This document shows positions 1-64,000 of a DNA stretch of 64,000 nt, piece after piece. The stretch covers positions 9,403 to 73,402 of the forward strand of contig CAZMGB010000006.1 in NCBI GenBank assembly GCA_964565775.1, read 5' to 3'. The notes under the pieces are model-generated. The model did no database searches and had not been told where the DNA came from. It saw only the letters and a program-made list of their open reading frames with translations. This DNA is from an uncultured Dehalococcoidia bacterium. GTDB taxonomy: Bacteria > Chloroflexota > Dehalococcoidia > DSTF01 > JALHUB01. Within the stretch, counting starts at the first letter, position 1. Every line of letters starts with the position of its first letter. The translations under genes were made by a program, and so were the position numbers.

Positions 1-1290
1 GCCGCGGCCGGACGCCCCTGCCGCAATCTGGACCTCTTCATGATGAGCGGCGAGACCGTCCTCGGCTCCTTCCACCGCTCGTGCGCGGGGACGGATCTGG
101 CCGTCATCGAGGGGGCCATGGGTCTCTACGACGGCGTGGACCTGGCGGGAAGCGGCAGCAGTTCGCAACTGGCGCGGCTGCTCGGCACCCCCGTCATTCT
201 GGTCGTGAACGTCACCCGCATGACCCGAAGCGTCGCCGCCCTCGTCAGTGGCTACCAGCGATTCGAGCCGGACATCAACATCGCGGGCGTGATCCTCAAC
301 AACGTCGCCACCGGTCGACACGAGTCGATGCTGGTGCACGCCATCAAGCAGTACTGTCAGATCCCCGTGCTCGGTTGCCTGCCGAAGGTCGGGCGCGTGA
401 CGATAACGGAACGTCACCTTGGGCTGGTGCCAGAAGGCGAGGCGGCGCCGCTGGCGGAGAAGGTGGCCGAAGCCCGCGAACTCGTCGAGTCCTGCGTGGA
501 CATCGACGCCGTGGTGCGTGTGGCGCAGGGCGCAGCCGCACTTACACCGCCTGCCGAGTGCGCGACTCCACGGCCGCCCGCGACGGTGCGGCTGGGCGTC
601 ATCCGGGACCGCGCCTTCAGCTTCTACTATCCGGAGAACCTGGAGGCTCTGGAGCAGGCAGGCGCGGAAGTGGTGTACGTGAACGCCCTGGAGGACGCCC
701 ATTTCCCAGCCGTCTCCGGGCTCTACATCGGCGGCGGCTTTCCGGAGCTCTTCGCGGAGCGGCTGCAAGCGAACGACCAGCTTCGCCGCGAGATCGCGGC
801 CGCTGTCGATGAGGGGCTGCCGGTCTATGCGGAGTGTGCGGGACTCCTCTACCTGGCAAGGTCGCTGCGATGGGAGGACCGCTCGTATGAGATGATAGGC
901 GCGCTCCCCATCGACGTGAGCTTCAGCACTCGTCCCCAGGGACACGGGTACGTCGCAGGCCAAGTCCTCAGCAGGAACCCGTTCTTCGAGGCGGGTCAAC
1001 GCCTGCTGGGCCACGAGTTCCACTATGCCAAGGTCGAGAACGCCGACAACTTGCCAACGGCCTATGGTCTGGAGCGCGGGCAGGGGATAGGCCGAAAGCG
1101 GGACGGCATTCTTTTCAAGAACGTGCTGGCGGGTTTCACCCACCTGCACGCACTAAGCGATCCTACGTGGGGAGAGAGACTGGTGAATCCGACTCGGTCT
1201 ACGGAGACCGAGCGACAGGCGGTGGTCCCCGCGGCCCATCGACCGCGGCCAGATAGCACATCCCGACGTGCGGGAAGGAGGAGCAATTGA
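1..1290 (+). CDS. dsrN: cobyrinic acid a,c-diamide synthase family amidotransferase, DsrN-like (5' partial, frame open to base 1)
   Basis: CobB/CbiA-type sequence with a glutamine amidotransferase C-terminal half ([16 protein letters not shown]). The stop overlaps the TTG start of dsrA. The DsrN call rests on position next to dsrAB. Confidence 0.7.
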
Positions 1291-2513
1291 GCCAAGACGA
1301 CTACAATACGCCACTGCTTGACGAGCTGGAAAAGGGCCCGTGGCCCAGCTTCGTCACGCAGATGAAGCGGGCCGCAGCCAAGAAGCCTGCGGCCAGGGAC
1401 GCCCTCAGGCAGCTAGAGAAGTCATACAAGGACAAGATCGTCCACTGGAAGCACGGCGGCATCGTCGGCGTCCGTGGTTACGGGGGAGGGGTCATCGGCC
1501 GCTACTCCGACAGCCCGGAGGAGTTCCCAGAGGTCAGGGACTTCCACACGCTGCGTGTCAACATGCCCACGGGCTGGTTCTATACCACCAAAGCCCTGCG
1601 CACGGTCTGCGACATCTGGGAGGAGCACGGCACCAGCAACCTGACCAACTTCCACGGCTCCACCGGCGACATCATCCTGCTGGGGACGACGACGCCGAAC
1701 CTCCAGCCCACGTTCAACGCCCTGAGCGAGGCCGGCTTTGACCTGGGTGGCTCGGGCTCCGCCCTGCGCACACCCAGTGCCTGCGTGGGGCCAGCCCGCT
1801 GCGAGTGGGCCTGCATAGACAGCCTGGGCATATGCTACGAGCTGACGAAGACTTTCCAGAACGAGCTCCACCGGCCCATGTGGCCCTACAAGTCCAAGAT
1901 CAAGGTCTCGGCCTGTCCGAACGACTGTGTTGCCGCCGTTGCCCGGGCCGACTTCCCGATCATCGGCACCTGGCGTGACTCCATCCAGGTCGACCAGGAC
2001 GAGGTGAGGAGCTACGTCAAGGGGGGCTTCGACATTCAGAAGGTGGTCGTCAACAAGTGCCCCACCGACGCCCTCACCTGGAACCAGGAAAAGCAAGAGC
2101 TGGAGCTTGAGGCAGATGAGTGCGTGCGTTGCATGCACTGCATAAACGAGATGCCCAAGGCCCTGCGGCCGGGTCGCGAGACGGGCGCCACGATCATGAT
2201 CGGCGGCAAGGCGCCCATCCTCAAGTCAGCCTACCTCTCCTGGGTGCTGGTACCCTTCATGAAGATGGAGCCACCCTACACTGAGTTCAAAGACCTCGTG
2301 ACCAGGATATGGGACTGGTGGGACGAGAACGGCAGGATGCGCGAGCGCGTCGGCGAGCTAGTCGACCGAGTGGGCATGGGGAACTTCTTGCGGGCAGTAG
2401 GTCTGCCCCCGGTGCCCCAGATGGTCATGCGCCCGCGCTCAAACCCGTACTACTTCTGGTATCCAGACGAACTTGGAATCGAGCCCTCCGGCAATGGGGA
2501 CAAGGGGGAGTGA
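1287..2513 (+). CDS. dsrA: dissimilatory sulfite reductase alpha subunit
   Basis: 408 aa with a typical DsrA N-terminus ([25 protein letters not shown]). Has siroheme/FeS Cys motifs ([16 protein letters not shown]) and a ferredoxin insert (CPTDA...CVRCMHC). Confidence 0.9.
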
Positions 2514-2517
2514 CGTC

Positions 2518-3588
2518 ATGACACAGGAGTACGCAAAGACCGACATCGGGCCTCCCGACTACAAGGAGATGCTGCCCCCCATCATCAAGGAGAACTACGG
2601 CAAGTGGGCCTACCACGAGCAGTTGCGCCCCGGCATCCTCCAGCACGTCTCGGAGACAGGTGCTGAACTGTTCAGCGTGCGGGTGGCGTCGCCGCGGCTG
2701 GTAAGCATCGACTTCATCCGCGACATCTGCGACATCGCCGACAAGTACTGCGGGGGGCATCTGCGCTTCACGAGCCGCAACAACGTGGAATTCCTGGTGA
2801 GCGACAAAGCGCAGTTGGAGCCGCTCCAGAAAGAGCTGGAGAAGGAAGGTTACCTCATCGGCGGGACGGGCTCGGGCCTGAGCAACATCGTCCACACCCA
2901 GGGCTGGGTACACTGCCACAGCTCGGCAACCGACGCCTCAGGGTTGGTCAAGTGCATCATGGATGAACTGGCGCCGTACTTCTCGGAGAAGAGGCTGCCG
3001 GGCAAGACGCGCATCTCTCTGGCGTGCTGCCTGAACATGTGCGGCGCCGTCCACTGCTCGGACATCGCCCTCGTCGGCGTGCACCGCCTTCCGCCGAAGA
3101 TCCAGCACGACCGTGTGTCCAAGATCTGTGAGGTGCCGACCTTAATCGCCTCTTGCCCCACGCTGGCGATCAGGCCGAACCCCAAGGAGAAGAGCGTCAC
3201 CATCAACGAAGAGCGGTGCATGTACTGTGGCAACTGCTTCACGGTCTGCCCGGCGCTGCCCATAGCCGACGCCGAGTTCGACGGGGTGGCGGTCTTCGTC
3301 GGCGGGAAGGTATCCAATGCGCGTATGCCGCCCATGTTCTCGCGCCTGGCGATTCCCTATATACCGAACAACCCGCCGCGCTGGCCTGAGGTTGTCGCGG
3401 CGATCAAGAACATCGTTGAAGTGTACGCCTCACACGCACGCGAGGGCGAGCGTGTGAGCGAGTGGATCGAGCGCGTGGGCTGGGAGAGGTTCTTCCGCCT
3501 GACAGGGATCGAGTTCACGAACAAGCACATCGACGACTTCACCTATGCGTTCACGACCTTCCGGACGAGCACCAATTTCAAGTGGTAG
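2518..3588 (+). CDS. dsrB: dissimilatory sulfite reductase beta subunit
   Basis: Start re-called to ATG 2518, 5 nt after the dsrA stop, with an AAGGGGGAG RBS. Motifs [21 protein letters not shown] and ferredoxin insert CPTLA...[12 protein letters not shown]. Confidence 0.9.
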
Positions 3589-3603
3589 GGGAGGTGAGCC
3601 GCC

Positions 3604-3825
3604 GTGGCTGAAGCAGCCAGCGAAGAGCTCAAGCAGAAGGTCCTGGAGTATCTGGGGACAGTCGACAAGGCCAAGAATCGGGACGTGGCCAACGCCATCG
3701 GAGTGCCCAAGCACGACGTGGACAGGGCCATCAACGAACTGGCCAACACTGGCGAGGTGGAGTTCCTCTACCTGGGGACGTCCTACGTGACGCTGAAGGG
3801 TAAGGGGCAAGCTCCGCCTGCCTGA
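3604..3825 (+). CDS. dsrD: DsrD-like small winged-helix protein
   Basis: 73 aa directly after dsrB. KQKVLEYL...VDRAINELANTGEVEF...LKGKG resembles Desulfovibrio DsrD. Confidence 0.7.
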   Translation: MAEAASEELKQKVLEYLGTVDKAKNRDVANAIGVPKHDVDRAINELANTGEVEFLYLGTSYVTLKGKGQAPPA

Positions 3826-3848
3826 CAACGCGGGAGGTGCAGCAAGAA

Positions 3849-4166
3849 ATGCCGATGCGAGATTTCGGTGGAGTCGAACTGGAAGTTGACGAGGACGGGT
3901 TCATTCAGGACCCGCAGGCCTGGAGCGAGTCCGTGGCCGCCGTGCTGGCCACCGACGAGGACGTCGAAAGCCTGTCGGAGCGGCACTGGAAGGTCGTCAA
4001 CTATATCCGAGAATACTACCTCAAGTTCGGCATCGCCCCGATGATCCGGAAGCTCTGCCGGGACACGGAGACTGACCTGGGCACCATCTACCAACTGTTT
4101 CCATCGGGCCCAGCGAAGGGGGCGTGCAAGATCGCCGGACTGCCGAAGCCGACCGGCTGCGTGTAG
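3849..4166 (+). CDS. dsrC: DsrC sulfur-carrier protein
   Basis: C-terminal GACKIAGLPKPTGCV carries both conserved redox Cys. ATG 3849 lies about 10 nt after GGGAGG; the track start at 3837 sits inside the RBS. Confidence 0.9.
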   Translation: MPMRDFGGVELEVDEDGFIQDPQAWSESVAAVLATDEDVESLSERHWKVVNYIREYYLKFGIAPMIRKLCRDTETDLGTIYQLFPSGPAKGACKIAGLPKPTGCV

Positions 4167-4268
4167 GCGCGCCACACCCCGGGTAGACTGGCTTCGACCC
4201 GACTGGCGGCGCGCCAGCCGGGTAGTTGAGGGCGCGAACGGTGAGCGCGCCCCGATTGAGGAGAGTGC

Positions 4269-4991
4269 TTGGTGATCGTAGCCATAGTGGCATACCTGGT
4301 GGCCGCCGTCTTCGTAGTGGGCATCGCGTCGCGAGTCTACGTGTGGGCGGTGACGCCGGTGCCGCTGAAGATACCCACCACGCCGGCCCCCAAGACGTAT
4401 TCGGGCGTCACCGTCCGCATGCTGGGTGAGGTGCTGGTCTTCACGAGCTTGTTCCGCGCCGACAAGCTGCTGTGGGTGGGTGCCTGGGCCTTTCACGGAT
4501 GCCTGGTGCTCATCATCATCCGGCACCTCCGCTACTTCTTCTACCCGGTTCCTGACTGGATCATGTTCATGCAGACGCCCGGCATCTGGGCGGGCTACCT
4601 GTTCCCTCTGCCCATTCTCTACCTACTGGCGCGGCGCCTTTTGCTGCGGCGTGTCATCTACGTCAGCATCCTGACAGACTACTTCGTGCTTGCGCTGCTG
4701 GGATGCATCGCCGGGACGGGAATTCTCATGCGCTACGTCGCTCGAGCGTACCTGGTCGACGTGAAGGCGTTCATTCTCGGCCTACTGACCCTCCACCCGG
4801 TCGGCCCGCCGACGAACCCGTTCTTCCTGGCGCACATCCTGCTCGTGAGCTTCCTGCTCGCTTATTTCCCGTTCAGCAAGCTGATGCACGCGCCGGGCTT
4901 GCTCTTCAGCCCCACGCGGGCCTCACGGAATAACCCGCGGACGAGACCGCAGAGGAACCCCTGGGACTCGAAAGTACCATGGATAAGCTAA
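4269..4991 (+). CDS. dsrM: DsrM, NarI/HdrE-like heme-b membrane subunit
   Basis: 240-aa polytopic membrane protein between dsrC and dsrK, with a NarI-like His-containing helix pattern. Confidence 0.8.
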   Translation: MVIVAIVAYLVAAVFVVGIASRVYVWAVTPVPLKIPTTPAPKTYSGVTVRMLGEVLVFTSLFRADKLLWVGAWAFHGCLVLIIIRHLRYFFYPVPDWIMFMQTPGIWAGYLFPLPILYLLARRLLLRRVIYVSILTDYFVLALLGCIAGTGILMRYVARAYLVDVKAFILGLLTLHPVGPPTNPFFLAHILLVSFLLAYFPFSKLMHAPGLLFSPTRASRNNPRTRPQRNPWDSKVPWIS

Positions 4992-6541
4992 ACACCAAAC
5001 CACCGCAAGTCGCAGAACCACCACAAGTCGCAGAACCTGAGAAGGAGCCGCTTCCGCCGGACAGGCTTACGCTCCACACCGTCCAGGGCAGGCGTTCCCG
5101 CGCGACCACTCATCCCCGGCTCGCGCGCCGCCGCAAGATGCCCCACATGAAGCTGTACCAGGCCCCCTTCCAGGACGGCGCGTCGGCCGACAACGTCTGC
5201 TATGCGGCCAGGCCGAGAGACATGGTCAACATCGACCATCCGCCCGAACTGGTCGATAACTGGCAGGAGAAGGCGATCGCCAAGTTCAAGCAGCTCCTCA
5301 CTCGCTACCGCGGGCTCCGCGTCTTCATGGAGACCTGCGTACGCTGTGGCGCCTGCTGGGACGCGTGCCAGTTCTTCCGCGGAACCGGCGACCCGAAGAA
5401 CATGCCGATGGCGCGCGCCGAGTTGCTCCGCCGCGTCTACAGGCGCTACTTCACGGTCGCAGGCCGCCTGCTGGGCGAGGCCGTGGATGCGAGCGACCTC
5501 AACGAGGAGCTCTTGCGTGACTGGTACACGTACTTCTACCAGTGCTCGGAGTGCCGCCGCTGCTCGGTCTACTGCCCGTACGGTATCGACACGGCCGAGA
5601 TCACGATGGCGGCCCGAGAGATCATGGCGACCATCGGCGTGGGGACGAAGTACGTCACCGAGGTCGTCGCCAAGGTGTACGAGACGGGCAACAACCTCGG
5701 TATCCCGGGCCCTGCCTGGACTGACAGCTCCGAGTTCCTGGAGCGTGAGCTGTTGGAGGAGACCGGCAAGAAGATCCCCATGCCCGTGAACGAGAAGAAT
5801 GCCGATGTCCTGCTGATCGCGCCCTCGGCGGACAACTTCGCGAACGCAGACACGATGATGGCCTACGGCGTGCTGTTCTACGCCGCCGGCGTGAGCTGGA
5901 CCACCAGCACGTACTGCGACGAGGGCGGAAACTTCGGCCTCTTCCTAGACTTCTACAATCTGCGCAAGGTGAACAAGCGCATCCTCGATGCCGCACGCGA
6001 GCTGAACGTCAAGCGGATCATCTGGGGTGAGTGCGGGCACGCCTGGCGGGCGGGCTTGTATACCGATACACTCAACGGCCCGCTGGACTGGATCAACCCC
6101 TCCTACCCGGTGCATATAGCCGAGTGGACGATGGAGATGATCAAGAAGGGCGCCTTCCACATCGACAAGAGCGTCAACGACGAATTGATCGTGACCTACC
6201 ACGACCCCTGCAACCCGGCCCGGGCTCACGCCCTGCTGGAGGAGCCGCGGTTCGTCGCTCGAGCGGCCGTCAACAACTTCATCGAGATGCCCCCCAACAC
6301 TATCCGGGAGAACACCTTCTGCTGCAGTGCCGGCGGCGGGCTGCTGACGGACGAGATCATGCCGCTCCGCATGGCCGGGGGCAGGTTGCGGGCCGAGGCA
6401 TGCCGCACGACCGGCGCCAACGTACTGGCGACACCTTGCTCCATCTGCAAGGCGCAGCTTCCGCTCGTCATGGAGTACTGGAAGGTGCCGGCACGCGTCA
6501 CCGGCGTCATCGATCTGCTGAGCAGGGCCATTGTGCTATGA
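4979..6541 (+). CDS. dsrK: DsrK, HdrD-like FeS/CCG-domain catalytic subunit
   Basis: CVRCGACWDAC and CSECRRCSVYCP FeS motifs plus a CCG domain (FCCSAGGG). ATG 4979 overlaps the dsrM stop. Alternative starts are ATG 5138 or 5147 (MPHMKLYQAPF), where similarity to DsrK begins. Confidence 0.85.
   Translation: MDKLNTKPPQVAEPPQVAEPEKEPLPPDRLTLHTVQGRRSRATTHPRLARRRKMPHMKLYQAPFQDGASADNVCYAARPRDMVNIDHPPELVDNWQEKAIAKFKQLLTRYRGLRVFMETCVRCGACWDACQFFRGTGDPKNMPMARAELLRRVYRRYFTVAGRLLGEAVDASDLNEELLRDWYTYFYQCSECRRCSVYCPYGIDTAEITMAAREIMATIGVGTKYVTEVVAKVYETGNNLGIPGPAWTDSSEFLERELLEETGKKIPMPVNEKNADVLLIAPSADNFANADTMMAYGVLFYAAGVSWTTSTYCDEGGNFGLFLDFYNLRKVNKRILDAARELNVKRIIWGECGHAWRAGLYTDTLNGPLDWINPSYPVHIAEWTMEMIKKGAFHIDKSVNDELIVTYHDPCNPARAHALLEEPRFVARAAVNNFIEMPPNTIRENTFCCSAGGGLLTDEIMPLRMAGGRLRAEACRTTGANVLATPCSICKAQLPLVMEYWKVPARVTGVIDLLSRAIVL
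5000..5035 (+). repeat. 18-bp in-frame tandem duplication (2 units, PPQVAE PPQVAE)
   Basis: ccaccgcaagtcgcagaa / ccaccacaagtcgcagaa read directly. It lies in the questionable N-terminal extension of dsrK. Confidence 0.8.
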
Positions 6542-6861
6542 GCCGTACGGTGATCAGGGTGTTGGAGTGGTCGGTCGTCCTGGGCATGCTTGCCCTGGTT
6601 CTCCTCGCGTCGGGATGCGACCTGGGCGTAGAGAAGCCGGTCAAGGACGGGACCGGACCGCTGGCGATCACAATCGATCGGACGCGGGAGGCGCCCGACT
6701 ATCACAATCCCCTGGACTGGTGGACGGCCAATCACCCGCACGCCATCGCTGATGGCGTCTTCAGCGAGAGGGAATGCATGCTGTGCCACGTGCCGGGGGA
6801 CTCGTGCAACAAGTGCCACGAATACGTGGGGGTCAAGCTGGTGAACGCGACCGGCCGCTGA
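6538..6861 (+). CDS. diheme c-type cytochrome lipoprotein
   Basis: Start re-called inside track ORF 6031..6861; its ATGA overlaps the dsrK stop. Signal peptide with a lipobox (LLASGC) and two CxxCH motifs (CMLCH, CNKCH). Confidence 0.7.
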   Translation: MSRTVIRVLEWSVVLGMLALVLLASGCDLGVEKPVKDGTGPLAITIDRTREAPDYHNPLDWWTANHPHAIADGVFSERECMLCHVPGDSCNKCHEYVGVKLVNATGR

Positions 6862-6900
6862 CCGACCCAAGGGCGATTCGCCAGAGTATGGTATCAGGCG

Positions 6901-7404
6901 ATGGACGAGGAAGAAGAAGTAAGCGGGGACCCAGAAGAAGAGGTCGATAGCCGCGTCGCCGAAGTGCTGGAGACGACCGTGCGCGGTGGAGGCATCACGT
7001 CACGCCGCCAGTTCATTCAGCTCGGGCTGGGCGTGCTGGGGCTCAGCGTCGCCGGCGAGGCGGTCTGGATCCTGCTCAAAGGGCTCGAGCCCGGGGCGAA
7101 GGCGGCGCCGACACCGGTGGAGGTGCAGGTCGGCGACATACCCGCCGGTGGGACCAAGGACTTCCTGTACGGCGGCGACCCGGCCATTGTCTTGCGCGAG
7201 GACGACAGTCTCATCGTGCTCTCCCTCGTTTGTACGCACCTCGGCTGCATAGTCAAGTGGATCCCGGAGAAGCAGGCGTTCCACTGCCCCTGCCACGCCG
7301 GCACGTTCGACAAGACCGGCCGCGTCACGGGCGGTCCGCCGCCGGCGCCGCTGGAGAAGCTGGCCTTCAAGCAGACAGGCGACAAGATCATCGTGGGTGG
7401 GTAG
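6901..7404 (+). CDS. Rieske 2Fe-2S protein
   Basis: Twin-arginine-like N-terminus (SRRQFIQLG) and Rieske boxes CTHLGC and CPCHAG. Confidence 0.85.
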   Translation: MDEEEEVSGDPEEEVDSRVAEVLETTVRGGGITSRRQFIQLGLGVLGLSVAGEAVWILLKGLEPGAKAAPTPVEVQVGDIPAGGTKDFLYGGDPAIVLREDDSLIVLSLVCTHLGCIVKWIPEKQAFHCPCHAGTFDKTGRVTGGPPPAPLEKLAFKQTGDKIIVGG

Positions 7405-7407
7405 ACC

Positions 7408-8085
7408 ATGAGCGCCATAGATCGAGTAGGCGGACTTACCGACTGGCTTGACGAACGCCTCGGGTTCCGGGCCCTCATCCGGCAGGAGCTCACGGAGAAG
7501 CCGGCCCCGCGCCACCTGAGCTTCATGGATGCCGTCGGCTGCCTGGGAGGGCTGTCGTTTGTCCTCTTCATGATCCAGGTCGTCACGGGCGTCTTCCTGA
7601 TGATGTTCTACGTGCCGCACGTGGACAAGGCCTTCGAGAGCATCGATTCCATAGACTCGTCCGTCTCTTTCGGCTGGTTCCTCCGGCGCATTCACATCGC
7701 AGCCGCGAGCATGATGGTGGTCACCGTAACCCTGCACATGATCAAGGTATGGCTGACCGGCGCCTTCAAGCCGCCGCGTGAGTTGCACTGGCTCTCCGGC
7801 TTCATCTTGCTGCTCCTCACCCTGGCCATGGCCTTCACCGGCTACCTGCTGCCGTGGACACAGCTAGCCTTCTGGGCAGCCACGGTGGTGACCAACGCTG
7901 TCGAGGTTCTCCCCTTCGTCGGCGGGACGCTGGCTGACCTCATGCGCGGCGGCGACAGCATCGCCCAGCCGACGCTGGTGCGGTTCTACGCCTTTCACGT
8001 GGCGGTGGTCCCGGCGGTCATGGTGTTGTTCCTCTTGAGCCACTTCTGGATGATCCGCCGGACAGGCATCGCGGAGCCGCTCTAG
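7408..8085 (+). CDS. cytochrome b, b6-like N-terminal subunit
   Basis: 225 aa, four-helix cytochrome b N-terminal domain pattern (HIAAASMMV..., WLSGF, YLLPW). Confidence 0.85.
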   Translation: MSAIDRVGGLTDWLDERLGFRALIRQELTEKPAPRHLSFMDAVGCLGGLSFVLFMIQVVTGVFLMMFYVPHVDKAFESIDSIDSSVSFGWFLRRIHIAAASMMVVTVTLHMIKVWLTGAFKPPRELHWLSGFILLLLTLAMAFTGYLLPWTQLAFWAATVVTNAVEVLPFVGGTLADLMRGGDSIAQPTLVRFYAFHVAVVPAVMVLFLLSHFWMIRRTGIAEPL

Positions 8086-8097
8086 GAGGCGATAGAC

Positions 8098-8568
8098 GTG
8101 GCAGTCCGTACCGAAGAACCGGCCACGAGGAAAGTGACAGCAGAAGGCCCGCCCACCGGCAAGAAGAAGAAGTACGCGGGTTGGAAGCGGGGCACTGAGC
8201 CCTTCTTCCCTAACGAAGTGCTCTTCATGGCCCAGGTGGTTCTGACCCTCCTGGTTGTGCTCTTCATCTTCGTGTTCTTCTTGACATCGTACCTTCTCCC
8301 GCCCGATGAGGTGGCCAATCCGCTGGTGACGCCGGAACACATCAAGCCGGAGTGGTACTTTCTGGCAGCTTATCAGTGGCTGAGAACCGTGCCTAACGAG
8401 CAGATTGGAATCATAAGCCAGATTGTGGTCCTCGTGGTAGCGATGCTGCTGCCCTTCTGGGACCGCAGCCGGCAGCGGAACACCTTCAAACGGCCGGCCC
8501 TGTTGCTCCTCGGGCTGGTGGCTCTCGGCCTCCTGGGTGGACTCACCGCGTATTCGGCGCTGAAGTAG
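8098..8568 (+). CDS. cytochrome b C-terminal domain / subunit IV-like protein
   Basis: 156 aa with the PEWYFLAAYQ motif typical of the cytochrome b C-terminal part or PetD. Confidence 0.8.
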   Translation: MAVRTEEPATRKVTAEGPPTGKKKKYAGWKRGTEPFFPNEVLFMAQVVLTLLVVLFIFVFFLTSYLLPPDEVANPLVTPEHIKPEWYFLAAYQWLRTVPNEQIGIISQIVVLVVAMLLPFWDRSRQRNTFKRPALLLLGLVALGLLGGLTAYSALK

Positions 8569-8586
8569 GGAGATAAGCAAGCAAGG

Positions 8587-9183
8587 ATGGCGGACGGACG
8601 AAGAACAAGAACGCTGGCAAAGGCCTTGCTTGTGCTCGGTCTCCTGATCACCGGCCTAGCGCTGCTGCTCCCAACCGCCCTGGCAGACACCGACACCAAC
8701 ACCGACACGCCCGAGGGTGCGGTTCTCACGGGGAACTACTGCCTCGAGTGCCACCTCGCTGACGACCCGCGGGTCGAATCGGCCCTCGACTGGGGAGGCG
8801 GCCTCTACCGGCAGGAGTACATCCCCTGCGACGCACTGCGAATTGTGAGGGAGGAGCGTTATTTCGCCGGGAGCTTGATGCTGAAGATCGCCAAGACAAG
8901 CAAGGAGTACGCGGGAGATCGAATGGGCGCCGAGGCCCTGGAGACGCGTCTGGATCCCCAGCGCGACAGCTTCGACAAGTTGATGCAGGCCAACGTGGAC
9001 TCCGTCGCCACCTTCACGGGCTCCGCTAAGGCCCTTCGGTTCCAGACCGCCAAGCTCCTGCCCGATACGTTCGGCCTGCATGATGAGACACGCCACCGGA
9101 GGGTCATCCTGGCCATCGTATTCGGGACCATCTTCCTCGCCTTCCTTGGAGTTCTGGGCTACGAGCGGACGCTGAAGAAGTGA
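8587..9183 (+). CDS. monoheme c-type cytochrome with C-terminal membrane anchor
   Basis: Signal peptide, a single CLECH motif and a C-terminal hydrophobic helix (VILAIVFGTIFLAFLGVLG). Confidence 0.65.
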   Translation: MADGRRTRTLAKALLVLGLLITGLALLLPTALADTDTNTDTPEGAVLTGNYCLECHLADDPRVESALDWGGGLYRQEYIPCDALRIVREERYFAGSLMLKIAKTSKEYAGDRMGAEALETRLDPQRDSFDKLMQANVDSVATFTGSAKALRFQTAKLLPDTFGLHDETRHRRVILAIVFGTIFLAFLGVLGYERTLKK

Positions 9184-10907
9184 TTAGAGATCAGATCATG
9201 CTGGGACCGGGCAAGAGAGCGAAGTGGTTGCTGCTGGGCGCGGCCCTGCTCATGCTGCCTCTGACGCTGAGCTGCGGAGCATCCTCCGCCACCGAGGCCG
9301 AGGGGCAGAACCCGGTCACGGAGACTATGAGCGCGGCGACCAACCTCGCTGACCAGCATGAGCTGGCCATCGGCAGAGCGTGGGCGATGGCGCAGGTCGC
9401 GACGGCCTGGTTCAACATCGACCCGACGGCAGCGCGACAGGCGGTCGCTGACAGCGTTCAGGCAGCCGAGCAGGCGGCCGCTGGCGGCGACGAGCAGCGC
9501 AGCGTGGCCGCTGACCTTCGAGAGAAGTCGGCTAATTGGACGCCCACCGACTGGCGTGGCGCGATCGCCCTGGCCGAACGAATCGAGCGGAACACGTCCC
9601 GAGCCTGGATCCTGCGTGCGCTGGCCGGCGGACTGGCCGACAAGGACCCCGCCCAGGCCAAGTCTCTCCTGGCCACCGCCCTGGCGATCGCGGAGGCCAA
9701 CCCTCTACCACAGTACCGTGCCGAGGACGAGAGCACGGTGGCAATTGAGCTGGCGAGAATCGACCCTGACGGGGCGCGCAAGGTGGCCGCCGCCATCGGG
9801 GACCCCGCCGCGAAGGCGCGTGCTCTGCGAGAGATGTCAACGCGCCTCGCGGAGACGGACCCGAAGCTTGCGGGCACCGTCCTGGCGGACGCAATCAGCG
9901 CCGCGCGCGAGATCAGCGACCCCTATGATCGAGCCTGGGCTCTGCGCGAGTCGGCCCTTCTCCCGATGGTAGACGCCGCACAGGCCCGGCAGCTCCTCGC
10001 CGAGGCCGAGGACGCAGCAGGGCAGATCGAGGGAGTTGAGCCTCAGGCGTTCGCGCTCAGCGACATCGCTGTAGCGTGGGCGACGCTGGACCCGGACGAG
10101 GCGATGGCAGTCGTCGATGGCATCACTTCCGACTATCCCGAGGCACGTGTGGCGGCGCTGGTCGGCATCGCCGAGGCGCGAGTCTCAGCCTCGGACCCGG
10201 CAGGAGCCAAGGACGCTCTCGAGCGAGCCCTCAAGGAGAACGAGCGGGTCCTGGACACGTACGAGCAGGCCCAGGCCGTTAATGCCGTTGTCGCTGACAT
10301 GGCAACGCTGGACCGGGAGCGAGCGGTCTCGATCGCGCAGCAAATCGAGGACCCGTACCTTCAGGCTGATGCCCTGCGCGTCCTCGCCCTCGCAGCGGCC
10401 GACGAGGACGCCGACGCTGCGCTGTCTCTGGCGGACGCTATCCAGCCCGAGTTCATCCGCGTCGAGGTGTTGACCGCCATCGGCGAGAAGGTGGCGGCGG
10501 TTGATCCGGAGAACGCCGTCACCATCTTCCAGCAGGCCCTGAGCCAGGCCGGCGACCTCAAAGACACCTACCCGCTGCTTCGGCTGGCGAGCGCCTGGGC
10601 TCCGCTGGACCCGGCGAAGGCCCTGGAGGTCGCCAACAAGGTGGGGGACGACGGCGAGCGGGTGCAGGCCCTGGGGAACGTCGCCCTTGCTATGCTGGCG
10701 ACGGATCCGGAGGAGGCCGACGTCACGTTTGAGACGGCACAGGAGACGGCTCAAAGTATCAAGAGCGAGGGCGACCCGTTCGCAGCCGCCACCGCCCTGC
10801 GGGGTCTGGCAGCTCTCTGGTCGTCAGTCGACAAAGCCAAAGCCGGGCGCCTCTATGCCGCCGCTTTCGAGGCAGCCGCCGCTGTGCAGATTGAGCCCAC
10901 GGGCTGA
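9180..10907 (+). CDS. Ala-rich HEAT/alpha-solenoid-like repeat lipoprotein
   Basis: Lipobox (LTLSCG), then about 15 degenerate 30-35 aa helical repeats (..W A.. DP..A......I.DP..RA.AL). The start may be ATG 9198. Confidence 0.5.
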   Translation: MIRDQIMLGPGKRAKWLLLGAALLMLPLTLSCGASSATEAEGQNPVTETMSAATNLADQHELAIGRAWAMAQVATAWFNIDPTAARQAVADSVQAAEQAAAGGDEQRSVAADLREKSANWTPTDWRGAIALAERIERNTSRAWILRALAGGLADKDPAQAKSLLATALAIAEANPLPQYRAEDESTVAIELARIDPDGARKVAAAIGDPAAKARALREMSTRLAETDPKLAGTVLADAISAAREISDPYDRAWALRESALLPMVDAAQARQLLAEAEDAAGQIEGVEPQAFALSDIAVAWATLDPDEAMAVVDGITSDYPEARVAALVGIAEARVSASDPAGAKDALERALKENERVLDTYEQAQAVNAVVADMATLDRERAVSIAQQIEDPYLQADALRVLALAAADEDADAALSLADAIQPEFIRVEVLTAIGEKVAAVDPENAVTIFQQALSQAGDLKDTYPLLRLASAWAPLDPAKALEVANKVGDDGERVQALGNVALAMLATDPEEADVTFETAQETAQSIKSEGDPFAAATALRGLAALWSSVDKAKAGRLYAAAFEAAAAVQIEPTG

Positions 10908-10922
10908 TAGGGGAAGGGAACA

Positions 10923-12170
10923 ATGGTGAGCACATCGGTGCCAGCGGGCGAGACCATCGGACTGATCAAGCCGGACGAGAAGTTCATTCGAGAGGTCATG
11001 CAGCGAGGGGGGGAGTCCGTCAAGAAGTGCTTCCAGTGTGGTACCTGCTCGGTCACGTGCGAGCTAACCTACGCGCGAGAGGGCGCCTCGTTCCCCCGCC
11101 AGCAGATCCTGTGGACGCAGTGGGGTCTGAAGGATAGGGTCCTGAGCGACCCCGCCATCTGGCAGTGTTACCAGTGTAACGACTGCTCAGCCAACTGCCC
11201 CCGGGGAGCGAAGCCGGGAGATGTGCTGGCGGCCGTGAGGAGCGTTGCTATCGAGCGCTTGTCCCCGCCCAGCTTTATTTCGAGGCTGTTCTGGGATCCC
11301 CGGGGCCTGCCGCTCATCTTCGGAATACCGGCGGCTATCCTGGTCGTGTTGGTGGCCGCCTTGCAGGGCTTCAGCTTCCCCAAGGGGGAGATCGAGTACG
11401 ACCGGTTCATCTCGTCGCGGGCCATAGAGATAGCGGCAAGCCTCGTGGTCGCGTACGCCGTGGTGGTGGCGGGCCTGGGGTTGCTGCGGTTCTGGAGAGA
11501 GCTGCGGACGACGTCCGGTATGCGGTTGCTGGCCGGACCCATGGTTCCGGTGGCGGAGCCTGCCGTAGCCGAGCCAGCAGAGGTATCGGACGGTCCAGGC
11601 GCGATGGCTGCCTCGGCAGGTGGGGCGAGCCTCGGGGAGAGTCTGGCATCGACCGGCACTGACATTGTGATGCACACCTCCTTCCGTCAGTGTAAGACGG
11701 ACTGGTTGAGGTTATGGGGGCACCTGGGGGTGTTCTACGGCACGCCGTTCCTGCTGCTGGCCGCAGGCATAGCTGCGATCTACACGTTTACCGGGGCGGA
11801 GGTGCAGCGTCCACCGAGCGACGTGGCGAAGATATTCGGGAATCTGGGTGGACTGCTGGTCTTCGCCGGACTCTGCGTTCTCGTCTACAACAGGTTTCGA
11901 GCCAAGAAGGGCACGTGGGGGCGAGGCTCATATGCGGACTGGTTCTTCATTGTGCTGGTGTTCCTGCTGGTGGTGACGGGCGCGCTTATGGAGGTGGCAC
12001 GGTACGCGGGGAGTGCTTCGGCGGCCTATTCACTGTACATGGTCCACCTGGTCTTCGTCTTTGCAGCGTTCGTTTACGCGCCCTACGGGAAGTTCGCCCA
12101 CGCCTTCTATCGAGCAGCGGCGCTAGCGTACACGAAACTGAGGGTGCCTCGCGGGGCTACGGCTACCTAG
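10923..12170 (+). CDS. QmoC-like protein (HdrC-type 2x[4Fe-4S] domain fused to NarI/HdrE-like membrane domain)
   Basis: CFQCGTCSVTC and CYQCNDCSANCP motifs followed by at least 5 hydrophobic helices with conserved His. Confidence 0.6.
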   Translation: MVSTSVPAGETIGLIKPDEKFIREVMQRGGESVKKCFQCGTCSVTCELTYAREGASFPRQQILWTQWGLKDRVLSDPAIWQCYQCNDCSANCPRGAKPGDVLAAVRSVAIERLSPPSFISRLFWDPRGLPLIFGIPAAILVVLVAALQGFSFPKGEIEYDRFISSRAIEIAASLVVAYAVVVAGLGLLRFWRELRTTSGMRLLAGPMVPVAEPAVAEPAEVSDGPGAMAASAGGASLGESLASTGTDIVMHTSFRQCKTDWLRLWGHLGVFYGTPFLLLAAGIAAIYTFTGAEVQRPPSDVAKIFGNLGGLLVFAGLCVLVYNRFRAKKGTWGRGSYADWFFIVLVFLLVVTGALMEVARYAGSASAAYSLYMVHLVFVFAAFVYAPYGKFAHAFYRAAALAYTKLRVPRGATAT

Positions 12171-12184
12171 GGAGGTGCCGTCCA

Positions 12185-12481
12185 GTGCGGTTCAAGGCGG
12201 CCTGGCAGGGACTCGTGCTGGCGATCTTGATGGGCCTCCTGGCATGGCACACTATCTCCTGGCACATGAACGGCCAGCACGGAGCCCTCTTCGATGGCAT
12301 CGGTGAAAGCTGGTGGGACACCACGAAGGCGGTCGGCTACTACGTCGGCCTGATGACAGCGACGGGGGCACTGCTTGGCCTCTTCATGGAGAGGCTGACC
12401 GACTTCATCGGATATGAGGTGAAGAAGATAGAACACTTCGAAGACAGCGAGGGGTCCGCGCCCAGAGAACAGGCGCAATGA
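12185..12481 (+). CDS. small two-TM membrane protein
   Basis: GTG start 9 nt after GGAGG; the stop overlaps the start of the next permease (ATGA). Its position and topology match the 106-aa ORF at 23234..23554, which also precedes a TauE paralog. Confidence 0.5.
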   Translation: MRFKAAWQGLVLAILMGLLAWHTISWHMNGQHGALFDGIGESWWDTTKAVGYYVGLMTATGALLGLFMERLTDFIGYEVKKIEHFEDSEGSAPREQAQ

Positions 12482-13551
12482 TCACATTTCCGGAAATACC
12501 CGGCACTGAGATATCGATACCCCTCCTGGTGTTCATCGGCTTCACAATCGGCATCGTTGGTGGGTTCATTGGCGTGGGCGGCGGCTTCATGGTCACCCCA
12601 GCCCTCATCGTGCTGGGCTTTCCGGCGAACTTCGCTGTCGGCACGGACACCACTCACATCGCAGGGAAGTCCATCATAGCCACGCTGCGGCACTCCCAAC
12701 TAGGCAACGTAGACGTGAAGCTGGGCCTGATAATGGCCGTTGGAACCATCGCCGGAGCGGAAGGAGGTGTCCGCTTCATTAACTGGCTGCAAGCCCGCGG
12801 GATCGGTGAACAGGTGGTGCTGGCTGCCTCACTTTGCCTCATGGCGAGCATTGCCATCCTGACCTATCGGGAGACGATGGCGGCCAGGCGGCGGATGGAG
12901 GCTATAAAAGCTGCCGGCAAGGCGATCCCGCGCGACGAGCAGGCCAGGGGCATCGCGAAGAAGCTGCAGAGCATCCCCCTGTGGCCGATGATCTACCTCC
13001 CAACGTCGAGGGTTGTCGTTTCCTTCTGGACGGTGACGACCATCGGGGCGTTCACAGGCTTCCTGTCCGGCTTCTTTGGCGTCGGCGGCGGGTTCATCCG
13101 GGTGCCGGCGCTGATCTACCTCCTGGGGATGCCTTCCCTCATCGCGGTCGGGACAGACCTCTTCTCGATCATAATATCCTCCGGCTACAGCACTATCCGC
13201 CACGGGATGAGCCACAACGTGGTCATCTTCGCCGCCTTCATCATGATTTTTGGTGCGGCCATCGGCGCTCAGATCGGTGCGCTCGGGACTGCGTATGTGA
13301 GAGGGCCAGGGATTCGACTTATCCTTGCCGTTGCGGTGACCATCGGTGCCGCGGGCGCGGCGCTGAAGCTGGTCGACGTGCTTACCGACCAGACCTACGC
13401 CTTCCTTGGCATGGGATCGAAGATCGTTGCGTTTGGCGGCATGGGCATTCTAGTGTCGTTGATCATCGCCCTGGTGGGGATGGCCGTTGTGCTCCAACGG
13501 GCGCGTATTAGCGCGCCATCCTGGGCTGAAACGCTGATTGTGGTACACTAG
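12478..13551 (+). CDS. TauE/SafE (TSUP, DUF81) family anion permease, paralog 0
   Basis: Two 4-TM halves, each with a GxGGGF motif (GVGGGFMVTPAL, GVGGGFIRVPAL), joined by a long charged central loop. Confidence 0.8.
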   Translation: MITFPEIPGTEISIPLLVFIGFTIGIVGGFIGVGGGFMVTPALIVLGFPANFAVGTDTTHIAGKSIIATLRHSQLGNVDVKLGLIMAVGTIAGAEGGVRFINWLQARGIGEQVVLAASLCLMASIAILTYRETMAARRRMEAIKAAGKAIPRDEQARGIAKKLQSIPLWPMIYLPTSRVVVSFWTVTTIGAFTGFLSGFFGVGGGFIRVPALIYLLGMPSLIAVGTDLFSIIISSGYSTIRHGMSHNVVIFAAFIMIFGAAIGAQIGALGTAYVRGPGIRLILAVAVTIGAAGAALKLVDVLTDQTYAFLGMGSKIVAFGGMGILVSLIIALVGMAVVLQRARISAPSWAETLIVVH

Positions 13552-13571
13552 CCGGTCGGAGCGCGACCGGC
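13551..13571 (+). terminator. GC hairpin directly after the permease stop (GCCGGTCG-GAGCG-CGACCGGC), no U tract
   Basis: Perfect 8-bp stem read directly, followed by a 200-bp gap before the next gene. Confidence 0.3.
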
Positions 13572-13771
13572 CAAAGGGACTATTGGGCTTGCGCGGGACG
13601 ATGGCCGAGGACAACGCGGTGCTCTACGGGGCGATTGCGTTGGGCACCGCCATCGGTCGACTATGGGGTTCATGCTCCCCCAGAGGAATGCTGACCAGTC
13701 ACTCGATAGACACCGGGCTCTGATGCGGGAGGTGTGGGAGAGAGTCGGCACCGTAGCGGCTAGGCAGGAGG

Positions 13772-14692
13772 TTGACGACAATGAGCGGAGTAGGGATCGT
13801 GCAGGTGTTTGCCTATGTGGCTGCGGCGGTGTTCTTGCTTGGGATGGTGCGACGGGGCCTAAGGTACGCCCGCGCGCCGATGCACCTCCGCTGGGAGCTC
13901 TACCCGTTGCCTCACGAAGGGGGAAAGGACGGCTCCTACTTCGAGGAGCTGGACTGGTGGAAGAAGAAGCCGCGGCACTCCTCCCTTATCGGCGAGCTGA
14001 AGGTCATGCTGCCCGAGATACTCCTGCTGGTGGGGTTGTGGAAGCATAATCGCAAGCTGTGGTTCGTCTCGTTCCCCTTCCATGCGGGCCTCTACGCGAC
14101 GATTCTCTTCCTGGTGCTGCTACTGGGCGGTGGAATCGCGCAGGCCGCGGGAGCGCCGGTCACGGCTCACTCCAACACCGCAGCGCTCTACTATGCTACA
14201 ATAGTAGTAGGTGTCGTGGGGTTCGTTTCCGTGGGCCTTGGAGCCCTTGGCCTGCTGGTGATGCGGCTGACGGATCCAGGCCTACGTTTGTACGCTGTCC
14301 CTGCCGACTACTTCAACCTGGGGCTCATCCTGGCGATGGCACTGCTGGCGTTCGCTTCGTGGCTCTCCATCGACCAGTCGTTCACCCAGGTGCGCGAGTA
14401 CGCTCAGGGGCTGGTGTCCTTCGAGCAGCCTGCTGACACGAGCGCCCTCATAGTGGCGCAATCACTGATTCTGACCGTGTTCCTGATCTATTTGCCGTTT
14501 ACGCACATGACCCACTTTCTAGGCAAGTTCTTTACGTATCACTTCGTGCTGTGGGACGACGCTCCAAACCTCAGGGGCGGCGCCTATGAGCGTGTTATCG
14601 CTGACCTTCTCCAGAGGCCCGTTGCCTGGTCGGCTCCGCACGTGCAGTCTGGTAAGAGCTGGGCCGAAGTGGCTACGGAGGTCGAGGAATGA
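13772..14692 (+). CDS. DsrM/NarI-like heme-b membrane protein, second copy
   Basis: 306-aa polytopic protein of the NarI-gamma-like family. It overlaps the following HdrD-like gene by 4 nt. Confidence 0.7.
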   Translation: MTTMSGVGIVQVFAYVAAAVFLLGMVRRGLRYARAPMHLRWELYPLPHEGGKDGSYFEELDWWKKKPRHSSLIGELKVMLPEILLLVGLWKHNRKLWFVSFPFHAGLYATILFLVLLLGGGIAQAAGAPVTAHSNTAALYYATIVVGVVGFVSVGLGALGLLVMRLTDPGLRLYAVPADYFNLGLILAMALLAFASWLSIDQSFTQVREYAQGLVSFEQPADTSALIVAQSLILTVFLIYLPFTHMTHFLGKFFTYHFVLWDDAPNLRGGAYERVIADLLQRPVAWSAPHVQSGKSWAEVATEVEE

Positions 14693-16359
14693 CAGTCGAA
14701 CAAGAGACGGCGGAAGAAGAACGAGGCGTAGCGGTCAGTCAGCCGCCTCCATGCATCCAGACGACCATACGTGACCCGGGCCGCGTCCGCGCTCAGCTCG
14801 TCGAGCTCGACCCGGCACGGTTCATGCCGCTGCCCTATCCCTACAACACGCCGGACAGCCAGCGCCCTCTGAAGCCCCTGACCGAAAGCGCACAGCAGAA
14901 CCTGGAGTGCGATCTGGACGGCACCACCGCCATCCAGATAGCGCGGCCAAAGACGCGGGCGCAGGAGGAGGAGCTGGTAGCGAAGTTCATCAACGGGCTC
15001 AGGAAGCTCTTCTCCGCCAACGACAACTGGACCTTCCTGCAACCGCTGCTGCTGCGTCTGGACTACTGCGCCAAATGCCAGGCCTGCGCCGAGGCGTGTC
15101 CCGTCTACCTGTCCAGCGGCCGGCAGGAGATCTACCGACCGACCTACCGGTCCGAGATGTTCCGCAGGATCGTCAAGAAGTACGTGATGCCGGGCGGGTT
15201 CCTGAGCGGCTTCACGGCCGGGGGCATCGACCTGAACTGGCCGATGCTGGCGCGGCTGGCCGAGCTGTCATATCGCTGCACCATTTGCCGCCGCTGCGCG
15301 AAGTTCTGCCCCATCGGCATCGGCAACGCGCTGATCACGCGGGAGATCCGGGAGGTGTTCAGCCAGGAGCTGGGGATCGCCCCCGCCGAGCTCCACAGGC
15401 TGGGTTCGGTGCAGCACCTCAAGGTCGGCTCCAGCACGGGCATGACACCGCCTGCCTTCGCCGACACGGTGGAGTTCATGGAGGAGGATGTGGAGGAGCG
15501 GGCAGGCATGAAGTTCAAGTGGCCCATAGACAAGCAGGGCGCCGACATCCTGCTCATCCACAATGCGGGCGAGTTCCTGTCCTGGCCGGAGAACGCGGAG
15601 GCCTTCGCCATCATCATGGAGGCGGCCGGCATCAGCTATACCCTCTCCAGCGAGATGCTTGGCTACGACGCCGTCAACTACGGTCTCTGGTACGACGATG
15701 TCCAGCTCGCGCGTGTGGCGGTCAAGCACGCCGAGATCGCCAAGAAGCTGGGGGTGAAGAAGATCGTCATTGGAGAGTGCGGTCATGCCCACAAGGCCCT
15801 CGCTGTCATCGCTGATCGGGTCCTGACGGGCGACCTGAACATCCCGCGTGAGAGCTGCTTCACTTTGCTGGAGAGCATCGTCGAGAGCGGGCGGCTCAAG
15901 CTCGACCCGGACCGGAACGACTTCCCCGTCACCCTCCACGACCCCTGCAACATCGTGCGTTTGATGGGCGTCGTGGAACCGCAGCGGCGGGTGCTGCGGA
16001 AGATCGCGCCCCAATTCCGGGAGATGTACCCGAACCGGACGGAGAACTACTGCTGCGGCGGCGGCAGCGGCTTCGCTATCATGCAGGGGCTGAACTTCCC
16101 GGACTGGCGGTCGGCGATCTCCGGAAGGATGAAGTTCAAGCAGGTCCTGGAGGCGTTCCAGGACACGAAGCTGGACGATGGGTCGAGTCCCAAGTACGTG
16201 TGCTCCCCCTGCTCCAACTGCAAAGGCCAGTTCAGGGGCGTCTTCGAGTACTTCGATGCTACCAACAAGTGCGGTCTTCAGTACGGCGGGCTGGTGGAGC
16301 TGATCGTGAACGCGATGGTGGACATGCCAAAGCCGTTCATGGAGTGGGAGCAGGCATAG
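14689..16359 (+). CDS. DsrK/HdrD-like FeS protein with CCG domains, second copy
   Basis: CAKCQACAEACP and CTICRRCAKFCP FeS motifs plus CCG motifs (YCCGGGSG, CSPCSNC). Confidence 0.8.
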   Translation: MTVEQETAEEERGVAVSQPPPCIQTTIRDPGRVRAQLVELDPARFMPLPYPYNTPDSQRPLKPLTESAQQNLECDLDGTTAIQIARPKTRAQEEELVAKFINGLRKLFSANDNWTFLQPLLLRLDYCAKCQACAEACPVYLSSGRQEIYRPTYRSEMFRRIVKKYVMPGGFLSGFTAGGIDLNWPMLARLAELSYRCTICRRCAKFCPIGIGNALITREIREVFSQELGIAPAELHRLGSVQHLKVGSSTGMTPPAFADTVEFMEEDVEERAGMKFKWPIDKQGADILLIHNAGEFLSWPENAEAFAIIMEAAGISYTLSSEMLGYDAVNYGLWYDDVQLARVAVKHAEIAKKLGVKKIVIGECGHAHKALAVIADRVLTGDLNIPRESCFTLLESIVESGRLKLDPDRNDFPVTLHDPCNIVRLMGVVEPQRRVLRKIAPQFREMYPNRTENYCCGGGSGFAIMQGLNFPDWRSAISGRMKFKQVLEAFQDTKLDDGSSPKYVCSPCSNCKGQFRGVFEYFDATNKCGLQYGGLVELIVNAMVDMPKPFMEWEQA

Positions 16360-16402
16360 GGGCCTCGTCGGCAGCGCGGGAAGCGAGCACGGAGGGCACG
16401 TC

Positions 16403-16747
16403 ATGGCCGAAGCGAAGAAGAAAGTCTTCCTGCTGGGATCCGAAGGCTGCGGCGCCGGCGACCCTGACCTGGGCTACGAGATCATGATGGTGGTGCTGGG
16501 GGCCCTAGCCGAGCGCGACGACAGGCCCGCGGCCATCATCTGCTGGAATACTGCCGTGAAGCTACTCACCGCGGATTCGCCCGTCGTGCCACATCTCAAG
16601 GCGATAGAGGCGAAGGGCACCAAGATTCTGGCCGGGCAGTTGTGCGTAAACGCGTTGCAGTTGGAGGGGAAGCTTGCCGTGGGGGAGGTCGCCACGCTCG
16701 GCCAGATATTCGACCTCATCCTCCACGAAGACGTCGTCAGCCTCTGA
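16403..16747 (+). CDS. DsrE/DsrF-like small sulfur-relay-type protein (weak call)
   Basis: 114 aa with an alpha/beta pattern, conserved Cys positions (GSEGCG, AIICWN, QLCVNA) and sulfur-gene context. Not verified. Confidence 0.45.
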   Translation: MAEAKKKVFLLGSEGCGAGDPDLGYEIMMVVLGALAERDDRPAAIICWNTAVKLLTADSPVVPHLKAIEAKGTKILAGQLCVNALQLEGKLAVGEVATLGQIFDLILHEDVVSL

Positions 16748-16952
16748 GCCAACCGGGGCGCGATGTAGGTGAACAGTCCCCCCCGTCCTCACAAGCCACC
16801 CCTCGCTTTCAGGAGACACCCGTACCGTGGTCGTTCGTGGCGGCTGCGCCCGCGTGGGGCCACACTACCCAGCGGCCATCAGGCTCGCGGATGAGCCTGC
16901 TGCCTCCCGGAGAGGCATTTCCTTGACAAGTATGGGGAGCGGACCTCGCCCA

Positions 16953-17735
16953 CTAGCGGCACAATCGTGCCCACCAGTCGCGTGTCATCGACTGCTGGGC
17001 GCTCGACAGCACCCTCCCCTTGGGAGACCTGCCGGATTCGCGCTTCCCCCTTGACGAGCGGCCCCTAGCGGGAGACGCTGAGAGGTCACCCGTGATCGTC
17101 GCCGCAGCATCATCCTCGGACTTAGCATCCGTGAGGCGCTCCCACCAGTTGCGTGTCAGCAACTGCTGCGCGCTCGACAGCATTCTCCCCTTGGGAGACC
17201 TGCCGGATTCGCGCTTCCTCCTTGACGAGCGGCCCCTAGCGGGAGACGCTGAGAGGCCACCGGCGATAGTCGCCGCAGCATCGTCTTCGGACTCGGCATC
17301 CGTGAGGCGCTCCCACCAGTCACGTGTCAGCAACTGCTGCGCTATCGACAGCTCTCGTCCGCTGCCATATCTCCTCGTGCCCGGGAGACCGGATATGCGA
17401 CGCGCAGTCATCAGGCCACCGGGGAAGAGGCGCGAAAACTGCCTCTTCGTCATGCCCAGCGCGTTGCAGGTGTAGCGGAGAGAAGCCGCGTTGCCGGTGG
17501 CTTCATAGTAGCTCCGCATGTAGTCGATGACGCGCCAGTGGTCGCTCGTCAGCTCATGGGCCCAGTCCCTCAGCCCTTGACGACGGGCCAGGTACAGGGC
17601 GGCTCCCGGGGTCCACTGAGAGGGGTCTATCATGAAGCCCCGCTCATTGACCTCAACAGGCGTCTCCCATACCACTGCGACAGCCTCAGTCGCTGCTCGC
17701 ATCTTGTTACCCTGGACGGTTGTCATCCTATTCAT
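16953..17735 (-). CDS. DsrC/TusE-like protein lacking both redox Cys, with a repeated WWERLT tail (cassette 1)
   Basis: Start re-called to ATG 17735 (RBS GAGGGAGGTGGG), matching the paralog N-termini (MNRMTTV). The DsrC fold region is NERGFMIDPSQW...HWRVIDYMRSYY. The C-terminus reads ARRISGLPGTRRYG in place of ACKIAGLPKPTGCV, followed by three copies of the AQQLLTRxWWERLT motif. Confidence 0.75.
   Translation of the reverse strand: MNRMTTVQGNKMRAATEAVAVVWETPVEVNERGFMIDPSQWTPGAALYLARRQGLRDWAHELTSDHWRVIDYMRSYYEATGNAASLRYTCNALGMTKRQFSRLFPGGLMTARRISGLPGTRRYGSGRELSIAQQLLTRDWWERLTDAESEDDAAATIAGGLSASPARGRSSRRKRESGRSPKGRMLSSAQQLLTRNWWERLTDAKSEDDAAATITGDLSASPARGRSSRGKRESGRSPKGRVLSSAQQSMTRDWWARLCR
16971..17350. 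repeat. 171-bp in-frame tandem repeat (2 full units plus a partial third)
   Basis: Unit starts (ccaccagt...) lie at 16971, 17142 and 17313. The units are nearly identical and encode a 57-aa tail unit. Confidence 0.8.
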
Positions 17736-17852
17736 AATCCCACCTCCCTCGGCCGTCTCCGGCCCGCTACCGAGCTGTGCACTGTTGGAGCGAGCTCTCG
17801 ACCAGCCGCTCGTGGGCGCTACCTCTTCTGAACCAGTCACCCGGCCGGAGCA

Positions 17853-18692
17853 CTAGTGCCCGCCCCGACGGGGGAACACGAACCCAATCGTAAGCCCCAT
17901 GGCGACGGCGATGGCAAGGGACATGGCGCCGTAGAGCGGAGCGTTGTCTTTGGACATAGTCCCAAGCGAGTCCACCACTCCAACCTTCTCGACGTTGAAG
18001 GTCGTCGCGTCGGATCCTACGACCTCACCGTTTCTCACGTAGTAAGCCTGCACGCTGTAGTCGCCCAACGGGGCATCGGACGGCAGGCTCATGAACGTCT
18101 CCCAGTCACCGCCATCGTCAAGCCGGATGATGCCGCCGCTGGGTGTAGCATCGCACTCCGCGGCTTCGACCTCGTGATAGCACACCCACGGCGTATACCG
18201 ACCGTCTCTGATATACATGTCGCGCAGGGCTGACACGAACTCCATCGCCTTCTCTTCCGTGAGCGGGCTTCCCTCGGCCGTGTCCACCGCCTGTGCTTCG
18301 TCCATAATCGAGGTGGCCGCCGGATCCACGCCCAGCCGGACCTGCGCCTCTCTGCCCAGGAGCACATCCACGGGCTTCGAACTCTGGATCACGTGGATGG
18401 TCGGCACGTTCTTCACCTTGGCTTGGTCGACCGTCATCCAGACCAGGCCCATTACTCTGCCCTTCTTGCTGATCTTGACCGAGTCCGCTGGGCCGTCGAC
18501 CACCACCACGATCTCCGCACCTCCGGGCGCGCTCCCGTAGATGCTCACGTCGGCGCCTCCGAAGTTCAGCCCGACCTTCACAGTCTCGGGTGAGACGCTC
18601 AGGCTCGCTTCCGCGCCAGCTCGCGCCACTACCGACGTAGCGGCGAAGAACGCACTCAGGAGAACGGCCGCAATGACTGCCGCTGCACGCAT
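17853..18692 (-). CDS. exported protein with C-terminal TM anchor, possibly TIGR02186/Alph_Pro_TM-like (cassette 1)
   Basis: Signal peptide, a beta-rich body and a C-terminal helix ending GFVFPRRGGH. Its start overlaps the permease stop (TGATG). Paralog of 24818..25681. Confidence 0.6.
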   Translation of the reverse strand: MRAAAVIAAVLLSAFFAATSVVARAGAEASLSVSPETVKVGLNFGGADVSIYGSAPGGAEIVVVVDGPADSVKISKKGRVMGLVWMTVDQAKVKNVPTIHVIQSSKPVDVLLGREAQVRLGVDPAATSIMDEAQAVDTAEGSPLTEEKAMEFVSALRDMYIRDGRYTPWVCYHEVEAAECDATPSGGIIRLDDGGDWETFMSLPSDAPLGDYSVQAYYVRNGEVVGSDATTFNVEKVGVVDSLGTMSKDNAPLYGAMSLAIAVAMGLTIGFVFPRRGGH

Positions 18693-19912
18693 CAGTGACC
18701 TCCTCCGCTCACCGCAGCCAGCCCGAACACACTGCCCGGAGCCAGCAACAGGTCAAACAGCAACTTCACCATCACGAGAACCACGATGATACCCAGGATC
18801 GTCCGCAACTGGTGGCCTTCCAAGCGGCCGCTCATCCGCGCTCCCATCTGGGCGCCGATGGCAGCGCCGAACATCAGTAGCACTGCGAGCAGGATGTCGA
18901 CGTTGTGGTTCGTGATGGCCTGCTGGAACGCCACATTCGTCGACGTGAACACTATCTGGAACAGGTCCGTCCCCACTGCCACGTGCGTTGGAATGCCGAG
19001 GACGTAGATCATGGACGGCACCATGATGAAGCCACCGCCCACGCCCATGATGGCGGCCAGGAACCCGACGCCCAAGCCCATCCCGGCGGGGAAGAGAGCC
19101 GACACCCGTATCCCCGCCTTGTTGTACTCCGTTTGCAGTGGCAGCCGGGCCACAAAGCGACGGAATCTACTTTCCTTCTTCGGCTTCTCTTCCTCGGCGA
19201 GCTTGACTCTCAGGTCCTCAAAGCCTTCGTCCACGAGGCTCTGGATAGCTCGGGTTCGGGAGCTACGGATCCATGTCCGCACGGATTCCCGCAGCATTAG
19301 GGTACCCATGGTGCCCAACATGACGACGTAGACCACCCGGACCCAGAAGTCGAAGTTGCCCATCTCGCGCAGGATGCTCACAACCCGCACGCCGAGGGTA
19401 CCGCCAAGAATGCTCCCCAGCAGGATCGTCACTCCCAGCTTGATATCGACGTTGCCCAGCCGTGAGTGAGCAAGCGCCCCCGACGAGCCGGTGCCCGCGA
19501 TCTGCGCACTGTCCGTGCCCACCGCCACCGCAGAGGGAACGCCGATCGTCATCAGCAGGGGCGTCATGAGGAAGCCGCCACCTACCCCGGTCATCCCCGA
19601 GAGGATGCCGACCGCGAAGCCAGCGCCCACCACCATGACAACATTCATGCTCTTGTCCGCCACCGGCAGGTACACCGTTAGCGTCGTGACGTTGGGCAAG
19701 GGTATCGCCCCTGCTGCCGCCCCCGCCAGCAGGACGAGCACTACCACCCCCGCAAGGAGTAGGGCGACGCCGCTCGGGCCCAGTGCCTGCGCGGCAGGCG
19801 GCAGGACACGCATTCGCCGGGGGACGGCAGGCGCCACCACCCCCCGTATGAGTGCCTGGTCTTCCCTGGTCAGTTCGACGGTCTCACTCGGCGGTCTCGA
19901 GGTTGCACGCAT
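18692..19912 (-). CDS. TauE/SafE (TSUP) permease with about 100-aa N-terminal extension (cassette 1)
   Basis: GVGGGFLMTPLL and GVGGGFIMVPSM motifs. The N-terminus TVELTREDQALIRGVVAP is shared with cassette 3. Confidence 0.8.
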   Translation of the reverse strand: MRATSRPPSETVELTREDQALIRGVVAPAVPRRMRVLPPAAQALGPSGVALLLAGVVVLVLLAGAAAGAIPLPNVTTLTVYLPVADKSMNVVMVVGAGFAVGILSGMTGVGGGFLMTPLLMTIGVPSAVAVGTDSAQIAGTGSSGALAHSRLGNVDIKLGVTILLGSILGGTLGVRVVSILREMGNFDFWVRVVYVVMLGTMGTLMLRESVRTWIRSSRTRAIQSLVDEGFEDLRVKLAEEEKPKKESRFRRFVARLPLQTEYNKAGIRVSALFPAGMGLGVGFLAAIMGVGGGFIMVPSMIYVLGIPTHVAVGTDLFQIVFTSTNVAFQQAITNHNVDILLAVLLMFGAAIGAQMGARMSGRLEGHQLRTILGIIVVLVMVKLLFDLLLAPGSVFGLAAVSGGGH

Positions 19913-19988
19913 ACCGTTTTCCCCTTCTCTCGGCCGGCGCCGCCGGTCTCGCGGTCGCTGCCTGAGAGCCCCCGCATCCTCGTGGCAC

Positions 19989-20018
19989 TTGCGCCCTAGA
20001 GCCGTGCCACGCTAGAAT
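19989..20018 (+). promoter_or_regulatory. sigma70-like promoter, copy 1 (TTGCGC-N18-TAGAAT), pointing away from the cassette operon
   Basis: The same hexamers at the same spacing recur at 23629 and 26974. The selA upstream region also has TGATAGAAT. Confidence 0.45.
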
Positions 20019-20023
20019 GCACG

Positions 20024-20095
20024 CGGTGACCCTCGCTCCATCGGGGCTCGCCATCATGGACCGTTGGTGGCGTCATCACCGGCGGTCCATTCCTT
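20024..20095 (+). ncRNA. candidate structured small RNA, copy 1 (P1 GGUGA/UCGCC enclosing a C-rich loop, then a 12-bp hairpin)
   Basis: Hairpin GGACCGTTGGTG (20058-20069), loop GCGTCAT, CACCGGCGGTCC (20077-20088). Differences between copies are G-U compatible only on the + strand. No transcript evidence. Confidence 0.35.
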
Positions 20096-20184
20096 GCGTC
20101 TTCCGCGCTAGGTCACAGACAATTGTCGATCCCGACAGATTGAGGTGACCCGCGACTCAAGGATGGCACAAGCCTATGGGCGTC

Positions 20185-20272
20185 GCATGAAGGCTAGGCC
20201 AGGTTATGGTGAAATAGCCCACAAGATTACCTGAAGTATGCGTGAAGCCTACATGAAGATTCCATGAAGGCA
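20185..20272. promoter_or_regulatory. helically phased array of 8 consecutive 11-bp units with core NTGAAG, copy 1
   Basis: Cores at 20187 ATGAAG, 20198 GCCAGG, 20209 GTGAAA, 20220 CACAAG, 20231 CTGAAG, 20242 GTGAAG, 20253 ATGAAG and 20264 ATGAAG. Confidence 0.6.
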
Positions 20273-20373
20273 AACCGCTATCGGCTGGCTCGTAGAATCA
20301 AATGCTAGGGAAAGAGCCGCCACGCGCCCTACCGCAACACCTGGCTCGTTAGCATTAGCAAAACGCGACGACG

Positions 20374-20416
20374 GCGTGAAAATACCGTGGGGATAGTATG
20401 AAGAGTTCGTGAAGAG
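20374..20416. promoter_or_regulatory. second short phased array (4 x 11 bp) upstream of cassette 1
   Basis: Cores at 20376 GTGAAA, 20387 GTGGGG, 20398 ATGAAG and 20409 GTGAAG. Confidence 0.45.
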
Positions 20417-20639
20417 CCGCGCGGCACACCGGTCTAGCCGCTACAGCGTGGCTCGAAAGGACCATCCGCCCCTGCTTCGAAGCCCGCCACACACTCGGCG
20501 ACACTGTCCCAAAGTGCTCCAGGCTCTCTCAGCCGCTTCCAGACCTCAAGCGAGGCCCTTCTTCGAGGAATAGCCGGCGACAGACAGGGGAAGTTGAGAG
20601 AGGACGACTGGTCTTCCGTAGAGGGTTAGGCTGGAACTC

Positions 20640-21455
20640 TCAGTACCCTTCGGCCAGCCACTCACCCGAGATTGTGGCCATGGATGCCGGCAAGGGTATG
20701 GTGTCCCAGGGCTGGCCCAGGCGACGCAGCATGCCAACGTTCCATATGCGGACGGAGTCTTGCCATCCCACAACGTCTCGCACGTGACGGGCTATCCTGT
20801 TGCACAGCTCCAGAAGGACGCTCCAGTCAAGGCTCAGACCCTGCCCGAGGTAGTGGTACTTTTCGTCGCCAGCGAGGGCCCACGGCGCATCCACGTCGGG
20901 AATATCAGGGCATACGATATCCACCCTCCCCTCACCGTGCGGCTCGAGCAGAATCTTCTCAACACGACACTGCCGAGCGAGGTCGACGAACACTTGCGAG
21001 AGGCCCGCCTCCTGGCCCAGGGGCTTAGTGATGCGACCGCCAACCCACGTCACACCTGCGATCTCGCCTCCAAGCACGCCCAGGAACTTTCCCTCCCTCA
21101 CCACCTGGGTCCGCGCCTTGACCGCCTCGCTGGACTCATCCGCGAGCGGCCCGTCCAGAAAAATGCCAAAGCGGCAGTCAAACCAGTGACACCCGAATGC
21201 CGCGTGTCGCGTCAGCTCTATGCGACTGACCTCCTCGCCCGCGAGCAGAATCACCGCCCGTGATCGAGGTGTCCCCAGGAGGCCTTTCTGCCGTTCTATG
21301 ACCATCCTGCATCTCACGCCTTCGCTGCGGAGATGCTGGGCGACCGCCTCTACCAGCTCGGTGTCTTTCATGGCGGATACCTTTCCCTCAAGCCGCCTCT
21401 CCCGCAATCGTGCGGGCCGCGACAACGCAGGCGGTTCAGGATTGGAGATGTTCAC
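20640..21455 (-). CDS. hypothetical protein, translationally coupled to the cassette-2 DsrC-like gene
   Basis: 271-aa ORF whose GTG start overlaps the upstream stop (GTGA). No recognisable motif. Confidence 0.45.
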   Translation of the reverse strand: MNISNPEPPALSRPARLRERRLEGKVSAMKDTELVEAVAQHLRSEGVRCRMVIERQKGLLGTPRSRAVILLAGEEVSRIELTRHAAFGCHWFDCRFGIFLDGPLADESSEAVKARTQVVREGKFLGVLGGEIAGVTWVGGRITKPLGQEAGLSQVFVDLARQCRVEKILLEPHGEGRVDIVCPDIPDVDAPWALAGDEKYHYLGQGLSLDWSVLLELCNRIARHVRDVVGWQDSVRIWNVGMLRRLGQPWDTIPLPASMATISGEWLAEGY

Positions 21456-21937
21456 AGAGGGAGACCGCTCCTCCCTGCGCTACCATCGTGGAACTCGGCA
21501 TCCGTGAGGCGCTCCCACCAGTTACGCGTCATCAACTGCTGCGCTATAGACAGCTCTCGTCCGTTGCCATATCTCCTGGTGCCCGGGAGACCGGATATGC
21601 GGCGCGCAGTCATCAAGCCGCCGGGGAAGAGGCGGGAGAACTGCTTCTTCGTCATGCCCAGCGCGTTGCAGGTAAACCGTAGCGAAGGGGCATTGTCGGT
21701 GGCGTTGTAGTAGACCCGCATGTAGTCGATTACGCGCCAGTGGTCGCTCGTCAGCTCGCGGGGCCAGCCCCTCAGCCCTTGACGACGGGCCAGGTACAGG
21801 GCAGCTCCCGGCGTCCACTGAGAGGGGTCTGTCATGAAGCCCCGCTCATTGACCTCAACCGGCGTTTCCTGTACCGCCGCGCCAGCCTCAGTGGCTGCAT
21901 GCGTCCTATTGCTTCGGACGGTTGTCATCGTAACCAC
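21452..21937 (-). CDS. DsrC/TusE-like protein lacking redox Cys, one WWERLT tail motif (cassette 2)
   Basis: Paralog of 16953..17735 (ETPVEVNERGFMTDPSQWTPGAALYLARRQGL..., tail SIAQQLMTRNWWERLTDAE). RBS GGGAGGTGGG. Confidence 0.75.
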   Translation of the reverse strand: MVTMTTVRSNRTHAATEAGAAVQETPVEVNERGFMTDPSQWTPGAALYLARRQGLRGWPRELTSDHWRVIDYMRVYYNATDNAPSLRFTCNALGMTKKQFSRLFPGGLMTARRISGLPGTRRYGNGRELSIAQQLMTRNWWERLTDAEFHDGSAGRSGLPL

Positions 21938-22054
21938 GATCCCACCTCCCTCGGCCGTCTCCGGCCCGCTACCGAGCTGCTCACCCCTGGAGCGGTCCCG
22001 CCAGCTAGCCGTTCGCCCGTGCTACCTCCTCCGGGCCGGACACCCATCCAGACG

Positions 22055-22130
22055 TTGGTGGTCGGCCCGCCGCCGAGGGAACACGAGTTCGGTGCCCAGC
22101 CCGGCGCCCACGACAATGCGCAGGGATACC
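22055..22130 (-). pseudogene. 3' remnant (about 25 codons) of a TIGR02186-like cassette gene
   Basis: Aligns with the last codons of 24818..25681 (..VFPRRRADH) with the stop mutated to CAA. It lies directly after the stop of the cassette-2 permease. Confidence 0.5.
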
Positions 22131-22132
22131 TC

Positions 22133-23230
22133 CTACCCACCGATAGCTTCAGCAGCTCTCGTACCCTCGAGGATCAGCCTCGCCCGCTGGCGCAGCTCTT
22201 CTTCTCTCTTGCCCTTGAACATGGCTCGAATGATGAGACCGCCGGCGATGAAGAGAGTCCCGTAGAGCACCACTCGACTCACGTTTTCCAGCAAATCGTA
22301 TGTCGTGCCACCCACGCTTATGACCCCCAGGTCCGACAGGTATGCAGGAATCATCACCGCTCTGCTGACCGAGGCCAGGAGCATGATGACAGCGGTGACG
22401 AGCTTGATCATGTATTGTCTGACATAGCTTGTGCCGAGAGCGCCGACTTGCACGCCGACCAGGGAACCAGCCAGGATAATGACGGTCAACCGAAGGTCGA
22501 CGAACCCACGTATCGCCCACTCGTAAGTGCCCTCCGCTCCCATACAGAAGGCGACGATCAGCTCGGTTCCGCTGGCCACAAAGGCGGGGGCGCCGACCAC
22601 GTAGATCATCGCCGGCACGCCGATGAATCCGCCAACGGCTATCGTCGCGGCAAGCATGCCGGTGGCGAAGCCCAGAGGCACCGTGACCCACACTGAGACC
22701 TTCGCGTCCGCCTTCTTGAAATACACCATTGGCGGCAGGTTAAGGCGGGCCACCCGTTTGGCGAAGCTCGGCACCACGTCATCGACGTCCCTGCGCGCCG
22801 CCTTGCGAGCGTCCATCAGCATGTACGTCGCGACGGTAAACAGTACGACCACGAAGGTCACACTGATATAGAGGTCTGAGCCAGCGTCACCCCAGGCGTC
22901 CAGAATGATGTTCTGGATCTGCACACCCACCTTCACGCCAGCGATGGCGGACACAGCCATCACCAACCCCAGCTTCAGGTCGACGTGGCCAAGCTTTCTC
23001 CTCCGCCAGGCCCCAACAAGGGCCTTGGGGAACTTGTGCGCCATATTGCTGGCCACAGCTACGGATCCCGGTACCCCCAGGTTCATCATGCCCGGTGTCA
23101 GCACGAACGCGCCGCCGCTGCCGATGAAGCCGCTCAACATCCCGCCCAGAAAGCCGAGCGTGAACAGAGCCAGTACGGTTAGCAGCCCGATGTCGATGAA
23201 GGATATGTCCCCGTTTGCGGCAGACTCCAT
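22133..23230 (-). CDS. TauE/SafE (TSUP) permease (cassette 2, subtype like paralog 0)
   Basis: GSGGAFVLTPGM and an IAVGGFIGVPAM half-repeat, with a central loop motif (LNLPPMVYF) like IPLWPMIYL of paralog 0. Confidence 0.8.
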   Translation of the reverse strand: MESAANGDISFIDIGLLTVLALFTLGFLGGMLSGFIGSGGAFVLTPGMMNLGVPGSVAVASNMAHKFPKALVGAWRRRKLGHVDLKLGLVMAVSAIAGVKVGVQIQNIILDAWGDAGSDLYISVTFVVVLFTVATYMLMDARKAARRDVDDVVPSFAKRVARLNLPPMVYFKKADAKVSVWVTVPLGFATGMLAATIAVGGFIGVPAMIYVVGAPAFVASGTELIVAFCMGAEGTYEWAIRGFVDLRLTVIILAGSLVGVQVGALGTSYVRQYMIKLVTAVIMLLASVSRAVMIPAYLSDLGVISVGGTTYDLLENVSRVVLYGTLFIAGGLIIRAMFKGKREEELRQRARLILEGTRAAEAIGG

Positions 23231-23233
23231 CGG

Positions 23234-23554
23234 TTATCCCTTCTTGAGTTCCCGGATGCCGAGAAGCTCGAGCAAGGCGCCGGCAAAGCTCCCGTGGATC
23301 ACGCTGAAGGTCAGCGCCAGGCCAAGCACTGCCATAGCGCCGCCGATCGTGCCGGATGTGAGGCGAGGGAAGATGTCCTCGATGAAGCCGAAAAACAGCC
23401 CATACGCCGCAATGGAGGCGGCCCCAAACACGATGAGCCCAACAAGCGAGCGCGAGCGCCCCGCTCGACGTACGACAGCAACCTGCCGGACAAGCTCTTG
23501 GTCTGATCTGACCAGTTCCTCTGTCCTAGTCGTGGGTACCGCAATCCCAACCAT
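23234..23554 (-). CDS. small two-TM membrane protein preceding the cassette-2 permease
   Basis: Start re-called to ATG 23554 (RBS AAGGAGAAG). The longer track ORF would run through the conserved non-coding element. The N-terminus TEELVRSDQELVRQV resembles the N-terminal extension of the cassette 1 and 3 permeases. Confidence 0.55.
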   Translation of the reverse strand: MVGIAVPTTRTEELVRSDQELVRQVAVVRRAGRSRSLVGLIVFGAASIAAYGLFFGFIEDIFPRLTSGTIGGAMAVLGLALTFSVIHGSFAGALLELLGIRELKKG

Positions 23555-23628
23555 CGACTTCTCCTTGCCTACTGATGCCTTGCACGACCCCGGCGGCACG
23601 TACCCGGAAAGCACGCATCGCGACCAAG

Positions 23629-23658
23629 TTGCGCGCTCCGGGTCCGCAGTGCTACAAT
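23629..23658 (+). promoter_or_regulatory. sigma70-like promoter, copy 2 (TTGCGC-N18-TACAAT with TG extension)
   Basis: TTGCGC at 23629-23634 and TGCTACAAT ending at 23658. Confidence 0.45.
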
Positions 23659-23663
23659 GCACG

Positions 23664-23735
23664 TGGCGATCCCCCTGCAGTGGAGCTCGCCATCTCGGGC
23701 CGCTGGTGGCGCTAACACCGGCGGTCCCTTGCATA
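23664..23735 (+). ncRNA. candidate structured small RNA, copy 2
   Basis: P1 GGCGA (23665-23669) / TCGCC (23687-23691). Hairpin GGGCCGCTGGTG (23697-23708), loop GCGCTAA, CACCGGCGGTCC (23716-23727). Confidence 0.35.
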
Positions 23736-23794
23736 TGTATTCCGCGTTCGGTCACATACCGTTGCCGCTACCGACGAGCACGGGTGGCCGACAA

Positions 23795-23910
23795 ATGAAG
23801 CATGTCACAACCTTGCGTAGCTCGCATGAACGCTGCCGCAAGCCTTCATGAAAAAGGCCCCAAGACTCCGTGCAGATAGCATGAGGTCTACATGAGTCCT
23901 CGATGAACCC
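23795..23910. promoter_or_regulatory. 11-bp phased NTGAAG-type array, copy 2
   Basis: ATGA cores at 23826, 23848, 23881, 23892 and 23903 are all in one 11-bp register, with weaker cores between them. An out-of-register ATGAAG-N5-CACAA at 23795 is homologous to 27130 in copy 3. Confidence 0.55.
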
Positions 23911-24149
23911 GCCGGAGCCTCTGGCTACAGTCCGGACTCAAACCCCACAGCGTGAGCCGCCACGAAGCCTGCGACGAGACGCGGCCGACTGGCCGCCGTC
24001 GCAGTCACGCTAACCTTAGACCAGGGCCAGGTTAGTGTTAGCGGAGTGCCAGAACAGAGTGAGGCGGAAGTGAGGAACGTATTAGGATTAGATGAAGCTA
24101 TGGAAGCGTCGGGCAGAAGACCGGTTCAGCCGCTATGGCGAGGTTCGGA

Positions 24150-24229
24150 GCGAAGGCGGCACCGTAGAGGCACTCACCCACCCTCCTCCGGCATGTAGCC
24201 CACCCCGCGCATCGTCTGGACGACGTGGC
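24150..24229 (-). pseudogene. scar of a deleted two-component system: last ~17 codons of an OmpR-type RR plus first ~7 codons of the HK
   Basis: The minus strand reads ..VVQTMRGVGYMPEEGG-stop-GTG-PLRCRL, against the intact junction at 28640-28700 (..LIQTIRAVGYMLKEGA-stop-GTG-PLRLRL). Confidence 0.55.
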
Positions 24230-24733
24230 TCAGAGCTTCGGAGGAACGCGCTGCAGGGGTGCGTCACGCGGGATTCCATCCTCTTCGGACCCAGCACCCG
24301 TGAGGCGCTCCCACCAGTCGCGTGTCATCAACTGCTGCGCTATCGACACTTCCCGTCGGTTGGCGGACCTTCTCGGCCCCGGAAGACCGGATATGCGGCG
24401 CACGGTCATCAGGCCACCGGGGAAGAGGCGGGTGAAGTGCCTCTTCGTCATGCCCAGCGCACGGCAGGTGTACCGGAGCGAAGGGGCATTGCCGGTGGCC
24501 TCATAGTAGACCCGCATGTAGTCGATAACACGCCAGTGGTCGCTCGTCAGCTCATGGGGCCAGTCCTTGAGCCCCTGATGACGGGCCAGGTACAGGGCAG
24601 CTCCCGGCGTCCACTGAGAGGGGTCTGTCATGAAGCCCCGCTCATTGACCTCAACCGGCGTTTCCTGTACCGCCGCGACAGCCTCAGTTGCAGCCTGCGT
24701 CTTACTGTCTCCGACGGTTGTCATCCTGTTCAT
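24230..24733 (-). CDS. DsrC/TusE-like protein lacking redox Cys, one WWERLT tail motif (cassette 3)
   Basis: Paralog of the other two (MNRMTTV..., tail SIAQQLMTRDWWERLTGAG). Confidence 0.75.
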   Translation of the reverse strand: MNRMTTVGDSKTQAATEAVAAVQETPVEVNERGFMTDPSQWTPGAALYLARHQGLKDWPHELTSDHWRVIDYMRVYYEATGNAPSLRYTCRALGMTKRHFTRLFPGGLMTVRRISGLPGPRRSANRREVSIAQQLMTRDWWERLTGAGSEEDGIPRDAPLQRVPPKL

Positions 24734-24817
24734 AATCCCACCTCCCTCGGCCGTCTCCGGCCCGCAGCTAGCCGCTCGCCTGTGCTACCTCTTCCGAGCC
24801 ACACGCCCATCCAGGCG

Positions 24818-25681
24818 TCAGTGGTCGGCCCGCCGCCGAGGGAACACGAATCCGGTGGCCAGCCCGACGGCGATGATGATGCCCAGGCACAACGCGCCGT
24901 AGAGCGGAGCTTTGTCCTTCGCCATCGAGCCGAGCGAGTCCACCAAGCCGGCCTTCCTGACACTGAAGGTCGCCGAGTCGGACCCGACCACCTGGCCATC
25001 CTTGATGCAATACGAGTCCACGGTGTAGTCACCGAGCGGGGCATCCCAAGACAGGCTAACCCACGTCTCCCATCGCCCATTCTTCAGATGGATGACGTTA
25101 TCGCCCGGCGCCGTGCCGGCCGCCGTGTCCCCCACACTGGCCGCGGCCACCGGTAGCGCGCCCTGACAGCTCGGGCACGCGACGTAGCGGCCGTCCCTGA
25201 TGTACATGTCACGGAGCCCCGCTATGAACTCCGCCGCCTTATCCTCCGAGACCGCCGTCCCCTCACCCGGGTCGACCGCCCGGGCCTGGCTCACGATAGA
25301 CGCGGACATGGGGTCCACGCCCAGTCGGAGCTGCTCTTCCTGGCTCAAGATCTTGTCTATCTCGTCCGAGCTGTAGACCACGTGGAAGGCCGGCATGTTC
25401 TCAACCTGAGCGTGGCCGACGGTCATCCAGAAGAGTCCCAGCACCTTGCCCTTCTTGCTTACCTTCACGGAGTCCGTCGGCCCGTCGACCTTGAGAACCA
25501 CCTGCGTACCCTCGGGCGCCGTCCCATAGACGTGTACGTCGTACCCCGTGAAGTCCAACCCAACGTCCACGACGCTCGGCGAGACGCTCATGGTCGGCCC
25601 CTCGTCAGCCCACGCCGACTGCGCCGTCGCGGTCAAGAAGGTGGCGAGGAGAAGAGAAACGAAGCACAGGAGCGCACGCAT
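24818..25681 (-). CDS. exported protein with C-terminal TM anchor, possibly TIGR02186/Alph_Pro_TM-like (cassette 3)
   Basis: 287-aa paralog of 17853..18692 (VSPSVVDVGLDFTGYDVHVYGTAP..., C-terminal GFVFPRRRADH). Confidence 0.6.
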   Translation of the reverse strand: MRALLCFVSLLLATFLTATAQSAWADEGPTMSVSPSVVDVGLDFTGYDVHVYGTAPEGTQVVLKVDGPTDSVKVSKKGKVLGLFWMTVGHAQVENMPAFHVVYSSDEIDKILSQEEQLRLGVDPMSASIVSQARAVDPGEGTAVSEDKAAEFIAGLRDMYIRDGRYVACPSCQGALPVAAASVGDTAAGTAPGDNVIHLKNGRWETWVSLSWDAPLGDYTVDSYCIKDGQVVGSDSATFSVRKAGLVDSLGSMAKDKAPLYGALCLGIIIAVGLATGFVFPRRRADH

Positions 25682-26898
25682 CAGTGACCTCCTCCACCTA
25701 CCGAAACCACCCCGAACACACTGCCCGGAGCCATCAGCAGGTCAAACAGCAACTTGATCATCACCAGGAGCACGATGACACTCAGAATCGTCCGCAACTG
25801 GTGGCCTTCCAGGCGGCCGCTCATCCGCGCCCCCACCTGGGCGCCGATGGCGGCGCCAACCAGCAACAGCACGCCGAGCAAGATATCGACGTTGTGGTTG
25901 GTGATCGCCTGCTGGAACGCCACGTTCGAGGACGTGAAGACCATCTGGAAGAGGCTTGTCCCTACCGCAACGTGTGTCGGGACGCCGAGGATGTAGATCA
26001 TCGCCGGCACCATGATGAAGCCACCGCCCACCCCCATCAGGGCAGTCAGCAAGCCGATACTCAGACCCAGACCGAAGGGAAAGAGCAAAGAGGCACGTAT
26101 CTTCGAGGTGTGGAAGTCCATCTGGAGTGGCCAGCGAGCCGTAACGCCGCCCGACCGTCCTGCGTCCGGCTGCTCCCGCGCTACGAGCTTTGCCCCCCCT
26201 TCGTCGGAGCCCTCACCCACCGCGCTCCTGATGATTTGGGGCCGCGTGCTGCGCACCCAGGTCCGCACGGCCTCCCGCAACATGAAGCTGCCGACACTGC
26301 CCAGCATGATGATGTAGACTATTCGGACGCAGAAGTCGAAGTTGCCCATCTCGCGCAGCAAGTAGACGACACGCACGCCGACGGTGCCGCCGATAAGGGC
26401 CCCAACCAGGATCACCAACCCCAGTTTGACATCGACGTTGCCCAGCCTCGAATGGCCGAGTGCCCCCGATGAGGCGGTGCCCGCGATCTGCGCACTGTCC
26501 GTGCCCACCGCCACCGCAGAGGGAATGCCGATCGTCATCAGCAGGGGCGTCATGAGAAAGCCGCCACCCACCCCCGTCATCCCGGAGAGAATGCCGACCG
26601 CGAAGCCGATACCCACCAGTGGGACGACATTCATGCTCTTGTCCGCCACCGGCAGGTAGATCGTTAGCGTGAAGATGTTGGGCAAGGGTATCGCCCCCGC
26701 TGCCGTCCCCGCCAGCAGGACGAGCACCACCACCCCCGCAAGAAGAAGCGCGACGCCGCTCAGGCCCAGCGCGTGCGCGACAGGCAGCAGGACACGCAGC
26801 CCACGGGGTGCGGTGGGGGCCACCACCCCTCGAATGAGTGCCTGGTCCTCCCTGGTCAGTTCGACGGTGTCGGTCGGCGGTGGTAAGGTCGAACTCAT
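25681..26898 (-). CDS. TauE/SafE (TSUP) permease with N-terminal extension (cassette 3)
   Basis: Start re-called to ATG 26898 (RBS GAGGGGAAG) to match the cassette-1 paralog (MSSTLPPPTDTVELTREDQALIRG). The track start at 27075 would read through the conserved non-coding element. Confidence 0.8.
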   Translation of the reverse strand: MSSTLPPPTDTVELTREDQALIRGVVAPTAPRGLRVLLPVAHALGLSGVALLLAGVVVLVLLAGTAAGAIPLPNIFTLTIYLPVADKSMNVVPLVGIGFAVGILSGMTGVGGGFLMTPLLMTIGIPSAVAVGTDSAQIAGTASSGALGHSRLGNVDVKLGLVILVGALIGGTVGVRVVYLLREMGNFDFCVRIVYIIMLGSVGSFMLREAVRTWVRSTRPQIIRSAVGEGSDEGGAKLVAREQPDAGRSGGVTARWPLQMDFHTSKIRASLLFPFGLGLSIGLLTALMGVGGGFIMVPAMIYILGVPTHVAVGTSLFQMVFTSSNVAFQQAITNHNVDILLGVLLLVGAAIGAQVGARMSGRLEGHQLRTILSVIVLLVMIKLLFDLLMAPGSVFGVVSVGGGGH

Positions 26899-26973
26899 CA
26901 GCTTCCCCTCACTTGCTGCTTGGTACCACCAGCCCGGCGGCGGTTGCCTCGGAAGTGGTGCATCGCCACAACG

Positions 26974-27003
26974 TTGCGCGCTCCAGGATCGCCATGCTAG
27001 AAT
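26974..27003 (+). promoter_or_regulatory. sigma70-like promoter, copy 3 (TTGCGC-N18-TAGAAT with TG extension)
   Basis: TTGCGC at 26974-26979 and TGCTAGAAT ending at 27003. Confidence 0.45.
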
Positions 27004-27008
27004 GCGCG

Positions 27009-27080
27009 CGGCGACCCTCCCTCCGCTGGAGCTCGCCATCCTGGGCCGCCGGTGGTACCAGCACCGGCGGTCCACTTATG
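27009..27080 (+). ncRNA. candidate structured small RNA, copy 3
   Basis: P1 GGCGA/TCGCC enclosing CCCTCCCTCCGCTGGAGC. Hairpin GGGCCGCCGGTG (27043-27054), loop GTACCAG, CACCGGCGGTCC (27062-27073). Confidence 0.35.
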
Positions 27081-27125
27081 TCAATGTTCACATACAGTCT
27101 GCACAGGAGCTCACCGCGATGCTCC

Positions 27126-27245
27126 GTGAATGAAGAATGCCACAAGCAGGAGCGACCTGCATGAACAGACGCTGAAGGCAGATTCAGAATGGAGTCAGGA
27201 TTGCGTTACAGGATGATAAGGGAGGTATTAAGGCTTCACGAAGCG
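27126..27245. promoter_or_regulatory. 11-bp phased NTGAAG-type array, copy 3, abutting the HK stop
   Basis: Cores at 27161 ATGAAC, 27172 CTGAAG, 27183 TTCAGA, 27194 GTCAGG, 27205 GTTACA, 27216 ATAAGG, 27227 ATTAAG and 27238 ACGAAG, plus ATGAAG 27130 and CACAAG 27141. Confidence 0.5.
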
Positions 27246-27269
27246 GAGGGGGGCTGCTGGGTGGCGGGG

Positions 27270-28646
27270 TCAGCCCATTACAGGCAGGTCGACAACAAAG
27301 GTTGTGCCGCGTCCGGGCTGGCTGGTCACCTTGACGGTGCCATCGTGCGCCTCGACTATGTACTTCACGATCGCCAGGCCAAGGCCGCTTCCTTCGCTGC
27401 TGGTAGCCCGAGCTTCTTGCCCTCGGTAGAAGCGATCAAAGATGTGGGGCAGGTCCTCCTCCGAGATGCCGATGCCCGTATCCCGGACTTCCAGCCGCGC
27501 CAGCCCGTCAAGAAGGCGAAGGCGCAGTTCGATGCGGCCCCCCTCTGGCGTGTACTCGGCGGCGTTCTCCAAGAGGTTCCAGAGCATCTGCCCCAGCCGC
27601 TTCTCATCACCCTCGATCCGCGCCCCGGCCTTTATCTTCGCCACCAACTCGTGGCGGCTATCCTGAGCCCGAAGACGGGCCGCGGCTTCTTCGCAGGCTG
27701 ACGACCAGTCCACGGGGGCCTTGGCGATCTCCTGTCGCCCCTCGCGCGAGAGGAGGAGGAGGTCGGACAGGAGACGGCTCATCGCCTCCGCCTCGGCGCG
27801 CATCTCCCGAAGGCAGACCCCACGCTCCTCCGTCGACAGCGAAGGGTCGCGCAGGATGTCGATGTTGGTTCGCAGCACCGTGAGCGGGCGGCGCAACTCA
27901 TGGGAGGAGTCAGCGAGGAAGGCCTTCTGCGTCTCCAGCGTTCGCTCCACCCGCTTGATCATGGAGTTGAAGGTGCCGGTGAGCTCCGCCATCTCGTCGC
28001 CTGCGGCGGAGGCAGGAACGCGACGGCTGAAATCGGCCGTCCGCTCGATGTCGCGCGCCAGTCGAGAAACGCGCCGAACGGGCTCAAGGACGCGCCCCGC
28101 CAGCAAGTAGGCCGGCACGTTGGTGATCAGCAGGACGACTATGCCGCCAAAGATGAGCGTGGTGCGGATCTGGTTCAGCGCCTCGTCTCTGTCCTTCAGA
28201 CTCTGACCCGTCACCACACTCCCCAGCGTCTCGCCGCCCTCCGTGATGGGTTGGTATTGAATGCGAAAGCGCTGCCCCCGAACGGTGGCAGTGACCAACG
28301 TCGGCTTCTCTAGGGTTGCCATGTCTGGCAGGGGAAGGTTGAGACTGCCCGGCGGGAAAGATGAATAGACTACGCTTTCATCGAGGCTGCGTACCTGAAA
28401 GAGGATACCAGAGGAGGCCTCATTGTCCAGCCTCAGCCACTGGTTCTCGCGCATGGTCTCCACGGACAGGGGGGGGTCAATGGGCGTGAGGGCCAGGATT
28501 ACGGCCGAGCCCTGGAGCTTCAGCCTCTCGTCTACACTGTCAGAAATCCTGCTCGCCGTGATGGTGTAGACGGACAGACTCAGTGCCGCCAGCGACCCGG
28601 CCAGGAGCACCACGTACACCAGGGTGAGGCGGAGCCGTAGTGGCAC
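27270..28646 (-). CDS. sensor histidine kinase (periplasmic loop, HAMP, HisKA, HATPase_c)
   Basis: Two TM helices flank a ~130-aa loop. H-box SHELRRPLT, N box LLENAAEYTP, G boxes DTGIGI and GSGLGLAIV. Confidence 0.85.
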   Translation of the reverse strand: MPLRLRLTLVYVVLLAGSLAALSLSVYTITASRISDSVDERLKLQGSAVILALTPIDPPLSVETMRENQWLRLDNEASSGILFQVRSLDESVVYSSFPPGSLNLPLPDMATLEKPTLVTATVRGQRFRIQYQPITEGGETLGSVVTGQSLKDRDEALNQIRTTLIFGGIVVLLITNVPAYLLAGRVLEPVRRVSRLARDIERTADFSRRVPASAAGDEMAELTGTFNSMIKRVERTLETQKAFLADSSHELRRPLTVLRTNIDILRDPSLSTEERGVCLREMRAEAEAMSRLLSDLLLLSREGRQEIAKAPVDWSSACEEAAARLRAQDSRHELVAKIKAGARIEGDEKRLGQMLWNLLENAAEYTPEGGRIELRLRLLDGLARLEVRDTGIGISEEDLPHIFDRFYRGQEARATSSEGSGLGLAIVKYIVEAHDGTVKVTSQPGRGTTFVVDLPVMG

Positions 28647-29399
28647 TCATGCACCCTCCTTCAGCATGTAGCCCACCGCGCGGATCGTCTGGATGAGGCG
28701 GGGCCGGCCACCCGCTTCCAGCTTCTGCCGCACGTTCGCTACGTGAACATCAATGACGTTCGACTCAACGGGAGACTCCTCACCCCAGAGGCCCACCAGC
28801 AGCTCCTCTCTGGTCAGGACTTGCTCTGGCGACCGCATCAGTTGCTCAAGCAGCCGGAACTCCGTCGCGGTCAGCAGCAGCGGCTCCCCTCCACGCGTCA
28901 CCGTCCACGCTTTTCGATCGAGCACCAGATCAGCATATGATAGCCGCTCCGTCGGGGCAGCGCTCGGGCGGCTGCGCCGGAGCAGAGCCTGCATGCGCGC
29001 CACCAGCTCGTCGAAGGCGAACGGCTTGACGAGGTAATCGTCCGCACCGGCTTCCAGACCGGCGACGCGGTCAGGGACACTGTCCCGAGCGGTCAACATG
29101 AGGATGGGCGTGTTCTCCGTCTCACGCACCAGCCGGCACAGGCTGAGGCCATCCATCCCGGGCATCATGATGTCCAGGACGATGATGTCTGGCCACCGCC
29201 CGCGCAGGTAGCCGAGCGCTTCACCAGAGTCACGCGCCAGGCCCACATTGAAGCCGTGCAGCGATAGGCCCCGTCGTAGCGCGGCCAGCAATCGCCGGTC
29301 GTCGTCTACCACGAGCACATGAGGCTGCCCGGAGCCCTCGCCACCTGAAGAGCCGGCCCCGCCAGAGCTGGAACGTGGGTTCCTGGTATCCTGCGACAC
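28647..29399 (-). CDS. OmpR/PhoB-family response regulator
   Basis: REC domain (VLVVDDD...DIIVLDIMMPGMDG...K) plus a winged-helix output (LTATEFRLLEQL...IQTIRAVGYML). Its stop abuts the HK GTG start. Confidence 0.85.
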   Translation of the reverse strand: MSQDTRNPRSSSGGAGSSGGEGSGQPHVLVVDDDRRLLAALRRGLSLHGFNVGLARDSGEALGYLRGRWPDIIVLDIMMPGMDGLSLCRLVRETENTPILMLTARDSVPDRVAGLEAGADDYLVKPFAFDELVARMQALLRRSRPSAAPTERLSYADLVLDRKAWTVTRGGEPLLLTATEFRLLEQLMRSPEQVLTREELLVGLWGEESPVESNVIDVHVANVRQKLEAGGRPRLIQTIRAVGYMLKEGA

Positions 29400-29688
29400 G
29401 AACTGCCTCGCTGATCGTGCTAGCGGTCGCGCCCGGTCTGTCCCGACTGGAACATAGCACCGCTCTCAAGTCGACGTCAATGGCTGATGGCTTGCCCCGT
29501 AAGCGTGATACGCCACCGTGCGGTGAACACTTGGGGCCTGTCTCGAGGATGTGCGTGTCAGAGGCACGCGCTACCGAAGTCGACGGAGGATCTGATCGCT
29601 GATGTGATCGATATGAGGCACCCGCCTCCGGCGGCGAGGTGGCCGCCTTTGAGGTGTTGTGGCTTCCACCGGATGCGGGCGCGGCTCG

Positions 29689-30663
29689 CTACAGGTCGAG
29701 GGGCTGGGGGCCGTCATCCGTGCCAATGCCGGACGAGACTCTCAGCGAGGCGTACAGACGGCTCGGGAAACCCAACTCCCAAGCGAACTCCTCGAAGTCC
29801 CTGACGCCCTTCACTTCAAGGTCGCTGAAGCGATGCACATGCCATCCTTGACGTCGCAGGGCGCGGTCAGCACGGAGGCTGCGGGCATAGCCTTTCTCGC
29901 CGGTGCGACGGATGGGGAGGTCGATCTCCACGATGTGACGTTCCCCCTCGTGGACGAAGACGAAGTCGACTCGCCCCACATTGCCCTCGAAGAAATGGAG
30001 CTCTGGATGATTAGAGGGGATGTCTGTCGTACGCACCAGGTTCACAACGGCCTGCGGCAGCAGAGCGGGAACGGTGAGCGTTGCCATCAAGTCACGCCAC
30101 AGCGATTGGGCCCACTCTTCGCTGCCAGCGTCGGCCGGCAACCCCGCTGAGAAGGGGTCGGCCGTCGCCTTCTCGACGGCTTCGCAGGCGCATCTTTGGG
30201 CTCTCCGGAACGCAGAGGCGAAGTATAGCTCGTAGAACCGGCGCTCGCGCTGCGTCTCCGTCATGCCGGCGAGCTTCTCGAAGATGAGACAAGGGCCAGG
30301 TTCCCTCTCCATGAGGGAGCGCACCCCTCCGGGGAACGGCACCTCCCGCGTCCAGCCATGGGGCCATGGCTTCAGGAATAGCCGACAGGGGCTGCTGCAC
30401 TCCTTACGGCAGTTCTCACACAGCGGGGACAGGCAACCCTCTTCGAGAAGACGGCCGGGGCCATACGGAAGCTGGCCGCCAAGCCCACTCATGAGCTGGC
30501 CCAGCTCGAAGTCCCTGGGTCCGGTCTCTCGCTGCGGGTCAGGGTCCAGCAACAGGTTGTAGTTTGTCTCGCTGTAGACCCCCTGGCGCTTCACCACCAA
30601 CCGAGGGGCAAGCCTCTTGTTCGGGTCTATCCATCCCCACATCAGCCAGAAGTGATTAGGCAT
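29689..30663 (-). CDS. hypothetical protein with Cys-rich middle and DUF559/Vsr-like (PD-(D/E)xK) C-terminal region
   Basis: The C-terminus VDFVFVHEGERHIVEID...RADRALRRQGWHVHRF resembles the DUF559 core. Also has a Cys cluster (CLSPLCENCRKECSSPC). Confidence 0.45.
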   Translation of the reverse strand: MPNHFWLMWGWIDPNKRLAPRLVVKRQGVYSETNYNLLLDPDPQRETGPRDFELGQLMSGLGGQLPYGPGRLLEEGCLSPLCENCRKECSSPCRLFLKPWPHGWTREVPFPGGVRSLMEREPGPCLIFEKLAGMTETQRERRFYELYFASAFRRAQRCACEAVEKATADPFSAGLPADAGSEEWAQSLWRDLMATLTVPALLPQAVVNLVRTTDIPSNHPELHFFEGNVGRVDFVFVHEGERHIVEIDLPIRRTGEKGYARSLRADRALRRQGWHVHRFSDLEVKGVRDFEEFAWELGFPSRLYASLRVSSGIGTDDGPQPLDL

Positions 30664-30982
30664 CGGTGTTCACTCCTGCGGCATTCGTGTCATAAGACCA
30701 CGCATCGCTCACCATCTGGGCGACCAGAGGTGTTCTGCGGTACATCTTCGGGCTTTGGTGTGCATCTGGCGTCAACTCGGCGGCGTCACACGTCAAGGTT
30801 TCATGCACGTCCGGGTGAGGAACGGACCTCGTGTATGCTCAAGGCGGGTCAGGAGTGCGGCGAGAGGTTGCCGGGAAAAGGGCCGAGGCGCCACTCGCCA
30901 GCGCGGGCGAAAGAGAAGGGAAAGCGGGGCCTAAGCCGGTCCGAGCTTGAAGGCCCGCCCCGACCAGATGGACAGGAAGTCG

Positions 30983-33900
30983 TTAGGACTGGGGCTTCGG
31001 CATGCGGTAGCCGACTCGCGGCTCAGTGGAGATGTATCTGGGGTCCCTTGCGTCGTCGCCCAGCTTCTGGCGCAGGTCGCGGATGAAGGAGCGGAGGAGA
31101 CCGGTCTCCCCGGAGTAGGCGGCTCCCCACACGCGCTGGAGTATCTGGTCGTGGGTGAGGACCCGGCCGGCGTGGATGGCCAGTTCGTACAGCAGCTTGT
31201 ACTGAGTGGCGGAAAGGGAGATGGCCCGACCCCCGACCGTAACGCGCCGTTCTACGAAGTTGATGGTGAGGTCATCCAGCACGAAGGGTGCACGTGACTC
31301 CGCCGCATCGGACGGAAGCCGACGCCGGAGGGCGGCCTCTATACGGGCGACTAGCTCCGAGGGGGAGAAGGGCTTCCGGATGTAATCGTCCGCCCCCATC
31401 TTCAGAGCGCGCACGGAGTCTTCCTCTTTCGGGCTGGCCGTAATAACGATCACCGGCACATCAGAAATCTCCCGCACTCGTTCAAGCACCTCGAAGCCGC
31501 TGATACCGGGCAGCATGAGGTCCAGCAGGAAGAGTTCGGGCTCCTCAAGCTCAACGAGCCTCGGGACCTCCCGCGGGTCGGTGGTCACTACCGCTTCGTA
31601 CCCGGCCTCGTGAAGCGCACGCCGGAGGTATCGCAGAACCTGAGGCTCGTCGTCGAGAGCAAGGATCCGCGGCCGCTCACCCGCCCGGCTTACCCTACCG
31701 CCGTCCATCTTCTCCCAGCCTGCCTCGAGCGTAGAGGCGACACTGGCATCGGAGGCCATCGGGAGGGTGAAGCTGAAGGTCGACCCTCTCCCCAGGCCCT
31801 CGCTTTCCGCCCAGATGCGTCCACCGTGGGCCTCTATGATGCCCTTGCAGATGGCGAGCCCCAACCCACTGCCTCCCAGTCCTCGTGCCTGCTCTTCGTG
31901 GATCTGCGAGAACTTCTTGAACAGATGGGGGAGCTTCTCCGCCGGGATTCCTCGTCCGCGGTCGCGTACGTGCACTGTGACATGAAGAGGTCCGGGCTCC
32001 ACGGTGATGCTGATCTGCTCCGCCTGCGGCGAGAACTTGGCTGCATTGCTCAGGAGGTTCGACAGCACCTGTGCGACGCGTCCCCTGTCGGCGTTGACGG
32101 CGGGAAGGTCTTCCGGGACCTGGATCTGGACTTCGTGTGAGTCGCCGCCGCGGGCGAAAGTTGCCGTGGCCTCTTCCAGGACGGCCTTCAGGTCGGTGGG
32201 CTCCGGGCTGACTGAGAGAGAGCCGGCCTCGATGCGCGTCATGTCCAGGAGGTTGTCCACCAGCCCCGCCAGACGATCCGCTTGCTCGTCAATGATCTGA
32301 AAGAAACCGCGGGCTCTGGCGGCGTCGAGGGACCCCTGCCTGCCCAGCGCCATCGCCGCCGAACCCTTGATTGCCGTCAGGGGGGTCTTCAGCTCGTGGC
32401 TTACCACGCCCAGGAACTCGCTGCGGAGCCTCTCCACCTCTTGCAGAGGAGTGATGTCCTGGATGGTGGCAATGGCCCCGGCGATCTCACCTTCGGTGGA
32501 GTATATGGGTGTCGTGTTGATCAGCGTTGGCACGACCCGTCCATCCGGCAGGTCGAACGTGACCTCCTCCGCGCGCACAGCCTCGCCGCGGTACAGGGCG
32601 CGCTGAAGCGGGAGTTCCTCCACCGCGTAGGGATGGCCGCTGGCCTGGCGATACACCGCCGCCTGCTCATACCGCTCCAACCGGTCGTCGGGCCGGTAGG
32701 AGAAGCCCACGATGCGCTCCATCTCAGCGTTAGCGAGAAGAACGCCTCCGTCGGCGTCTACGACGAAGATGCCCACCGGTGATGTGGCCATGAGTGCCTC
32801 TAGACGCTGCCGCTCCGTCCGCACCGCCTCCTCCGCCCACTTGCGCTCGACGATGCGCCCAAGCCGTTCGGCTATGGCCTCGAGCAGGCTCCTCTCCTCC
32901 CTGAGGAAAGGGCCCTCGTTGCTCTCCGGCCTTTCTTCCAGGTAGCAGACCTCTACGCCGCCGACGCGCTCGCCACGCACCCTGATGTCGGACACCTGCC
33001 TCCAGGGGGTTTCTCTGAACTTCTCTGTCCTGAAGTCCTGGTCTCCCAAGGTGATCCGCGCACACGTCACATCCGGATACTGCCAGGATGGGGGAATCAG
33101 ATCGGCTGTCCTCTGAAGTAGCTCTTCCAGCGAGATCTCGGGCACCTCAAGGAGTTGCTGAGTGCGCTCCCGCAGCGCCTCCTCCGCACGGTCTCGTTGG
33201 ACGGTGCGCCCCAGGCGCTCGGCTATGGCGTCGATCAAGCTCCTCTCCTCCTGGAGGAAAGGACCTTCATAGGCTTCCGGCCTCTCTTCCAGGTAGCAGA
33301 CCTCCACGCTGCCGACCCGTTCGCCACGCACCCTGATGTCGGACACCTGCCTCCAGGGGGTTTCTCTGAACTTCTCTGTCTTGAACTCCTGGTCTCCCAA
33401 CGTGATCCGCGCACACGTGATGTCCGGATACTGCCAGGCCGGGGGAACGAGGCCGACTGTCCCCCGAAGTATCTGCTCGAGCGAGATGCCGGGCGTCTGA
33501 TTCAGCTCGGAGATGCCGAAGAGGCAATTCAGCTTCTTGACTCGCTCACCGAGCTGATGAGTGCCCTCTCGGAGGGCTTCCTCCATCTGCCTGCGCTCGG
33601 TGACGTCGCGTGCGGCTATAGCGAACCCTTGTAGCTGTCCGGAGTCGTCTCGCAGGGCGACAGTGACGACGTTCGTCCGGAACTGCGAGTCATCCTTGCG
33701 GACCCACGAACCCTCCTCTTGAACCCGACCCTTGGCTGCGGCCAGCTTGAGATCCTTCCCGGGCTTGCCGCGGTCACGCTCCTTCACCGGATAGAAGCAC
33801 GAGAAGTGCTTCCCCACGATCTCCTCCGCCCTATAGCCCATGATCTGTTCCGCCCCTGGGCCCCAACTGATGACATTCCCTTCGGGGCCGAGCAGGAAGA

Positions 33901-34057
33901 GAGCGTACTCGGCTACGGCATCGATCAGGAGGCGATAGTGCTCGTCGCTATCAGTCCCGCGTCTCTCGCCCCGTCTGCGCTTGTCCATTCCCATCCCATT
34001 CTCAGGCTGTGCGGTCTGCGGATAGCGGAAGGGCCGGGTGCCGGACGGCCCGCCCAA
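30983..34057 (-). CDS. hybrid sensor kinase-response regulator (PAS, 2x duplicated sensor module, PAS, HisKA, HATPase_c, REC, OmpR-type winged helix)
   Basis: H-box SHELKTPLT and ATPase boxes (LLSNAAKF, DRGRGI, GSGLGLAICK). REC domain (ILALDDE...LFLLDLMLPGISG...K) and C-terminal LSATQYKLLYEL...TEPRVGYRM. The start may be ATG 33994. Confidence 0.8.
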   Translation of the reverse strand: MGGPSGTRPFRYPQTAQPENGMGMDKRRRGERRGTDSDEHYRLLIDAVAEYALFLLGPEGNVISWGPGAEQIMGYRAEEIVGKHFSCFYPVKERDRGKPGKDLKLAAAKGRVQEEGSWVRKDDSQFRTNVVTVALRDDSGQLQGFAIAARDVTERRQMEEALREGTHQLGERVKKLNCLFGISELNQTPGISLEQILRGTVGLVPPAWQYPDITCARITLGDQEFKTEKFRETPWRQVSDIRVRGERVGSVEVCYLEERPEAYEGPFLQEERSLIDAIAERLGRTVQRDRAEEALRERTQQLLEVPEISLEELLQRTADLIPPSWQYPDVTCARITLGDQDFRTEKFRETPWRQVSDIRVRGERVGGVEVCYLEERPESNEGPFLREERSLLEAIAERLGRIVERKWAEEAVRTERQRLEALMATSPVGIFVVDADGGVLLANAEMERIVGFSYRPDDRLERYEQAAVYRQASGHPYAVEELPLQRALYRGEAVRAEEVTFDLPDGRVVPTLINTTPIYSTEGEIAGAIATIQDITPLQEVERLRSEFLGVVSHELKTPLTAIKGSAAMALGRQGSLDAARARGFFQIIDEQADRLAGLVDNLLDMTRIEAGSLSVSPEPTDLKAVLEEATATFARGGDSHEVQIQVPEDLPAVNADRGRVAQVLSNLLSNAAKFSPQAEQISITVEPGPLHVTVHVRDRGRGIPAEKLPHLFKKFSQIHEEQARGLGGSGLGLAICKGIIEAHGGRIWAESEGLGRGSTFSFTLPMASDASVASTLEAGWEKMDGGRVSRAGERPRILALDDEPQVLRYLRRALHEAGYEAVVTTDPREVPRLVELEEPELFLLDLMLPGISGFEVLERVREISDVPVIVITASPKEEDSVRALKMGADDYIRKPFSPSELVARIEAALRRRLPSDAAESRAPFVLDDLTINFVERRVTVGGRAISLSATQYKLLYELAIHAGRVLTHDQILQRVWGAAYSGETGLLRSFIRDLRQKLGDDARDPRYISTEPRVGYRMPKPQS
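32840..33540. repeat. intragenic tandem duplication, 2 x 351 bp (117-aa sensor module)
   Basis: ttctctgaacttctctgtc... occurs at 33011 and 33362. The protein repeats are WQYPD(I/V)TCARITLGDQ(E/D)F(K/R)TEKFRETPWRQVSDIRVRGERVG. Confidence 0.8.
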
Positions 34058-34540
34058 CGGGCCCCCTCAGCTCATGTAGCCACGCGAGGATGCCCAGGCC
34101 CTGAGGAGTGCTCCCCGTGCGTTCTCGTTCGTCCGAGCTGATGTCGCAGGCCAGCCCGCGGGCGACGTCAAGCACGTGCCGGAGCACGACAGGCGAGTTG
34201 AGGCTGGACGTGAACCGGCTGCTCAGTCGGCTCAGCAGGTCGAGGCGGGCCCTAACGAGTCTGTCGGCCGGTCTGAGGCGCGCGAGTTCGGAATGCGGTT
34301 GGGCTACCAGCTGATGACCCCTCACCGGCCTTGGCGGTGCAACCGGCATCTCAATTGTAGGACGTGAACCTATGGTGGTCAATCTAACCATCTGCCTCGT
34401 AAGAAGTGTTACCAAGAGTGCTATTGATGGCTCATAAGACCTGTTACCGAAGACTGGGGATACATCACGCCTGCTGTACGGGATGTTGCCGGACGCGTAC
34501 AGTAAAACCAGAGTTCTCTCACATACTGGTCCAGGCTCCG

Positions 34541-34549
34541 TGATAGAAT
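34541..34549 (+). promoter_or_regulatory. extended -10 element (TGATAGAAT) upstream of selA
   Basis: Read directly, 25 nt upstream of ATG 34574 in a lower-GC intergenic stretch. Confidence 0.4.
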
Positions 34550-34573
34550 AGCCGACAACAGGGCCTGCCGGAT

Positions 34574-35953
34574 ATGACGAGTCCCTACCGTTCGCTGCCC
34601 AGCGTCGACCGCGTCCTCAGCGATGAGCGCGTCCGCGCCGTGGCGGCTGGGTTCAGCATCGACGCCGTCACAGACCTTGCTCGCGAGCAGCTGGATGAGG
34701 TCCGGCGCGCCATTGCCGCCGGCGGCGCCTGTCCGCCCTTCGACGAGATCGTCGCCGCCGTCGTGAGCCGGGCCGCCGCAGCTCTCTCTCCCTCCCTGAG
34801 GCCGGTTATCAACGCTAGCGGCGTCATCATCCACACGAACCTGGGCCGCGCCCCCCTCTCGGACGAGACGATGGCAGCGATGGAGGCGGTGGCGCGCGGC
34901 TACAGCAACCTAGAGTTCGACCTGGAGGTGGGAGAGCGGGGCTCGCGCTTCGTCCATCTGGAATCGCTCCTCCGGCGAGTAACCGGGGCGGAGGCGGGCA
35001 TCGCCGTCAACAACAACGCCTCGGCCGTCCTCCTCGCGCTCTCCGCCCTGACCCGCGACCGAGAGGTCATCATCTCCCGAGGGCAGCTCATCGAGATCGG
35101 CGGCGGCTTCCGCATCCCCGACGTCATGGGGCAGAGCGGCGCCCGGCTGGTGGACGTGGGCACGACGAACCGCACCTACCTGCGCGACTACGAGGCCGCG
35201 ATTACGGAGGAGACGGCGGCGCTGGTGCGCGTCCACGCCAGCAACTTCCGCATCGTGGGCTTTGCCCAGTCCGTGCCCCTGGCCGACCTAGCCCGCCTTG
35301 CCCGAGAGCGGGGCCTCCTGCTCATCGACGACCTGGGCAGCGGCTGCCTGATCGACACGCGCCAGTTCGGCCTGGTGGAGGAGCCTACCCCCCAGGGAAG
35401 CCTCGCCGCCGGCGCCGACCTGGTGCTCTTCTCCGGCGACAAGCTTCTGGGCGGGCCCCAGGCGGGCATCATCGTCGGCCGCCGCGAGCTCGTCGACAGG
35501 CTGAGACGCCACCCCCTGGCGAGGGCGCTGCGCATGGGCAAGAGCAGCATCGCCGGCCTTGCCGCTACGCTCACTCACTACGTCCGCGACGAGGCTCTGG
35601 AGAAGATTCCTGTCTGGCGCATGATCGCCATGCCCCTCGCGACCATCGAGAGGCGCGCCCGCCGCTGGGCCAGAGCGGTGGGCGAAGAGGCCAGCGTGGT
35701 CGACCGACGCTCGATGATCGGCGGCGGCAGCCTGCCTGAGGAGAGCCTGCCGACGCGGCTGCTCGCCCTCGGCGGCGACGGCGGTCTCGACGTTGAGGCG
35801 CTCGCGCGCAGGCTGCGCACAGGCGATCCGCCCGTCCTCGGCCGCATCGAGCGCGACCGCCTTCTCCTCGACCCGCGCACGGTGCTCCCGCGCCAGGACG
35901 CCGCCCTCCTGCGCGCCCTGCGGTCGGCGCTGGCTGCTGAGGGCCGCCCGTAG
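34574..35953 (+). CDS. selA: L-seryl-tRNA(Sec) selenium transferase
   Basis: 459 aa with N-terminal YRSLPSVDRVL, plus IEIGGGFRIPDV and a PLP-lysine context (FSGDKLLGGPQAGII). Confidence 0.85.
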   Translation: MTSPYRSLPSVDRVLSDERVRAVAAGFSIDAVTDLAREQLDEVRRAIAAGGACPPFDEIVAAVVSRAAAALSPSLRPVINASGVIIHTNLGRAPLSDETMAAMEAVARGYSNLEFDLEVGERGSRFVHLESLLRRVTGAEAGIAVNNNASAVLLALSALTRDREVIISRGQLIEIGGGFRIPDVMGQSGARLVDVGTTNRTYLRDYEAAITEETAALVRVHASNFRIVGFAQSVPLADLARLARERGLLLIDDLGSGCLIDTRQFGLVEEPTPQGSLAAGADLVLFSGDKLLGGPQAGIIVGRRELVDRLRRHPLARALRMGKSSIAGLAATLTHYVRDEALEKIPVWRMIAMPLATIERRARRWARAVGEEASVVDRRSMIGGGSLPEESLPTRLLALGGDGGLDVEALARRLRTGDPPVLGRIERDRLLLDPRTVLPRQDAALLRALRSALAAEGRP

Positions 35954-36046
35954 ACGCAGCAAGCCCGGCCGCGAAGAATCCACGATCCGCGGCGCCGCTT
36001 CGCTTTCGCTCGCGTGCTATAATCGTTCCCGATAGGGGATCGAGAC

Positions 36047-37474
36047 ATGGCAACAGTGGAGACCGGAGTTCGATACGCCTGTGTCTCGCCGCACCCGCCG
36101 GTTATCGTGCACGAGGTGGGTCGCGGCCGCGAGCGCGACATCGAGCGGACCATCAGCTCCCTGCGGCAGGTCGCCGCCGAGCTGGCCGCTCACGGTCCTG
36201 AGACCGTGCTCATCGTCAGCCCGCACGGCCCTGTCCGCTACGAGGCGATGGGCGTGCTCACCGCCCCCACCGCCACCGGAGACTTCTCCGAGTGGGGCGC
36301 GCCTTCGGTGGACTTCTTCTTCGAGAACGACACAGACGCCGTGGCGCTCCTCCAGGAGGAGGCCTCGCTGGCGGGAGTCCCTCTCGTCCCCATCGAGCAC
36401 TGGGCTCTGGACTGGGGCTGCACCGTGCCCCTCTACTACCTCCGAGACGGCATGGTGGGCGCGCGCCTGGTGCCGATGACCATCTCCCTCCTCTCGATCA
36501 GGGAGCACTATGCCTTCGGTCGTGCCGTCGGCCGCGCCCTCGCTCGTCTCGGGAAGCGGTGCGCCATCATCTGTAGCGCCGACCTCTCCCACGCCCTCAA
36601 GCCGGGCGCACCGAACGGCTACAACCCCGCCGGGCCCGAGTTCGACGAGCGGTTCTGCCGGGCGGTTGCCGGCTGGGAGGTGGACTGGGTGCTCAACGCC
36701 GACGTCAACTTCCGCCGCAACGCCGCCGAGGACGCCATCCCTCAGATGAGCCTCCTCATGGGCGCCCTCAGCGGCTACGAAGTGCAGCCACGGGTCCTCT
36801 CGTACGAGGGGCCTTTCGGGGTCGGCTACATGGTGGCCGCCATCGACATCGCGGGCGAGAAGGCCGAGGGCGACGAGCTGGCGGCGGAGGCGGCAGCACC
36901 GCGAGGCGAGCGAGAACCCGCGCGCGAGCTGTCCCTCGCATCGACGGCCGGCACCCACCCTTTGGTGCGCCTGGCGCGGGCGGCCGTCGAGCGCTACGTG
37001 CGTTTCGGGGCGACGACCGTGCCGGTTGACGTACCGCCGGATTTCTCGCGGCCGGCGGGGGCTTTCGTATCGATCAAGAGCGAGGGCCAGCTCCGGGGCT
37101 GCATCGGCACCATCGAGCCCACACAGCCGAGCCTCGCCGAAGAGGTCGTAAGCAACGCCATCGGCTCCGCCACTCACGACCCCCGCTTCCTGCCCATCGA
37201 GGAGGAGGAGCTACCCGGCCTGACCTATAGCGTGGATGTCCTCACTCCGCCCGAGCCCATCGACGGGCCGGAGGCGCTGGACCCCAGGCGATACGGAGTG
37301 ATCGTCAGGAGCGGGCGGCGTCGAGGCCTGCTCCTGCCGGACCTGGAAGGCATCGATTCGGTCGAGGAGCAGATCGGCATTGCCTGCGCCAAGGCGGGCA
37401 TCGCCTACGGGCCGTCGGGCCTGCCTGAGGAGCCCGTCGACCTCTACCGCTTCGAAGTCAAGCGCTACAGCTAA
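36047..37474 (+). CDS. fusion protein: LigB-type (class III extradiol dioxygenase/Memo-like) domain + AMMECR1 domain
   Basis: The N-terminal half is LigB-like ([21 protein letters not shown]). The C-terminal half has the AMMECR1 signature ([27 protein letters not shown]). Confidence 0.7.
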
Positions 37475-37574
37475 TGTCGATGAATGTAGAGGAGGCCTTC
37501 AGGCCTCCACTGGCCGCCCCCGGACGAGAACTGGGGAAGCCAGCCGCCGACTCAACGTCCATGCCCTTGCACGA

Positions 37575-38102
37575 ATGATCCGACCCTGCCGCCCCCAGGA
37601 CCTCGAGCAGATCTGGCGCATCATTAACGAGGCCGCCGTCGCCTACAAGGGCGTCATCCCCGACGACTGCTACCACGACCCCTACATGCCCCGCGAAGAG
37701 CTCGACGCCGAAGCCCGCGAGATGACCTTCTTCGGCTGGGAGGAGGACGTGCTGGTCGGCGTCATGGGCTTCCAGCAGGTCGGCGGCGCGGCGAGCGGGC
37801 CGCCGGCCGTCACCCTCATCCGCCACGCCTACGTCCTGCCGTCGAACCAGCGACGCGGCATCGGCGACCGGCTCCTCACCCACCTCATCGGCCTGACGAC
37901 GACGCCCCGCCTGCTCGTGGGCACGTGGGCGGACGCTTCGTGGGCGATCGCATTCTACGAGAAGCACGGCTTCCGCCTGCTGCCCGACGGCGACCGGCTG
38001 CTGCGGACGTACTGGCACATCCCCGACCGCCAGCGCGAGACGTCTGTGGTGCTGGGCCGCGAACTCCGAGGTGACGCCAACGGAGTCAGCGGGCGGAACT
38101 GA
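37575..38102 (+). CDS. GNAT family N-acetyltransferase
   Basis: Start re-called to ATG 37575. Acetyl-CoA motif QRRGIGDRLLTHL. Confidence 0.7.
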   Translation: MIRPCRPQDLEQIWRIINEAAVAYKGVIPDDCYHDPYMPREELDAEAREMTFFGWEEDVLVGVMGFQQVGGAASGPPAVTLIRHAYVLPSNQRRGIGDRLLTHLIGLTTTPRLLVGTWADASWAIAFYEKHGFRLLPDGDRLLRTYWHIPDRQRETSVVLGRELRGDANGVSGRN

Positions 38103-38121
38103 ATGTGGCGAGCGAGGACTA

Positions 38122-38316
38122 CTAAATCCCGGGTACTTCGAACTGTCTGGATGGCCCAGGTTGACCCTTGATCGCGTTGCGCACCGTGTCGAAGTAGCGG
38201 AGGTAGTCTTGAACGTACTTGTCAATGTCTCCAGTGGTGGTACGCTTGGCGACCTGCTCAGCTACGTGTAGTTCCTTCAGCATGTCGAACGCAAGTTGGT
38301 TGATCTGCGGATCCAT
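38122..38316 (-). CDS. small hypothetical protein (64 aa)
   Basis: Strong RBS (GAAGGAGGAAC) and non-GC-biased composition in a lower-GC pocket. Confidence 0.5.
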   Translation of the reverse strand: MDPQINQLAFDMLKELHVAEQVAKRTTTGDIDKYVQDYLRYFDTVRNAIKGQPGPSRQFEVPGI

Positions 38317-38476
38317 CCGTGGGTTCCTCCTTCACATGTTGGCAGAATAATAGCACAAGTGTTTGGATGACTCAAGACCGGATACTTCGCACAGCGCCAC
38401 GACTCATAATCCTGCCGTCTCGTTGAGAACCTCGGATACGGCCTCAACGCCGGAATCGCAGCGAAAGGACGGTGCA

Positions 38477-38914
38477 ATGGAAGTGAGATTGAGGGTACCG
38501 TCGCTCCGCGTGGGATGGTTCACAGCAGTCCTGATCCTGCTGCTCGTGGGCTTCTTGCCCTTGGACAAGACCCTCCTGCACTGGTATGTGCCCGACACGG
38601 GCCAACTGCGGGCCGACATGGCCGCGGTTGACGGAGACCTGCGGCGCCTCGACTCAAGCGCAGACGCCATGGCGGGGACCATATCGGAGCTCAAGAACCA
38701 GGTCGGGAGTGATACGACGGCGGATCTTGTGAACACCGTTCAGATGGGGCAGATCTTCCGCCTCACTGACGCGGTGGCAGTGCTGTCCCTCGTCAGCGCC
38801 TATGGCGGCTTCCAGTCCACAGTCTCGCCCTCGGGTAAGGCCTGCGTAGCTTGGCTTCTCCGGGGCGAGGGTTCACTGACGGACTGCGGCTTCAGCCATG
38901 TAGAGAGCCCGTAG
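38477..38914 (+). CDS. hypothetical membrane-anchored protein
   Basis: Start re-called to ATG 38477 (RBS AAAGGACGG). N-terminal TM helix followed by a coiled-coil-like segment. Confidence 0.45.
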   Translation: MEVRLRVPSLRVGWFTAVLILLLVGFLPLDKTLLHWYVPDTGQLRADMAAVDGDLRRLDSSADAMAGTISELKNQVGSDTTADLVNTVQMGQIFRLTDAVAVLSLVSAYGGFQSTVSPSGKACVAWLLRGEGSLTDCGFSHVESP

Positions 38915-39059
38915 GGGTGGGGGCGCATCTGGCGGGCACCCAGGGCCGGGCAGGGGCCAGCCCTGCCGCTACGCCGACCTCCGGATGACTAGCCGCTACA
39001 CTACTCGTGTGCGCGGCCACGCGGCCGTTCGGACGCAATTCTGCTACAATTCGTAGCAG

Positions 39060-41465
39060 ATGAAGGAGCACACACTCTCCATCCTCGAGTTCGACAAGAT
39101 CCTGTCGCGGCTGGCCCGCCACACCTCGTTCTCGGCGGGCCGCAGCCTCGCCCTGTCGTTGCGGCCGACCGCCGATTTCGACGAGGTGGTGCGGCGGCAG
39201 CGCGTCACGGCGGAGGCGCGTCGCCTGCGCGAGATGCAGCCGAGCGCCGGCCTGGGCGGCGTCAGCGACGTGCGGCCCCAGGCCCATAAGGCGGCGCTGG
39301 CCGGCATCCTGGAGCCGACTGAGCTCCTCGATGTCGCCTCCACACTCCGCACCGCCGGCAGCCTGCGCGCCACCATCACGCGCCTCGACCGCAGCGCGCC
39401 GGGCGGCCAGGGGCTGCGCCTGCTGGCGGAGATCGCGGGCGGCATCGCCGACCTGTCGGAGCTGGTGTCGAGTATCGGGAGCTGCATCAACGAGCGCGCC
39501 GAGGTCAACGACAACGCCAGCCCGATGCTCGCCATTCTTCGCCGCGACGTGCGCATCGCCCACGACCGCCTCCAGTCGAAGCTCCAGTCGCTCCTCAGCT
39601 CGGCCCAGGGACGGCAGGTCGTGCAGGAGCCCATCGTCACCCTGCGCGACGGCCGCTACGTCATCCCCGTCAAGGCCGACTTCCGGGGCCAGATCGAGGG
39701 CATCGTCCACGACGTCTCCTCCAGCGGCGCCACCGTCTTCATCGAGCCGCTGTCGATAGTGGAGCTGGGCAACACCTGGCGCGAGCTCCAGCTCGAGGAG
39801 CAGCGGGAGGTCGAGCGCGTGCTGCGCCGCCTCAGCGCCGAGGTGGGCCAGGCCGTCGATGAGATCGACGCCTGTGTGACGGCGCTCGCCGAGATCGACC
39901 TGGCGCTGGCGAAGGCGCGCCTGGCGGCAGACCTGGGGGCGGATGAGCTCCCCTACGACGGCGAGTCGCAGGGCTGGCTCGTGCCCCAGGCCACCGGGAC
40001 GGCCCTGAGCCTGGTGAACGCCCGCCACCCTCTGCTCAAGGGGGAGGTCGTGCCCATATCCGTCGCCGTGGGCGGCAAGTTCTCGGTCCTGCTCATCACC
40101 GGCCCCAACACCGGCGGCAAGACCGTCGCCCTCAAGACCGTCGGCCTCCTGTCGCTGATGGCCCAGGCGGGGCTGCCTGTGCCCGCCGACGCCGGGAGCC
40201 AGGTGCCCGTCTTCGCCTCCGTGAACGCCGACATCGGCGACGAGCAGAGCATCGAGCAGTCGCTCTCCACGTTCAGCAGCCACATGACGAACATCATCGA
40301 AGTCATCGCCCAGGCGCAGCCCGAGAGCCTCGTCCTCCTCGACGAGCTGGGCGCCGGCACCGACCCGACGGAGGGCTCGGCGCTGGCGAGAAGCATCCTC
40401 GAGACGCTGCTCGGCGTCGGCTGCCTGACCGTCGCCACCACCCACCACGGCGAGCTGAAGGTCTTCGCCCACGCTACGTCGGGCGTGATGAACGCCTGCG
40501 TGGAGTTCGACCCGGAGACGCTGGCGCCCACGTACCGCCTGACCATCGGCCTGCCCGGCCGCAGCAACGCCCTCGCCATCGCCGAGCGGCTCGGCCTGCC
40601 GGCCGAGCTCGTCGAAAGGGCGCGCGCGTCCCTGCCCGCGGACCAGGTGCTCGTCGAGAGCCTGTTGGCCGACATCCAGGCGGAGCGACAGGAGGCGGCG
40701 GCCACGCGCCGGGCGGAGGAGCTGGCGCGCCGGGAGACGGAAGACATCCGCGCCCGCCTCGAGGAGAAGCTGGACGCCCTCGACGACGAGCGCGACCAGG
40801 TGCTCGCCTCCACCCGCGCCGCCATGGAGGAGGAGCTGGCCGCCACCAAGGACCTCCTCGCCCAGGCCGCGAAGCGCATCGGCAAGCGGAAGATCCGGCC
40901 CGCCGCCGAGAAGCTCGCCGCCGCAGAGGCGCTCGTCACGAAGGTCAAGCAGCAGCCGCAGCCGCAGCGCCGTCGCCGCAAGAAGGAGCCGCCTGGCATC
41001 CCGCCGGAGCAGATCCAGGCGGGCGACCAGGTGTGGCTGCGGGGGCTGGGCCGCTTCGGGGAGGCGCTGGGCACGCCCGACGAGCGGGGTGAAGTGGAGC
41101 TGCGCCTCGGCGTCCTGCACAGTCGCGTCCCCCTGAGCGAGGTCGAGAAGGTGACGCGCCCCCACGAGCGCAAGGGGCCCGCCGTTCCCACGCCAGAGCT
41201 GCCGCCTCCGCCGCCGCCGCCGGACTACGAACTCGACATCCGCGGCATGACGGGCGACGAGGCGCTGCCGCTCCTCGACAAGTACCTGGACGACGCCTAC
41301 CGGGCAGGGCTGACGCCGGTGCGCATCGTCCACGGCAAGGGGACGGGGGCGCTGCGGCGTACGGTGCGGGAGTGGCTGGCGGCCCACCCGCTGGTGCGGT
41401 CGACGGAGACGGCGCCGCGGGAGGAGGGCGGCGAGGGCGTGACCGTGGTCTCGCTCGCGGGGTGA
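39060..41465 (+). CDS. mutS2: endonuclease MutS2 (MutS domain + C-terminal Smr)
   Basis: Walker A ITGPNTGGKTV, DELGAGTDP, and an Smr domain (LDIRGMTGDEAL...VRIVHGKGTGALR). Confidence 0.9.
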   Translation: MKEHTLSILEFDKILSRLARHTSFSAGRSLALSLRPTADFDEVVRRQRVTAEARRLREMQPSAGLGGVSDVRPQAHKAALAGILEPTELLDVASTLRTAGSLRATITRLDRSAPGGQGLRLLAEIAGGIADLSELVSSIGSCINERAEVNDNASPMLAILRRDVRIAHDRLQSKLQSLLSSAQGRQVVQEPIVTLRDGRYVIPVKADFRGQIEGIVHDVSSSGATVFIEPLSIVELGNTWRELQLEEQREVERVLRRLSAEVGQAVDEIDACVTALAEIDLALAKARLAADLGADELPYDGESQGWLVPQATGTALSLVNARHPLLKGEVVPISVAVGGKFSVLLITGPNTGGKTVALKTVGLLSLMAQAGLPVPADAGSQVPVFASVNADIGDEQSIEQSLSTFSSHMTNIIEVIAQAQPESLVLLDELGAGTDPTEGSALARSILETLLGVGCLTVATTHHGELKVFAHATSGVMNACVEFDPETLAPTYRLTIGLPGRSNALAIAERLGLPAELVERARASLPADQVLVESLLADIQAERQEAAATRRAEELARRETEDIRARLEEKLDALDDERDQVLASTRAAMEEELAATKDLLAQAAKRIGKRKIRPAAEKLAAAEALVTKVKQQPQPQRRRRKKEPPGIPPEQIQAGDQVWLRGLGRFGEALGTPDERGEVELRLGVLHSRVPLSEVEKVTRPHERKGPAVPTPELPPPPPPPDYELDIRGMTGDEALPLLDKYLDDAYRAGLTPVRIVHGKGTGALRRTVREWLAAHPLVRSTETAPREEGGEGVTVVSLAG
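41411..41465 (+). repeat. mutS2 3'-terminal 55 bp, copy A (functional end)
   Basis: ggcgccgcgggaggagggcggcgagggcgtgaccgtggtctcgctcgcggggtga. Confidence 0.85.
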
Positions 41466-41486
41466 AGCCTACACTGGGGCCGGGTC

Positions 41487-41687
41487 ATGCCGAAAGTCCG
41501 AGAGGTCATCCGCCGACTGGAAAGAGAGGGCTGGGTCTTGGCAAGAACACGCGGCAGCCATCGACAGTACAGGCATCCTGACAAGCCTGGCCTGGTGACA
41601 ATTGCGGGCCGCCTGAACGATGACCTGGCGCCCGGCACTCACAACAGCATTCTCAAGCAGGCGGGGCTGAAGGGAGACGACGAATGA
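41487..41687 (+). CDS. hicA: HicA-family mRNA interferase toxin
   Basis: 66 aa; LEREGWVLARTRGSHRQYRHP is the YcfA/HicA signature. Confidence 0.8.
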   Translation: MPKVREVIRRLEREGWVLARTRGSHRQYRHPDKPGLVTIAGRLNDDLAPGTHNSILKQAGLKGDDE

Positions 41688-41890
41688 GATACGCGGTCGT
41701 CTACGAGAAGACACCCAACAACTATTCAGCATACGTGCCTGACCTGCCCGGCTGCGTGGCTACAGGGAGAACGCGCGAGGAAGTGGAGCGCAGGATCCGA
41801 CAAGCCATCGAATTGCACGTGCAGGGACTGCGTCGGGAAGGGGAGCCCGTTCCGGAGCCCACGAGCTGGACGGAGCTGGTCGAGGCATGA
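41684..41890 (+). CDS. hicB: HicB-family antitoxin (UPF0150 fold)
   Basis: 68 aa; YSAYVPDLPGCVATGRTREEVERRIRQAIELH. Confidence 0.75.
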   Translation: MRYAVVYEKTPNNYSAYVPDLPGCVATGRTREEVERRIRQAIELHVQGLRREGEPVPEPTSWTELVEA

Positions 41891-41900
41891 GCCGCCTCCC

Positions 41901-41955
41901 GGCGCCGCGGGAGGAGGGCGGCGTGGGCGTGACGGTGGTCTCGCTCGCGGGATGA
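41901..41955 (+). repeat. mutS2 3'-terminal 55 bp, copy B (about 4 mismatches)
   Basis: ggcgccgcgggaggagggcggcgtgggcgtgacggtggtctcgctcgcgggatga. Confidence 0.85.
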
Positions 41956-41994
41956 GGCCAGCCCGTACGTGAGATATACTTAGCGGGGTGAGTT

Positions 41995-42222
41995 ATGGCC
42001 TATCGAGGCGTGGTGCAGCGGTTCGAAGTCGTGTTCGAGCCCGAAGAGGAGGGCGGCTACCACGTGTACTGCCCAGCTCTCAAGGGCTGCCACTCGTTCG
42101 GACGCACCAAGCAAGAAGCAAGGGAGAAGATAGCCGAGGCCATCGAACTCTGGCTGGAGACCGCTTCCGAACTGAATCTGCCCATCCCGGAGCGTGAGAT
42201 CGTCGAGGTCGGCCGCGGGTGA
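41995..42222 (+). CDS. hicB: HicB-family antitoxin (second module, antitoxin first)
   Basis: 75 aa; GYHVYCPALKGCHSFGRTKQEAREKIAEAIELW. Confidence 0.75.
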   Translation: MAYRGVVQRFEVVFEPEEEGGYHVYCPALKGCHSFGRTKQEAREKIAEAIELWLETASELNLPIPEREIVEVGRG

Positions 42223-42446
42223 GCGAACGCCTGCCGTCGGTGCGGCCCCGCGAAGTGCTGCGAGCGCTGGAGAAGGCAGGCTGGCAGATCCACCGGAGAA
42301 GGGGCAGCCACGTATCACTGCGTAAGGAAGGCTGCCCCTATATTGTGGTCATTCCGATGCACGCGCGTCAGATGCCCAGGGGCACCCTGATGGACATCGT
42401 CAAGGACGCCGGCCTCACGCCCGACGAGTTCGCGCGCCTCCTGTAG
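42219..42446 (+). CDS. hicA: HicA-family toxin (second module)
   Basis: 75 aa; LEKAGWQIHRRRGSHVSLRKEG. Confidence 0.8.
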   Translation: MSERLPSVRPREVLRALEKAGWQIHRRRGSHVSLRKEGCPYIVVIPMHARQMPRGTLMDIVKDAGLTPDEFARLL

Positions 42447-42454
42447 GCCAGAGC

Positions 42455-42498
42455 GCGAAGGCGGCGAGGGCGTGACAGTGGTATCGCTGGCGGGGTGA
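42455..42498 (+). repeat. mutS2 3'-terminal segment, copy C (about 44 bp, more diverged)
   Basis: gcgaaggcggcgagggcgtgacagtggtatcgctggcggggtga. Confidence 0.75.
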
Positions 42499-42505
42499 AC
42501 GAGAT

Positions 42506-43786
42506 ATGGACATAGGCTGGAGTCTGATAGGAAAGCCCATCCGCTGGCTTTGGGACAGGATTCGTGGCCGTCCGACAGTGCAGGCCGAGAAGTCTGTGGC
42601 CGCAGGCAGGGATCAGTCTATCAGCGGTGCTGTGGCCACGGGACCAGGCATTGCGGCTTCAGGCGCGGGCCAGACAGTAATTCAGGTGCAGCCGGGCGCC
42701 ACGCTCAACTGGTACGCCGACGGTGTGCCCCAGGCCCCGCCCGAGATCAGCGATCCCTTCGAAGAGGGGCAGCGCCTACAGGGCGATCATCGGCATGACG
42801 ATGCTATCGCCGCGTTCGAGCGCGCGTTGGGCGCAGCAACCACCAACAGTCAGCGGGGAGCGCTACACCTGCACATCGGGATAAGCCACTACCTGTCGGG
42901 ACGGATGGTGGAGGCGGAGGGCAAGTACCACGAGGCGCTGCGGCTGTTCACAGCGGCCGAAGACGACGAGGGCCAGGCCGCGGCCCTCGGCAACCTGGGC
43001 CTCGTCTACGCCGACCGCGGCGACCTCGACCGAGCTGAAAGGCACTTCAGCGAGGCCCTCGAGATCCACCGCCGCATCGACCACCTTCTCGGCCAGGCCA
43101 GCGACCTCGGCAATCTGGGCCTCGTCTACGGCCAGCGCGGCGACCTCGACCGGGCTGAGGAGCACTTCCGACAGGTGCTGGTGATGCACGAGCAGGAAGA
43201 CAATCCACTGAGTCGCGCAAACGCCCTGGGGGCTTTGGCCAACGTCTGCCGCCAGCGCGGGGATCTCGACCAAGCGCAGGAACACTACGAGCAGGCCATG
43301 GAGATCAACCGCCGCATCGATGACCCTTCCGGCGAGGCCACTAACCTCGGCAATCTGGGCCTCGTCTACTATCAGCGCGGCGACCTCGACCGCGCTGAGG
43401 AGCACCACAAAGAGGCCCTTGAGATGAACCGCCGCATCCATCGCCCAGTCGGCGAGGCCATCCAGCTCGGCAACCTGGGCAACGTCTACTTCCGCCGCGG
43501 CGACCTCGACCGCGCCGAGGAGCACTACAAGCAGGCCCTGGACATAGACCGCAAGATCGGCAACTCACTTGGACAGGCAGAGGATCTTCAGAGCCTGGGC
43601 GCGTTAGCCGTGCGTCGCGAGCACTGGGATGAGGCGCGGCAGCTATTGACTGAGGCGCTGGCCCTCTACGAGCGCATCGGAGGGGGCGGCGAGAATCCGG
43701 AGAAGGTTCGGGCGGCGCTGAAGCGGCTGGAGGAGGCCACCCCCAAGCAGCCCCGCAGAACGCGGCGCAAGCGGAAGGAGGAGTGA
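42506..43786 (+). CDS. tetratricopeptide (TPR) repeat protein
   Basis: About 8 consecutive 40-aa repeats (A..LGNLGLVY..RGDLDRAEEH...AL). Confidence 0.8.
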   Translation: MDIGWSLIGKPIRWLWDRIRGRPTVQAEKSVAAGRDQSISGAVATGPGIAASGAGQTVIQVQPGATLNWYADGVPQAPPEISDPFEEGQRLQGDHRHDDAIAAFERALGAATTNSQRGALHLHIGISHYLSGRMVEAEGKYHEALRLFTAAEDDEGQAAALGNLGLVYADRGDLDRAERHFSEALEIHRRIDHLLGQASDLGNLGLVYGQRGDLDRAEEHFRQVLVMHEQEDNPLSRANALGALANVCRQRGDLDQAQEHYEQAMEINRRIDDPSGEATNLGNLGLVYYQRGDLDRAEEHHKEALEMNRRIHRPVGEAIQLGNLGNVYFRRGDLDRAEEHYKQALDIDRKIGNSLGQAEDLQSLGALAVRREHWDEARQLLTEALALYERIGGGGENPEKVRAALKRLEEATPKQPRRTRRKRKEE

Positions 43787-44439
43787 TAGCCCTGGACTTC
43801 TTCGAAGTGGCGCGCACCCAGAAGACGATGCGCCGCCTCCTGCCCGACCCCATCTCCGACGACGACCTGTGGACGGTGCTCGACACCGCCATCCGCGCCC
43901 CCAGCGGCGGCAATCGACAGGGCTGGAACTTCATCGTCGTGCGCGACGCGGAGTCGAAGCGCAGGCTAGGCGAGTACTACCTCGACGCCTGGAACCGGCT
44001 CTACGGCCTCGTCCCGAGGGAACAGTTCGCCGGCCCCCGGGCGGCACGGAACTACCGCTCGGCGGAGCATCTCGCCCACCACCTGGCCGAGGCGCCCGTC
44101 ATCATCATCGTCACTCTTCGCAGGGACGGCCTCGCCGCTGGGCCCACGGCCGGCTCCTCGATCTACCCGGCGGTGCAGAACCTGATGCTGGCGGCGCGGG
44201 CGCTGGGGCTGGGGACGGCCCTCACGACGCTCCACAAGCTGCACGAGGAGGAAGTGAAGCAGCTCCTGGGCATCCCGGACGGCGTCGAGACCATGGCTCT
44301 TATACCCCTCGGCCGCCCGAAGGGCCGCTTCGGCGAGCCAGCGCGCCTGCCCGTCCAGAAGGTGGTCTACTGGGAGAAGTGGGGCGAGCGGAGAGAGCGC
44401 GGCGCATTTGGCCTCGTAGCCCAAGCCACGCTGCAATGA
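43783..44439 (+). CDS. nitroreductase family protein
   Basis: RAPSGGNRQGWNFIVV motif. The stop overlaps the cofD start. Confidence 0.7.
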   Translation: MIALDFFEVARTQKTMRRLLPDPISDDDLWTVLDTAIRAPSGGNRQGWNFIVVRDAESKRRLGEYYLDAWNRLYGLVPREQFAGPRAARNYRSAEHLAHHLAEAPVIIIVTLRRDGLAAGPTAGSSIYPAVQNLMLAARALGLGTALTTLHKLHEEEVKQLLGIPDGVETMALIPLGRPKGRFGEPARLPVQKVVYWEKWGERRERGAFGLVAQATLQ

Positions 44440-45362
44440 TCACCGTCCTGGCTGGCGGCACGGGCGCGGCGCGATTCTTGGAGGGCCTGATTCACGTCGT
44501 CCCGCCGGAGGAAGTCACGATTATCTCCAACACGAGCGACGACGAGGAGTTCTTCGGCCTCCACGTCTCGCCCGATATCGATATCGTCATCTACACCCTG
44601 GCTGGCGTCGTGGACAGGGACAAAGGCTGGGGCTTCGCTGGCGATTCCTTCCACTTCCTGGGGACGATGTCGCGCTTCAGCGACCAGACGTGGTTTAGCC
44701 TGGGCGACCGCGACCTGGCCACCGACGTCCACCGCACGCACCTTCTGCGGCAGGGCCAGACCTTGGCCGAGGCCACCGCAGCCATAGCCCGGGCGTTTGG
44801 CCTGGGGGTGACTCTCCTCCCCATGTCTAACGACCCCGTGCGGACCGTCATGGCCACCGACGCCGGAGAGATGCCCTTCCAGGAGTACTTCGTGAAGCGG
44901 GGCTTTCGGGACCCGGTACGCCACATCACCTTTGAGGGCACGGAGGGGGCTCGGCCCGCCCCCGGTGTCCTAGAGGCCCTGGCAGGGGCGGAGGCCATTA
45001 TCCTGGCGCCGAGTAACCCTCTCGTCAGCATTGGCCCCATCCTGGCCGTGCCCGGGATACGAGACGCTCTCGGCCAGGGGGCTGCGCCGGTGGCGGCCAT
45101 AAGTCCTATCGTAGGCGGCAGCGCCCTTAAGGGCCCCGCCGACCGCATGATGGCCGCCCTGGGCCTGGACGTAAGCCCCCTGGGCGTGGCTCGCCTCTAC
45201 CAGGACTTTCTGGACCTGCTAGTCATGGACAAGGTCGATTCCAACCTCAAGCCCCAGGTCGAAGGTTTGGGGCTGAGCGTGCTCGTGACCAATACGATCA
45301 TGGCCGACCTGGAGGCGAAGGAAGCCCTCGCCCGCCACGTCCTGCAAGCAGTGAGGGGATGA
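44436..45362 (+). CDS. cofD: 2-phospho-L-lactate transferase (F420 biosynthesis)
   Basis: Start re-called to ATG 44436 (ATGA overlap). MITVLAGGTGAARFLEGL and downstream CofD/FbiA pattern. Confidence 0.8.
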   Translation: MITVLAGGTGAARFLEGLIHVVPPEEVTIISNTSDDEEFFGLHVSPDIDIVIYTLAGVVDRDKGWGFAGDSFHFLGTMSRFSDQTWFSLGDRDLATDVHRTHLLRQGQTLAEATAAIARAFGLGVTLLPMSNDPVRTVMATDAGEMPFQEYFVKRGFRDPVRHITFEGTEGARPAPGVLEALAGAEAIILAPSNPLVSIGPILAVPGIRDALGQGAAPVAAISPIVGGSALKGPADRMMAALGLDVSPLGVARLYQDFLDLLVMDKVDSNLKPQVEGLGLSVLVTNTIMADLEAKEALARHVLQAVRG

Positions 45363-45363
45363 C

Positions 45364-46020
45364 ATGCAGGCAGCGCTGGTGCCGGCGAAGGAGTTGGGCC
45401 AAGCCAAGGCCCGCCTGAATGCCGTCTTGTCGTATGAGCAGCGGCGCGCCCTGAGCGTGGCCATGCTGGCTGACGTCCTCGCTGCCCTAAGGGCTTGCCC
45501 GAGCCTCCGGAAGGTGGCCCTGGTCAGCCGCGACGACCAACTCCTCCGGCTCGGCCGCCAGATGGGGGCTCTTTCTCTGCCGGAGCCGGGCGGAATGGCT
45601 GGACTAAACGATGCCCTCACCTTCGCCCGTGGTGAGCTGGTGACCCGGGCCGTCGATACCCTGCTGGTAATACCCGCCGACCTGCCTCTCCTGACACGCG
45701 AGGACATAGAGACGTTGTTGAGGGAGATTCCGCGGCCCAGGGGTGCCCTAGTGGTCCCCGCCCGTGATAGGGGCACCAACGCGCTGGCACTGAGGCCCCC
45801 TTTCGTCATCCCCTTCCGCTTCGGGCCGAGCAGCGCCGACGCCCACGCCGAGGAGGCGGCTCGCGTGGGCCTGCCATGCCGCATCCTATCGATGGCCAAC
45901 ATCGCTCTGGACATAGACACGCCCGCGGATCTGGAAGAGCTATCCCGCCGCCGGGCGGGGCCCAGGACGGCGGGACTGCTTAGACGCCTCCCCTTGCCCT
46001 TCGGCGGTCGGCCCAGTTAA
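45364..46020 (+). CDS. cofC: 2-phospho-L-lactate (or PEP) guanylyltransferase
   Basis: 218 aa with N-terminal LVPAKELGQAKARL, typical of CofC/FbiD. Confidence 0.7.
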   Translation: MQAALVPAKELGQAKARLNAVLSYEQRRALSVAMLADVLAALRACPSLRKVALVSRDDQLLRLGRQMGALSLPEPGGMAGLNDALTFARGELVTRAVDTLLVIPADLPLLTREDIETLLREIPRPRGALVVPARDRGTNALALRPPFVIPFRFGPSSADAHAEEAARVGLPCRILSMANIALDIDTPADLEELSRRRAGPRTAGLLRRLPLPFGGRPS

Positions 46021-46034
46021 TAGGAGAGCCTGCC

Positions 46035-46640
46035 ATGGACGTGTTTACAGCCCTGACGGGCCGTCGCTCCCTGCGCCGCTTCGCGGAGAGGCCCGTAGCC
46101 CATCAGAGCCTGGAACGCCTTCTCACCGTTGCCTGCCTGGCCCCGGCGCCCCACCATTCCCGACCGTGGCGCTTCGTCGTCGTGGGCAGCCGACAATCGC
46201 GGCAACGCCTGGCCGAAGCCATGGGCCAACCCTGGCGCCTGGACCTGAAGTCCGACGGTGTACCGCCGGATAAGATAGCGTGGCTGCTGGAACGTTCACG
46301 CCGACAGATCATGGAGGCACCGGCCCTTATTCTGGGCTGCTTGGTGCCCCAGGGCCTGCGCCCGTGGCCCGACGAGCGCCGGCGCCAGGCCGAATGGGCC
46401 ATGGCGGTGCAGAGCATGGGTGCCGCCTTAGAGAACCTTATGCTGGCGGCCCACGCCCTGGGGCTGGCCAGCTTCTGGATCTCGGCGCCCCTTTTCTGCC
46501 CTGAGACCGTCCGAGAAGCCCTCGACCTGCCCGAGCACTACGTAGCCCAGGCCCTCATCGCCCTCGGCTACCCTGCCCCTGATGTGGCGCCCCGGCCACG
46601 GGAGGAGCCATCGCTGGCCGATCTGACCTTGGAGCGATAA
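46035..46640 (+). CDS. nitroreductase-fold protein, FbiB C-terminal-domain-like
   Basis: RRSLRRF...APAPHHSRPWRF. The FbiB-like call rests on context next to cofDC. Confidence 0.55.
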   Translation: MDVFTALTGRRSLRRFAERPVAHQSLERLLTVACLAPAPHHSRPWRFVVVGSRQSRQRLAEAMGQPWRLDLKSDGVPPDKIAWLLERSRRQIMEAPALILGCLVPQGLRPWPDERRRQAEWAMAVQSMGAALENLMLAAHALGLASFWISAPLFCPETVREALDLPEHYVAQALIALGYPAPDVAPRPREEPSLADLTLER

Positions 46641-46644
46641 ACTC

Positions 46645-47460
46645 ATGCCCTTCGCGCCGACCCGCGACGTCACCACCTACTACGAGGAGCAGGGCTCCGG
46701 GCCAGCCGTCATTCTCATCCACGGGCACGGCGCCGACCGGCGACTCTGGGAGCACCAGGCGCCCGCCCTCGCCCGCGCTGGCTACCGCGCCATCCGCTAC
46801 GACGTGCGCGGTCACGGTCGCAGCTCCATCCCCCTGTCCGGCTACACCTGGGAGGAGTACTCGGCGGACCTGAAGGCCCTCCTCGACCAGCTAGCCATCG
46901 CCCGCGCCCACCTGGTGGGGCTGTCGATGGGCGGCGGCATCGCCCTCCAGTTCGCCCTCGACCATCGGTCGCGTGTGCTCTCCCTCGTGCTGGTCGACTC
47001 GGCGCTGCCGGGCTTCGGCTACTCGAAGGAGATGGAGTCGGCCGTCGAGGAGCTGCGCCAGGCCGTCCGCCGCGAGGGGCCGCGCAAGGCGTTCGAGCGC
47101 CTCTGGCTAGCCCACCCCATGTTCGACGGCATCCGGCGCTTCCCGGAGCGCTTCGCCCTCCTCCGCGAGATGGCGCTCTCCTATCCCGCCGCCGACTATC
47201 TCGAGGATGCCGAGTACGCGCCTCCCGAGCGCCAGTTCGTCGACCGGCTGAGCGAGGTGTCGGCGCCGACGCTCGTGGTGGTCGGCGAGCTGGACATCCC
47301 CGACTTCCAGCTCATCGCCGACGTCCTGGCCGAGAACATCCCCGGCGCCGAAAAGCGCGTCGTGCCCGACACCGGCCACGTCCCGCCCCTGGAGCAGCCG
47401 GAGCAGATGAACCGCCTGCTGCTCGACTTCCTGGCGAAGGGTCCCTCGCGTGGCGACTGA
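46645..47460 (+). CDS. alpha/beta hydrolase
   Basis: HGHGAD and nucleophile elbow GLSMGG. Confidence 0.75.
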   Translation: MPFAPTRDVTTYYEEQGSGPAVILIHGHGADRRLWEHQAPALARAGYRAIRYDVRGHGRSSIPLSGYTWEEYSADLKALLDQLAIARAHLVGLSMGGGIALQFALDHRSRVLSLVLVDSALPGFGYSKEMESAVEELRQAVRREGPRKAFERLWLAHPMFDGIRRFPERFALLREMALSYPAADYLEDAEYAPPERQFVDRLSEVSAPTLVVVGELDIPDFQLIADVLAENIPGAEKRVVPDTGHVPPLEQPEQMNRLLLDFLAKGPSRGD

Positions 47461-48022
47461 TCTCGTCACTCGGCCGGCGGAGGAGGCCGACCTCCCGGCT
47501 CTGACGCGCCTCGACTACAGCTACTCGACGCAGCGCCTCCTCCACTTCAGCCGCGAGGGAGCGCCGCCCGAGCACGCCTTTCGATTCGGGTGGCGCGAGC
47601 AGTCGCCCGGACGCCGCCCCAGCTACGAATACGATCTGGCCGACCTCCAGCGGGCGCTCCAGACCTTCGACCTCTTCCTCGTGGGCGAGCTTGCCAGCGC
47701 GGTGGTGGGCCTGCTCATTCTCCGTGTGCCTAATCTGGGCGGCGCCGGCGAGATCACAGACCTTGGCGTACACCGGCCCTTCCGCCGTCGCGGCCTGGCG
47801 AGCGCCCTCCTCGCGCGGGCCGTCGAACACGCCCGCTCCCGCGGCCTACGCGCCCTTTGGGTCGAGCCCCAGAACGACAACGGCGACGCCATCGACTTCT
47901 ACATGGCGCGGGGCTTCCGCTTGTCGGGGTTCAACGACCGCATGTACTCGAACGCCAACGACGAGCGCCAGCAGGTGACCCTCTTCCTCTACCGCGCGCT
48001 CGACGCACTGGCAATGGTCTAA
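47450..48022 (+). CDS. GNAT family N-acetyltransferase
   Basis: Acetyl-CoA motif FRRRGLASALLARAVEHA. Confidence 0.7.
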   Translation: MATDLVTRPAEEADLPALTRLDYSYSTQRLLHFSREGAPPEHAFRFGWREQSPGRRPSYEYDLADLQRALQTFDLFLVGELASAVVGLLILRVPNLGGAGEITDLGVHRPFRRRGLASALLARAVEHARSRGLRALWVEPQNDNGDAIDFYMARGFRLSGFNDRMYSNANDERQQVTLFLYRALDALAMV

Positions 48023-48060
48023 CTGTCATTGCCCAAATAAGTCACCATCGGGCAACCCTC

Positions 48061-48118
48061 GTAGGCGGGGGTCTTTAGACCCTCGCGATCCTGTCGGGGT
48101 CTCAAGACCCCGACCTAC
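48061..48118. repeat. REP-like compound palindrome
   Basis: gtaggcgggggtctttagaccc...ggggtctcaagaccccgacctac: inverted arms, each containing its own small hairpin. Confidence 0.6.
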
Positions 48119-48268
48119 GAAGATCGAACTCTGTCGGCTTATTCCGTTCATGACCACAAGACCGTCGCCTACAAAAAATCCGCAATCTGTGCTACGTCTG
48201 TGGGAATCTGCGGCGATCTGGATCGCCTCCTTCCTGCGCTGGCTGTCCTTGCCAGGGTATGCGATAAT

Positions 48269-49624
48269 ATGTTCGATATGCCACCGAAAAAGCGTGGAAA
48301 GCCGACCTCCGACATGTTCGGCGAGCGCGCCAGGCGCCTGACCCAGCACGAGGCGCCCCTGGCCGCCCGCATGCGCCCGCGCAACTTCGACGAGTTCGTC
48401 GGGCAGGAGCACCTGGTCGGCGAGGGCACCATCCTGCGCCGCGTCATCGAGGCGGACCAGCTCCCTTCCCTCATCCTCTGGGGGCCGCCGGGCAGCGGCA
48501 AGACCACCCTCGCCCGCATCGTCGCCAGTCAGACGCGCGCCCACTTCTCCCCCGTCTCCGCCGTTACCGCCGGCGTCGCCGACCTGCGCCGCATCGTCGA
48601 GGAGGCCCAGGAGCGCCGCGGCCTCTACGACCGGCGCACCATCCTCTTCATCGACGAAATCCATCGCTTCAACAAGGCGCAGCAGGACACGATTCTCCCT
48701 TATGTCGAGGACGGCGTCATCACGCTCATCGGCGCCACCACTGAGAACCCCTCCTTCGAGGTCATCGGGCCCCTGCTCTCCCGCTGCCGCGTCTACACCC
48801 TCAACCAGCTCACGCCGGAGCAGGTGGAGACGCTCGTCCGGCGCGCCCTGGCCGACAAGGAGCGCGGGCTGGGAGAACGCGGCCTGTCGACCGACGACGA
48901 CGTGGTGCCGGGCCTGGCCTCCGCCTCGGGGGGCGACGCCCGAATCGCCCTCAACGCCCTCGAGCTGGCCGCCGCCGCCGCCGAGGCCCAGGGTGACCGT
49001 CGCGTGACGCTGGCTCTCATCGAGGAGGCGCTCCAGCACCGCACCTACCTCTACGACCGCGCCGGCGACTCCCACTACGACACCATCTCCGCCTTCATCA
49101 AGTCGCTGCGCGGCTCCGACCCCGACGCCGCCCTCTACTGGCTCGCCCGCATGGTGGAGGCCGGCGAGGACCCGCTGTTCATCGTCCGGCGCATGGTCAT
49201 CCTCGCTGCTGAGGACGTCGGGCTGGCCGACCCGCAGGCGCTGGTCGTCGCGACGGCCTGTCAGCAGGCGGTGCACTTCGTCGGCATGCCGGAGGGCTTC
49301 CTGCCCATGGCCGAGTGCGCCATCTACCTGGCGACGGCGCCCAAGAGCAACAGCGCCCTCACCGCCTATCAGCGCGCCCTCGAGGACGTGCGCCGCACCC
49401 GCAACGAGCCCGTCCCCCTCCACCTGCGCAACCCCGTCACCGGCCTCATGCGCGACACGGGCTACGGTAAGGGCTACGCCTACGACCACGGCTCGCCGGA
49501 GCATTACGCCGGGCAGGAGCACCTGCCGCAGAAGCTGTCGGGGCGTCGCTACTACCGCCCGGGCGAGCTGGGCTTCGAGGCGAAGATCAAGCAGTGGTAT
49601 GAGCGGCTTCGGAAGCAGGAATAG
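48269..49624 (+). CDS. rarA: replication-associated recombination protein A (AAA+ ATPase)
   Basis: Walker A GPPGSGKTTLARI, Walker B LFIDEIHRF and the MgsA C-terminal region. The start is ATG 48269 or 48278, possibly leaderless behind GATAAT/TAATAT. Confidence 0.85.
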   Translation: MFDMPPKKRGKPTSDMFGERARRLTQHEAPLAARMRPRNFDEFVGQEHLVGEGTILRRVIEADQLPSLILWGPPGSGKTTLARIVASQTRAHFSPVSAVTAGVADLRRIVEEAQERRGLYDRRTILFIDEIHRFNKAQQDTILPYVEDGVITLIGATTENPSFEVIGPLLSRCRVYTLNQLTPEQVETLVRRALADKERGLGERGLSTDDDVVPGLASASGGDARIALNALELAAAAAEAQGDRRVTLALIEEALQHRTYLYDRAGDSHYDTISAFIKSLRGSDPDAALYWLARMVEAGEDPLFIVRRMVILAAEDVGLADPQALVVATACQQAVHFVGMPEGFLPMAECAIYLATAPKSNSALTAYQRALEDVRRTRNEPVPLHLRNPVTGLMRDTGYGKGYAYDHGSPEHYAGQEHLPQKLSGRRYYRPGELGFEAKIKQWYERLRKQE

Positions 49625-49670
49625 CCCCTCACCCCCGGCCCCTCTCCCGCAGGCGGGAGAGGGGTGACGG
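49625..49670. repeat. 46-bp palindromic element (cccctcacccccggCCCCTCTCCCGC-aggc-GGGAGAGGGGtgacgg), copy 1
   Basis: Begins immediately after the rarA stop. The same element recurs at 50081, 50174 (diverged) and 50265. Confidence 0.8.
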
Positions 49671-49718
49671 CTGTCGGCCCGCCTGCCGGCAGGCAGGGGT
49701 GAGGGCAAGTAAGCAAGC

Positions 49719-50123
49719 ATGGACGGCCAGTTCGACGTTAGACCTGAGGTGCGTCGCCGCCTGGCAGAGGCCGCACGCACGCTCCGCAAGCAGGGCACAC
49801 CCAGCGAGTCGCTGCTATGGAAGGCCCTTCGCAACCGAAAGCTCGGTGGCCGGAAGTTTCGCCGCCAGCACCCGGTCGGGCCCTTCGTAGTAGACTTCTA
49901 CTGTCACCAAGAACGGCTCGTCATAGAAGTCGATGGCCCCGTCCACAGGCGTCAAGCTGCGGCCGATCGAGAGCGGCAACAGCTACTGGAGGCGTCGGGG
50001 CTGCGTGTGGTCCGCGTCAGAAGTGAGGATGTGGAGACAGACATCGAAGGCGTGCTGAACAGGATACGAAGGGAGTTGGGACCCTCACCCCCGGCCCCTC
50101 TCCCGCGCGCCGGAGAGGGGTGA
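49719..50123 (+). CDS. DUF559 (Vsr-like endonuclease fold) protein
   Basis: SESLLWKALRNRKLGGRKFRRQHPVGPFVVDFYC...LVIEVDG...R. The C-terminus runs into a palindromic element. Confidence 0.75.
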   Translation: MDGQFDVRPEVRRRLAEAARTLRKQGTPSESLLWKALRNRKLGGRKFRRQHPVGPFVVDFYCHQERLVIEVDGPVHRRQAAADRERQQLLEASGLRVVRVRSEDVETDIEGVLNRIRRELGPSPPAPLPRAGEG

Positions 50124-50330
50124 CGGCAGTCGGGCGGGGGCAGCGGTAGAAGCGGCGCTCGGGTAGAGAACGACCCCTCACCCCCGGCCGCTCGCCCGGC
50201 GACGGGTGAGGAGTGAGGCCAGTCGGGGGAGCAGTGGTACGAGCGGCTGTGGGGTGGAGAATGACCCCTCACCCCCGGCCCCTCTCCCGCGTGCGGGAGA
50301 GGGGTGACGGCAGTCGGGGTGAGGGCCGCG
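50081..50330. repeat. three tandem ~92-bp units, each a palindromic element plus a decayed copy of the rarA 3' end
   Basis: Elements at 50081-50126, 50174-50218 and 50265-50310. The spacers (gcagcggtagaagcggcg..., gcagtggtacgagcggctg...) align with rarA 49590-49624 (gcagtggtatgagcggcttcgg...). Confidence 0.65.
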
Positions 50331-50395
50331 CCTTCGAGGCGAAGATCAAGGAGTGGTACCAGCAGCGAAGCAAGAGCACAGGGAAGAAAGTCTAG
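50330..50395 (+). pseudogene. displaced alternative rarA C-terminal coding end (..FEAKIKEWYQQRSKSTGKKV-stop)
   Basis: gccttcgaggcgaagatcaaggagtggta aligns with rarA 49571-49599 (ggcttcgaggcgaagatcaagcagtggta). Confidence 0.6.
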
Positions 50396-50916
50396 CGCAG
50401 TTTCCGCCTCGGCCGCGCGCGCTTGGATTGGTCAACCACCTTCAACAGGTGATTGGCCCAGATCAGCGATTCCAGCGCGGCGTTGGGATCATCTCTGAGG
50501 TCGTGCTCGTGAGCGCGGGGGTTCCTGATCCCGATCATGCACCCAGCGAAGATGAACCTGTAGCCCATCTGCTCGTCCCGCCGTGATTTCGTTGTCAGCT
50601 CATTCAACTTCAAGATCGGATTGTCTTCACTGAACACATGATGCATGAGGTCGGCGCCATCCAGCGAACTCCCCGACTTCTTTTTTACCGTGTTGTTCAC
50701 ACACTTGTACGCTTCCTCGACAGCCTCGGCGTAGTGCCCGTCCATGAAGAGGCTGCGGGTAGCGGAACGAAGCGGACGGGACGTGATCAGACGGTCGTAA
50801 AGGGGCACCAGCCCCTCCCAGGTGGGCTGGGGCAAGGGCTCAGGCGCTTGGAGGCCAAGCCTTTGAACCTCATCGCGCGCGTGCTTCGCAAGCTGAAGCA
50901 CCCTGTGGGACCTCAC
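50392..50916 (-). CDS. TIGR02391 (Hypoth_ymh)-like protein
   Basis: LFMDGHYAEAVEEAYKCVNNTVKKKSG...GADLMHHVF...DEQMGY..IFAGCMIGIRNPRAHE matches my memory of that family's signature. Confidence 0.55.
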   Translation of the reverse strand: MRSHRVLQLAKHARDEVQRLGLQAPEPLPQPTWEGLVPLYDRLITSRPLRSATRSLFMDGHYAEAVEEAYKCVNNTVKKKSGSSLDGADLMHHVFSEDNPILKLNELTTKSRRDEQMGYRFIFAGCMIGIRNPRAHEHDLRDDPNAALESLIWANHLLKVVDQSKRARPRRKLR

Positions 50917-50926
50917 CGGTCAGGCC

Positions 50927-51688
50927 CTATGGCTCCCGGCCATAGAGATGGCGCGCCATACTAGCGAATACTTGGTCGATCTGGTCAGGGGACGCGGCAG
51001 GGTCGATATGGATATTGACGTCAATGTGGACTTCGGGCTCGCCGGGCGGGCGGGGCCTCTTCTTGTCTGGCTCCTCGCGCTTCTCCTCCTTTTGCCCGGC
51101 CTGTCCGGGTTGTCCGCCCGGTACCTCCTCAAGCGCCTGCTCAATACTGATGATTCGCGGTGCTCCAGCGATCTGCTGCAACAGACCTAGATACTCGACG
51201 TTCTCCATGAAGATCTGCACACACAGCGGACGGTCGGGCTCAGGGATGCCGCCCAACTCATCATACATCACGTCTTGTGCAGGGAGGCGCTTGCCCTTTA
51301 GCCTTTCATAAAGCAGGTTAAAGGGCTCCAGCCGGGTGACCGCAAGCTCGAACTCCATTCTTCGGCGCTCGCGTGGTGGCGTTTCGGGATTGACTACGGT
51401 GGCACCCTCCTCGGTCAATCTCAGGTACTCCGCCTTGTAGCCTCCAGACGTAAGCCCGTACCTCGCCGAATCCGTCACAAGCTTCCTGCCCGATCCGCTC
51501 TCGGGCGAGCGCTGCAGCCGGTCGAAGACACTGATTCGCCTCAGTTGGCCATCCAGGCCATGTTGATGGATAGCGGTTGCGAGAACGAGAGCTTCCTGGA
51601 ACGGCGATAGTGGGAAGCTCTTGGCCGCCCCCCGACCCCTCTTCTTGCGCTCCGGTGCGCCAGCCGCTCCAATACCGACTTCAACCAT
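50927..51688 (-). CDS. hypothetical protein (basic N-terminus, charged linker, conserved C-terminal tail)
   Basis: 253-aa ORF with coding-like composition, 10 nt upstream of the TIGR02391-like gene. No motif recognised. Confidence 0.45.
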   Translation of the reverse strand: MVEVGIGAAGAPERKKRGRGAAKSFPLSPFQEALVLATAIHQHGLDGQLRRISVFDRLQRSPESGSGRKLVTDSARYGLTSGGYKAEYLRLTEEGATVVNPETPPRERRRMEFELAVTRLEPFNLLYERLKGKRLPAQDVMYDELGGIPEPDRPLCVQIFMENVEYLGLLQQIAGAPRIISIEQALEEVPGGQPGQAGQKEEKREEPDKKRPRPPGEPEVHIDVNIHIDPAASPDQIDQVFASMARHLYGREP

Positions 51689-51960
51689 TCGTTAGCCTCC
51701 CGCGCCCCTCAGTGTCACAGGTTTCGCTAGCGGGGCACATGCATCGGGCAGATTGTAGCACGCCTGGGGGACAATGGGCAAGAACACCAGTTCGTTTGCA
51801 GTTCGGCGGGCTAGCCGTGACTGCGGTTGATCTTCACCCTAGCGACAGGTGCCTCACCGCTTCTAGGCCCACGCTACGCCTGACAACCGCATAAGCGGGG
51901 GATAAGCACAGCGCCGCCGTGGGGCCGGACGGCTTGCTCCGCTTGCAGGGATGCGACACC

Positions 51961-51986
51961 GAAGGCCAGGCTTAAGCCTGGCCTTC
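51961..51986. repeat. perfect 26-bp palindrome GAAGGCCAGGCTTAAGCCTGGCCTTC
   Basis: Read directly, isolated in a 580-bp non-coding stretch. Confidence 0.8.
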
Positions 51987-52265
51987 CATCCGTTGTCACT
52001 CCCGTCGAAACCCACATGATCACCCCAGCCATCACATTTCATCAGCGGTGATGCGCTTCTGCACCTCCGTCGGCCCACGTCCGCGGTTGTCGCCGCCCCG
52101 ATGTCTCACTGATCGAAAAGGCCGATCAGCCACTCTCGACGACCAGCGAAACGGGCCGTTCGGCTCATGGCGAGGGCTACATGGCCGATCTATCCTGTAT
52201 GTTGGGGCATATCCCCCAAGCAGATGATACAGGCCTGCGGTCTCCTGGGCCTTCCGAGAACACCG

Positions 52266-52439
52266 TTGCTAGTGCTCACGCGGAAACCAGCTCAGTCCAT
52301 CGTCGCGAGCTTCGAGGAAGCCGAAGTCAGGTTCACGATCATCCGGCACAACGGAGACAGAGTGACGGTGGGGGTGGAAGCGCCCCCGACCGTGAAGATC
52401 ATGCGGGCCGAGCTCCTGGACGAGGGACCGGCGGCCTGA
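52266..52439 (+). CDS. csrA: CsrA-like RNA-binding regulator
   Basis: A TTG start gives MLVLTRKPAQSI...VRFTIIRHNGDRVTVGVEAPPTVKIMRAEL. This aligns with the CsrA pattern MLxLxRK...I.V.....G..V.lGi.AP..v.i.R.E. Confidence 0.55.
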   Translation: MLVLTRKPAQSIVASFEEAEVRFTIIRHNGDRVTVGVEAPPTVKIMRAELLDEGPAA

Positions 52440-52606
52440 GCCTGAGCGCGCCCCGACCCCTTTCGCGCGTCAGACACCTCCCAGCGACCGACAGGAAAGC
52501 ACACCTCGTACGGGCCAACCTTCAGGCCTGGCCTCGGACGCGGAACAACCGCGCCCCGAGCCTGCCGAATGGCCCCTCCACTTGGCGTGAACCTAAGCCG
52601 CGCCCC

Positions 52607-53722
52607 GTGTACAATGCGGCCGTGGACTACCGCATCCGCAGCGCTCGCCGCGCCGACCTGCCCGCCGTCTATGAGCTGGTCGACGCCTGCTTCCCCTTCG
52701 CCCAGCCCGAGCTCTTCGTCCGCCAGACGGAGAGCGACTCCAGCTATCGCTTCTGGCAGACGCGCGTGCTGGAGGTCGACGGCCGCATCGTTAGCCACGT
52801 GCGCATCTTCGACCGCACCATGTGGGTGCGGGGCGTCCCCATGCGGGCCGGCGGCATCGGCTCCGTAGCCACGCACGCCGACTACCGAAAGCACGGGTTC
52901 GCCAGCGTCCTCCTGAAGGACGCCATCGCCCAGATGGAGCGTCGGGGCTACCATCTCTCCTTCCTCTTCACAGGCATCCCCCACTTCTACGCACGGCTGG
53001 GCTGGCGCGTCGTGCGCATGCCGTACTACGCCACCAGCGCCCAGGAGATCGCCGCCCTTTCGGGCGAACGTGGCGTCCGCGTGCGACCCTTCACCCCCGC
53101 CGACATCCCGGCCCTGGCCCGAATCTACGACAGGATGAGCGGCGGCCACACCGGGGCCATCGCGCGTAGCAAGCGCTACTGGCGAGACCACCTCACCTGG
53201 ACCGACGACGACCCGGACGGCTTTCTCGTAGCTGAGGCGAAAGGCGGACCCGTCGCCTACGTGCGGAGCCGCGTCGAGATTGACAAGCACCTGAACCTGC
53301 TGGAGGGCGTCGCCCTGCCCGGCGAGGAGGGAGCGCTTACCTCGCTGCTCGCCTCCCTGGCCCGCTACGCCGAGAGCGAGGGCGCCGCCGAGATACGCGG
53401 CCTCGTTCCGGCGGACAGCGCCCTCGCCGGTGTACTGGGTGCACTGCCGTCCTCACGCGTCACGATGGACCTCCCTCTGCCCGACATGATGCGCGTCGTC
53501 GACCTGGAGGGCATGCTCTCTCGTCTCCTCCCGGACCGCCGCCAGCGGACGCAGCTCAAGGTCGCGCCGGAGGACTGGATCTTTGCCGTGATGGGTCAGA
53601 TGCCTGTGGAGGCTCTCGCCGGGGAACCAGCGACCACGCCCTCCGCCCGGCGCGCGGCGGATGTCCTGGAGCGGGCGCTGCCGCAGCAGCCCCTGCACTT
53701 CTGGAACAGCGACCGTATCTAG
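52607..53722 (+). CDS. GNAT acetyltransferase with C-terminal extension (Eis-like architecture)
   Basis: Start re-called to GTG 52607. GGIGSVATHADYRKHGFASVLLKDAI followed by a ~200-aa C-terminal region. Confidence 0.6.
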   Translation: MYNAAVDYRIRSARRADLPAVYELVDACFPFAQPELFVRQTESDSSYRFWQTRVLEVDGRIVSHVRIFDRTMWVRGVPMRAGGIGSVATHADYRKHGFASVLLKDAIAQMERRGYHLSFLFTGIPHFYARLGWRVVRMPYYATSAQEIAALSGERGVRVRPFTPADIPALARIYDRMSGGHTGAIARSKRYWRDHLTWTDDDPDGFLVAEAKGGPVAYVRSRVEIDKHLNLLEGVALPGEEGALTSLLASLARYAESEGAAEIRGLVPADSALAGVLGALPSSRVTMDLPLPDMMRVVDLEGMLSRLLPDRRQRTQLKVAPEDWIFAVMGQMPVEALAGEPATTPSARRAADVLERALPQQPLHFWNSDRI

Positions 53723-53737
53723 GCCGCGCAGTCGGGG

Positions 53738-54340
53738 CTAGCCGGACTCCCGTGAAGCCGTCGTCGAAAACGCCCGGGCGAGGAACTGCTTGAGGATGCG
53801 GGCGGTAAGGCCCCAGATCACGTACTCACCGAAGCGGTAGCAGTCCGTGACCACCTCGCGCCCGCCGATCTGACGCATCTCCTGGTAGAAGTTGGCGCCG
53901 TCCAGCAGGTGCCGTAGCGGCACCTCGAGCACCTCCTCCACCTCGTAGGGATGGCCTACGAAGACCTTGGGCGCGGGCGCAGTGAGGACGCCGACAAAGG
54001 GTGAGACGAGAAAGCCGCTGATCGCGGGCCACTCGTCCAGCTCGCCGATGATCTCGACGTCCTCCGGCCGTACTCCCACCTCCTCGAACGTCTCGCGAAG
54101 GGCCGTGACCCGCAGATCCCGGTCGTCGGCGTCGGCGGCACCGCCGGGAAAGGAGATCTGCCCCTTGTGATGCTCCACCTGCTGCGTCCGCAGTGTGAAG
54201 AGGATGTGCTCTTCCCCTGCCCTCGGGTAGAGGAGGATGAGCACCGCCGCCCGAGGGCGGCCCGCGGGCTCCAGCCGGCGGGGCTGATGCGCCGCCAGCG
54301 CGCGGCGGATCGCATCGATGAGCTGCTGGCGTTCGGGCAT
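53738..54340 (-). CDS. NUDIX hydrolase (CoA pyrophosphatase-like)
   Basis: Start re-called to ATG 54340. Nudix box GQISFPGGAADADDRDLRVTALRETFEEVGV. Confidence 0.75.
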   Translation of the reverse strand: MPERQQLIDAIRRALAAHQPRRLEPAGRPRAAVLILLYPRAGEEHILFTLRTQQVEHHKGQISFPGGAADADDRDLRVTALRETFEEVGVRPEDVEIIGELDEWPAISGFLVSPFVGVLTAPAPKVFVGHPYEVEEVLEVPLRHLLDGANFYQEMRQIGGREVVTDCYRFGEYVIWGLTARILKQFLARAFSTTASRESG

Positions 54341-54787
54341 GGACCCCCCTGCTACCCCTCTCGTCCCGAAGCTGGCGCCTGGTTCGGAGCGCCGATGAGC
54401 GATGAATGGCCGCGTCTGTAATCGTAGGGGGCGAAGCGGGCGAAAGCAAGCATTGGAAGGCCGTCCCCTGTCTCCCCAGAGGAACCCTGCTGCCCGGGCA
54501 CGGCCTAAATGTTTTCGCCGATTGTCCGATTCATACGAAAGGGAGAACTCGGCACTAAGACAGGCCCGCCTTAGAGGCAGCAAGACCTTCCGCGAGAGGC
54601 AAGGCAAGGCCTTGACTGCCGCTATCTTCGCGATCAGTGCAGGCCGATCGCCGACCTGACAGAGAGGCGTGGGCCCCCGGCCACGGGGTTGGCCGGAAGC
54701 CCCGCCGGGTAGACCGGGGGCGATCCCGTGATCCCAGAACCGATAAGGGACTGGACGCCGACCCTTGAGCAGGCTAAGGGCCTGGAG

Positions 54788-55192
54788 ATGGAATGGGTGT
54801 CGGTGCAGGAAGCCTCCTGGCGGCTCCGCATCTCGCCCAGCACCGTCCGGCGCTGGCTGGTGTCGGACAAGCTGAACGGTCGGATCACGCAGAACGGGAG
54901 ACGGGCGTCCTACGCCGTGCAGGTGCCCGCCCTACTCGCGAACCTATCGCAGGCGGAACGAGTCAGGACCGAAGTGCTGAGAGCCCAGCTTGCGACCAGG
55001 GAGCAGCAGCTCGCCGTCCTCACGCGGCAGAACGAGCGACTGGAGAGGCACCTGGACGCCGCACGACGGAGGCTATCGCTGCACTCACGCCGGCGAATAG
55101 CGGAGAGGGAGCGCGCGGCGTCCAGAGCGAGAGGTCTCGCGCGCTGGCTGCCCTTCCTCCGCTTCCTTAGAGGCCGCCACATCACGGCATAA
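54788..55192 (+). CDS. helix-turn-helix (excisionase/MerR-like) protein with coiled-coil tail
   Basis: WVSVQEASWRLRISPSTVRRWLVSDKL followed by a heptad-rich segment. Confidence 0.5.
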   Translation: MEWVSVQEASWRLRISPSTVRRWLVSDKLNGRITQNGRRASYAVQVPALLANLSQAERVRTEVLRAQLATREQQLAVLTRQNERLERHLDAARRRLSLHSRRRIAERERAASRARGLARWLPFLRFLRGRHITA

Positions 55193-55340
55193 GCCCCCTA
55201 CCGGCCAACCCTCACACGCCATCTCTCCAACGCCGGGTTCGCCGCCTTCAAACGGCCGATAAGGCGTGACTCCCCGCCGATGGCATGGCCCGCAATGACG
55301 ACGGCTCGATGCAGCAGACTGCGAGTGTTGGTGTCGGAGG

Positions 55341-55415
55341 TGGTGGGCCCGGCAGGATTCGAACCTGCGACCAACCGGTTATGAGCCGGTCGCTCTGCCG
55401 CTGAGCTACGGGCCC
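55341..55415 (-). tRNA. tRNA-Met (anticodon CAU; could be lysidine-modified tRNA-Ile2), CCA encoded
   Basis: GGGCCCGTAGCTCAGCGGCAGAGCGACCGGCTCATAACCGGTTGGTCGCAGGTTCGAATCCTGCCGGGCCCACCA folds into a full cloverleaf: 7-bp acceptor, ACCGG/CCGGT anticodon stem and TTCGAAT T-loop. Confidence 0.9.
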
Positions 55416-55582
55416 CGTGATTCGGAGGAGGCAGCGCTCCCGCTCGCCCTCGGAGTGGAGTCCTCTCGCATCGGATTGTACCCCGCCCCCAATAGGCTGT
55501 AAAGCTACGGGTTCCCAGCGGGCGCGCTTCCCCTTATAATCCTCCTGTCCCCAGAGCCAACCCGCCTCCAAGGAGCGCTGTT

Positions 55583-56701
55583 ATGCTTACCCCCTTCGAC
55601 GAGCACATCGGCCATCAGCTCCCCACCACCTTCGACCACGTCGTGTCGAGCGACCCCGCCTGGACCGAGCGGCGCTGGTTCACTCTGCACGACATCGAGG
55701 CCCGCGACGTCATGCTCAACTGCGGGCTTGGCTACTACCCCAACAAGAACGTCATGGACGCCTTCGCCGGCGTAGCCTACCGGGGAAAGCAGTACAACAT
55801 CCGCATGTCGCGCGAGCTACGCCCCCACCCGCTGGAGGAGAAAGTCGGGCCCTTCAGCATCCACGTAGTCGAGGGCCTGAAGAAGGTGCAGCTCCTGCTC
55901 GAAGAGAGCGACGCCGGCATCAACTTCGACGTCGAGTGGGAAGCGGCGATGAACCCCCATGAAGAGGAGAACCACTTCGACCGCCGCCGCGGCAAAGTGG
56001 TGGAGGACATGGCCCGCTACTCGCAGCAGGGGCGCGGCCGCGGCACGATCCGCATCCCCGGCAAGACGTTTGAACTGCGTCCCGACACGTGGTGGGGCCA
56101 GCGCGACCGCTCCTGGGGCGTTCGCCGCGGTATCGGCTCCGAGCCCCAGTCCGCCGAGCCTCCACCCTCGCCCGCCTTCTTCTTCAACTGGGCCACGGCC
56201 CAGTTCCGCGACTACGGCTTCCACTGGCACTTCATCGAGAGCGCTCCCGGCCAGTACTCGTACATCACGGGCGAGGAGGTCCGCCCCCAGGGCCAGCCCG
56301 CCGACCCGGGCAGGCGCGTCGTCGCCATCGAGCACGACTTCCGCTGGGCCCAGGGCGCGCCCGCGCAGACGGTCACCGACGCCGAAATCACGTTCAGGCT
56401 GGCGGACGGCGAGCGCAAGACCCTCCACCTCAAGCCGCTGCCCACCCGCTACTTCCTGGCGTCGGGCATGTACTTCCGGGGCTACAAGGGCTGGACCCAC
56501 GGCGCCTGGAAGGGGGCCTACCACTGCGAGCACGATGTCTGGGATCTCAGCAAGGACGCGGTGCTGACCGAGGCGGGCACCTTCGGCGACCACATGATGG
56601 AGTATCGCTGCGGCGACGACATCGGTTACGGGATCATCGAATACGGCGTGGCGCCCGGCTATCCCAAGTACAAAGAAGTCCAGAACGTCCTCCCCGTATA
56701 G
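55583..56701 (+). CDS. hypothetical protein, possibly an AttH/CrtC-like hydratase fold (weak)
   Basis: 372 aa with no cofactor motif. WWGQRDRSWG resembles the D..WG motif of the CrtC/AttH family. Speculative. Confidence 0.4.
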   Translation: MLTPFDEHIGHQLPTTFDHVVSSDPAWTERRWFTLHDIEARDVMLNCGLGYYPNKNVMDAFAGVAYRGKQYNIRMSRELRPHPLEEKVGPFSIHVVEGLKKVQLLLEESDAGINFDVEWEAAMNPHEEENHFDRRRGKVVEDMARYSQQGRGRGTIRIPGKTFELRPDTWWGQRDRSWGVRRGIGSEPQSAEPPPSPAFFFNWATAQFRDYGFHWHFIESAPGQYSYITGEEVRPQGQPADPGRRVVAIEHDFRWAQGAPAQTVTDAEITFRLADGERKTLHLKPLPTRYFLASGMYFRGYKGWTHGAWKGAYHCEHDVWDLSKDAVLTEAGTFGDHMMEYRCGDDIGYGIIEYGVAPGYPKYKEVQNVLPV

Positions 56702-57005
56702 CCTGGGCCCCGCGCGCTCGTTCGGCGCGCGCCGCCGGGCACGTTCCCCGATAGCGCGCCGCGCAGGCGGACGAAAAGGACGTTCACTCCATATGCGCGT
56801 GCGCCCCAGCCCAGAGGTGGAGGTGGCAGTCCGCCCGCCCGTCACCATTCGGCTCCCAAATCAGATGCAAACGGACTAGCCGATTCGGCGCAAACGGCCC
56901 TTTCATGGGTGGCGGCTTCCCGTCGTAATAGTAGACGCCGAAATGGGGCGCGCCCGGCTGCCGGCGTGGGGACGAGGCGAAGGGTCCGCGCCCAGGAGCA
57001 CCGAT

Positions 57006-58028
57006 ATGGCTCAGCAGACCGAGGTCCAGCACCAGATAGCGTCAGTCCTCGACCTGAACAAGTGTCTCGGCTGCCAGACCTGCACCATCGCCTGCAAGAC
57101 GCTCTGGACCGACGGCGACGGCATGGAGTATATGTGGTGGAACACGGTGAACACCCAGCCCGGCATGGGCACGCCTCGCGACTGGGAGAACAAAGGGGGC
57201 GGCTGGAACGGAGAGGCTGGTCGGCAGGGACAGTTGCCCACGAAGGCTGAGTTCGGGGAAGCTTGGCAGTTCAACCACGAGCAGGTCTACTACGAAGGGA
57301 AGGGCAGCTCGGTGTTTCTACAGCCCCAGGGCGGGAGGCCCTCCTGGGGACCCAATTGGGACGAGGACCAGGGCGGAGGCGAATACCCCAACTCCTACTA
57401 CTTCTACCTGCCCCGCATCTGCAACCACTGCACGAACCCCGCCTGCCTGGCCGCCTGCCCTCGTAGCGCCATCTACAAGCGCCCGGAGGACGGCATCGTC
57501 CTCGTCGACGAGGACCTGTGCCACGGCTACCGTTTCTGCGTGGAGGCCTGCCCTTACAAGAAGATCTATTTCAACTTCCAGCGAGACATCGCCCAGAAGT
57601 GCATCTTCTGCTTTCCCCGCATCGAGAAGGGAGTGCCGCCGGCCTGCGCCCGCCAGTGCTCCGGCAGGCTGCGCTTCATAGGCTTTCTCGACGACGAAGA
57701 CGGCCCTATCTATAAGCTCGTCAACGAGTGGAAGGTCGCCCTTCGCCTTCACGCGGAGAGGGGCACGCAACCCAACGTGTTCTACATACCACCCCTTTCG
57801 CCACCCCGCATCGACGAGAACGGCGAGATCGACGAGAGCACGTCGCGCATTCCGCCCGGGTACCTGGAGTACCTGTTCGGCGCGGAGGTGCACCAGGCCC
57901 TGGAGACGCTGAAGGCGGAGCGAGAGAAGGTCAGGCGCGGCGAGAAGTCGGAGCTCATGGACCTGCTCATCGTCTACAAGTGGCACGACCTCTTCGGGCC
58001 GTTTGACAAGGACCCTGCCACAGTCTGA
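57006..58028 (+). CDS. type II DMSO-reductase-family beta (four-cluster FeS) subunit, NarH/EbdB/SerB-like
   Basis: Start re-called to ATG 57006. Cluster motifs CLGCQTCTIAC, CNHCTNPACLAACP, CHGYRFCVEACP and CIFCFPR...CARQC. Confidence 0.8.
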   Translation: MAQQTEVQHQIASVLDLNKCLGCQTCTIACKTLWTDGDGMEYMWWNTVNTQPGMGTPRDWENKGGGWNGEAGRQGQLPTKAEFGEAWQFNHEQVYYEGKGSSVFLQPQGGRPSWGPNWDEDQGGGEYPNSYYFYLPRICNHCTNPACLAACPRSAIYKRPEDGIVLVDEDLCHGYRFCVEACPYKKIYFNFQRDIAQKCIFCFPRIEKGVPPACARQCSGRLRFIGFLDDEDGPIYKLVNEWKVALRLHAERGTQPNVFYIPPLSPPRIDENGEIDESTSRIPPGYLEYLFGAEVHQALETLKAEREKVRRGEKSELMDLLIVYKWHDLFGPFDKDPATV

Positions 58029-58043
58029 GGGCGGCGAGAACCG

Positions 58044-58703
58044 ATGGTTCAGCTCCACGACCTCGAGACGCCCGAGGAGCTCCAGACAGCCAGCCGCAGC
58101 CGCATGTACCAACTCCTGGAGCGGGCCTTCCTCTTTCCGGAAACGCCCTTCTTCGAGAGCGCAGGGGACGGCAGCTTCAGCGAGGAAGTCCTGAGCATCG
58201 CGTCCGGGCTCCCGTATGCCCTGCCCGCCGCCGCCGACGATGCGCGGCTTGGCTCGGCGGCCGTCTCCTACGACGAGTTCCAGGCCGAGTACATCCGTCT
58301 GTTCGACGTCGGGGTCGGAGCGCCGCCCTGCCCCCTCTACGGGGGCCTCTACGCCGGCGGCCGAAAGCACGCGCTAGAGGAAGTCTGCCGCTTCTACGAG
58401 TACTTCGGGCTGAAGCTTCCGCCGAAGCTACGTGAGCTGCCCGACCACATCACTACGGAGCTGGAGTTCCTGCACTTCCTGACCTTCAAGGAGGTTGCGG
58501 CGCTCCAGCAAGGCAAGGATCGCACCTCCTACCTGCGGGCGGAGCGCGACTTCCTCGAGCGCCACCCGGGCCACTGGGTGCCGCTGCTCGCCCGCCGCCT
58601 CGCCGAGCAGTCGCCCCTCCCATTCTTCGCGGGCCTCGTAGGGTTGACGGAGGCGTTCCTCGCCCAGGACCAGGCATACATACGCGGGATTATCAAGGCC
58701 TAG
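58044..58703 (+). CDS. TorD/NarJ-like maturation chaperone (delta subunit)
   Basis: SRMYQLLERAF...EYIRLF...CPLYGG...ELPDHITTELEFL, the typical TorD-family pattern. Confidence 0.65.
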   Translation: MVQLHDLETPEELQTASRSRMYQLLERAFLFPETPFFESAGDGSFSEEVLSIASGLPYALPAAADDARLGSAAVSYDEFQAEYIRLFDVGVGAPPCPLYGGLYAGGRKHALEEVCRFYEYFGLKLPPKLRELPDHITTELEFLHFLTFKEVAALQQGKDRTSYLRAERDFLERHPGHWVPLLARRLAEQSPLPFFAGLVGLTEAFLAQDQAYIRGIIKA

Positions 58704-58799
58704 CCCGCCTCTTCGTGGGAGCGTACGAGGAGCAGCGGAGAACGCGACGCCGCGTCCCTGAGGGAGGCGGCGTAGTGCGTCTCATCGCCCGAGTGAGCT

Positions 58800-59252
58800 C
58801 TAGGCGCTACCGTAGGGCGGCTTGCCCTTGGGCCAGGACGTGTCGAGCTCCTGGCCGTAGATGGCGGAGAGGACGTTGACCAGCTCCGCATTCTGGATGA
58901 GGATGCGCATGTCGCCGACGATCTTGATGTCGCCCTTGAGTCCAGCCTGCACCGGGTCGACCAGGTTCGCGACCACCGCCTCGAACAAGCTCGCGGGAAG
59001 CTCAAGCGTGAAGTCGAAGTCCCTCTTAGCGGGAGCCTCTTTCATCTCCACGTAGCTGGTGCAGCGCCCATCGACGAGATCGACTGCAAACCATTTGCTC
59101 TCGCCGTCCTTCAAGTAGGGAGAGGTGGCGTCGCCGTTGACCTGCCCCAGCACTTTCAGGTGTCCCCGCGGCGCCTTCTTGGTTACCTCATCGCTTCGGT
59201 TTAGGGTCTCCTTGAGCGTCTCGTACCACTCGGCGGTGTAGATATCGGGCAT
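58800..59252 (-). CDS. SCP2 sterol-carrier-like domain protein
   Basis: LELPASLFEAVVANLVDPVQAGLKGDIKIVGDMRIL is an SCP2 C-terminal pattern. Confidence 0.6.
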   Translation of the reverse strand: MPDIYTAEWYETLKETLNRSDEVTKKAPRGHLKVLGQVNGDATSPYLKDGESKWFAVDLVDGRCTSYVEMKEAPAKRDFDFTLELPASLFEAVVANLVDPVQAGLKGDIKIVGDMRILIQNAELVNVLSAIYGQELDTSWPKGKPPYGSA

Positions 59253-59284
59253 GCGCCGGACCTCCGAACCGATTCTCCATCCTT

Positions 59285-60892
59285 CTAGTAAGGCCTATCC
59301 TCACGCTGCCAGATCTTCGGCAGTTTGTAGTCCTCGCAGATGACCTTGAAGGCGTTGTACCCGCCCGCAGCACTGACGCCGCCGCCGCTCGCCGACGAGC
59401 CGCACATGTAGAGGCCCTCGAACTCGGTCCGGTACCAGTAGGACCGGCCGCCGGCCGCCGCGTACGAACCTAGGCGCCCGTGCGAGAAGTCACCCTCCGG
59501 CATGGCGATCTTCTTCTCGATGTCGAAGGAGGTGTACAGCTTGTGCGCGATGACGTTCTTCTCCGTCATGTTGGGTGCATATTCCTGCCACAGCTTCAAG
59601 AACTTCTGGTTGTAGGTGCAGCGGACCTCGTCCCACTCTTCAGGCGACAGGCAGGAGGCACGGGGGAAGAAGAACCAGCCGTTCATGACGTGCTTCCCCG
59701 GCGGCGCCTGCGTCGGGTCCCAGAGCGAGTTCACCCATGTCCCGGCGCCCGGTCGCGAGGGGATGGCGCCGCCGTAAGCCTCGAGGATGTAGTCCGACAT
59801 CTGCTCCGCCGTCTCGAAGCCGACCACCGTGTAGAAGGTCTTGTTTATCGTGGGGTCGTGGCGGGCCGACTTGTAGTCTGGCGGAGCATGGAGGGCGAAG
59901 GACGGGGTCCCCAAGACGTGCTCCGGCCCGAAGCGCCAGTTGGCGAGGCGCTCTCGACGAAAATCGTTCAGGTGCTCCGGCCCCACCAGGTCGACGAACG
60001 TCTGCCTCGGGTCGGCGTTGCTGGCCACGACCTTTCGTGCTTCGACCTCTGTCCCGTCCTTGAGGCGGACGCCGGCAGCGCGGCCGTTCTTGAGGTTGAT
60101 CTTGACCACCGGATTGCCGAAGCGCATCTTCACGCCCTGCAGCATGCAGGCGTTCGCCAGCGCGTGGGCCAGCGTGTGCGTTCCGCCAACGGACATCTTG
60201 TGGATTGCGCTCAGCCAGAGAACGCACAGGAGGAAACCGTAGCCGTTGCCGGCGTGAACGTTGGCACCCCACTCGATGCACTGACGGTAGAGGAGGGCGC
60301 GCAGCTCAGTTGACTCGAAGTGCTGGTCGATGATGACCTTGGGCGACTTCTGGAGCGTCGTCAAGTCGAAGCCAAGCTGTACCAGGAGGCCGAAGAGCCG
60401 AGCCGCCACCTCCGGGTCCATCTCGCCGCCCGAGGGGTCGGGCGGCGGTGAGTAGAGCATCGAGGCGATCGCCGTGTCGTTCTCTACGACGATGTGCTTC
60501 ATCGTGTCCCAGGTCTCGGCGTCGTGCTTGGAGTAGCGGGCGATGCTCTCGAAGGTCTTCTCGCGAAAGTTGGGGTTGTAGATGATGATCGGCGGGCGGC
60601 CGTCGGCGAAGGTAATGCCGACCTGGGCCTCCGGGTAGATCATGCGGGCGCCCACCTTCTCAAGCTCGAAGTCGTGATAGGGAGGCATGTAGTCGATGAA
60701 TTCCATGTACTGAGCGTGGAGGTTGTGCCAGAAGCCGGGAACCGTCGCCTCCTCAGTGTTGGCGCCGCCGCCGTCCTCGTGGCGCCGCTCGAAGATGGCG
60801 ACCGACATGCCGGCCCGCGCCAGGTAAGCCCCCAGCGTCATGCCGTTGTGGCCGGCACCGATTATCACCGCATCGAAGGTTGCATCAGCCAT
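59285..60892 (-). CDS. FAD-dependent oxidoreductase, phytoene desaturase (CrtI) family
   Basis: N-terminal dinucleotide fold DAVIIGAGHNGMTLGAYLARAGMSVAIFE, 535 aa, paralog of 61430..63031. Confidence 0.75.
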   Translation of the reverse strand: MADATFDAVIIGAGHNGMTLGAYLARAGMSVAIFERRHEDGGGANTEEATVPGFWHNLHAQYMEFIDYMPPYHDFELEKVGARMIYPEAQVGITFADGRPPIIIYNPNFREKTFESIARYSKHDAETWDTMKHIVVENDTAIASMLYSPPPDPSGGEMDPEVAARLFGLLVQLGFDLTTLQKSPKVIIDQHFESTELRALLYRQCIEWGANVHAGNGYGFLLCVLWLSAIHKMSVGGTHTLAHALANACMLQGVKMRFGNPVVKINLKNGRAAGVRLKDGTEVEARKVVASNADPRQTFVDLVGPEHLNDFRRERLANWRFGPEHVLGTPSFALHAPPDYKSARHDPTINKTFYTVVGFETAEQMSDYILEAYGGAIPSRPGAGTWVNSLWDPTQAPPGKHVMNGWFFFPRASCLSPEEWDEVRCTYNQKFLKLWQEYAPNMTEKNVIAHKLYTSFDIEKKIAMPEGDFSHGRLGSYAAAGGRSYWYRTEFEGLYMCGSSASGGGVSAAGGYNAFKVICEDYKLPKIWQREDRPY

Positions 60893-61442
60893 CGGATATC
60901 TCCCTCTTCGCCAGGGCCCGCACGCCCAGGGTGACCAGGAAACCTACCACCACACCCAGCAGGACACCTCGCACCCAGTCCCGGCCCGCCAGCGCTCTCA
61001 CGGCCCCCGGCCGCTCCTCGGCCGCCGGTGCAGCCTTGAGCACCCGCAGGACCTGGAGGGCGAACAGCGGCCGCCGCAGCGACGTCCGGACGCGAACGCG
61101 CCGCCGCACCGCCGCCGACACGGGGCTGGCCCGACCACCGAGCAGGTCGAGCAGCAGCGGGAACGGCGCGCCGACATAGGCATCGACAGACTCGGCCACG
61201 CCGTCCCTGATCCATATCTCGCCGCCCCGAAAGTCTATCGTTATCGCCGTCTTGGAGTCGGTGGCGTCGAGGGCCAGACTGCCCCGCAGACCCATCGCCC
61301 GGCGTCGCCTCTCCTCGTCATCGGCAAGCGTCTGCTCCAGGTACTGCTGGGTCATCAGGCCCAGGCCGCTACTCTTCTCCCCGTTCGCCAGCCAGACGTG
61401 GACGGTCGGGGTGTCGATCGTATTCTCGCCTATCTCCACCAC
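60885..61442 (-). CDS. SCP2-like domain protein with C-terminal TM helix
   Basis: Start re-called to GTG 61442, overlapping the upstream stop. ALDATDSKTAITIDFRGGEIWI...LLLDLLGGRASPVSA, with C-terminal VLLGVVVGFLVTLGV. Confidence 0.5.
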   Translation of the reverse strand: MVEIGENTIDTPTVHVWLANGEKSSGLGLMTQQYLEQTLADDEERRRRAMGLRGSLALDATDSKTAITIDFRGGEIWIRDGVAESVDAYVGAPFPLLLDLLGGRASPVSAAVRRRVRVRTSLRRPLFALQVLRVLKAAPAAEERPGAVRALAGRDWVRGVLLGVVVGFLVTLGVRALAKREISDG

Positions 61443-63031
61443 CTCTCGAGGCCGTTGTCTTCCGCGATCGCCTGGAGCGCGTTGTAGGCGGGGGCAAAGG
61501 TGATGAATCCGTGCGGGTGCTGAGTAGCCCCGCACATGTACAGCCCCTTGTAGGGCGCGCGGTAGAGGGAGAGGTCCGGGAACGGCCGCTCGGTCAACAT
61601 GTTGTCCAGGTCCACGAGGCCGCCCATCCAGTCGCCGTTCACCATGTTCGTGATGCGGCGGGGGATATCGAGGGGCGTGTACGTGGCCCACTCAATGATG
61701 GTACCGTCCTTCAGATTCGGGGCGTACTCCTGCCAGGTCTGGATGCAGCGCTCGCCGAAGATCGGCCCCATCTCGTCCCAGGCCTCGGGGCCGCCGGTGG
61801 CGAGCTCGTAGGGCGCGAAGTGGCGCATCAGCCCCGTGTAGAAGCCGTCGGGGGCATCTGACGGGTCGAACAGGGTGTTGACGGCGCAGTTGGGCCGGGG
61901 GCTTGGAATGAGCCCCTTGCGGATGTCGCGCCAGTGTTCGTTCAGGTCCTCCAGACTCTCGTAGCCGGCGTTCAGGACCCAGGCCTGGTTGATATCCGGG
62001 TCGAATTCCGCGGCCTTGTACTGCGGCGCCTCGCGCATCGCCAGGTGGACGCTGAAGAAAGACCAGTCCATGTGCGGGTACTTCTCGACTCCCTCCACCA
62101 CCTGCGATGGCAACTGGTCCCGGCCGATCATCTCCAGGAAGGTCTGCTCAAGGCTGATGGAACTGGCCACTACGTGCCGCGCCCTGACCTCACTGCCGTC
62201 GTAGAGGCGCACACCCACCGCCCTGCCATTATCGAGCAGTATCTTGTCGACGGGGGTATGGGGGAAGACCGTGCCGCCGCTATTGGTCAGCGCCTCCCAG
62301 AGGACATGGGCAAGGTTATGGGAGCCGCCCACGCAGACATGCCAGTTGTCGATCTTGCCGACGAGGAGAGGGAAAGAGACCCCCAGACCCTTCCGGTCCG
62401 TCGAATAGCCAGCGTAGGCAGCCTGGAGGGCAAGCTGGGCCTTTACCCGGTCGTTCTCGAAGTGCTGGTCGAGAAACTCGTTGATGGTCATGTTGCGGAG
62501 GTGGACGCTCAGGAACTCAGACTTGTCCGCCACCTTCCAGACCACCAGCGCCTTTGTGATGTCGAGGAGCGGGATGGGGGGAGAGTACATGAGGGTACGG
62601 ATCAGGAGGTCCATGTACCCTTTCACCTCCTGGAAGAGGCGCCGGAAAGTCTCGGCGTCCTTCTCGGAGAAGCGGGCGATGGAGGCGCAGGTCTTGTCGA
62701 GGTCGGCGTGGATAGTGAGAGCCGTCCCGTCCTTGAAGACGCTGCCCATCTGGACCGGCGGCCGCACGTAGCGCAGACCGTGATCATAGAGCTGGAGGTC
62801 ATCGTAGACCGGGCAAACGCCCACCAGGGTGTGGTAGTTGCAGTGGAGGTTGTGCAGGAAGCCGGGCCGCGTAAGCTCCTCGGTGCAGAGCCCGCCCCCC
62901 TCCTCGCCCCGGCTCTCGAGGACCGCTACCTCCCACCCCGACCTCGCCAGATAAGTGGCCAGAGCCAGCCCATTGTGGCCGGCTCCGATGATCACGGCAT
63001 CGTAGGTCGCGTCAGCCATTGCCCCCCTCAA
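61430..63031 (-). CDS. FAD-dependent oxidoreductase, phytoene desaturase (CrtI) family
   Basis: YDAVIIGAGHNGLALATYLARSGWEVAVLE, 533 aa. Confidence 0.75.
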   Translation of the reverse strand: MRGAMADATYDAVIIGAGHNGLALATYLARSGWEVAVLESRGEEGGGLCTEELTRPGFLHNLHCNYHTLVGVCPVYDDLQLYDHGLRYVRPPVQMGSVFKDGTALTIHADLDKTCASIARFSEKDAETFRRLFQEVKGYMDLLIRTLMYSPPIPLLDITKALVVWKVADKSEFLSVHLRNMTINEFLDQHFENDRVKAQLALQAAYAGYSTDRKGLGVSFPLLVGKIDNWHVCVGGSHNLAHVLWEALTNSGGTVFPHTPVDKILLDNGRAVGVRLYDGSEVRARHVVASSISLEQTFLEMIGRDQLPSQVVEGVEKYPHMDWSFFSVHLAMREAPQYKAAEFDPDINQAWVLNAGYESLEDLNEHWRDIRKGLIPSPRPNCAVNTLFDPSDAPDGFYTGLMRHFAPYELATGGPEAWDEMGPIFGERCIQTWQEYAPNLKDGTIIEWATYTPLDIPRRITNMVNGDWMGGLVDLDNMLTERPFPDLSLYRAPYKGLYMCGATQHPHGFITFAPAYNALQAIAEDNGLERWWR

Positions 63032-63468
63032 TCAATGCCCATGCGGGCACACGCAGACAGCGCGTCGACCTCGAATGTGCGGACGCCCGGAAGAACTATG
63101 CACCACAAGATAGGTATCGACGGGATGCCCTCCAAGGGCTGTTTGGGTTGTATTTGCAAGGCCGTTTGTACCGAAGTTGACCAGTGGTAGACGCTCCCGG
63201 CGAAAGCTGCTATCGGCGCCACGAAGGCTCCAGGCATTGTGGGACGGAGTTGCCCGGCCCATCGGGCGCCTCGCTGTTGCCATCAGGATCGAGAATCCTC
63301 ACGTACTGGACAGTCGGAAACTGCGTCAACGTGGCGATGAATTCCTGCGCGACGGTCAACGTCGACCCGCCGGCCGCAGCCGCCGGTCATAAGACATCAT
63401 ACAACAGAGCACCGAGGGGCCGATCTGAGGTATTCTGTTGGTGAGCCGTCCAGCGAGAAAGGAGTGTC

Positions 63469-64000
63469 ATGTTCAAGACCGAGCTGACAGAGATTCTGGG
63501 CATCGACTACCCGATTATCCAGGCAGGCATGGGCGGCGTCGCCCTATCCCGACTGGCGGCCGCCGTCTCGAACGCCGGCGGCCTGGGCGTGGTGGCCGGC
63601 GCCATGCTGGACAAGGACCACTTCCGGGCCGAGCTCCGCGAGTGCAAGCGCCTCACGAGCAAGACGTTCGGCGCCGATCTCCTCCTGGCCGAAGGCATGC
63701 CCGGCACCGAAGAGCTGATGGAGGTCATGTTTGAGGAGAAGGTGCCGGTGTTCGTCTCCGGCCTCGGCAGCCCCGGACCCTGGATGGAGCGAATGCACGA
63801 GGCGGGGATGAAGGTCGTAGCGCTGGTGGGCAATGTCCGTCACGCCCTGCGCTGTGCCGCCGACGGCGTCGATATCATCGTCGCCCAGGGACACGAGGCG
63901 GGCGGCCACACGGGCCGCGTCGCCGCCCTGGCCCTGGTGCCTCAGGTGGCCGACGCCGTGAAGCAGATACCCATCGTCGCCGCCGGCGGCATCTCCGACG
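63469..64000 (+). CDS. nitronate monooxygenase / FabK-like FMN oxidoreductase (3' partial, runs off window)
   Basis: Not in the ORF track. ATG 63469 follows GAAAGGAG. My own translation is MFKTELTEILGIDYPIIQAGMGGVA...AQGHEAGGHTG...IVAAGGI. Confidence 0.75.
   Translation, partial: MFKTELTEILGIDYPIIQAGMGGVALSRLAAAVSNAGGLGVVAGAMLDKDHFRAELRECKRLTSKTFGADLLLAEGMPGTEELMEVMFEEKVPVFVSGLGSPGPWMERMHEAGMKVVALVGNVRHALRCAADGVDIIVAQGHEAGGHTGRVAALALVPQVADAVKQIPIVAAGGISD

Follow-up and report, generated by a model that had tools for sequence, protein, structure and literature searches.

Permeases of the TSUP family have been implicated in the traffic of sulfite, sulfonate and sulfate (PMC5840216, PMC9918477), and across the family the substrates vary widely and are for the most part unproven. 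TsuA/TsuB is an example of a sulfur transporter in the membrane that depends on a small cytoplasmic partner of sulfur-relay fold (PMC11582611). Here we describe a locus of an uncultured Dehalococcoidia bacterium (GCA_964565775.1, contig CAZMGB010000006.1, 9,403-73,402 of the forward strand; this whole stretch of 64,000 nt is called the window), where a TauE-type permease is combined with a relative of DsrC that lacks the catalytic arm cysteines and, usually, with an exported partner. Three such cassettes stand in tandem on the minus strand between 16953 and 26898 (Table 1). According to our analysis this cassette unit is a real and undescribed one that relatives share, and the proposed transport module would be confined to one clade of sulfate-reducing Dehalococcoidia. 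We would give an even chance to the explanation that the array consists of three copies of an inducible TSUP transport module, each under its own promoter, and that a DsrC-fold protein without catalytic function is the partner or regulator in it.

Table 1. Features of the cassette array and of its surroundings (positions in the window)
Feature	Position	Strand	Basis and details
TauE0, fourth TSUP permease	12478-13551	+	Pfam 3.8e-39; inside dsr/qmo supercluster
DsrC-like 1, 260 aa from ATG 17735	16953-17735	-	Pfam DsrC 1.5e-16
APT1, exported PF09608 protein, 279 aa, C-terminal TM anchor	17853-18692	-	Pfam 4.8e-45
TauE1, TSUP permease, 406 aa, N-terminal extension	18692-19912	-	Pfam PF01925 8.2e-50
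Cassette-1 element	19989-20088	+	putative -35 TTGCGC 19989-19994, -10 TAGAAT 20013-20018; hairpins, P1 core 20061-20085
Cassette-1 control region	20159-20275	-	CTTCATG/CTTCATG/CTTCACG/CTTCAGG/CTTGTGG and TTGTGCCATCCTT box
ORF without family match (cassette 2)	20640-21455	-	Pfam/NCBIfam searches
DsrC-like 2, 161 aa	21452-21937	-	Pfam DsrC 6.4e-18; pI 10.3
PF09608-gene 3'-end remnant and downstream spacer (cassette 2)	21992-22124	-	aligns to APT3 gene 3' end; reads ...VFPRRRADH
TauE2, TSUP permease, different subtype, 365 aa	22133-23230	-	Pfam PF01925 7.8e-37
Small two-TM protein, 106 aa	23234-23554	-	ORF list
Cassette-2 element	23629-23727	+	putative -35 TTGCGC 23629-23634, TG-extended -10 TACAAT 23653-23658; hairpins, P1 core 23700-23724
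Cassette-2 control region	23798-23910	-	phased TTCATG-type heptamers and TTGTGACATGCTT box
DsrC-like 3, 167 aa	24230-24733	-	Pfam DsrC 5.4e-19; pI 9.7
APT3, exported PF09608 protein, 287 aa	24818-25681	-	Pfam 5.3e-41
TauE3, TSUP/TauE permease, 405 aa	25681-26898	-	Pfam PF01925 2.5e-47
Cassette-3 element	26974-27073	+	putative -35 TTGCGC 26974-26979, -10 TAGAAT 26998-27003; hairpins P2', P1', P1 core 27046-27070
Cassette-3 control region	27133-27250	-	11-bp-phased CTTCGTG/CTTAATA... heptamers and TTGTGGCATTCTT box
Sensor histidine kinase	27270-28646	-	Pfam: extracytoplasmic 2CSK_N, HAMP, HisKA, HATPase
OmpR/PhoB-family response regulator, receiver and winged-helix output	28647-29399	-	Pfam Response_reg 2.8e-31, Trans_reg_C 2.2e-25
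Conserved cytoplasmic protein, 324 aa, four conserved Cys	29689-30663	-	65-73% identity in 7 loci

The ORF list and the paralogy alignments agree with the three tandem cassettes of the first-pass annotation: 300-nt DNA blocks are 72-89% identical, and at the protein level TauE1 and TauE3 share 74%, APT1 and APT3 51%, and the DsrC-like proteins about 83% identity. The families assigned there hold as well, all nine calls being above the Pfam gathering cut-offs (TauE PF01925, Alph_Pro_TM PF09608, DsrC PF04358), while TIGR02186 and TIGR03342 match, yet under the NCBIfam cut-offs. At its N-terminus TauE3 carries a cytoplasmic motif, TVELTREDQALIRGVVAP, and its TM profile shows an additional TM helix; the N-terminus of the small two-TM protein, TEELVRSDQELVRQV, resembles the N-terminal extension of TauE1 and TauE3 in local alignment. 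TauE2 had rightly been taken for a different subtype (31-34% identical to the other paralogues); it and TauE0 are distinct subtypes, at 31-36%. Orthologues of TauE2 (79-85% identity) and of the small two-TM protein (106-107 aa) occur in the related loci L002, L004 and L006. TauE0 has a small TM ORF upstream (about 12167-12481), and the order qmoC-small ORF-TauE is kept in L036 and L037; in the window TauE0 is without a DsrC-like gene and without the conserved upstream element described below, of which a covariance model scan found no copy there.

The exported-protein gene of cassettes 1 and 3 starts, as had been noticed, before the permease gene has ended, the stop and start codons sharing one base. 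APT3 has an N-terminal signal or anchor and a C-terminal TM anchor, and the ectodomain of APT1 is modelled by AF2 (pLDDT 82.6) as a beta-sandwich with a helical insert bearing a Cys pair; compared with PDB folds, this model gave no significant match. The insert with its Cys pair is clade-specific, with CxxCH in some homologues, and the PF09608 family as a whole has no conserved Cys or His. The TauE-PF09608 pair itself, named in the annotation as a conserved one, is indeed widespread: the neighbourhood census finds it, with overlapping stop and start and without the DsrC-like gene, in a Bacillota MAG and in distant (25% identical) metagenome contigs. By analogy with this pair, the PF09608 protein is probably an extracytoplasmic permease subunit. 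The addition of a DsrC-like gene, which had been thought undescribed, is clade-specific and was not found in the literature searched. The suspected scar of the exported-protein gene in cassette 2 is also real, and since the same remnant is kept in L006, the architecture of this cassette is old and stable. The 271-aa ORF of cassette 2 does exist, but the coupling ascribed to it is doubtful, because its start is probably 21371, giving 243 aa, the length in L004. The gene is a passenger that not every relative has: L004 carries it, L006 has an acetyltransferase gene in its place and L002 has none.

Related Dehalococcoidia MAGs and metagenome contigs carry the genes of a response regulator and histidine kinase, then one to three copies of permease, optional PF09608 protein and DsrC-like protein, and the conserved 324-aa protein (L002, L004, L006, L008, L009, L010, L026; partial versions in L012 and L020-L027). 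The triplication is thus real in the window but not unique to it, the MAG of L002 having the identical three-cassette order. What stays constant is the pair of permease and DsrC-like protein, whichever of the three permease subtypes is involved (TauE1/3, TauE2 or TauE0-like, the last in L028, L029, L031 and L033). The linkage to the two-component system is conserved and the adjacency to dsr, to which the annotation had given weight, is not: the dsr/apr/qmo supercluster is present in three of the three genomes checked, but in GCA_964632905.1 and GCA_964417775.1 it lies on another contig than the cassette locus, and in the window the four permeases span 12478-26898, 9-23 kb from dsrAB and not all within 15 kb. 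This lack of conserved adjacency counts against our explanation. A DsrC-like/YedF-like/DsrK2 junction recurs in two metagenome contigs (L032, L034), and in L008 a DsrK-like and DsrC-like pair adjoins the response regulator. To judge by family names and genome-level co-occurrence, the cassettes may serve the traffic of sulfite, thiosulfate or sulfonates for Dsr that the annotation proposed, and a sulfur oxyanion or an organosulfonate would be the most likely substrate.

The copy number and genomic context that vary among relatives, together with the gene remnant inside cassette 2 and an integrase fragment adjoining the regulator gene in L006, could also be taken as traces of a mobile or decaying island, with duplicated cargo and a nuclease-like gene and with no coordinated present function. 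The window's gene order is moreover a circular permutation of that of the relatives, the 324-aa gene standing upstream of the response regulator instead of at the array end, and the C-terminus of the encoded protein is weakly PD-(D/E)xK-like (Pfam matches are weak only: MTES_1575, E 0.016; DUF559, E 0.15; no relative was found in PDB). We hold such an island for very improbable: all ORFs are intact, orthologues are 55-90% identical across MAGs, even the remnant is conserved in L006, and the window's array shows no flanking direct repeats, no compositional anomaly and no transposase or integrase.

Dedicated two-component control, as suggested before, looks likely, since the two genes are upstream of the cassettes in all nine loci having upstream sequence, and repeat boxes precede every cassette. 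The regulator gene has its own sigma-70-like promoter (TTGACG-18-TATGTT, 29451-29480), and in the kinase two TM helices, at about 1-31 and 156-187 by hydropathy, flank the 2CSK_N domain. The best NCBIfam match of the regulator is PhoB (218 bits, under its cut-off); that of the kinase, over the full length, is the heavy-metal sensor kinase TIGR01386 (229.7 bits against a cut-off of 292.55), an observation unfavourable to our explanation, as is the TauE domain found by NCBIfam match in the metal-associated magnetosome protein MamO. One may think then of a metal-ion or envelope-stress module unrelated to sulfur, where a CusS/CopS-like kinase would sense a metal and the permease and the exported Cys-pair protein, with its clade-specific insert, would handle it; the regulator reaches 188.5 bits with the cztR/silR/copR model, and neighbours in L002, L004, L006, L010 and L012 are unrelated to sulfur. 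However, both scores are under the curated cut-offs, PhoB and MtrA models outscore cztR/silR/copR for the regulator, the PF09608 family lacks a conserved Cys or His, the third cassette gene encodes a DsrC-family protein, and the genomes belong to dsr/apr/qmo sulfate reducers, some loci touching dsrK-like genes. We regard the metal reading as quite unlikely.

Every cassette has its own control region made of two parts, phased repeats and a hairpin element. The 11-bp-phased CTTCAYG repeats look like OmpR/PhoB-type boxes; in cassette 1 the heptamers follow in exact 11-bp steps (20269...20225), with another at 20192. Six of the seven matches of the two-box pattern in the window fall in the three cassette upstream regions (1.5 expected), and so do three of the three occurrences of TTGTGRCATYCTT (0.08 expected); eight other loci have the same boxes, 150-200 nt upstream of their hairpin element. 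The element, about 110 nt long with two covarying hairpins, sits between these boxes and the start codon, 75-110 nt from the cassette ATG. Over 15 aligned copies 87% of cells are paired, where slid controls reach no more than 51%, with compensatory changes in eight pairs, and none of 500 shuffles reaches the observed values. The covariance model finds three further copies outside its training set and just three in the window. It does not detect the element in the one-cassette loci L010 and L012, which weighs against our explanation.

Read on the opposite strand, all 15 copies of the element show a sigma-70-like promoter (TTGCGC-N17/18-TAGAAT, in general form TTGnnn-N17/18-TAnnAT), and a cis-antisense RNA is thereby suggested. 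Upstream of the cassettes no sense-strand sigma-70 promoter is recognisable, a point to our explanation's disadvantage. The location of the element just before each cassette, its covarying hairpins with invariant unpaired stretches, and an invariant GAGCCC that could pair alternatively with a downstream GGGUUC in some copies would also suit a sense-strand function in the 5'-UTR of the cassette mRNA, as riboswitch or attenuator. We find this unlikely, as the invariant "unpaired" bases are the TTG and TA..AT of the opposite strand, 17-18 nt apart in all 15 copies, and in 13 of these the hairpins are the more stable on the antisense strand. Sense-strand helices contain 30 A.C cells against 7 G.U cells, a bias that comes mostly from three alignment columns; towards the ATG, the 3' part shows little conservation and no consensus structure, and the element has no family match in Rfam.

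The DsrC-like proteins remain DsrC-like in fold: DsrC-like 3 is alignable to the DsrC chains 1ji8, 1yx3 and 1sau, and its AF2 model gives Foldseek TMt of 0.71-0.80 to DsrC structures. Both cysteines of the C-terminal swinging arm are missing in every family member examined, so these proteins are unable to carry sulfur as DsrC or TusE do, and a role as DsrC-type sulfur carriers is ruled out. To call them "Cys-less" went too far, however, for one invariant internal Cys (RYTC) is kept, common to them and to the window's true DsrC. The C-terminus consists of a linker and a WW helix. In DsrC-like 1 (ORF 16953-17840, true start probably 17735) an in-frame tandem repeat of 171 nt (16970-17352; by TRF 2.2 copies, 91% matches, no indels) brings the WW-helix module to three copies, and relatives have one to three modules. 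In charge they are the reverse of the window's true DsrC, with pI 9.7-10.8 against 4.6. This strongly basic charge fits nucleic-acid binding at least as well as permease docking.

Each DsrC-like protein might then be an RspA-type nucleic-acid-binding regulator, autoregulating its own cassette through the conserved inverted repeat CCGCCGGTG-N7-CACCGGCGG or an RNA hairpin made from it, and not a transporter partner. Besides the charge, the arginine-rich tail (PRRSANRRE...) followed by a conserved helix would agree with this, and the gene and the element occur together: the window's TauE0 has neither, the TauE0-like cassettes of L029, L031 and L033 have both, and both are missing from the TauE-PF09608 pairs outside the clade. 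Grimm et al. in 2010 are said to have seen DsrC of A. vinosum bind dsr promoter DNA. Against it, L010 and L012 have DsrC-like genes with no detectable element, the only Foldseek matches beyond DsrC itself, to HTH folds, are non-significant (E at least 0.65), a two-component regulator is already there, and the covariation preserves complementarity and not sequence, as one would expect of a hairpin in RNA or DNA more than of an operator bound by protein. The chance of such a regulator seems low to us.

We thus favour the inducible transport module, whose core would be a TSUP/TauE permease and a small basic cytoplasmic DsrC-fold protein, with the PF09608 protein of cassettes 1 and 3, an exported beta-sandwich protein with a single membrane pass, coupled in translation to the permease. 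The kinase may sense an extracytoplasmic signal via 2CSK_N, and the phosphorylated regulator would bind the phased CTTCAYG repeats and activate each cassette. The reverse-facing consensus-like promoter in the 5' region would give a short two-hairpin antisense RNA, and this RNA would silence the cassette as long as it is not activated. The DsrC-like protein would be a non-catalytic partner gating or regulating the permease; alternatively, it may feed back on expression. TsuA (YeeE) needs TsuB (YeeD), and we propose that the permease and the DsrC-like protein form a parallel to this pair.

What the window holds is a multiplied cassette specific to its clade, in which a TSUP permease and a basic DsrC-fold protein stripped of its arm cysteines never vary; a conserved two-component system stands before the cassettes, and each of them possesses a private, conserved control region.

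ORF listing and profile searches bear out the three-cassette minus-strand anatomy proposed in the first-pass annotation for this part of a 152-kb contig. The permeases, exported proteins and DsrC-like proteins of the cassettes score far over the Pfam gathering cut-offs (PF01925, PF09608, PF04358); the NCBIfam equivalogs TIGR02186, TusE and TIGR03342 match only below cut-offs. The cassettes are paralogous at the DNA level (72-89% identity across 300-nt blocks) and at the protein level, with 74% for the permeases TauE1 and TauE3, 51% for the exported proteins APT1 and APT3, and ~83% for the DsrC-like trio, while TauE2 and the fourth permease of the window, TauE0, are just 31-36% identical to the remaining permeases. 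The scar of the exported protein noticed earlier in cassette 2 is real: it can be aligned to the final ~20 codons of the APT3 gene and the spacer after them, and still reads ...VFPRRRADH. As the same remnant is present in the related locus L006, the architecture of cassette 2 must be old. The 271-aa ORF of this cassette is without a family match, and its slot is filled by a 243-aa orthologue in L004 and by an acetyltransferase in L006 and is empty in L002. Judged by the L004 orthologue, its real start is probably the ATG at 21371, in which case the ORF would not be translationally coupled to DsrC-like 2, as had been supposed.

Coordinates of the features in the window and, where indicated, in related loci
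Feature	Coordinates	Strand	Description
dsr supercluster		+	dsrN, dsrA, dsrB, DsrD-position ORF, dsrC, dsrMK, Rieske/cytochrome b complex, qmoC, small TM ORF, TauE0, dsrMK-like pair, YedF-like
DsrD-position ORF	3604-3825	+	winged-helix, 73 aa
True dsrC	3837-4166	+	ends CKIAGLPKPTGCV; 125.8 bits
bc-type complex	6540-9183	+	dihaem ORF (two CxxCH), Rieske, split cytochrome b, CxxCH protein
Small TM ORF and TauE0	~12167-13551	+	ORF of ~100 aa; L036 20884-21227; L037 20863-21233
TauE0	12478-13551	+	TSUP permease
Second DsrM/DsrK-like pair and YedF-like	13772-16747	+	convergent with DsrC-like 1 (16953, -)
YedF-like protein	16403-16747	+	DsrE fold
Cassette 1, DsrC-like 1	16953-17735	-
Tandem repeat in DsrC-like 1	16970-17352	-	171 nt, in frame, 2.2 copies, 91% matches
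Cassette 1, APT1	17853-18692	-	PF09608 protein
Cassette 1, TauE1	18692-19912	-	permease
Cassette 2, 271-aa ORF	20640-21455	-
Cassette 2, DsrC-like 2	21452-21937	-
Cassette 2, PF09608 remnant	21992-22124
Cassette 2, TauE2	22133-23230	-	permease, other subtype
Cassette 2, 106-aa protein	23234-23554	-	two TM
Cassette 3, DsrC-like 3	24230-24733	-
Cassette 3, APT3	24818-25681	-	PF09608 exported protein
Cassette 3, TauE3	25681-26898	-	permease
Heptamer arrays	20192-20275, ~23800-23910, ~27150-27250	-	CTTCAYG-like, 11-bp phase
Element copies	19989-20088, 23629-23727, 26974-27073	+	conserved, ~110 nt, two covarying hairpins
HK	27270-28646	-	histidine kinase with extracytoplasmic 2CSK_N domain
RR	28647-29399	-	OmpR/PhoB-type response regulator
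324-aa protein	29689-30663	-	four conserved Cys, weak PD-(D/E)xK (MTES_1575/DUF559-like) C-terminus
324-aa protein, relatives	L002 11676-12725, L004 12096-13070, L006 11429-12403		also in L021, L027, L029
1024-aa hybrid protein	30983-34057	-	PAS x2, GAF, HisKA/HATPase, receiver, OmpR-type DNA-binding output

The DsrC-like proteins score 61-69 bits with PF04358 (cut-off 24.9) and can be aligned to solved DsrC chains as far as GLP(G/K)P, diverging beyond it. DsrC proper is recognised by two cysteines in the C-terminal arm, with the motif AGLPKPTGC[AV] used by DiSCo (PMC8477390); the arm of the DsrC-like proteins reads SGLPG(P/T)RR..., where Arg stands in the place of CysB and no member has the penultimate Cys. 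They are not literally free of cysteine, as the first-pass annotation had it, since a single internal Cys (RYTC) is invariant and common to the true DsrC of the window. The earlier assignment to a DsrC/TusE-like family survives at the level of PF04358 but fails for the TusE models, with 23-29 bits against 191 for NF008562, 43-51 against 53.5 for TIGR03342, and no C-terminal Cys. Due to the loss of the arm cysteines these proteins, judged by their sequences, cannot be sulfur carriers of the DsrC or TusE type. The AF2 model retains the DsrC fold (pLDDT >85 at residues 25-120), and Foldseek places it on DsrC structures with TMt of 0.71-0.80 and rmsd of ~2 A; to this fold the model adds a linker, basic and disordered, and then a helix at residues 131-145 bearing an invariant WW, with the consensus SxAQQLxTRxWWxRLT. 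The tandem repeat in DsrC-like 1 triples this linker and helix module, and since homologues of 145-261 aa carry one, two or three modules, their number is evolutionarily labile. The pI of 9.7-10.8, against 4.6 for the true DsrC, may be taken as an indirect hint of a DNA-binding regulatory activity. One of the main rival explanations makes the DsrC-like protein a nucleic-acid-binding regulator which reads a conserved inverted repeat or hairpin; this charge reversal speaks for it, and so does the co-occurrence of DsrC-like genes with the hairpin element upstream of the cassettes.

All four permeases of the window cover profile positions 1-237 of PF01925 with 127.6-170.1 bits (cut-off 32.6), and a simple hydropathy profile gives 8-9 hydrophobic segments in two blocks with a polar loop between them, where the family would have about 8 TM helices from a 4+4 internal duplication; a sequence search of the PDB returned nothing for the permease, nor did it for the exported protein. 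We considered whether the motif ELTRxDQ at the N-terminus is a docking site found wherever there are DsrC-like genes, but as a rule this is ruled out by L029, L031 and L033, where the TauE0-like cassettes encode small proteins without the motif.

APT1 and APT3 reach 154.5 and 141.3 bits with PF09608 (cut-off 24.5); the TIGR02186 label suggested previously is not supported at the equivalog level (87.8 and 63.9 bits against 255.25), and by these scores they are distant members of the superfamily outside that equivalog. The confident AF2 model of APT1 (pLDDT 82.6) shows the ectodomain as a beta-sandwich that includes a helical insert, flanked by an N-terminal signal or anchor and a C-terminal TM helix, and a fold search with it gave generic beta-sandwich matches alone, none with E <1e-3, and therefore no functional lead. 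The insert carries a Cys pair and is found only in PF09608 proteins of the Dehalococcoidia type, distantly related TIGR02186-like homologues being without it; across the family no Cys or His is conserved. The pair itself takes the form CPSCQ in APT3, C...C in APT1 and, in several homologues, CxxCH, which resembles a haem c-binding motif. A PF09608 gene stands directly 3' of a TauE gene in cassettes 1 and 3, in all related loci and in L014 and L015-L017, and a genome scan with a narrow PF09608 alignment gave 6 loci, all from Dehalococcoidia. The co-occurrence of exported protein and permease on which the earlier hypothesis depended thus extends to relatives, and it reaches a Bacillota MAG and distantly related metagenome contigs, where the two genes overlap at their stop and start codons and no DsrC-like gene is present. 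It follows that the TauE-PF09608 pair (TIGR02186, 'Alph_Pro_TM') is old and that the addition of the DsrC-like gene is clade-specific. Cassettes 1 and 3 belong to this pair and share its C-terminally anchored exported protein; they differ from the Bacillota and distant versions in that their proteins share just 24-31% identity with them, carry the Cys-pair insert and are followed by the DsrC-like gene. In the literature searched we found no mention of TIGR02186, PF09608 or Alph_Pro_TM and no described function for the pair.

Contig lookups, genome and metagenome scans and tblastn mapping show that the unit recurs in related Dehalococcoidia MAGs and metagenome contigs, with homologues of the exported and DsrC-like proteins forming tight, small families and with a conserved layout of RR - HK - (permease - [PF09608] - DsrC-like) x 1-3 - 324-aa protein. 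The triplication is real, but it is less special than it had seemed: L002 (GCA_964406605.1) matches the window in its three cassettes and in their order, L004 and L006 carry two each, and L008, L009, L010, L012 and L026 one. What does not vary is the pairing of permease and DsrC-like protein, which holds for three permease subtypes; the TauE0-like subtype, with 71-76% identity to TauE0, is represented in L028, L029, L031 and L033. The PF09608 protein is optional. The dedicated two-component system proposed for the array is upheld by two-component genes upstream in 9/9 loci with at least 0.5 kb of upstream sequence, counting L012 with the response regulator only and L009 and L024 with the kinase only.

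In the window these two genes lie beyond the array, downstream in coordinates and upstream in transcription, and have the domains of an OmpR/PhoB-type system: a receiver with winged-helix Trans_reg_C in the response regulator, and HAMP with HisKA/HATPase in the kinase. The response regulator scores 188.5 bits with TIGR01387 (cut-off 279.2), and its best model, PhoB, is also under the cut-off. A second rival explanation, that the system responds to metals or envelope stress, draws on the resemblance of the kinase to the heavy-metal sensor family, TIGR01386 being its best full-length model with 229.7 bits against a cut-off of 292.55. The 324-aa protein is a constant companion of the array, and its conservation of 65-73% is above that of the exported protein; a PDB sequence search with it was empty. 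Its gene ends the array in relatives and lies upstream of the RR gene in the window, so that the two gene orders are related by circular permutation. No flanking direct repeats marking a mobile island were found. The 1024-aa hybrid protein adjoins the locus, and a homologue of it (1011-1985) lies directly 3' of a DsrC-like gene in L025.

On the plus strand, upstream of the array in the window, lies a reductive dissimilatory sulfur supercluster, in which qmoC scores 331.7 bits against a cut-off of 300. The ORF at the DsrD position has no DsrD-family match, its sole above-threshold Pfam match being a Z-alpha winged helix (E 1.2e-4); the dsr contigs of two relatives, L036 and L037, have an ORF of 69-73 aa in this slot and are collinear with the window for the bc-type complex between dsrMK and qmoC. 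In these three genomes the small TM ORF and TauE0 follow directly 3' of qmoC, inside the dsr/qmo supercluster. TauE0 has neither a DsrC-like gene nor a control element, and the TauE0-like permeases of L029, L031 and L033 have acquired both. Owing to its fixed position, TauE0 with its small TM partner, and not the set of triplicated cassettes, would be the better candidate for the respiratory sulfur-anion transporter.

The placement of the cassettes beside dsr, initially seen as a special feature, is not conserved, as in L002, L004, L006, L010 and L012 the cassette loci have unrelated genes on either side. The DsrA homologues nearest to that of the window (89% and 85%) come from the same MAGs as L004 and L006, on other contigs, and the superclusters of those two MAGs are collinear with that of the window down to qmoC-small ORF-TauE0, which makes the genome-level co-occurrence of the cassette with dsr/apr/qmo 3/3. 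The junction of DsrC-like, YedF-like and DsrK2 genes recurs in metagenome contigs L032 and L034, and in L008 (6-1463) a DsrK-like gene is directly followed by another DsrC-like gene beside the RR gene. This recurring junction and the L008 pair may hint that the DsrC-like proteins, cysteine-free in the arm, still meet DsrK-type partners. From the co-occurrence and the junctions a sulfur connection is plausible, but, with adjacency not conserved, it is not positional. A Dehalococcoidia dsr paper and a review of sulfate-reducing microorganisms contain no mention of TauE or DsrC-like genes.

Control regions were compared by alignment of the three upstream regions of the window and then of all cassettes in related loci. 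Upstream of cassette 1 the heptamers follow five exact 11-bp steps (20269 to 20225), with one more at 20192; a two-box heptamer pattern has 7 matches in the window, 6 of them upstream of the three cassettes, where 1.5 would be expected; in eight other loci the pattern precedes the hairpin element by 150-200 nt, and the TTGTGRCATYCTT box precedes the cassettes in 3/3 cases against 0.08 expected. Arrays and box together are candidate binding sites of the adjacent OmpR/PhoB-type response regulator. At the scan stringency used, no sense-strand sigma-70 -35/-10 promoter was found for the cassettes.

Between these boxes and the start codons lies the hairpin element, copies of which are also present in L002, L004, L006, L008, L009, L022, L024, L026, L029, L031 and L033. 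Across 15 copies aligned with MAFFT, pairing is seen in 87% of cells, and sliding the partners gives no more than 51%; eight pairs show compensatory changes, and 0/500 shuffles match the observed values. A covariance model built on these copies detected three further ones outside its training set (L029 with 66.7 bits, L033 with 48.9 bits, L022 truncated), exactly three copies in the window, none of them beside TauE0, and no copy in L010, L012 or the TauE-PF09608 loci from outside Dehalococcoidia. Rfam 15 gave nothing at gathering thresholds in the window and nothing relevant at E <=5 in 16500-30000. On the opposite strand the invariant unpaired bases of the element read TTG and TA..AT with a spacing of 17-18 nt in 15/15 copies, mostly as TTGCGC-N18-TAGAAT, often with a TG extension. 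The third main rival holds the element to be a sense-strand leader; read on the sense strand, the helices have 30 A.C against 7 G.U mismatches, a bias coming mainly from three alignment columns, and the antisense fold is the more stable in 13/15 copies, two points in favour of the opposite strand. It would be most economical to read the element as a conserved promoter firing against the cassette and making a ~70-nt two-hairpin RNA, a candidate cis-antisense small RNA of which the GC-rich 3' hairpin could be the terminator. A leader peptide within the element and a small conserved ORF on its antisense strand were both ruled out, as reading frames differ between copies, and for a third or RBS-sequestering helix downstream single-sequence folds disagree and RNAalifold finds none.

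We can suggest how these parts would work together. The kinase would sense an external signal and the response regulator would bind the phased heptamers and activate each cassette, which the facing promoter and its antisense RNA would hold shut before activation; the PF09608 protein may be an outer subunit of the permease, and the DsrC-like protein may dock on it or regulate it without chemistry of its own, for which TsuA/TsuB offers a precedent. The substrate, as a guess from the reported roles of TSUP permeases and from the sulfate-reducing genomes that carry the unit, would be a sulfur oxyanion or a sulfonate. A bolder reading joins two linked proposals. The DsrC fold may have passed from a redox-active sulfur carrier to a basic protein without cysteines that serves TSUP permeases alone, as their regulator or gatekeeper, and that with the PF09608 subunit and the permease would constitute a hitherto unrecognised three-part sulfur transport or signalling complex in sulfate-reducing Chloroflexota. 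Each cassette would be switched by a regulatory device of a new kind, a promoter activated by the response regulator and facing a conserved constitutive promoter of the antisense RNA, whose hairpin the DsrC-like protein might read. That both hold together we regard as rather unlikely, and we offer the combination as a tentative one. We see the control element and the repurposed DsrC fold as more interesting than triplication or dsr adjacency. The locus touches the question of which transporters dissimilatory sulfate reducers use for sulfate, sulfite and thiosulfate. TSUP permeases are plentiful in these organisms and essentially uncharacterised (PMC5840216), and the locus offers a compact, probably strongly regulated TSUP system that has two dedicated accessory proteins. 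The function-less PF09608 family gains a first context and the DsrC fold a clear case of reuse without DsrC chemistry, and the control region provides experimental handles in the candidate response-regulator box and the putative antisense promoter with its structured RNA.

All gene families involved are known, and so are operons of a permease and a sulfur-relay protein under dedicated sensors (cst/yrk, TsuAB, SoxT). The features that we consider new, none of which we found described in the searchable literature, are a basic, cysteine-free DsrC-fold partner that bears a WW-helix module and is strictly paired with TSUP permeases of three subtypes, the joining of these to the function-less PF09608 subunit, the expansion in copy number, and the conserved element of repeat boxes and facing-promoter hairpins. 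The closest known relatives of the permeases are TSUP proteins of the TauE/SafE/TsaS type (TCDB 2.A.102), such as TauE of Cupriavidus necator and YrkJ/TauE of the cst/yrk sulfide-detoxification clusters, with which they have PF01925 and, probably, an 8-TM core in common. TSUP genes of this type often adjoin those for the sulfur-trafficking proteins TusA, DsrE, rhodanese and PDO and are under sulfur-responsive regulators, among them a two-component system in B. licheniformis (PMC9918477). The cassettes differ in a permease extended at its N-terminus by a cytoplasmic motif and a further TM helix, or accompanied by a separate small TM protein, in a DsrC-fold partner without carrier cysteine in place of TusA, DsrE or rhodanese, in their multiple copies, and in having no sulfite-making or -consuming enzyme (such as PDO, SQR or Xsc) inside.

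In TsuA (YeeE)-TsuB (YeeD) and SoxT1B, similarly, a membrane transporter of sulfur compounds works with the product of a neighbouring gene, a small cytoplasmic protein with a sulfur-relay fold that in TsuA/TsuB is essential, and SoxT1B is a paralogue devoted to signalling and not to bulk import (PMC11582611). However, the transporter families (YeeE/YedE and TSUP) are unrelated, and TsuB works via a conserved cysteine, which the matching arm of the DsrC-like proteins does not have. The heptamers resemble the pho boxes of PhoB/OmpR-type activation in that they are direct repeats, phased at 11 bp, in front of promoters without a good -35, but the heptamer itself, CTTCAYG, is no pho box, the repeats number up to 6-8 in phase, and they are putative binding sites. 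The element is similar to convergent-promoter or cis-antisense switches in that a consensus-like promoter faces that of the regulated gene and would produce antisense RNA covering the 5' part of this gene. Within the DsrC family, the branch called RspA was reportedly first defined by Venceslau et al. in 2014. By resemblance the DsrC-like proteins fit this cysteine-less branch (named in PMC8477390), as they keep the DsrC fold, are without both C-terminal arm cysteines, and a regulatory role is suspected for it; they differ from it by the basic linker with one to three WW helices and by their strict linkage to TSUP permease genes.

Follow-up and report, generated by a model that had tools for sequence, protein, structure and literature searches.

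Directly upstream of each of three paralogous gene cassettes in this DNA lies a short block of similar sequence, which raises the question of what the block does, i.e. whether it is transcribed, from which strand, or whether it is read as a DNA site. The window, meaning the whole 64-kb stretch of DNA that was analysed, carries the three cassettes on its minus strand, where they fill positions 16953-26898. In cassettes 1 and 3, the TauE/SafE permease has an N-terminal extension of ~95 aa, the DsrC-like proteins are DsrC/TusE-like and TIGR02186/Alph_Pro_TM is a membrane protein. In cassette 2, TauE measures 365 aa and a 106-aa membrane ORF is encoded separately, a split architecture that recurs in two homologous loci (L043 and L054). 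A selenocysteine read-through joining this ORF to TauE was considered, as selA is present in the window; because the in-frame stops are TAA and TAG, we regard the two as ordinary genes.

The cassettes are accompanied by a two-component system, whose response regulator reached no equivalog cut-off in NCBIfam, and by dsrAB-like, DsrK-like and DsrM-like genes. The surroundings form a sulfur-metabolism locus. For the dsrAB context of sediment Dehalococcoidia, uncultured bacteria that have been implicated in the sulfur cycle, see PMC4959651. All features are collected in Table 1.

Table 1. Coordinates of the repeated block, its predicted parts and the neighbouring genes in the window
Feature	Position	Strand	Basis and remarks
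Block, copy 1	19989-20092	+	
Block, copy 2	23629-23731	+	
Block, copy 3	26974-27077	+	
-35-like hexamer TTGCGC, copy 1	19989-19994	+	Sequence, 21-homologue alignment
-10-like hexamer TAGAAT, copy 1	20013-20018	+	18 nt past -35; sequence, 21-homologue alignment
Promoter-like region, copy 2	23629-23658	+	TTGCGC 23629-23634; TG-extended TACAAT 23653-23658
Promoter-like region, copy 3	26974-27003	+	TTGCGC 26974-26979; TG-extended TAGAAT 26998-27003
Helix P1, copy 1	20025-20052	+	GGTGA...TCGCC, inner CCUC/GGGG stem, C/U-rich loop; predicted RNA 5' end; fold
Helix P2, copy 1	20058-20088	+	12-bp GC-rich hairpin, terminator-like; fold
T-rich tail past P2, copy 1	20089-20102	+	ATTCCTTGCGTCTT; 21-copy composition
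RNA body, copy 2 (predicted)	23665-23727	+	P1 23665-23691, P2 23697-23727; 113 and 87.8 bits
RNA body, copy 3 (predicted)	27010-27073	+	P1 27010-27037, P2 27043-27073; fold, covariance-model search
Predicted transcript, copy 1	~20025-20100	+	
Predicted transcript, copy 2	~23665-23738	+	
Predicted transcript, copy 3	~27010-27085	+	
Box A, copy 1	20156-20172	.	CTCAAGgatggCACAAG, two half-sites 11 bp apart; copy-3 equivalent 27131-27146
Five tandem (A/T)(C/G)AAG units, copy 1	20221-20269	.	11-bp spacing; spacing histogram
Cassette 1	16953-19912	-	Start codon 19912; TauE/SafE with N-terminal extension 18692-19912; TIGR02186/Alph_Pro_TM 17853-18692; DsrC-like 16953-17840; Pfam, NCBIfam
Cassette 2	20640-23554	-	Start codon 23554; 106-aa membrane ORF 23234-23554, TAA stop; TauE 22133-23230; DsrC-like 21452-21937; 271-aa ORF 20640-21455
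Cassette 3	24230-26898	-	Start codon 26898; TauE 25681-26898; Alph_Pro_TM 24818-25681; DsrC-like 24230-24733
Histidine kinase	27270-28646	-	Directly upstream of cassette 3; Pfam, NCBIfam, PDB sequence search
OmpR/PhoB-family response regulator	28647-29399	-	With kinase spans 27270-29399; Pfam, NCBIfam, PDB sequence search
dsrAB-like NIR_SIR pair	1287-3588		
HdrD/DsrK-like proteins	4979-6541, 14689-16359		
DsrM-like membrane subunit	13772-14692		
Fourth TauE gene	12478-13551		

Position and conservation of the block

The three blocks (~105 nt each) lie on the plus strand, in all three cases opposite to their own cassette. An earlier reading of this DNA, made from sequence only, had located all three, and a degenerate 43-nt core pattern (up to 3 mismatches) matches the 64-kb window three times, precisely at these copies, where 0 matches are expected from 100 shuffles. 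The distance of 60-190 bp upstream of the start codons given by that reading had to be corrected, as the -35 edge of each block lies 75-77 nt upstream of the start codon and the block extends to ~205 nt. The reading was right that the block is better conserved than its surroundings: pairwise identity among the blocks amounts to 72-80% (72-79% for the element and 77-80% for the predicted RNA part, for which a further comparison gave 71-77%), compared to 36-61% in the 76 nt between block and start codon and 39-61% in the flank past the hairpin. In the case of cassettes 1 and 2, the RNA part is 71% identical, while the TauE proteins share only 32% identity, which speaks for selection on the element.

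The copies differ by indels of 1-2 nt, including the 1-nt indel noticed before in copy 2, no reading frame is kept across homologues, and the sole ATG that copy 1 has within its predicted RNA is missing from copies 2 and 3; a conserved start codon is absent. Judged by these comparisons, the block is non-coding, as had also been proposed.

A scan of related genomes with a covariance model had been suggested as a check. Homologous loci were fetched via TauE homology from GTDB genomes, JGI metagenomes and contigs encoding specific homologous proteins, and a model built from the three window copies, then rebuilt from 16 copies, was used to search ~600 kb of these loci. This yielded 21 distinct full-length copies (73-108 bits) from 14 sources, which are MAGs of related Dehalococcoidia and contigs from metagenomes. 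Without exception they lie on the strand opposite to TauE and directly upstream of a TauE-type cassette. In most copies, about 75 nt (72-79 nt) separate the -35 hexamer from the start codon; in two copies of L001 the distance is shorter, with 48 and 57 nt. Several genomes (L001, L043, L054 and L058) carry two or three copies each, one per cassette. The fourth TauE gene of the window has no such element, and no degenerate copies were detected upstream of TauE in L044, L046, L050 and L052 with the search filters switched off.

A promoter-like footprint

Each window copy begins with TTGCGC-N18-TA(G/C)AAT pointing away from the cassette, just as the first reading had described it, and the TG extension attributed to two copies is found in copies 2 and 3. 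Among the 21 homologues, the information content per column is 1.44 bits for TTGCGC and 1.45 bits for the -10 hexamer, against 0.45 bits for the spacer, whose length is 18 nt in 19 of the 21 copies. The -10 hexamer is constant at T1, A2, A5 and T6 and variable in between, so that besides TAGAAT the variants TACAAT, TAAAAT, TACGAT, TATGAT and CAGAAT occur. Conserved hexamers around a variable spacer fit the pattern predicted for a sigma70-type promoter, and hexamers 16-19 nt apart that persist while the spacer varies are what a small RNA gene with its own promoter should display.

A simple sigma70 rule recovers the plus-strand site in 15 of the 21 loci. A stricter promoter scan does not call the window site because TTGCGC shares no more than 3 of 6 positions with TTGACA; the promoter as a whole has 8 of 12 matches. 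On the cassette strand, no consistently placed sigma70-like promoter was found in the ~400-nt region of the 21 loci, and none between the element and the ATG.

Probable regulatory DNA sites beside the element

In all loci, three kinds of DNA motif lie past the 3' end of the predicted RNA, thus upstream in the sense of the cassette: box A, phased repeats and a palindrome. Box A is kept in all homologous loci as TTAAGAATGCCACAAG, with TCATGA following at a fixed distance. The spacing of (T/A)NAAG units in 16 loci is periodic. It is 11 bp for 27 pairs, 22 bp for 12, 33 bp for 13 and 44 bp for 12, and there is a further peak at 55 bp. Because genes for a response regulator and a kinase adjoin a cassette, directly upstream of it, in nearly every locus, the 11-bp phased repeats are probably binding sites of this adjacent OmpR/PhoB-family regulator.

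Inspection by eye leaves two readings for box A. Together with the upstream TCATGA, it could form a weak extended -10 promoter (TGnCATTCT), or it could be a PmrA-like site in place of a -35 hexamer. A sigma54 reading of the TGGCAT within box A was rejected, as no GC element lies at the right distance from it and the regulator does not belong to the NtrC-type activators. In cassettes that lack the RNA, a gap of ~200 nt from box A to the ATG remains. The four element-free cassettes mentioned above (L044, L046, L050 and L052) still have box A and the two-component system; therefore, the RNA would not be essential for cassette control.

The palindrome TGTG-N8-CACA occurs in exact form within 45 nt of P2 in 12 of the 21 copies, and the 248 kb of loci contain it 13 times in this form, 12 of these being the sites that flank P2. 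Its stem letters are conserved while loop and position vary, and it looks like a protein-binding DNA site and not an RNA helix. Its geometry is CRP/FNR-like. The window copies have degenerate versions only, in which the G(G/T)TCACA box corresponds to the right half-site; the G(G/T)TCACA(G/T)A box of the first reading was recovered as GGTCACAGA at 20111, GGTCACATA at 23750 and GTTCACATA at 27086.

Two covarying helices

The body of the element folds into two helices. P1 is enclosed by GG(Y)GA...TCGCC, as first read, and has 9 pairs; P2 is the 12-bp hairpin with the invariant right arm previously noticed, CACCGGCGGTCC. The linker between them is 6 nt long (CCAUYY). Over both helices, 95.7% of the cells in the 21-copy alignment are paired, compared to 34-58% after an offset of the pairing partners by 1-3 columns. 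In P1, 91.4% of the cells are paired and 4 pairs have substitutions in both partners; the corresponding figures for P2 are 98.8% and 3 compensatory pairs. A search for compensatory changes had been recommended, and altogether both partners are substituted in 7 pairs and 15 cells, with the restriction that the homologues are related by descent and cell counts overstate the independent events. None of 500 shuffles reached the observed covariation score.

The C/U-rich P1 opens the possibility of a plus-strand RNA acting in trans by pairing with the purine-rich ribosome binding sites of the cassette genes, in the manner of RsaE/RoxS or 6C. Such an RNA would share all the evidence for a plus-strand transcript, and in a subgroup of loci (L049, L003, L020 and L057) the 3' side of P1 with the linker, CUCCCCAU, is complementary over 8-9 bp to AUGGGGAG in the Shine-Dalgarno region of TauE. 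We nevertheless consider this reading unlikely. The P1 loop sequence varies among homologues, being mostly CUC(G/A)CUC(A/G)CU. Only the window copies have the CCUCC-type loop, and the start regions of their own cassettes contain no site that would match the window-type RNAs (CUCGCCAU). A C-rich stem is also trivially complementary to any G-rich Shine-Dalgarno sequence, and no match to a C-rich sRNA family of Rfam was obtained. Duplexes calculated with RNAduplex against the cognate TauE start regions gave a mean z of -1.0 relative to dinucleotide shuffles, about 1 SD better than the shuffles; the long pairings predicted are implausible because the very stable P2 would have to be opened, and these duplexes were discarded as evidence. 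Thus, a conserved single-stranded seed with conserved target sites was not found, and the proposal of the sequence-only reading that a CCUCC loop pairs with GGAGG-type ribosome binding sites is not supported, as the loop varies and complementarity is limited to one subgroup without window copies.

The strand of the element

The same structure could in principle belong to the cassette mRNA, as a riboswitch or attenuator in its minus-strand 5' leader, with the plus-strand hexamers being coincidental. The element probably lies inside the cassette leader, since the phased repeats are distal and a promoter is absent before the ATG, and it keeps ~75 nt to the start codon in most copies. Furthermore, ~35 nt upstream of the start codon there is a GGCNGGUGG motif that is similar to one arm of P2 and might form pairs with the opposite arm. 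The substitutions themselves speak for the opposite strand. Read as plus-strand RNA, the 21 copies have 59 G-U cells and 8 A-C cells, a ratio that is inverted in a minus-strand leader, where G-U pairs turn into A-C mismatches. In P2 alone the counts are 34 and 3; G-U appears in 8 of its 12 pair columns and A-C only in the terminal one. The first reading, which had seen in three copies that stem variation is compatible with the plus strand only, is borne out in this larger sample.

Folding energies point in the same direction. The consensus energy from RNAalifold is -33.5 kcal/mol for the plus strand vs -9.8 kcal/mol for the minus strand, and the single-sequence MFE is more stable for the plus strand in 20 of the 21 copies. 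In the window, the z-scores for copies 1, 2 and 3 are -3.3, -1.9 and -3.2 on the plus strand vs -1.1, -1.6 and -1.4 on the minus strand. A minus-strand leader would also leave the hexamer-spacer-hexamer pattern unexplained and would have the T-rich tail at the wrong side. No riboswitch or leader of Rfam matched on either strand, and RNAalifold found no consensus structure in the 76-nt proximal leader, again on both strands. We therefore rate this leader reading as improbable: compensatory and wobble-compatible substitutions, the mark of a structured RNA, are found together on one strand, and this is the plus strand.

RNA helix or DNA operator

Inverted repeats can also serve proteins, and the 12-bp repeat of P2 might be the operator of a dimeric regulator, with the hexamers as a divergent or decoy promoter and no functional RNA at all. 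Nothing in the element is better conserved than the P2 arms, which with 1.52 bits per column are above what is usual for terminator stems, and genuine DNA motifs, i.e. the TGTG-N8-CACA palindrome and the phased repeats, cluster alongside. As a DNA duplex, on the other hand, the commonest states at two stem positions would be G-T mismatches (in 11 and 14 of the 21 copies), while all variants at these two most variable P2 positions pair as plus-strand RNA, being solely A-U, G-U and G-C in one and U-A, U-G and C-G in the other, with zero non-pairs. There are true compensatory changes as well, such as GUCAGUG/CACUGAC in L001 vs GCCGGUG/CACCGGC in the window, and P1 covaries too. The DNA-operator alternative that the first reading had left standing is consequently divided: for the hairpin itself we judge it very unlikely, and DNA-level sites do exist in the sequence flanking the element.

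P2 arm conservation exceeds the need of a mere terminator, so that a protein or a second pairing partner may constrain the arms as well. The GGCNGGUGG leader motif, which read by eye mimics the 5' arm of P2, hints at the same kind of additional partner.

That the block is a functionless repeat, kept alike by gene conversion or duplication or spread as a small mobile repeat, is hardly credible: copy 2 shares 71-74% identity with copies 1 and 3 and only 60% with its counterpart at this cassette type in L043, which hints at some homogenisation within the genome, but the element has a single position and orientation relative to TauE, is absent elsewhere in the ~600 kb of loci searched, is conserved across contigs in which TauE identity drops to ~63-66%, has much less conserved flanks and covaries in a structured manner. 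An integron attC-like or mobile repeat was likewise dismissed, given the fixed position, the absence elsewhere in the loci and the lack of an integrase domain among the window proteins scanned with Pfam.

The predicted transcript

Returning to the plus-strand RNA, the sequence behind P2 was analysed for termination signals. The first 14 nt past the P2 stem contain 45% T and 17% A in the 21 copies, in a genome of ~62% GC. The window tails have fewer than 5 T in 8 nt and are not called by a strict terminator scan; they are preceded by the conserved 12-bp GC-rich hairpin. Such an end agrees with intrinsic termination of a plus-strand transcript at a weak, non-canonical U-tract. From the position of the promoter-like hexamers, the helices and the tail, we infer the transcript ends listed in Table 1.

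The promoter footprint, the covarying helices, the strand bias, the fold energies, the tail and the non-coding nature of the block together make it likely that a plus-strand RNA of ~75-80 nt exists, reaching from P1 to past P2. The first reading had envisaged an sRNA of ~70 nt transcribed away from the cassette, and in this respect the 21 copies agree with it by their hexamers, helices, G-U bias and plus-strand folds.

Proposed function

The block would be a plus-strand small RNA gene with a sigma70-type promoter and a start at the first G of P1. The RNA would consist, in this order, of the C/U-rich stem-loop P1, the CCAUYY linker, the stable 12-bp P2 and a T-rich tail ending the transcript. 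Activation of the cassette most likely comes from the adjacent two-component system of the OmpR family via the 11-bp phased repeats. Because the regulator sites are distal and the stretch from the RNA gene to the start codon is devoid of sigma70-like promoters, the cassette mRNA would start near box A, upstream of the RNA gene, giving a leader of ~200-250 nt. In most lineages, this leader would carry the RNA gene in antisense.

The small RNA would then act as a locus-specific cis-antisense RNA that pairs with the leader of its own cassette. The window RNAs are 71-77% identical, so that each would match its own leader perfectly and other leaders only partly. With its promoter facing the cassette promoter, the RNA gene may damp cassette expression or set its threshold; possible routes are leader pairing, effects on processing or stability, and interference between convergent promoters. 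What the comparison shows is a conserved element of constant position and orientation, with its structure, strand bias and promoter-like footprint; the transcription of the RNA, its ends, the transcription start of the cassette and the antisense mechanism are inferred. For the joint statement, a plus-strand small RNA gene acting as cis-antisense on the cassette leader, the balance tips slightly in favour.

A wider version is tentative. According to it, the RNAs would be a hitherto undescribed family found only in uncultured Dehalococcoidia with dsrAB, a private antisense RNA would belong to each of the paralogous sulfur-compound transporter/DsrC cassettes and lie within a long leader under two-component control, and the RNA, the TGTG-N8-CACA site and the leader motif mimicking the P2 arm would form a multi-input switch choosing which cassette is expressed. 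We consider this conceivable, with the doubts clearly outweighing.

Comparison with known systems

Cis-antisense sRNAs directed against 5' leaders include RNA-OUT/RNA-IN of IS10, SymR/symE, As1_flv4 of Synechocystis and AmgR, which is an antisense RNA opposite the PhoP-controlled mgtCBR operon. The layout of the element is closest to these RNAs, which likewise are short and structured and have a constitutive-looking promoter of their own opposite the 5' region of the target. Like them, the element is locus-specific and duplicated along with its target, and as in the case of AmgR/mgtCBR the putative target operon is under a two-component system. It differs in that the overlap with the target transcript is deduced, in that the RNA leaves the ribosome binding site uncovered, its promoter being ~75 nt upstream of the start codon, and in that sequence or structural homology to these RNAs is absent.

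In the micF-ompC region of enterobacteria, OmpR sites lie between two divergent promoters and micF acts in trans on ompF. The likeness is superficial, comprising an sRNA gene beside and pointing away from a gene under an OmpR-family regulator, with phased direct repeats. The repeats of the element sit past the 3' end of the RNA, and therefore the geometry is face-to-face or overlapping and not back-to-back; the element also has no Rfam match. RsaE/RoxS and the actinobacterial 6C RNA are C-rich-loop sRNAs of Gram-positive and high-GC bacteria. The element, which comes from a high-GC genome, resembles them as a short RNA in which a terminator hairpin comes after a C/U-rich stem-loop. They are single-copy global regulators, whereas the element is multi-copy and locus-linked, its C-rich loop is not conserved, and a covariance-model match to them is absent at E <= 10.

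More generally, a match to Rfam had been thought worth seeking, and cmscan with Rfam 15 over positions 15000-32000 on both strands (E <= 10) returned three chance-level matches, none over the elements. The literature on the gene module and on TIGR02186 yielded nothing on the element; the search on regulatory RNAs of Chloroflexota was incomplete. As far as we are aware, few descriptions of regulatory RNAs exist for Chloroflexota, and we know of none for uncultured sediment Dehalococcoidia implicated in sulfur cycling. The element is therefore best filed as a candidate new sRNA family of a known kind, with predicted promoter and terminator-like hairpin, absent from Rfam and so far confined to one Dehalococcoidia clade and one gene module.

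The kind of mechanism is not new, and the value lies in the new family and in a clean test case. It is a well-defined and comparatively supported candidate, in which the footprint of a promoter, the covariation of two helices and the strand signature come together with a specific gene module (TauE/SafE, TIGR02186, DsrC-like and an OmpR-type two-component system, beside dsrAB, dsrK-like and dsrMK-like genes). Its covariance model can be used for annotating uncultured Dehalococcoidia MAGs, and the element offers a handle on the separate control of paralogous sulfur-transport cassettes.

Finally, the flanking repeats have a parallel of their own. Boxes of the PmrA/BasR and PhoB type are direct repeats, YTTAAK-N5-YTTAAK, with a periodicity of 11 bp. 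On the cassette strand, the repeats beside the element read CTTGTG-N5-CTTAAT and CTTCAT-N5-CTTAAC with the same phasing, and an OmpR/PhoB-family regulator adjoins. The cassette array exceeds a single PmrA box in length and comprises as many as five putative sites in tandem, which in copy 1 read CTTCA/CTTAA-N6 on the cassette strand.

Sites flanking the RNA element

Upstream of the cassettes (the minus-strand TauE/SafE and DsrC-like operons), (T/A)NAAG half-sites form an array strictly phased at 11 bp, which was found at the three window cassettes and also in all homologous loci from related Dehalococcoidia. One member of this array, box A (TTAAGAATGCCACAAG), is highly conserved and has TCATGA at a constant distance after it. 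Read on the cassette strand, the repeats resemble the CTTAA-N6 direct repeats of the PmrA/PhoB type. They are probably sites for the OmpR/PhoB-family response regulator encoded next to the cassettes.

A second type of site is the exact palindrome TGTG-N8-CACA, whose geometry is CRP/FNR-like. It sits 3-30 nt past the P2 hairpin of the RNA element (the predicted plus-strand small RNA gene opposite each cassette), and in 248 kb of loci searched 12 of its 13 exact occurrences were at this position. In the window the palindrome takes a degenerate form, and no gene of the Crp/Fnr family was noted there. The GGTCACA box described in the sequence-only reading is present and corresponds to a single half-site of this palindrome.

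Coordinates of the features (L numbers, homologous loci with their own coordinates)
Feature	Location	Strand
(T/A)NAAG array	window 20156-20275, 23790-23915, 27131-27260	
TGTG-N8-CACA, exact	L021 1853; L047 9808; L002 5085; L025 1661; L043 6367; L054 3135/5784/5806; L057 3413; L058 1818/6232; L001 1512	
TGTG-N8-CACA, degenerate	window 27080-27095	
GGCNGGUGG-like motif	window about 19945-19953, 23585-23595, 26930-26940	minus
GCATCGCGAT-like palindrome	window 19970-19988, 23610-23628, 26955-26973	
Cassettes without RNA element	L044 9694-10000; L046 9696-10000; L052 5716-6000; L050 7389-7572	
DSR-type locus	window 1287-3588, 4979-6541, 12478-16359	
324-325-aa protein gene	window 29689-30663	minus
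324-325-aa protein gene	L043 13316-14290; L047 12636-13613; L048 12650-13624; L049 8814-9788; L057 6281-7255	
106-aa ORF, cassette 2	window 23234-23554	minus
TauE, cassette 2	window 22133-23230	minus
Same split arrangement	L043 6590-8011; L054 3341-4762	
SelA gene	window 34574-35953	

Two further motifs were observed. Firstly, a GGCNGGUGG-like motif lies in the cassette leader about 35 nt ahead of each start codon and is kept in about 13 of the 21 loci. It is similar to the 5' arm of P2 and complementary to the 3' arm, and could offer an alternative pairing with a P2 arm. Secondly, a short GCATCGCGAT-like palindrome of moderate conservation, which in L020 is a perfect GCATCGCGATGC, directly precedes the -35 hexamer of the RNA promoter; it could be an operator of this promoter or a leader hairpin.

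Cassettes without the RNA element

In the case of four homologous loci (L044, L046, L050 and L052), the RNA element was not found in the cassettes even by filter-free search. These form a sub-lineage of the same cassettes, in which the two-component system and box A are retained. Both kinds occur together in MAG GCA_964406605.1, with three element copies in L001 and none in L044.

Genomic neighbourhood and the split TauE

The cassettes adjoin a dissimilatory-sulfite-reductase (DSR)-type locus comprising NIR_SIR (dsrAB-like) genes and HdrD/DsrK-like Fe-S/CCG proteins, two of each, together with a DsrM-like membrane subunit and the fourth TauE gene of the window, which has no RNA element. In many cassettes the DsrC-like gene is followed by a conserved protein of 324-325 aa with no Pfam or NCBIfam match; in the window, it is instead encoded upstream of the response regulator.

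An N-terminal membrane segment is fused to TauE in cassettes 1 and 3, and in cassette 2 it forms a separate 106-aa ORF, which shares the frame of TauE and ends one codon ahead of its ATG. This split is conserved in other genomes. Selenocysteine at the stop of the 106-aa ORF was ruled out, because the stops are TAA or TAG. No link was found between the cassettes and the selenocysteine synthase gene SelA of the window, the presence of which indicates that the organism probably makes selenoproteins.

Follow-up and report, generated by a model that had tools for sequence, protein, structure and literature searches.

Long arrays of 11-bp direct repeats in front of three TauE cassettes of an uncultured Dehalococcoidia bacterium: probable operators of an adjacent OmpR-type two-component system

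The stretch of DNA analysed here (the window; 64,000 nucleotides from an uncultured Dehalococcoidia bacterium, an organism known from metagenome-assembled genomes only) contains three cassettes of genes and, close to them, a two-component system (TCS), every gene of both lying on the - strand. The TCS consists of a response regulator (RR; 28647-29399) of the OmpR/PhoB family (REC/Response_reg plus Trans_reg_C), the putative binder of the repeats described below, and a sensor histidine kinase (HK; 27270-28646), for which domain calls gave 2CSK_N, HAMP, HisKA and HATPase_c. Cassette 1 (16953-19912) is made up of genes for a TauE/SafE protein (18692-19912), a TIGR02186/Alph_Pro_TM protein (17853-18692) and a DsrC-like protein (16953-17840), and cassette 3 (24230-26898) of genes for TauE (25681-26898, starting at the ATG at 26898), Alph_Pro_TM (24818-25681) and a DsrC-like protein (24230-24733). 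In cassette 2 (20640-23554) are found a 106-aa ORF (23234-23554), TauE (22133-23230), a DsrC-like gene (21452-21937) and a gene for a 271-aa protein to which no family was assigned (20640-21455). Canonical DsrC carries a C-terminal Cys arm, which the DsrC-like proteins here, one per cassette and ending in ...SGLPGTRRYG..., do not have. A literature search on TIGR02186, Alph_Pro_TM and PF09608 found no paper. The TauE-TIGR02186-DsrC-like module is without an assigned function, and knowing what signal induces the kinase would offer a first functional handle on it. A further gene (30983-34057) encodes a hybrid PAS-HK-REC-wHTH protein that also has a Trans_reg_C domain.

The regions 5' of the cassettes (19950-20460, 23590-24100 and 26935-27275) are paralogous throughout, with a mean column identity of 66%, and each includes an array of hexamers spaced at one unit per 11 bp. 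Main array 1 (20187-20274, eight units, exact 11-bp period, running from about -34 to -121 relative to the start site predicted below) reads ATGAAG GCCAGG GTGAAA CACAAG CTGAAG GTGAAG ATGAAG ATGAAG on the + strand, which on the - strand, that of the cassette, gives direct repeats of the CTTCAT type. The corresponding units, likewise written for the + strand and assigned to the - strand, are ATGAAC CGCAAG ATGAAA CCCAAG GTGCAG ATGAGG ATGAGT ATGAAC in main array 2 (23826-23913) and ATGAAC CTGAAG TTCAGA GTCAGG GTTACA ATAAGG ATTAAG ACGAAG in main array 3 (27161-27248). The first-pass annotation had drawn attention to such repeats, and all the cores that it listed (eight at 20187 + 11k and four at 20376 + 11k) were confirmed letter by letter, as was its remark that the arrays lie in DNA of lower GC content (0.47-0.55 over the arrays vs 0.6-0.75 around them). 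Other details needed adjustment. The second array of copy 1, described as having four units, has six that are in phase (20354-20419; ATTAGC GCGACG GTGAAA GTGGGG ATGAAG GTGAAG); the homologous arrays placed at 23795-23910 and 27126-27245 do exist, but each of these spans turned out to be a box (23795-23811, 27130-27146) plus an eight-unit array; and the RR/HK pair does end close to array 3, although the distance from the end of the array to the HK stop (27270) is 22 bp, not 25 bp. NTGAAG was too strict as a motif for what are nevertheless genuine repeats, literal NTGAAN being present in just 44 of the 154 units collected.

A secondary array was also found in the spacer upstream of cassette 3's neighbour, cassette 2 (24015-24102; eight units, CTTAGA GCCAGG GTTAGC GCCAGA GTGAGG GTGAGG ATTAGG ATGAAG), assigned, like that of copy 1, to the - strand. 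These secondary arrays, of 6-8 units and about 80-100 bp from the main array, are confined to spacers that come after another cassette, and each is 2 bp out of phase with its own main array (a +2 offset in both copies). They may provide extra upstream occupancy, or allow looping.

The repeats stand out sharply from the rest of the window. Of 89 occurrences of TGAAG in the 64 kb, seven are inside one 250-nt interval from 20161, the sole such cluster on the + strand. In the period-11 chain of eight positions from 20188, five are TGAAG; elsewhere, on either strand and at any period from 5 to 20, an eight-position chain contains at most two. When an 11-column matrix trained only on loci outside the window was scored as eight-unit sums, it returned 41.6 (20187-20274), 37.9 (23826-23913), 28.6 (24015-24102), 28.3 (27161-27248) and 22.3 (20343-20430), the next real match scoring 3.0 and the best of 20 shuffles 12.3. 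These five matches are the three main and two secondary arrays, with none elsewhere in the 64 kb, so that arrays in the window are confined to the DNA in front of the three cassettes. The same scan of the window found nothing comparable on the opposite strand, and no array upstream of the RR gene itself that would point to autoregulation. The repeats are direct, not inverted, with RTKARG on the + strand and CYTMAY on the cassette strand, in one orientation throughout.

For comparison, loci were collected around Alph_Pro_TM homologues, which come from uncultured Dehalococcoidia, and extra loci were added by a metagenome pattern scan; one metagenome-assembled genome has a three-cassette layout identical to that of the window. 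In about 20 related Dehalococcoidia loci the 11-bp phase is held over 8, 10 or 12 units. Seventeen further or paralogous copies have a common plan: a box, a gap of 14-15 bp, then 8, 10 or 12 units of 11 bp, terminating in ATGAAG, beyond which the score collapses. Unit counts are never odd (8, 10 or 12; four in the locus L040; 4+2 in the variant class discussed below), which fits binding as dimers. No indels were seen within 17 arrays (16 plus the 12-unit array of L037), whereas the distance from hairpin to box ranges across loci between 33 and 76 nt, so indels are tolerated beside the arrays and not inside them. The matrix built from 154 units (T2 73%, A4 85%, R5 90%, G6 65%; about 3.9 bits per unit) describes a loose core with the consensus RTKARG, the commonest unit on the cassette strand being CTTCAT, and spacer positions that are nearly information-free. 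Conservation of the periodicity in orthologous loci had been named in the first-pass annotation as a check that could overturn its proposal, and in a reciprocal test, with a matrix from the window alone and periods of 8-14 scored at 14 foreign loci, period 11 was best in 13 of the 14, mostly by about 40 score units. At two kinds of relative the arrays were looked for and not found: loci of the L011 type, with the RR gene directly upstream of TauE and no HK, have neither array nor sRNA (see below), and two loci with more distant relatives of the TCS (L042, L044) have convergent genes after the HK gene and no clear array.

As DNA sites, the 11-bp repeats are genuine and strongly conserved. Might their periodicity nevertheless be a neutral leftover of some ancient 11-bp tandem duplication, spread by later duplications of the cassette? 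The three copies in the window are, after all, paralogous, and Tandem Repeats Finder does see a repeat in the arrays, but only a weak one of 2.5 copies, because the spacers are unrelated to each other. However, core and phase have been kept while the spacers were randomised, over about 20 loci with Alph_Pro_TM proteins just 55-70% identical, the non-coding flanks gain indels freely, and the arrays also precede a different operon. The comparative data effectively refute such an origin, to which we attach practically no weight.

What protein, then, might bind them? The order RR-HK-array-cassette is conserved among the relatives. The closest solved relatives of the RR are PrrA, MtrA and the PhoP of Mycobacterium tuberculosis, and its recognition helix reads ...ESNVIDVHVANVRQK. 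ATGAAG/ATTAAG repeats with an 11-bp period are also found, in other Chloroflexota (L040, L046/L047), between the HK gene and a DegT/epimerase/GT2 operon; in the genomes concerned the RR has 72% (L040) or 65% identity to that of the window, and these operons include no gene for TauE and none for a DsrC-like protein. Judged by this distribution, the repeats travel with the TCS, not with the cassette. Moreover, the repeat core and the recognition helix change together. RRs with Ser-Asn at the start of the helix (...VESNV(I/V)DVH...) are accompanied by RTKARG cores (the window, L007, L008, L037 and L040), and RRs with Asp/Ala-His (...VE(D/A)HV(I/V)DVH...) by NTCAAR cores, still at 11 bp (L004, L039, L041); the variant NTCAAR core is also present at L027, where the RR lies off the contig. 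The Ser-Asn pair aligns with T187-N188 of E. coli BasR/PmrA, and in PmrA the residues T187, N188, V192 and H195 contact the TAA of CTTAAT, with N188 contacting AA (PMC10570014). The core base that differs between the two classes is hexamer position 4. The co-variation of core and helix is probably a single evolutionary event in one clade. Recognition of the array cores by the RR is a prediction that this co-variation makes.

Other binders have been suggested. A Cys-less DsrC-like protein is encoded by every cassette, the hybrid protein (30983-34057) has a Trans_reg_C domain of its own, and an unlinked regulator might equally be imagined, the TCS then being a bystander or acting elsewhere. In the DegT/epimerase/GT2 operons, though, the repeats occur with the TCS directly upstream and without any DsrC-like protein; the helix of the hybrid (ETGLLRSFIRDLRQKL) is unlike that of the RR, the two proteins sharing 36% of residues where their receiver and DNA-binding regions align; L007 and L008 have no hybrid gene closer than 8 kb; and it is with the RR helix that the repeat core co-varies. 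The DsrC-like and hybrid proteins, both of which the first-pass annotation had put forward as alternatives, are therefore disfavoured, and we consider binding by any protein other than the adjacent RR to be quite unlikely.

That one TCS should serve three cassettes is explicable from the history of the locus. Cassettes 3 and 2 are separated by a spacer that includes a relic of the 3' end of an RR gene and the 5' start of an HK gene (24154-24223, - strand), 86% identical to 28627-28696 (E 1e-19), and a weaker RR-like piece is found at 20465-20510. From the RR/HK relic, it seems that the cassettes arose by duplication of a unit comprising TCS and cassette. The extra copies of the TCS would have decayed while the arrays were retained, as expected if the surviving TCS serves all the cassettes, and tandem duplication of the TCS-cassette unit followed by this decay would be the reason why a single system now does so. 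Conserved periodicity, synteny, the distribution of the repeats, co-variation and relic all agree, and they support the proposal, made in the first-pass annotation, that the arrays are operators of the adjacent OmpR-type regulator and that one TCS controls three cassettes. The repeat motif could also be used to predict the regulon of this TCS family in related genomes.

Between each main array and its cassette lies what the first-pass annotation called a promoter/hairpin element. It is not the promoter of the cassette: covariation and a covariance model indicate a separate gene for an sRNA of about 75 nt, on the opposite strand. In copy 1 (20024-20099, + strand, about 75 nt) hairpin P1 precedes a terminator hairpin with a GC-rich stem of 12 bp (20058-20088), which leads into a T-rich tail; the promoter of this copy, TTGCGC-N18-TAGAAT, is at 19989-20018 on the same strand. 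For copy 2 (23664-23738, + strand) the hexamers are TTGCGC (23629-23634) and TACAAT (23653-23658) and the terminator hairpin is at 23697-23728; for copy 3 (27009-27084, + strand) they are TTGCGC (26974-26979) and TAGAAT (26998-27003), with the terminator hairpin at 27043-27073. In orthologues the promoter hexamers are conserved and the sequence of the spacer between them is free. A conserved palindrome, CGCATCGCGATGG, abuts the -35 element of the sRNA promoter, and we offer no explanation for it. Compensatory changes were seen in 9 of the 19 pairs of the hairpins, and there are numerous G-U pairs, which on the - strand would become C-A mismatches. The covariance model found exactly three sRNA copies on the + strand of the window (81, 80 and 67 bits); on the - strand it scored 17-26 bits, through the palindromic terminator stem only. 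At gathering thresholds, Rfam gave one tRNA for the whole window, and a search of 19900-20650 at E up to 10 gave only chance snoRNA matches, leaving arrays and hairpin element without a family.

The 12-bp GC stem and T-rich tail imply a terminated RNA of about 75 nt that ends before the arrays. It is also found beside unrelated genes (in L017 it follows a Pyr_redox gene, in L025 it converges with GtrA) and is missing from L004, L039, L040 and L041, in which box and array are still present, so sRNA and array are separable modules. This bears on the notion that the repeats act as RNA, a + strand transcript with AUGAAG motifs, either begun at the box or reading through from the sRNA, titrating an RNA-binding protein in the manner of CsrB/RsmZ. 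There is a conserved + strand promoter upstream, the repeats are strand-asymmetric and purine-rich on the + strand, and the box described next could serve as a + strand -10 element. On the other hand, the sRNA terminates before it would reach the arrays, the four loci just listed have arrays and no sRNA promoter, and no Rfam family matches. In protein-sponge RNAs spacing is variable and the motifs are placed in loops. Here, an exact 11-nt phase is kept over 88-132 nt, with even counts and free spacers, as expected from a constraint exerted by the DNA helix. A sponge RNA of the CsrB/RsmZ type was accordingly rejected (arrays beyond the terminator, invariant spacing, no Rfam match), and a function of the repeats at the RNA level in general seems to us very improbable.

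The promoter-proximal unit of each array is 14-15 bp from a box that is conserved and reads TTGTGnCATTCT on the cassette strand. The three boxes of the window, all on the - strand, are CTTGTGCCATCCTTGAG (20156-20172, 14 bp from main array 1), GTTGTGACATGCTTCAT (23795-23811) and CTTGTGGCATTCTTCAT (27130-27146), and in relatives, oriented as on the window's + strand, the box is (A/G)TTAAGAATGCCACAAG; over 21 copies it can be summarized on the cassette strand as cTTGTGgCATtCTTnAT. We interpret it as an extended -10 promoter of the cassette, of the TRTG type known from Gram-positive promoters, probably with a weak -10 hexamer and no -35 element. Box 1 would then comprise TGTG (20167-20170) and the -10 hexamer CATCCT (20160-20165), with a predicted start site near 20153, and the -10 hexamers of boxes 2 and 3 would be CATGCT (23799-23804) and CATTCT (27134-27139). 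All 21 copies have A at -11 and T at -7, 20 of them have TG at -15/-14, and none has T at -12. The conserved TRTG-n-nATnCT box, with its gap of 14-15 bp, would set the proximal unit at -39..-34 from the predicted start site, and an eight-unit array would then reach out to about -121. If this reading is right, the cassette leaders would be about 230-240 nt long and antisense to the whole sRNA, so placing the sRNA opposite the predicted 5' leader of each cassette.

A standard sigma-70 scan of the three upstream regions found no promoter-like site, the -35 element (TTGCGC) of the sRNA promoter and the -10 of the box both being below its thresholds. A terminator scan gave chance-level hits only, all on the - strand and confined to two of these regions, and inspection by eye of the stretch from the sRNA promoter to the start codon of TauE revealed no conserved -10-like element. 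Since the box is also readable on the + strand, as the -10-like AAGAAT, the choice of promoter strand rests on context, namely L040, the TRTG motif and the position of the array. The L040 box precedes a Shine-Dalgarno sequence (GGAGGAGG) and an ATG by about 25 nt, a distance so short that it leaves scant room for another promoter. The box was also tried as a two-hexamer RR site (CTTGTG-N5-CTTAAT) and rejected, the first hexamer being a poor fit to the matrix and the second remaining constant where the array core changes.

It seems likely to us that each array is an operator of the adjacent RR (28647-29399), to which dimers of the phosphorylated protein (RR~P) bind cooperatively, thereby activating all three cassettes. 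From the comparisons above we infer the binding by the RR, activation in preference to repression, the assignment of promoter and start site, and a role for the sRNA, and the scheme would be as follows. The kinase (27270-28646) would phosphorylate the RR, head-to-tail dimers of which, covering 22 bp each, would nucleate on strong units at both ends of the array (the proximal cATGAAg and the distal ATTAAG-ATGAAG pair), and the weak inner units would be filled cooperatively by further dimers. The protomer at about -39..-34 would recruit RNA polymerase to the -35-less promoter in the manner of PhoB or PmrA, and the transcript would pass through the leader of about 230-240 nt before reaching TauE. 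The convergent sRNA of about 75 nt probably imposes a threshold, whether through antisense pairing or through transcriptional interference. Sensor kinase, regulator, arrays, promoter and antisense sRNA are thus joined in one regulatory hypothesis for three cassettes; to our knowledge, almost nothing of the cis-regulatory logic of Dehalococcoidia has been described.

Might the RR bind the arrays to the opposite effect, as a repressor, a roadblock to read-through from the genes upstream, or a looping element connecting main and secondary arrays, the box being an RR site or a + strand promoter? The second half of the box (CTTCAT/CTTAAT) does resemble an array unit, AAGAAT on the + strand is also -10-like, the secondary arrays are 80-100 bp away with a common phase offset of +2 bp, and ArcA, which has similar multi-repeat sites, mostly represses (PMC3798270). 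Yet the box hexamer stays CTTCAT in the loci with variant array cores (L004, L039, L041), and its constancy while the array core changes makes it probably not an RR site; the TRTG and the A-11/T-7 are conserved on the cassette strand; the L040 box directly precedes a Shine-Dalgarno sequence and ATG; and repeats that end near -34, with no -35 hexamer, have the geometry of promoters activated by PhoB or PmrA. We therefore regard such a repressing or looping role as unlikely, and return to activation by the RR in comparing the arrays with better-known operators.

In Enterobacteria, the pmra-box bound by PmrA/BasR is XTTAAY-N5-XTTAAY and replaces the -35 element, and PhoB occupies -41..-25 at pstS (PMC10570014). 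Like the pmra-box, the arrays consist of hexamer direct repeats with a 5-bp spacer, an 11-bp period and the same orientation relative to the coding strand; the half-sites are alike (CTTAAT/CTTCAT here, CTTAAT/CCTAAG there); and here too, judging from the box, the site would adjoin a promoter that lacks a -35 element. The window RR keeps an Asn equivalent to N188 of PmrA, and also V192, H193 and N196, the HK has a 2CSK_N sensor domain as in the PmrA system, and the position of relatives of the TCS upstream of DegT/epimerase/GT2 genes is reminiscent of the arn genes, the repeat motif thus already tying this TCS family to an arn-like operon. There are also differences. XTTAAY fits only 14 of the 154 units, the consensus here being CTTCAT-like with C or A at position 4; there are 8-12 units instead of two, the one closest to the promoter being displaced upstream by about 4 bp; identity between the RR and E. 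coli BasR is 38%, whereas the actinobacterial PrrA, MtrA and PhoP score far better; and the targets are TauE/TIGR02186/DsrC-like cassettes. Strict identity with the pmra-box and the PmrA regulon was rejected, as the units depart from the half-site XTTAAY and the regulator is not orthologous.

The unit recognized by Streptomyces PhoP is of the G/T-TCAY type. In Streptomyces this regulator binds 11-nt direct repeat units, up to six per operator, spreading cooperatively from core units, and in S. coelicolor poor units depend on cooperative binding and the loss of 1 nt abolishes binding (PMC2275107). The arrays are like the class III (complex) PHO operators of S. coelicolor in having exact 11-nt units, strong core units being flanked by poor ones, and the 1-nt sensitivity seen there matches the strict lack of indels here. 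They are unlike them in motif, phylum and regulon, in having 8-12 units (plus a secondary 6-8) where PhoP operators have at most six, and in having been read from sequence where the PhoP sites were footprinted. E. coli ArcA binds at 2-5 direct repeats with 11 bp from centre to centre (PMC3798270). The 11-bp spacing and the unequal strength of the units, giving concentration-dependent occupancy, are shared with the present arrays; ArcA differs in that it mostly represses, from sites that overlap promoters, and in its shorter arrays, in which odd counts are common (vs even here). At 8-12 units, the arrays exceed the 2-6 units of the PhoP, ArcA and pmra-box operators cited, and such long, even-numbered arrays could be a good system in which to study the dependence of a response curve on array length and unit strength. 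On these likenesses, the element would work as an operator of the PhoB/PmrA/PhoP type, unusual in having 8-12 units, always an even number, and an sRNA gene within the leader: a familiar type of control element in an unusually long form, which most likely places three duplicated TauE cassettes under one regulator.

A more speculative extension, which we put forward with considerable doubt, is that a filament of 4-6 RR dimers on 88-132 bp of phased weak sites, together with a phase-locked secondary array at a distance of about 100 bp, would give ultrasensitive, all-or-none activation and, with the constitutively promoted, convergent cis-antisense sRNA in the leader, make a bistable toggle of these sulfur-transporter cassettes. 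The prgQ/prgX region of pCF10 is a switch based on convergent promoters and cis-antisense RNA. As there, a constitutive-looking promoter fires at a regulated promoter about 130 bp away and the transcripts would overlap; unlike there, the antisense partner is a terminated sRNA of about 75 nt, which can also be found, as in L017 and L025, beside unrelated genes.

Each of the three cassettes (minus-strand gene groups built around TauE and a DsrC-like gene) is accompanied by a two-hairpin small RNA gene of about 75 nt on the plus strand (20024-20099, 23664-23738 and 27009-27084), with its own promoter (TTGCGC-N18-TAGAAT) and a terminator of the form GGnCCGnCGGTG / CACCGGCGGTCC. The same element is found outside the window, in loci L017 (1600-1676) and L025 (2610-2687), and it can also adjoin unrelated genes, in one case following a Pyr_redox gene and in another being convergent with GtrA. 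It has no match in Rfam and looks like a hitherto undescribed sRNA family of the Chloroflexota.

Two further conserved motifs surround the sRNA gene. A partly palindromic motif (19975-19988, 23615-23628 and 26960-26973), reading CGCATCGCGATGG in relatives, abuts the upstream side of the sRNA -35 hexamer and could be the site at which a regulator acts on the sRNA promoter. A GTCACA(N)AC element (20112-20125, 23751-23760 and 27087-27096), also present in related loci, is found in the interval that separates the sRNA terminator from the box (the conserved element read as the cassette promoter); its form in several relatives is that of an inverted repeat, either TCACAAC-N3-TTGTG or CTTGTG-N8-CACAAG.

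A second group of loci (L013, L014, L016, L021, L024, L026, L028, L029 and L034) has an sRNA-like layout, in which TAGAAT is followed by a GGCGCTG...AGCGTC hairpin, and a second hairpin, GCCGTTGGTG-7-CACCGGCGGC, precedes a T-rich tail; the 11-bp repeat arrays are absent from all of them. The sRNA model gave weak matches (22-24 bits) to those searched (L013, L014, L024, L028 and L034), which may be distant relatives.

The secondary arrays of 11-bp units (20354-20419 and 24015-24102) are each displaced by +2 bp (modulo 11) from their own main array. Because this offset is kept in both copies, even though the gap between main and secondary arrays differs by about 21 bp between them, a phase relation between the two kinds of array is suggested.

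The spacers between cassettes also retain relics of the response regulator (RR) and histidine kinase (HK) genes, one (24154-24223) with 86% identity to 28627-28696 and the other (20465-20510) with 74% identity to 29041-29086. Their presence there indicates that a unit of two-component system (TCS) plus cassette was duplicated in tandem, the extra TCS copies having later decayed.

More distant members of this TCS family (RR identity 65-72%) are directly followed by an operon for a DegT aminotransferase, an epimerase and a GT2 protein, and the same ATGAAG/ATTAAG 11-bp repeats as in the window occupy the short spacer between TCS and operon (L040, 8142-8244; L046/L047, 7124-7204), a layout that recalls PmrAB-arn. 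In a variant locus (L011, 5860-8001; L012), an orphan RR (helix ...ESDVIDVHVSNLRQK) lacking an HK is located 184 bp upstream of TauE in a TauE-Alph_Pro_TM-DsrC group; neither sRNA nor array is present there.

Several other features of the window deserve mention. The 3' part of the cassette 1 DsrC-like gene contains a 171-nt tandem repeat (16970-17352; 2.2 copies, 91% matches), encoding a repeated 57-aa segment (...SIAQQLLTRDWWERLTDA...) that copies the protein's own C-terminal motif. The minus-strand hybrid gene (30983-34057), whose 1024-aa product combines PAS-PAS-HisKA-HATPase-REC-Trans_reg_C in one polypeptide, has a tandem repeat (32819-33494) representing a 351-nt internal duplication; this precedes the kinase core and falls within the part of the protein that carries PAS and a weak GAF match. 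On the plus strand, selA (34574-35953), for L-seryl-tRNA(Sec) selenium transferase, lies near the sulfur-related cassettes. Tandem Repeats Finder also reported a 91-nt repeat (50082-50319; 2.6 copies) and a 120/240-nt array (42971-43542), the latter suspected to be TPR-like coding sequence.
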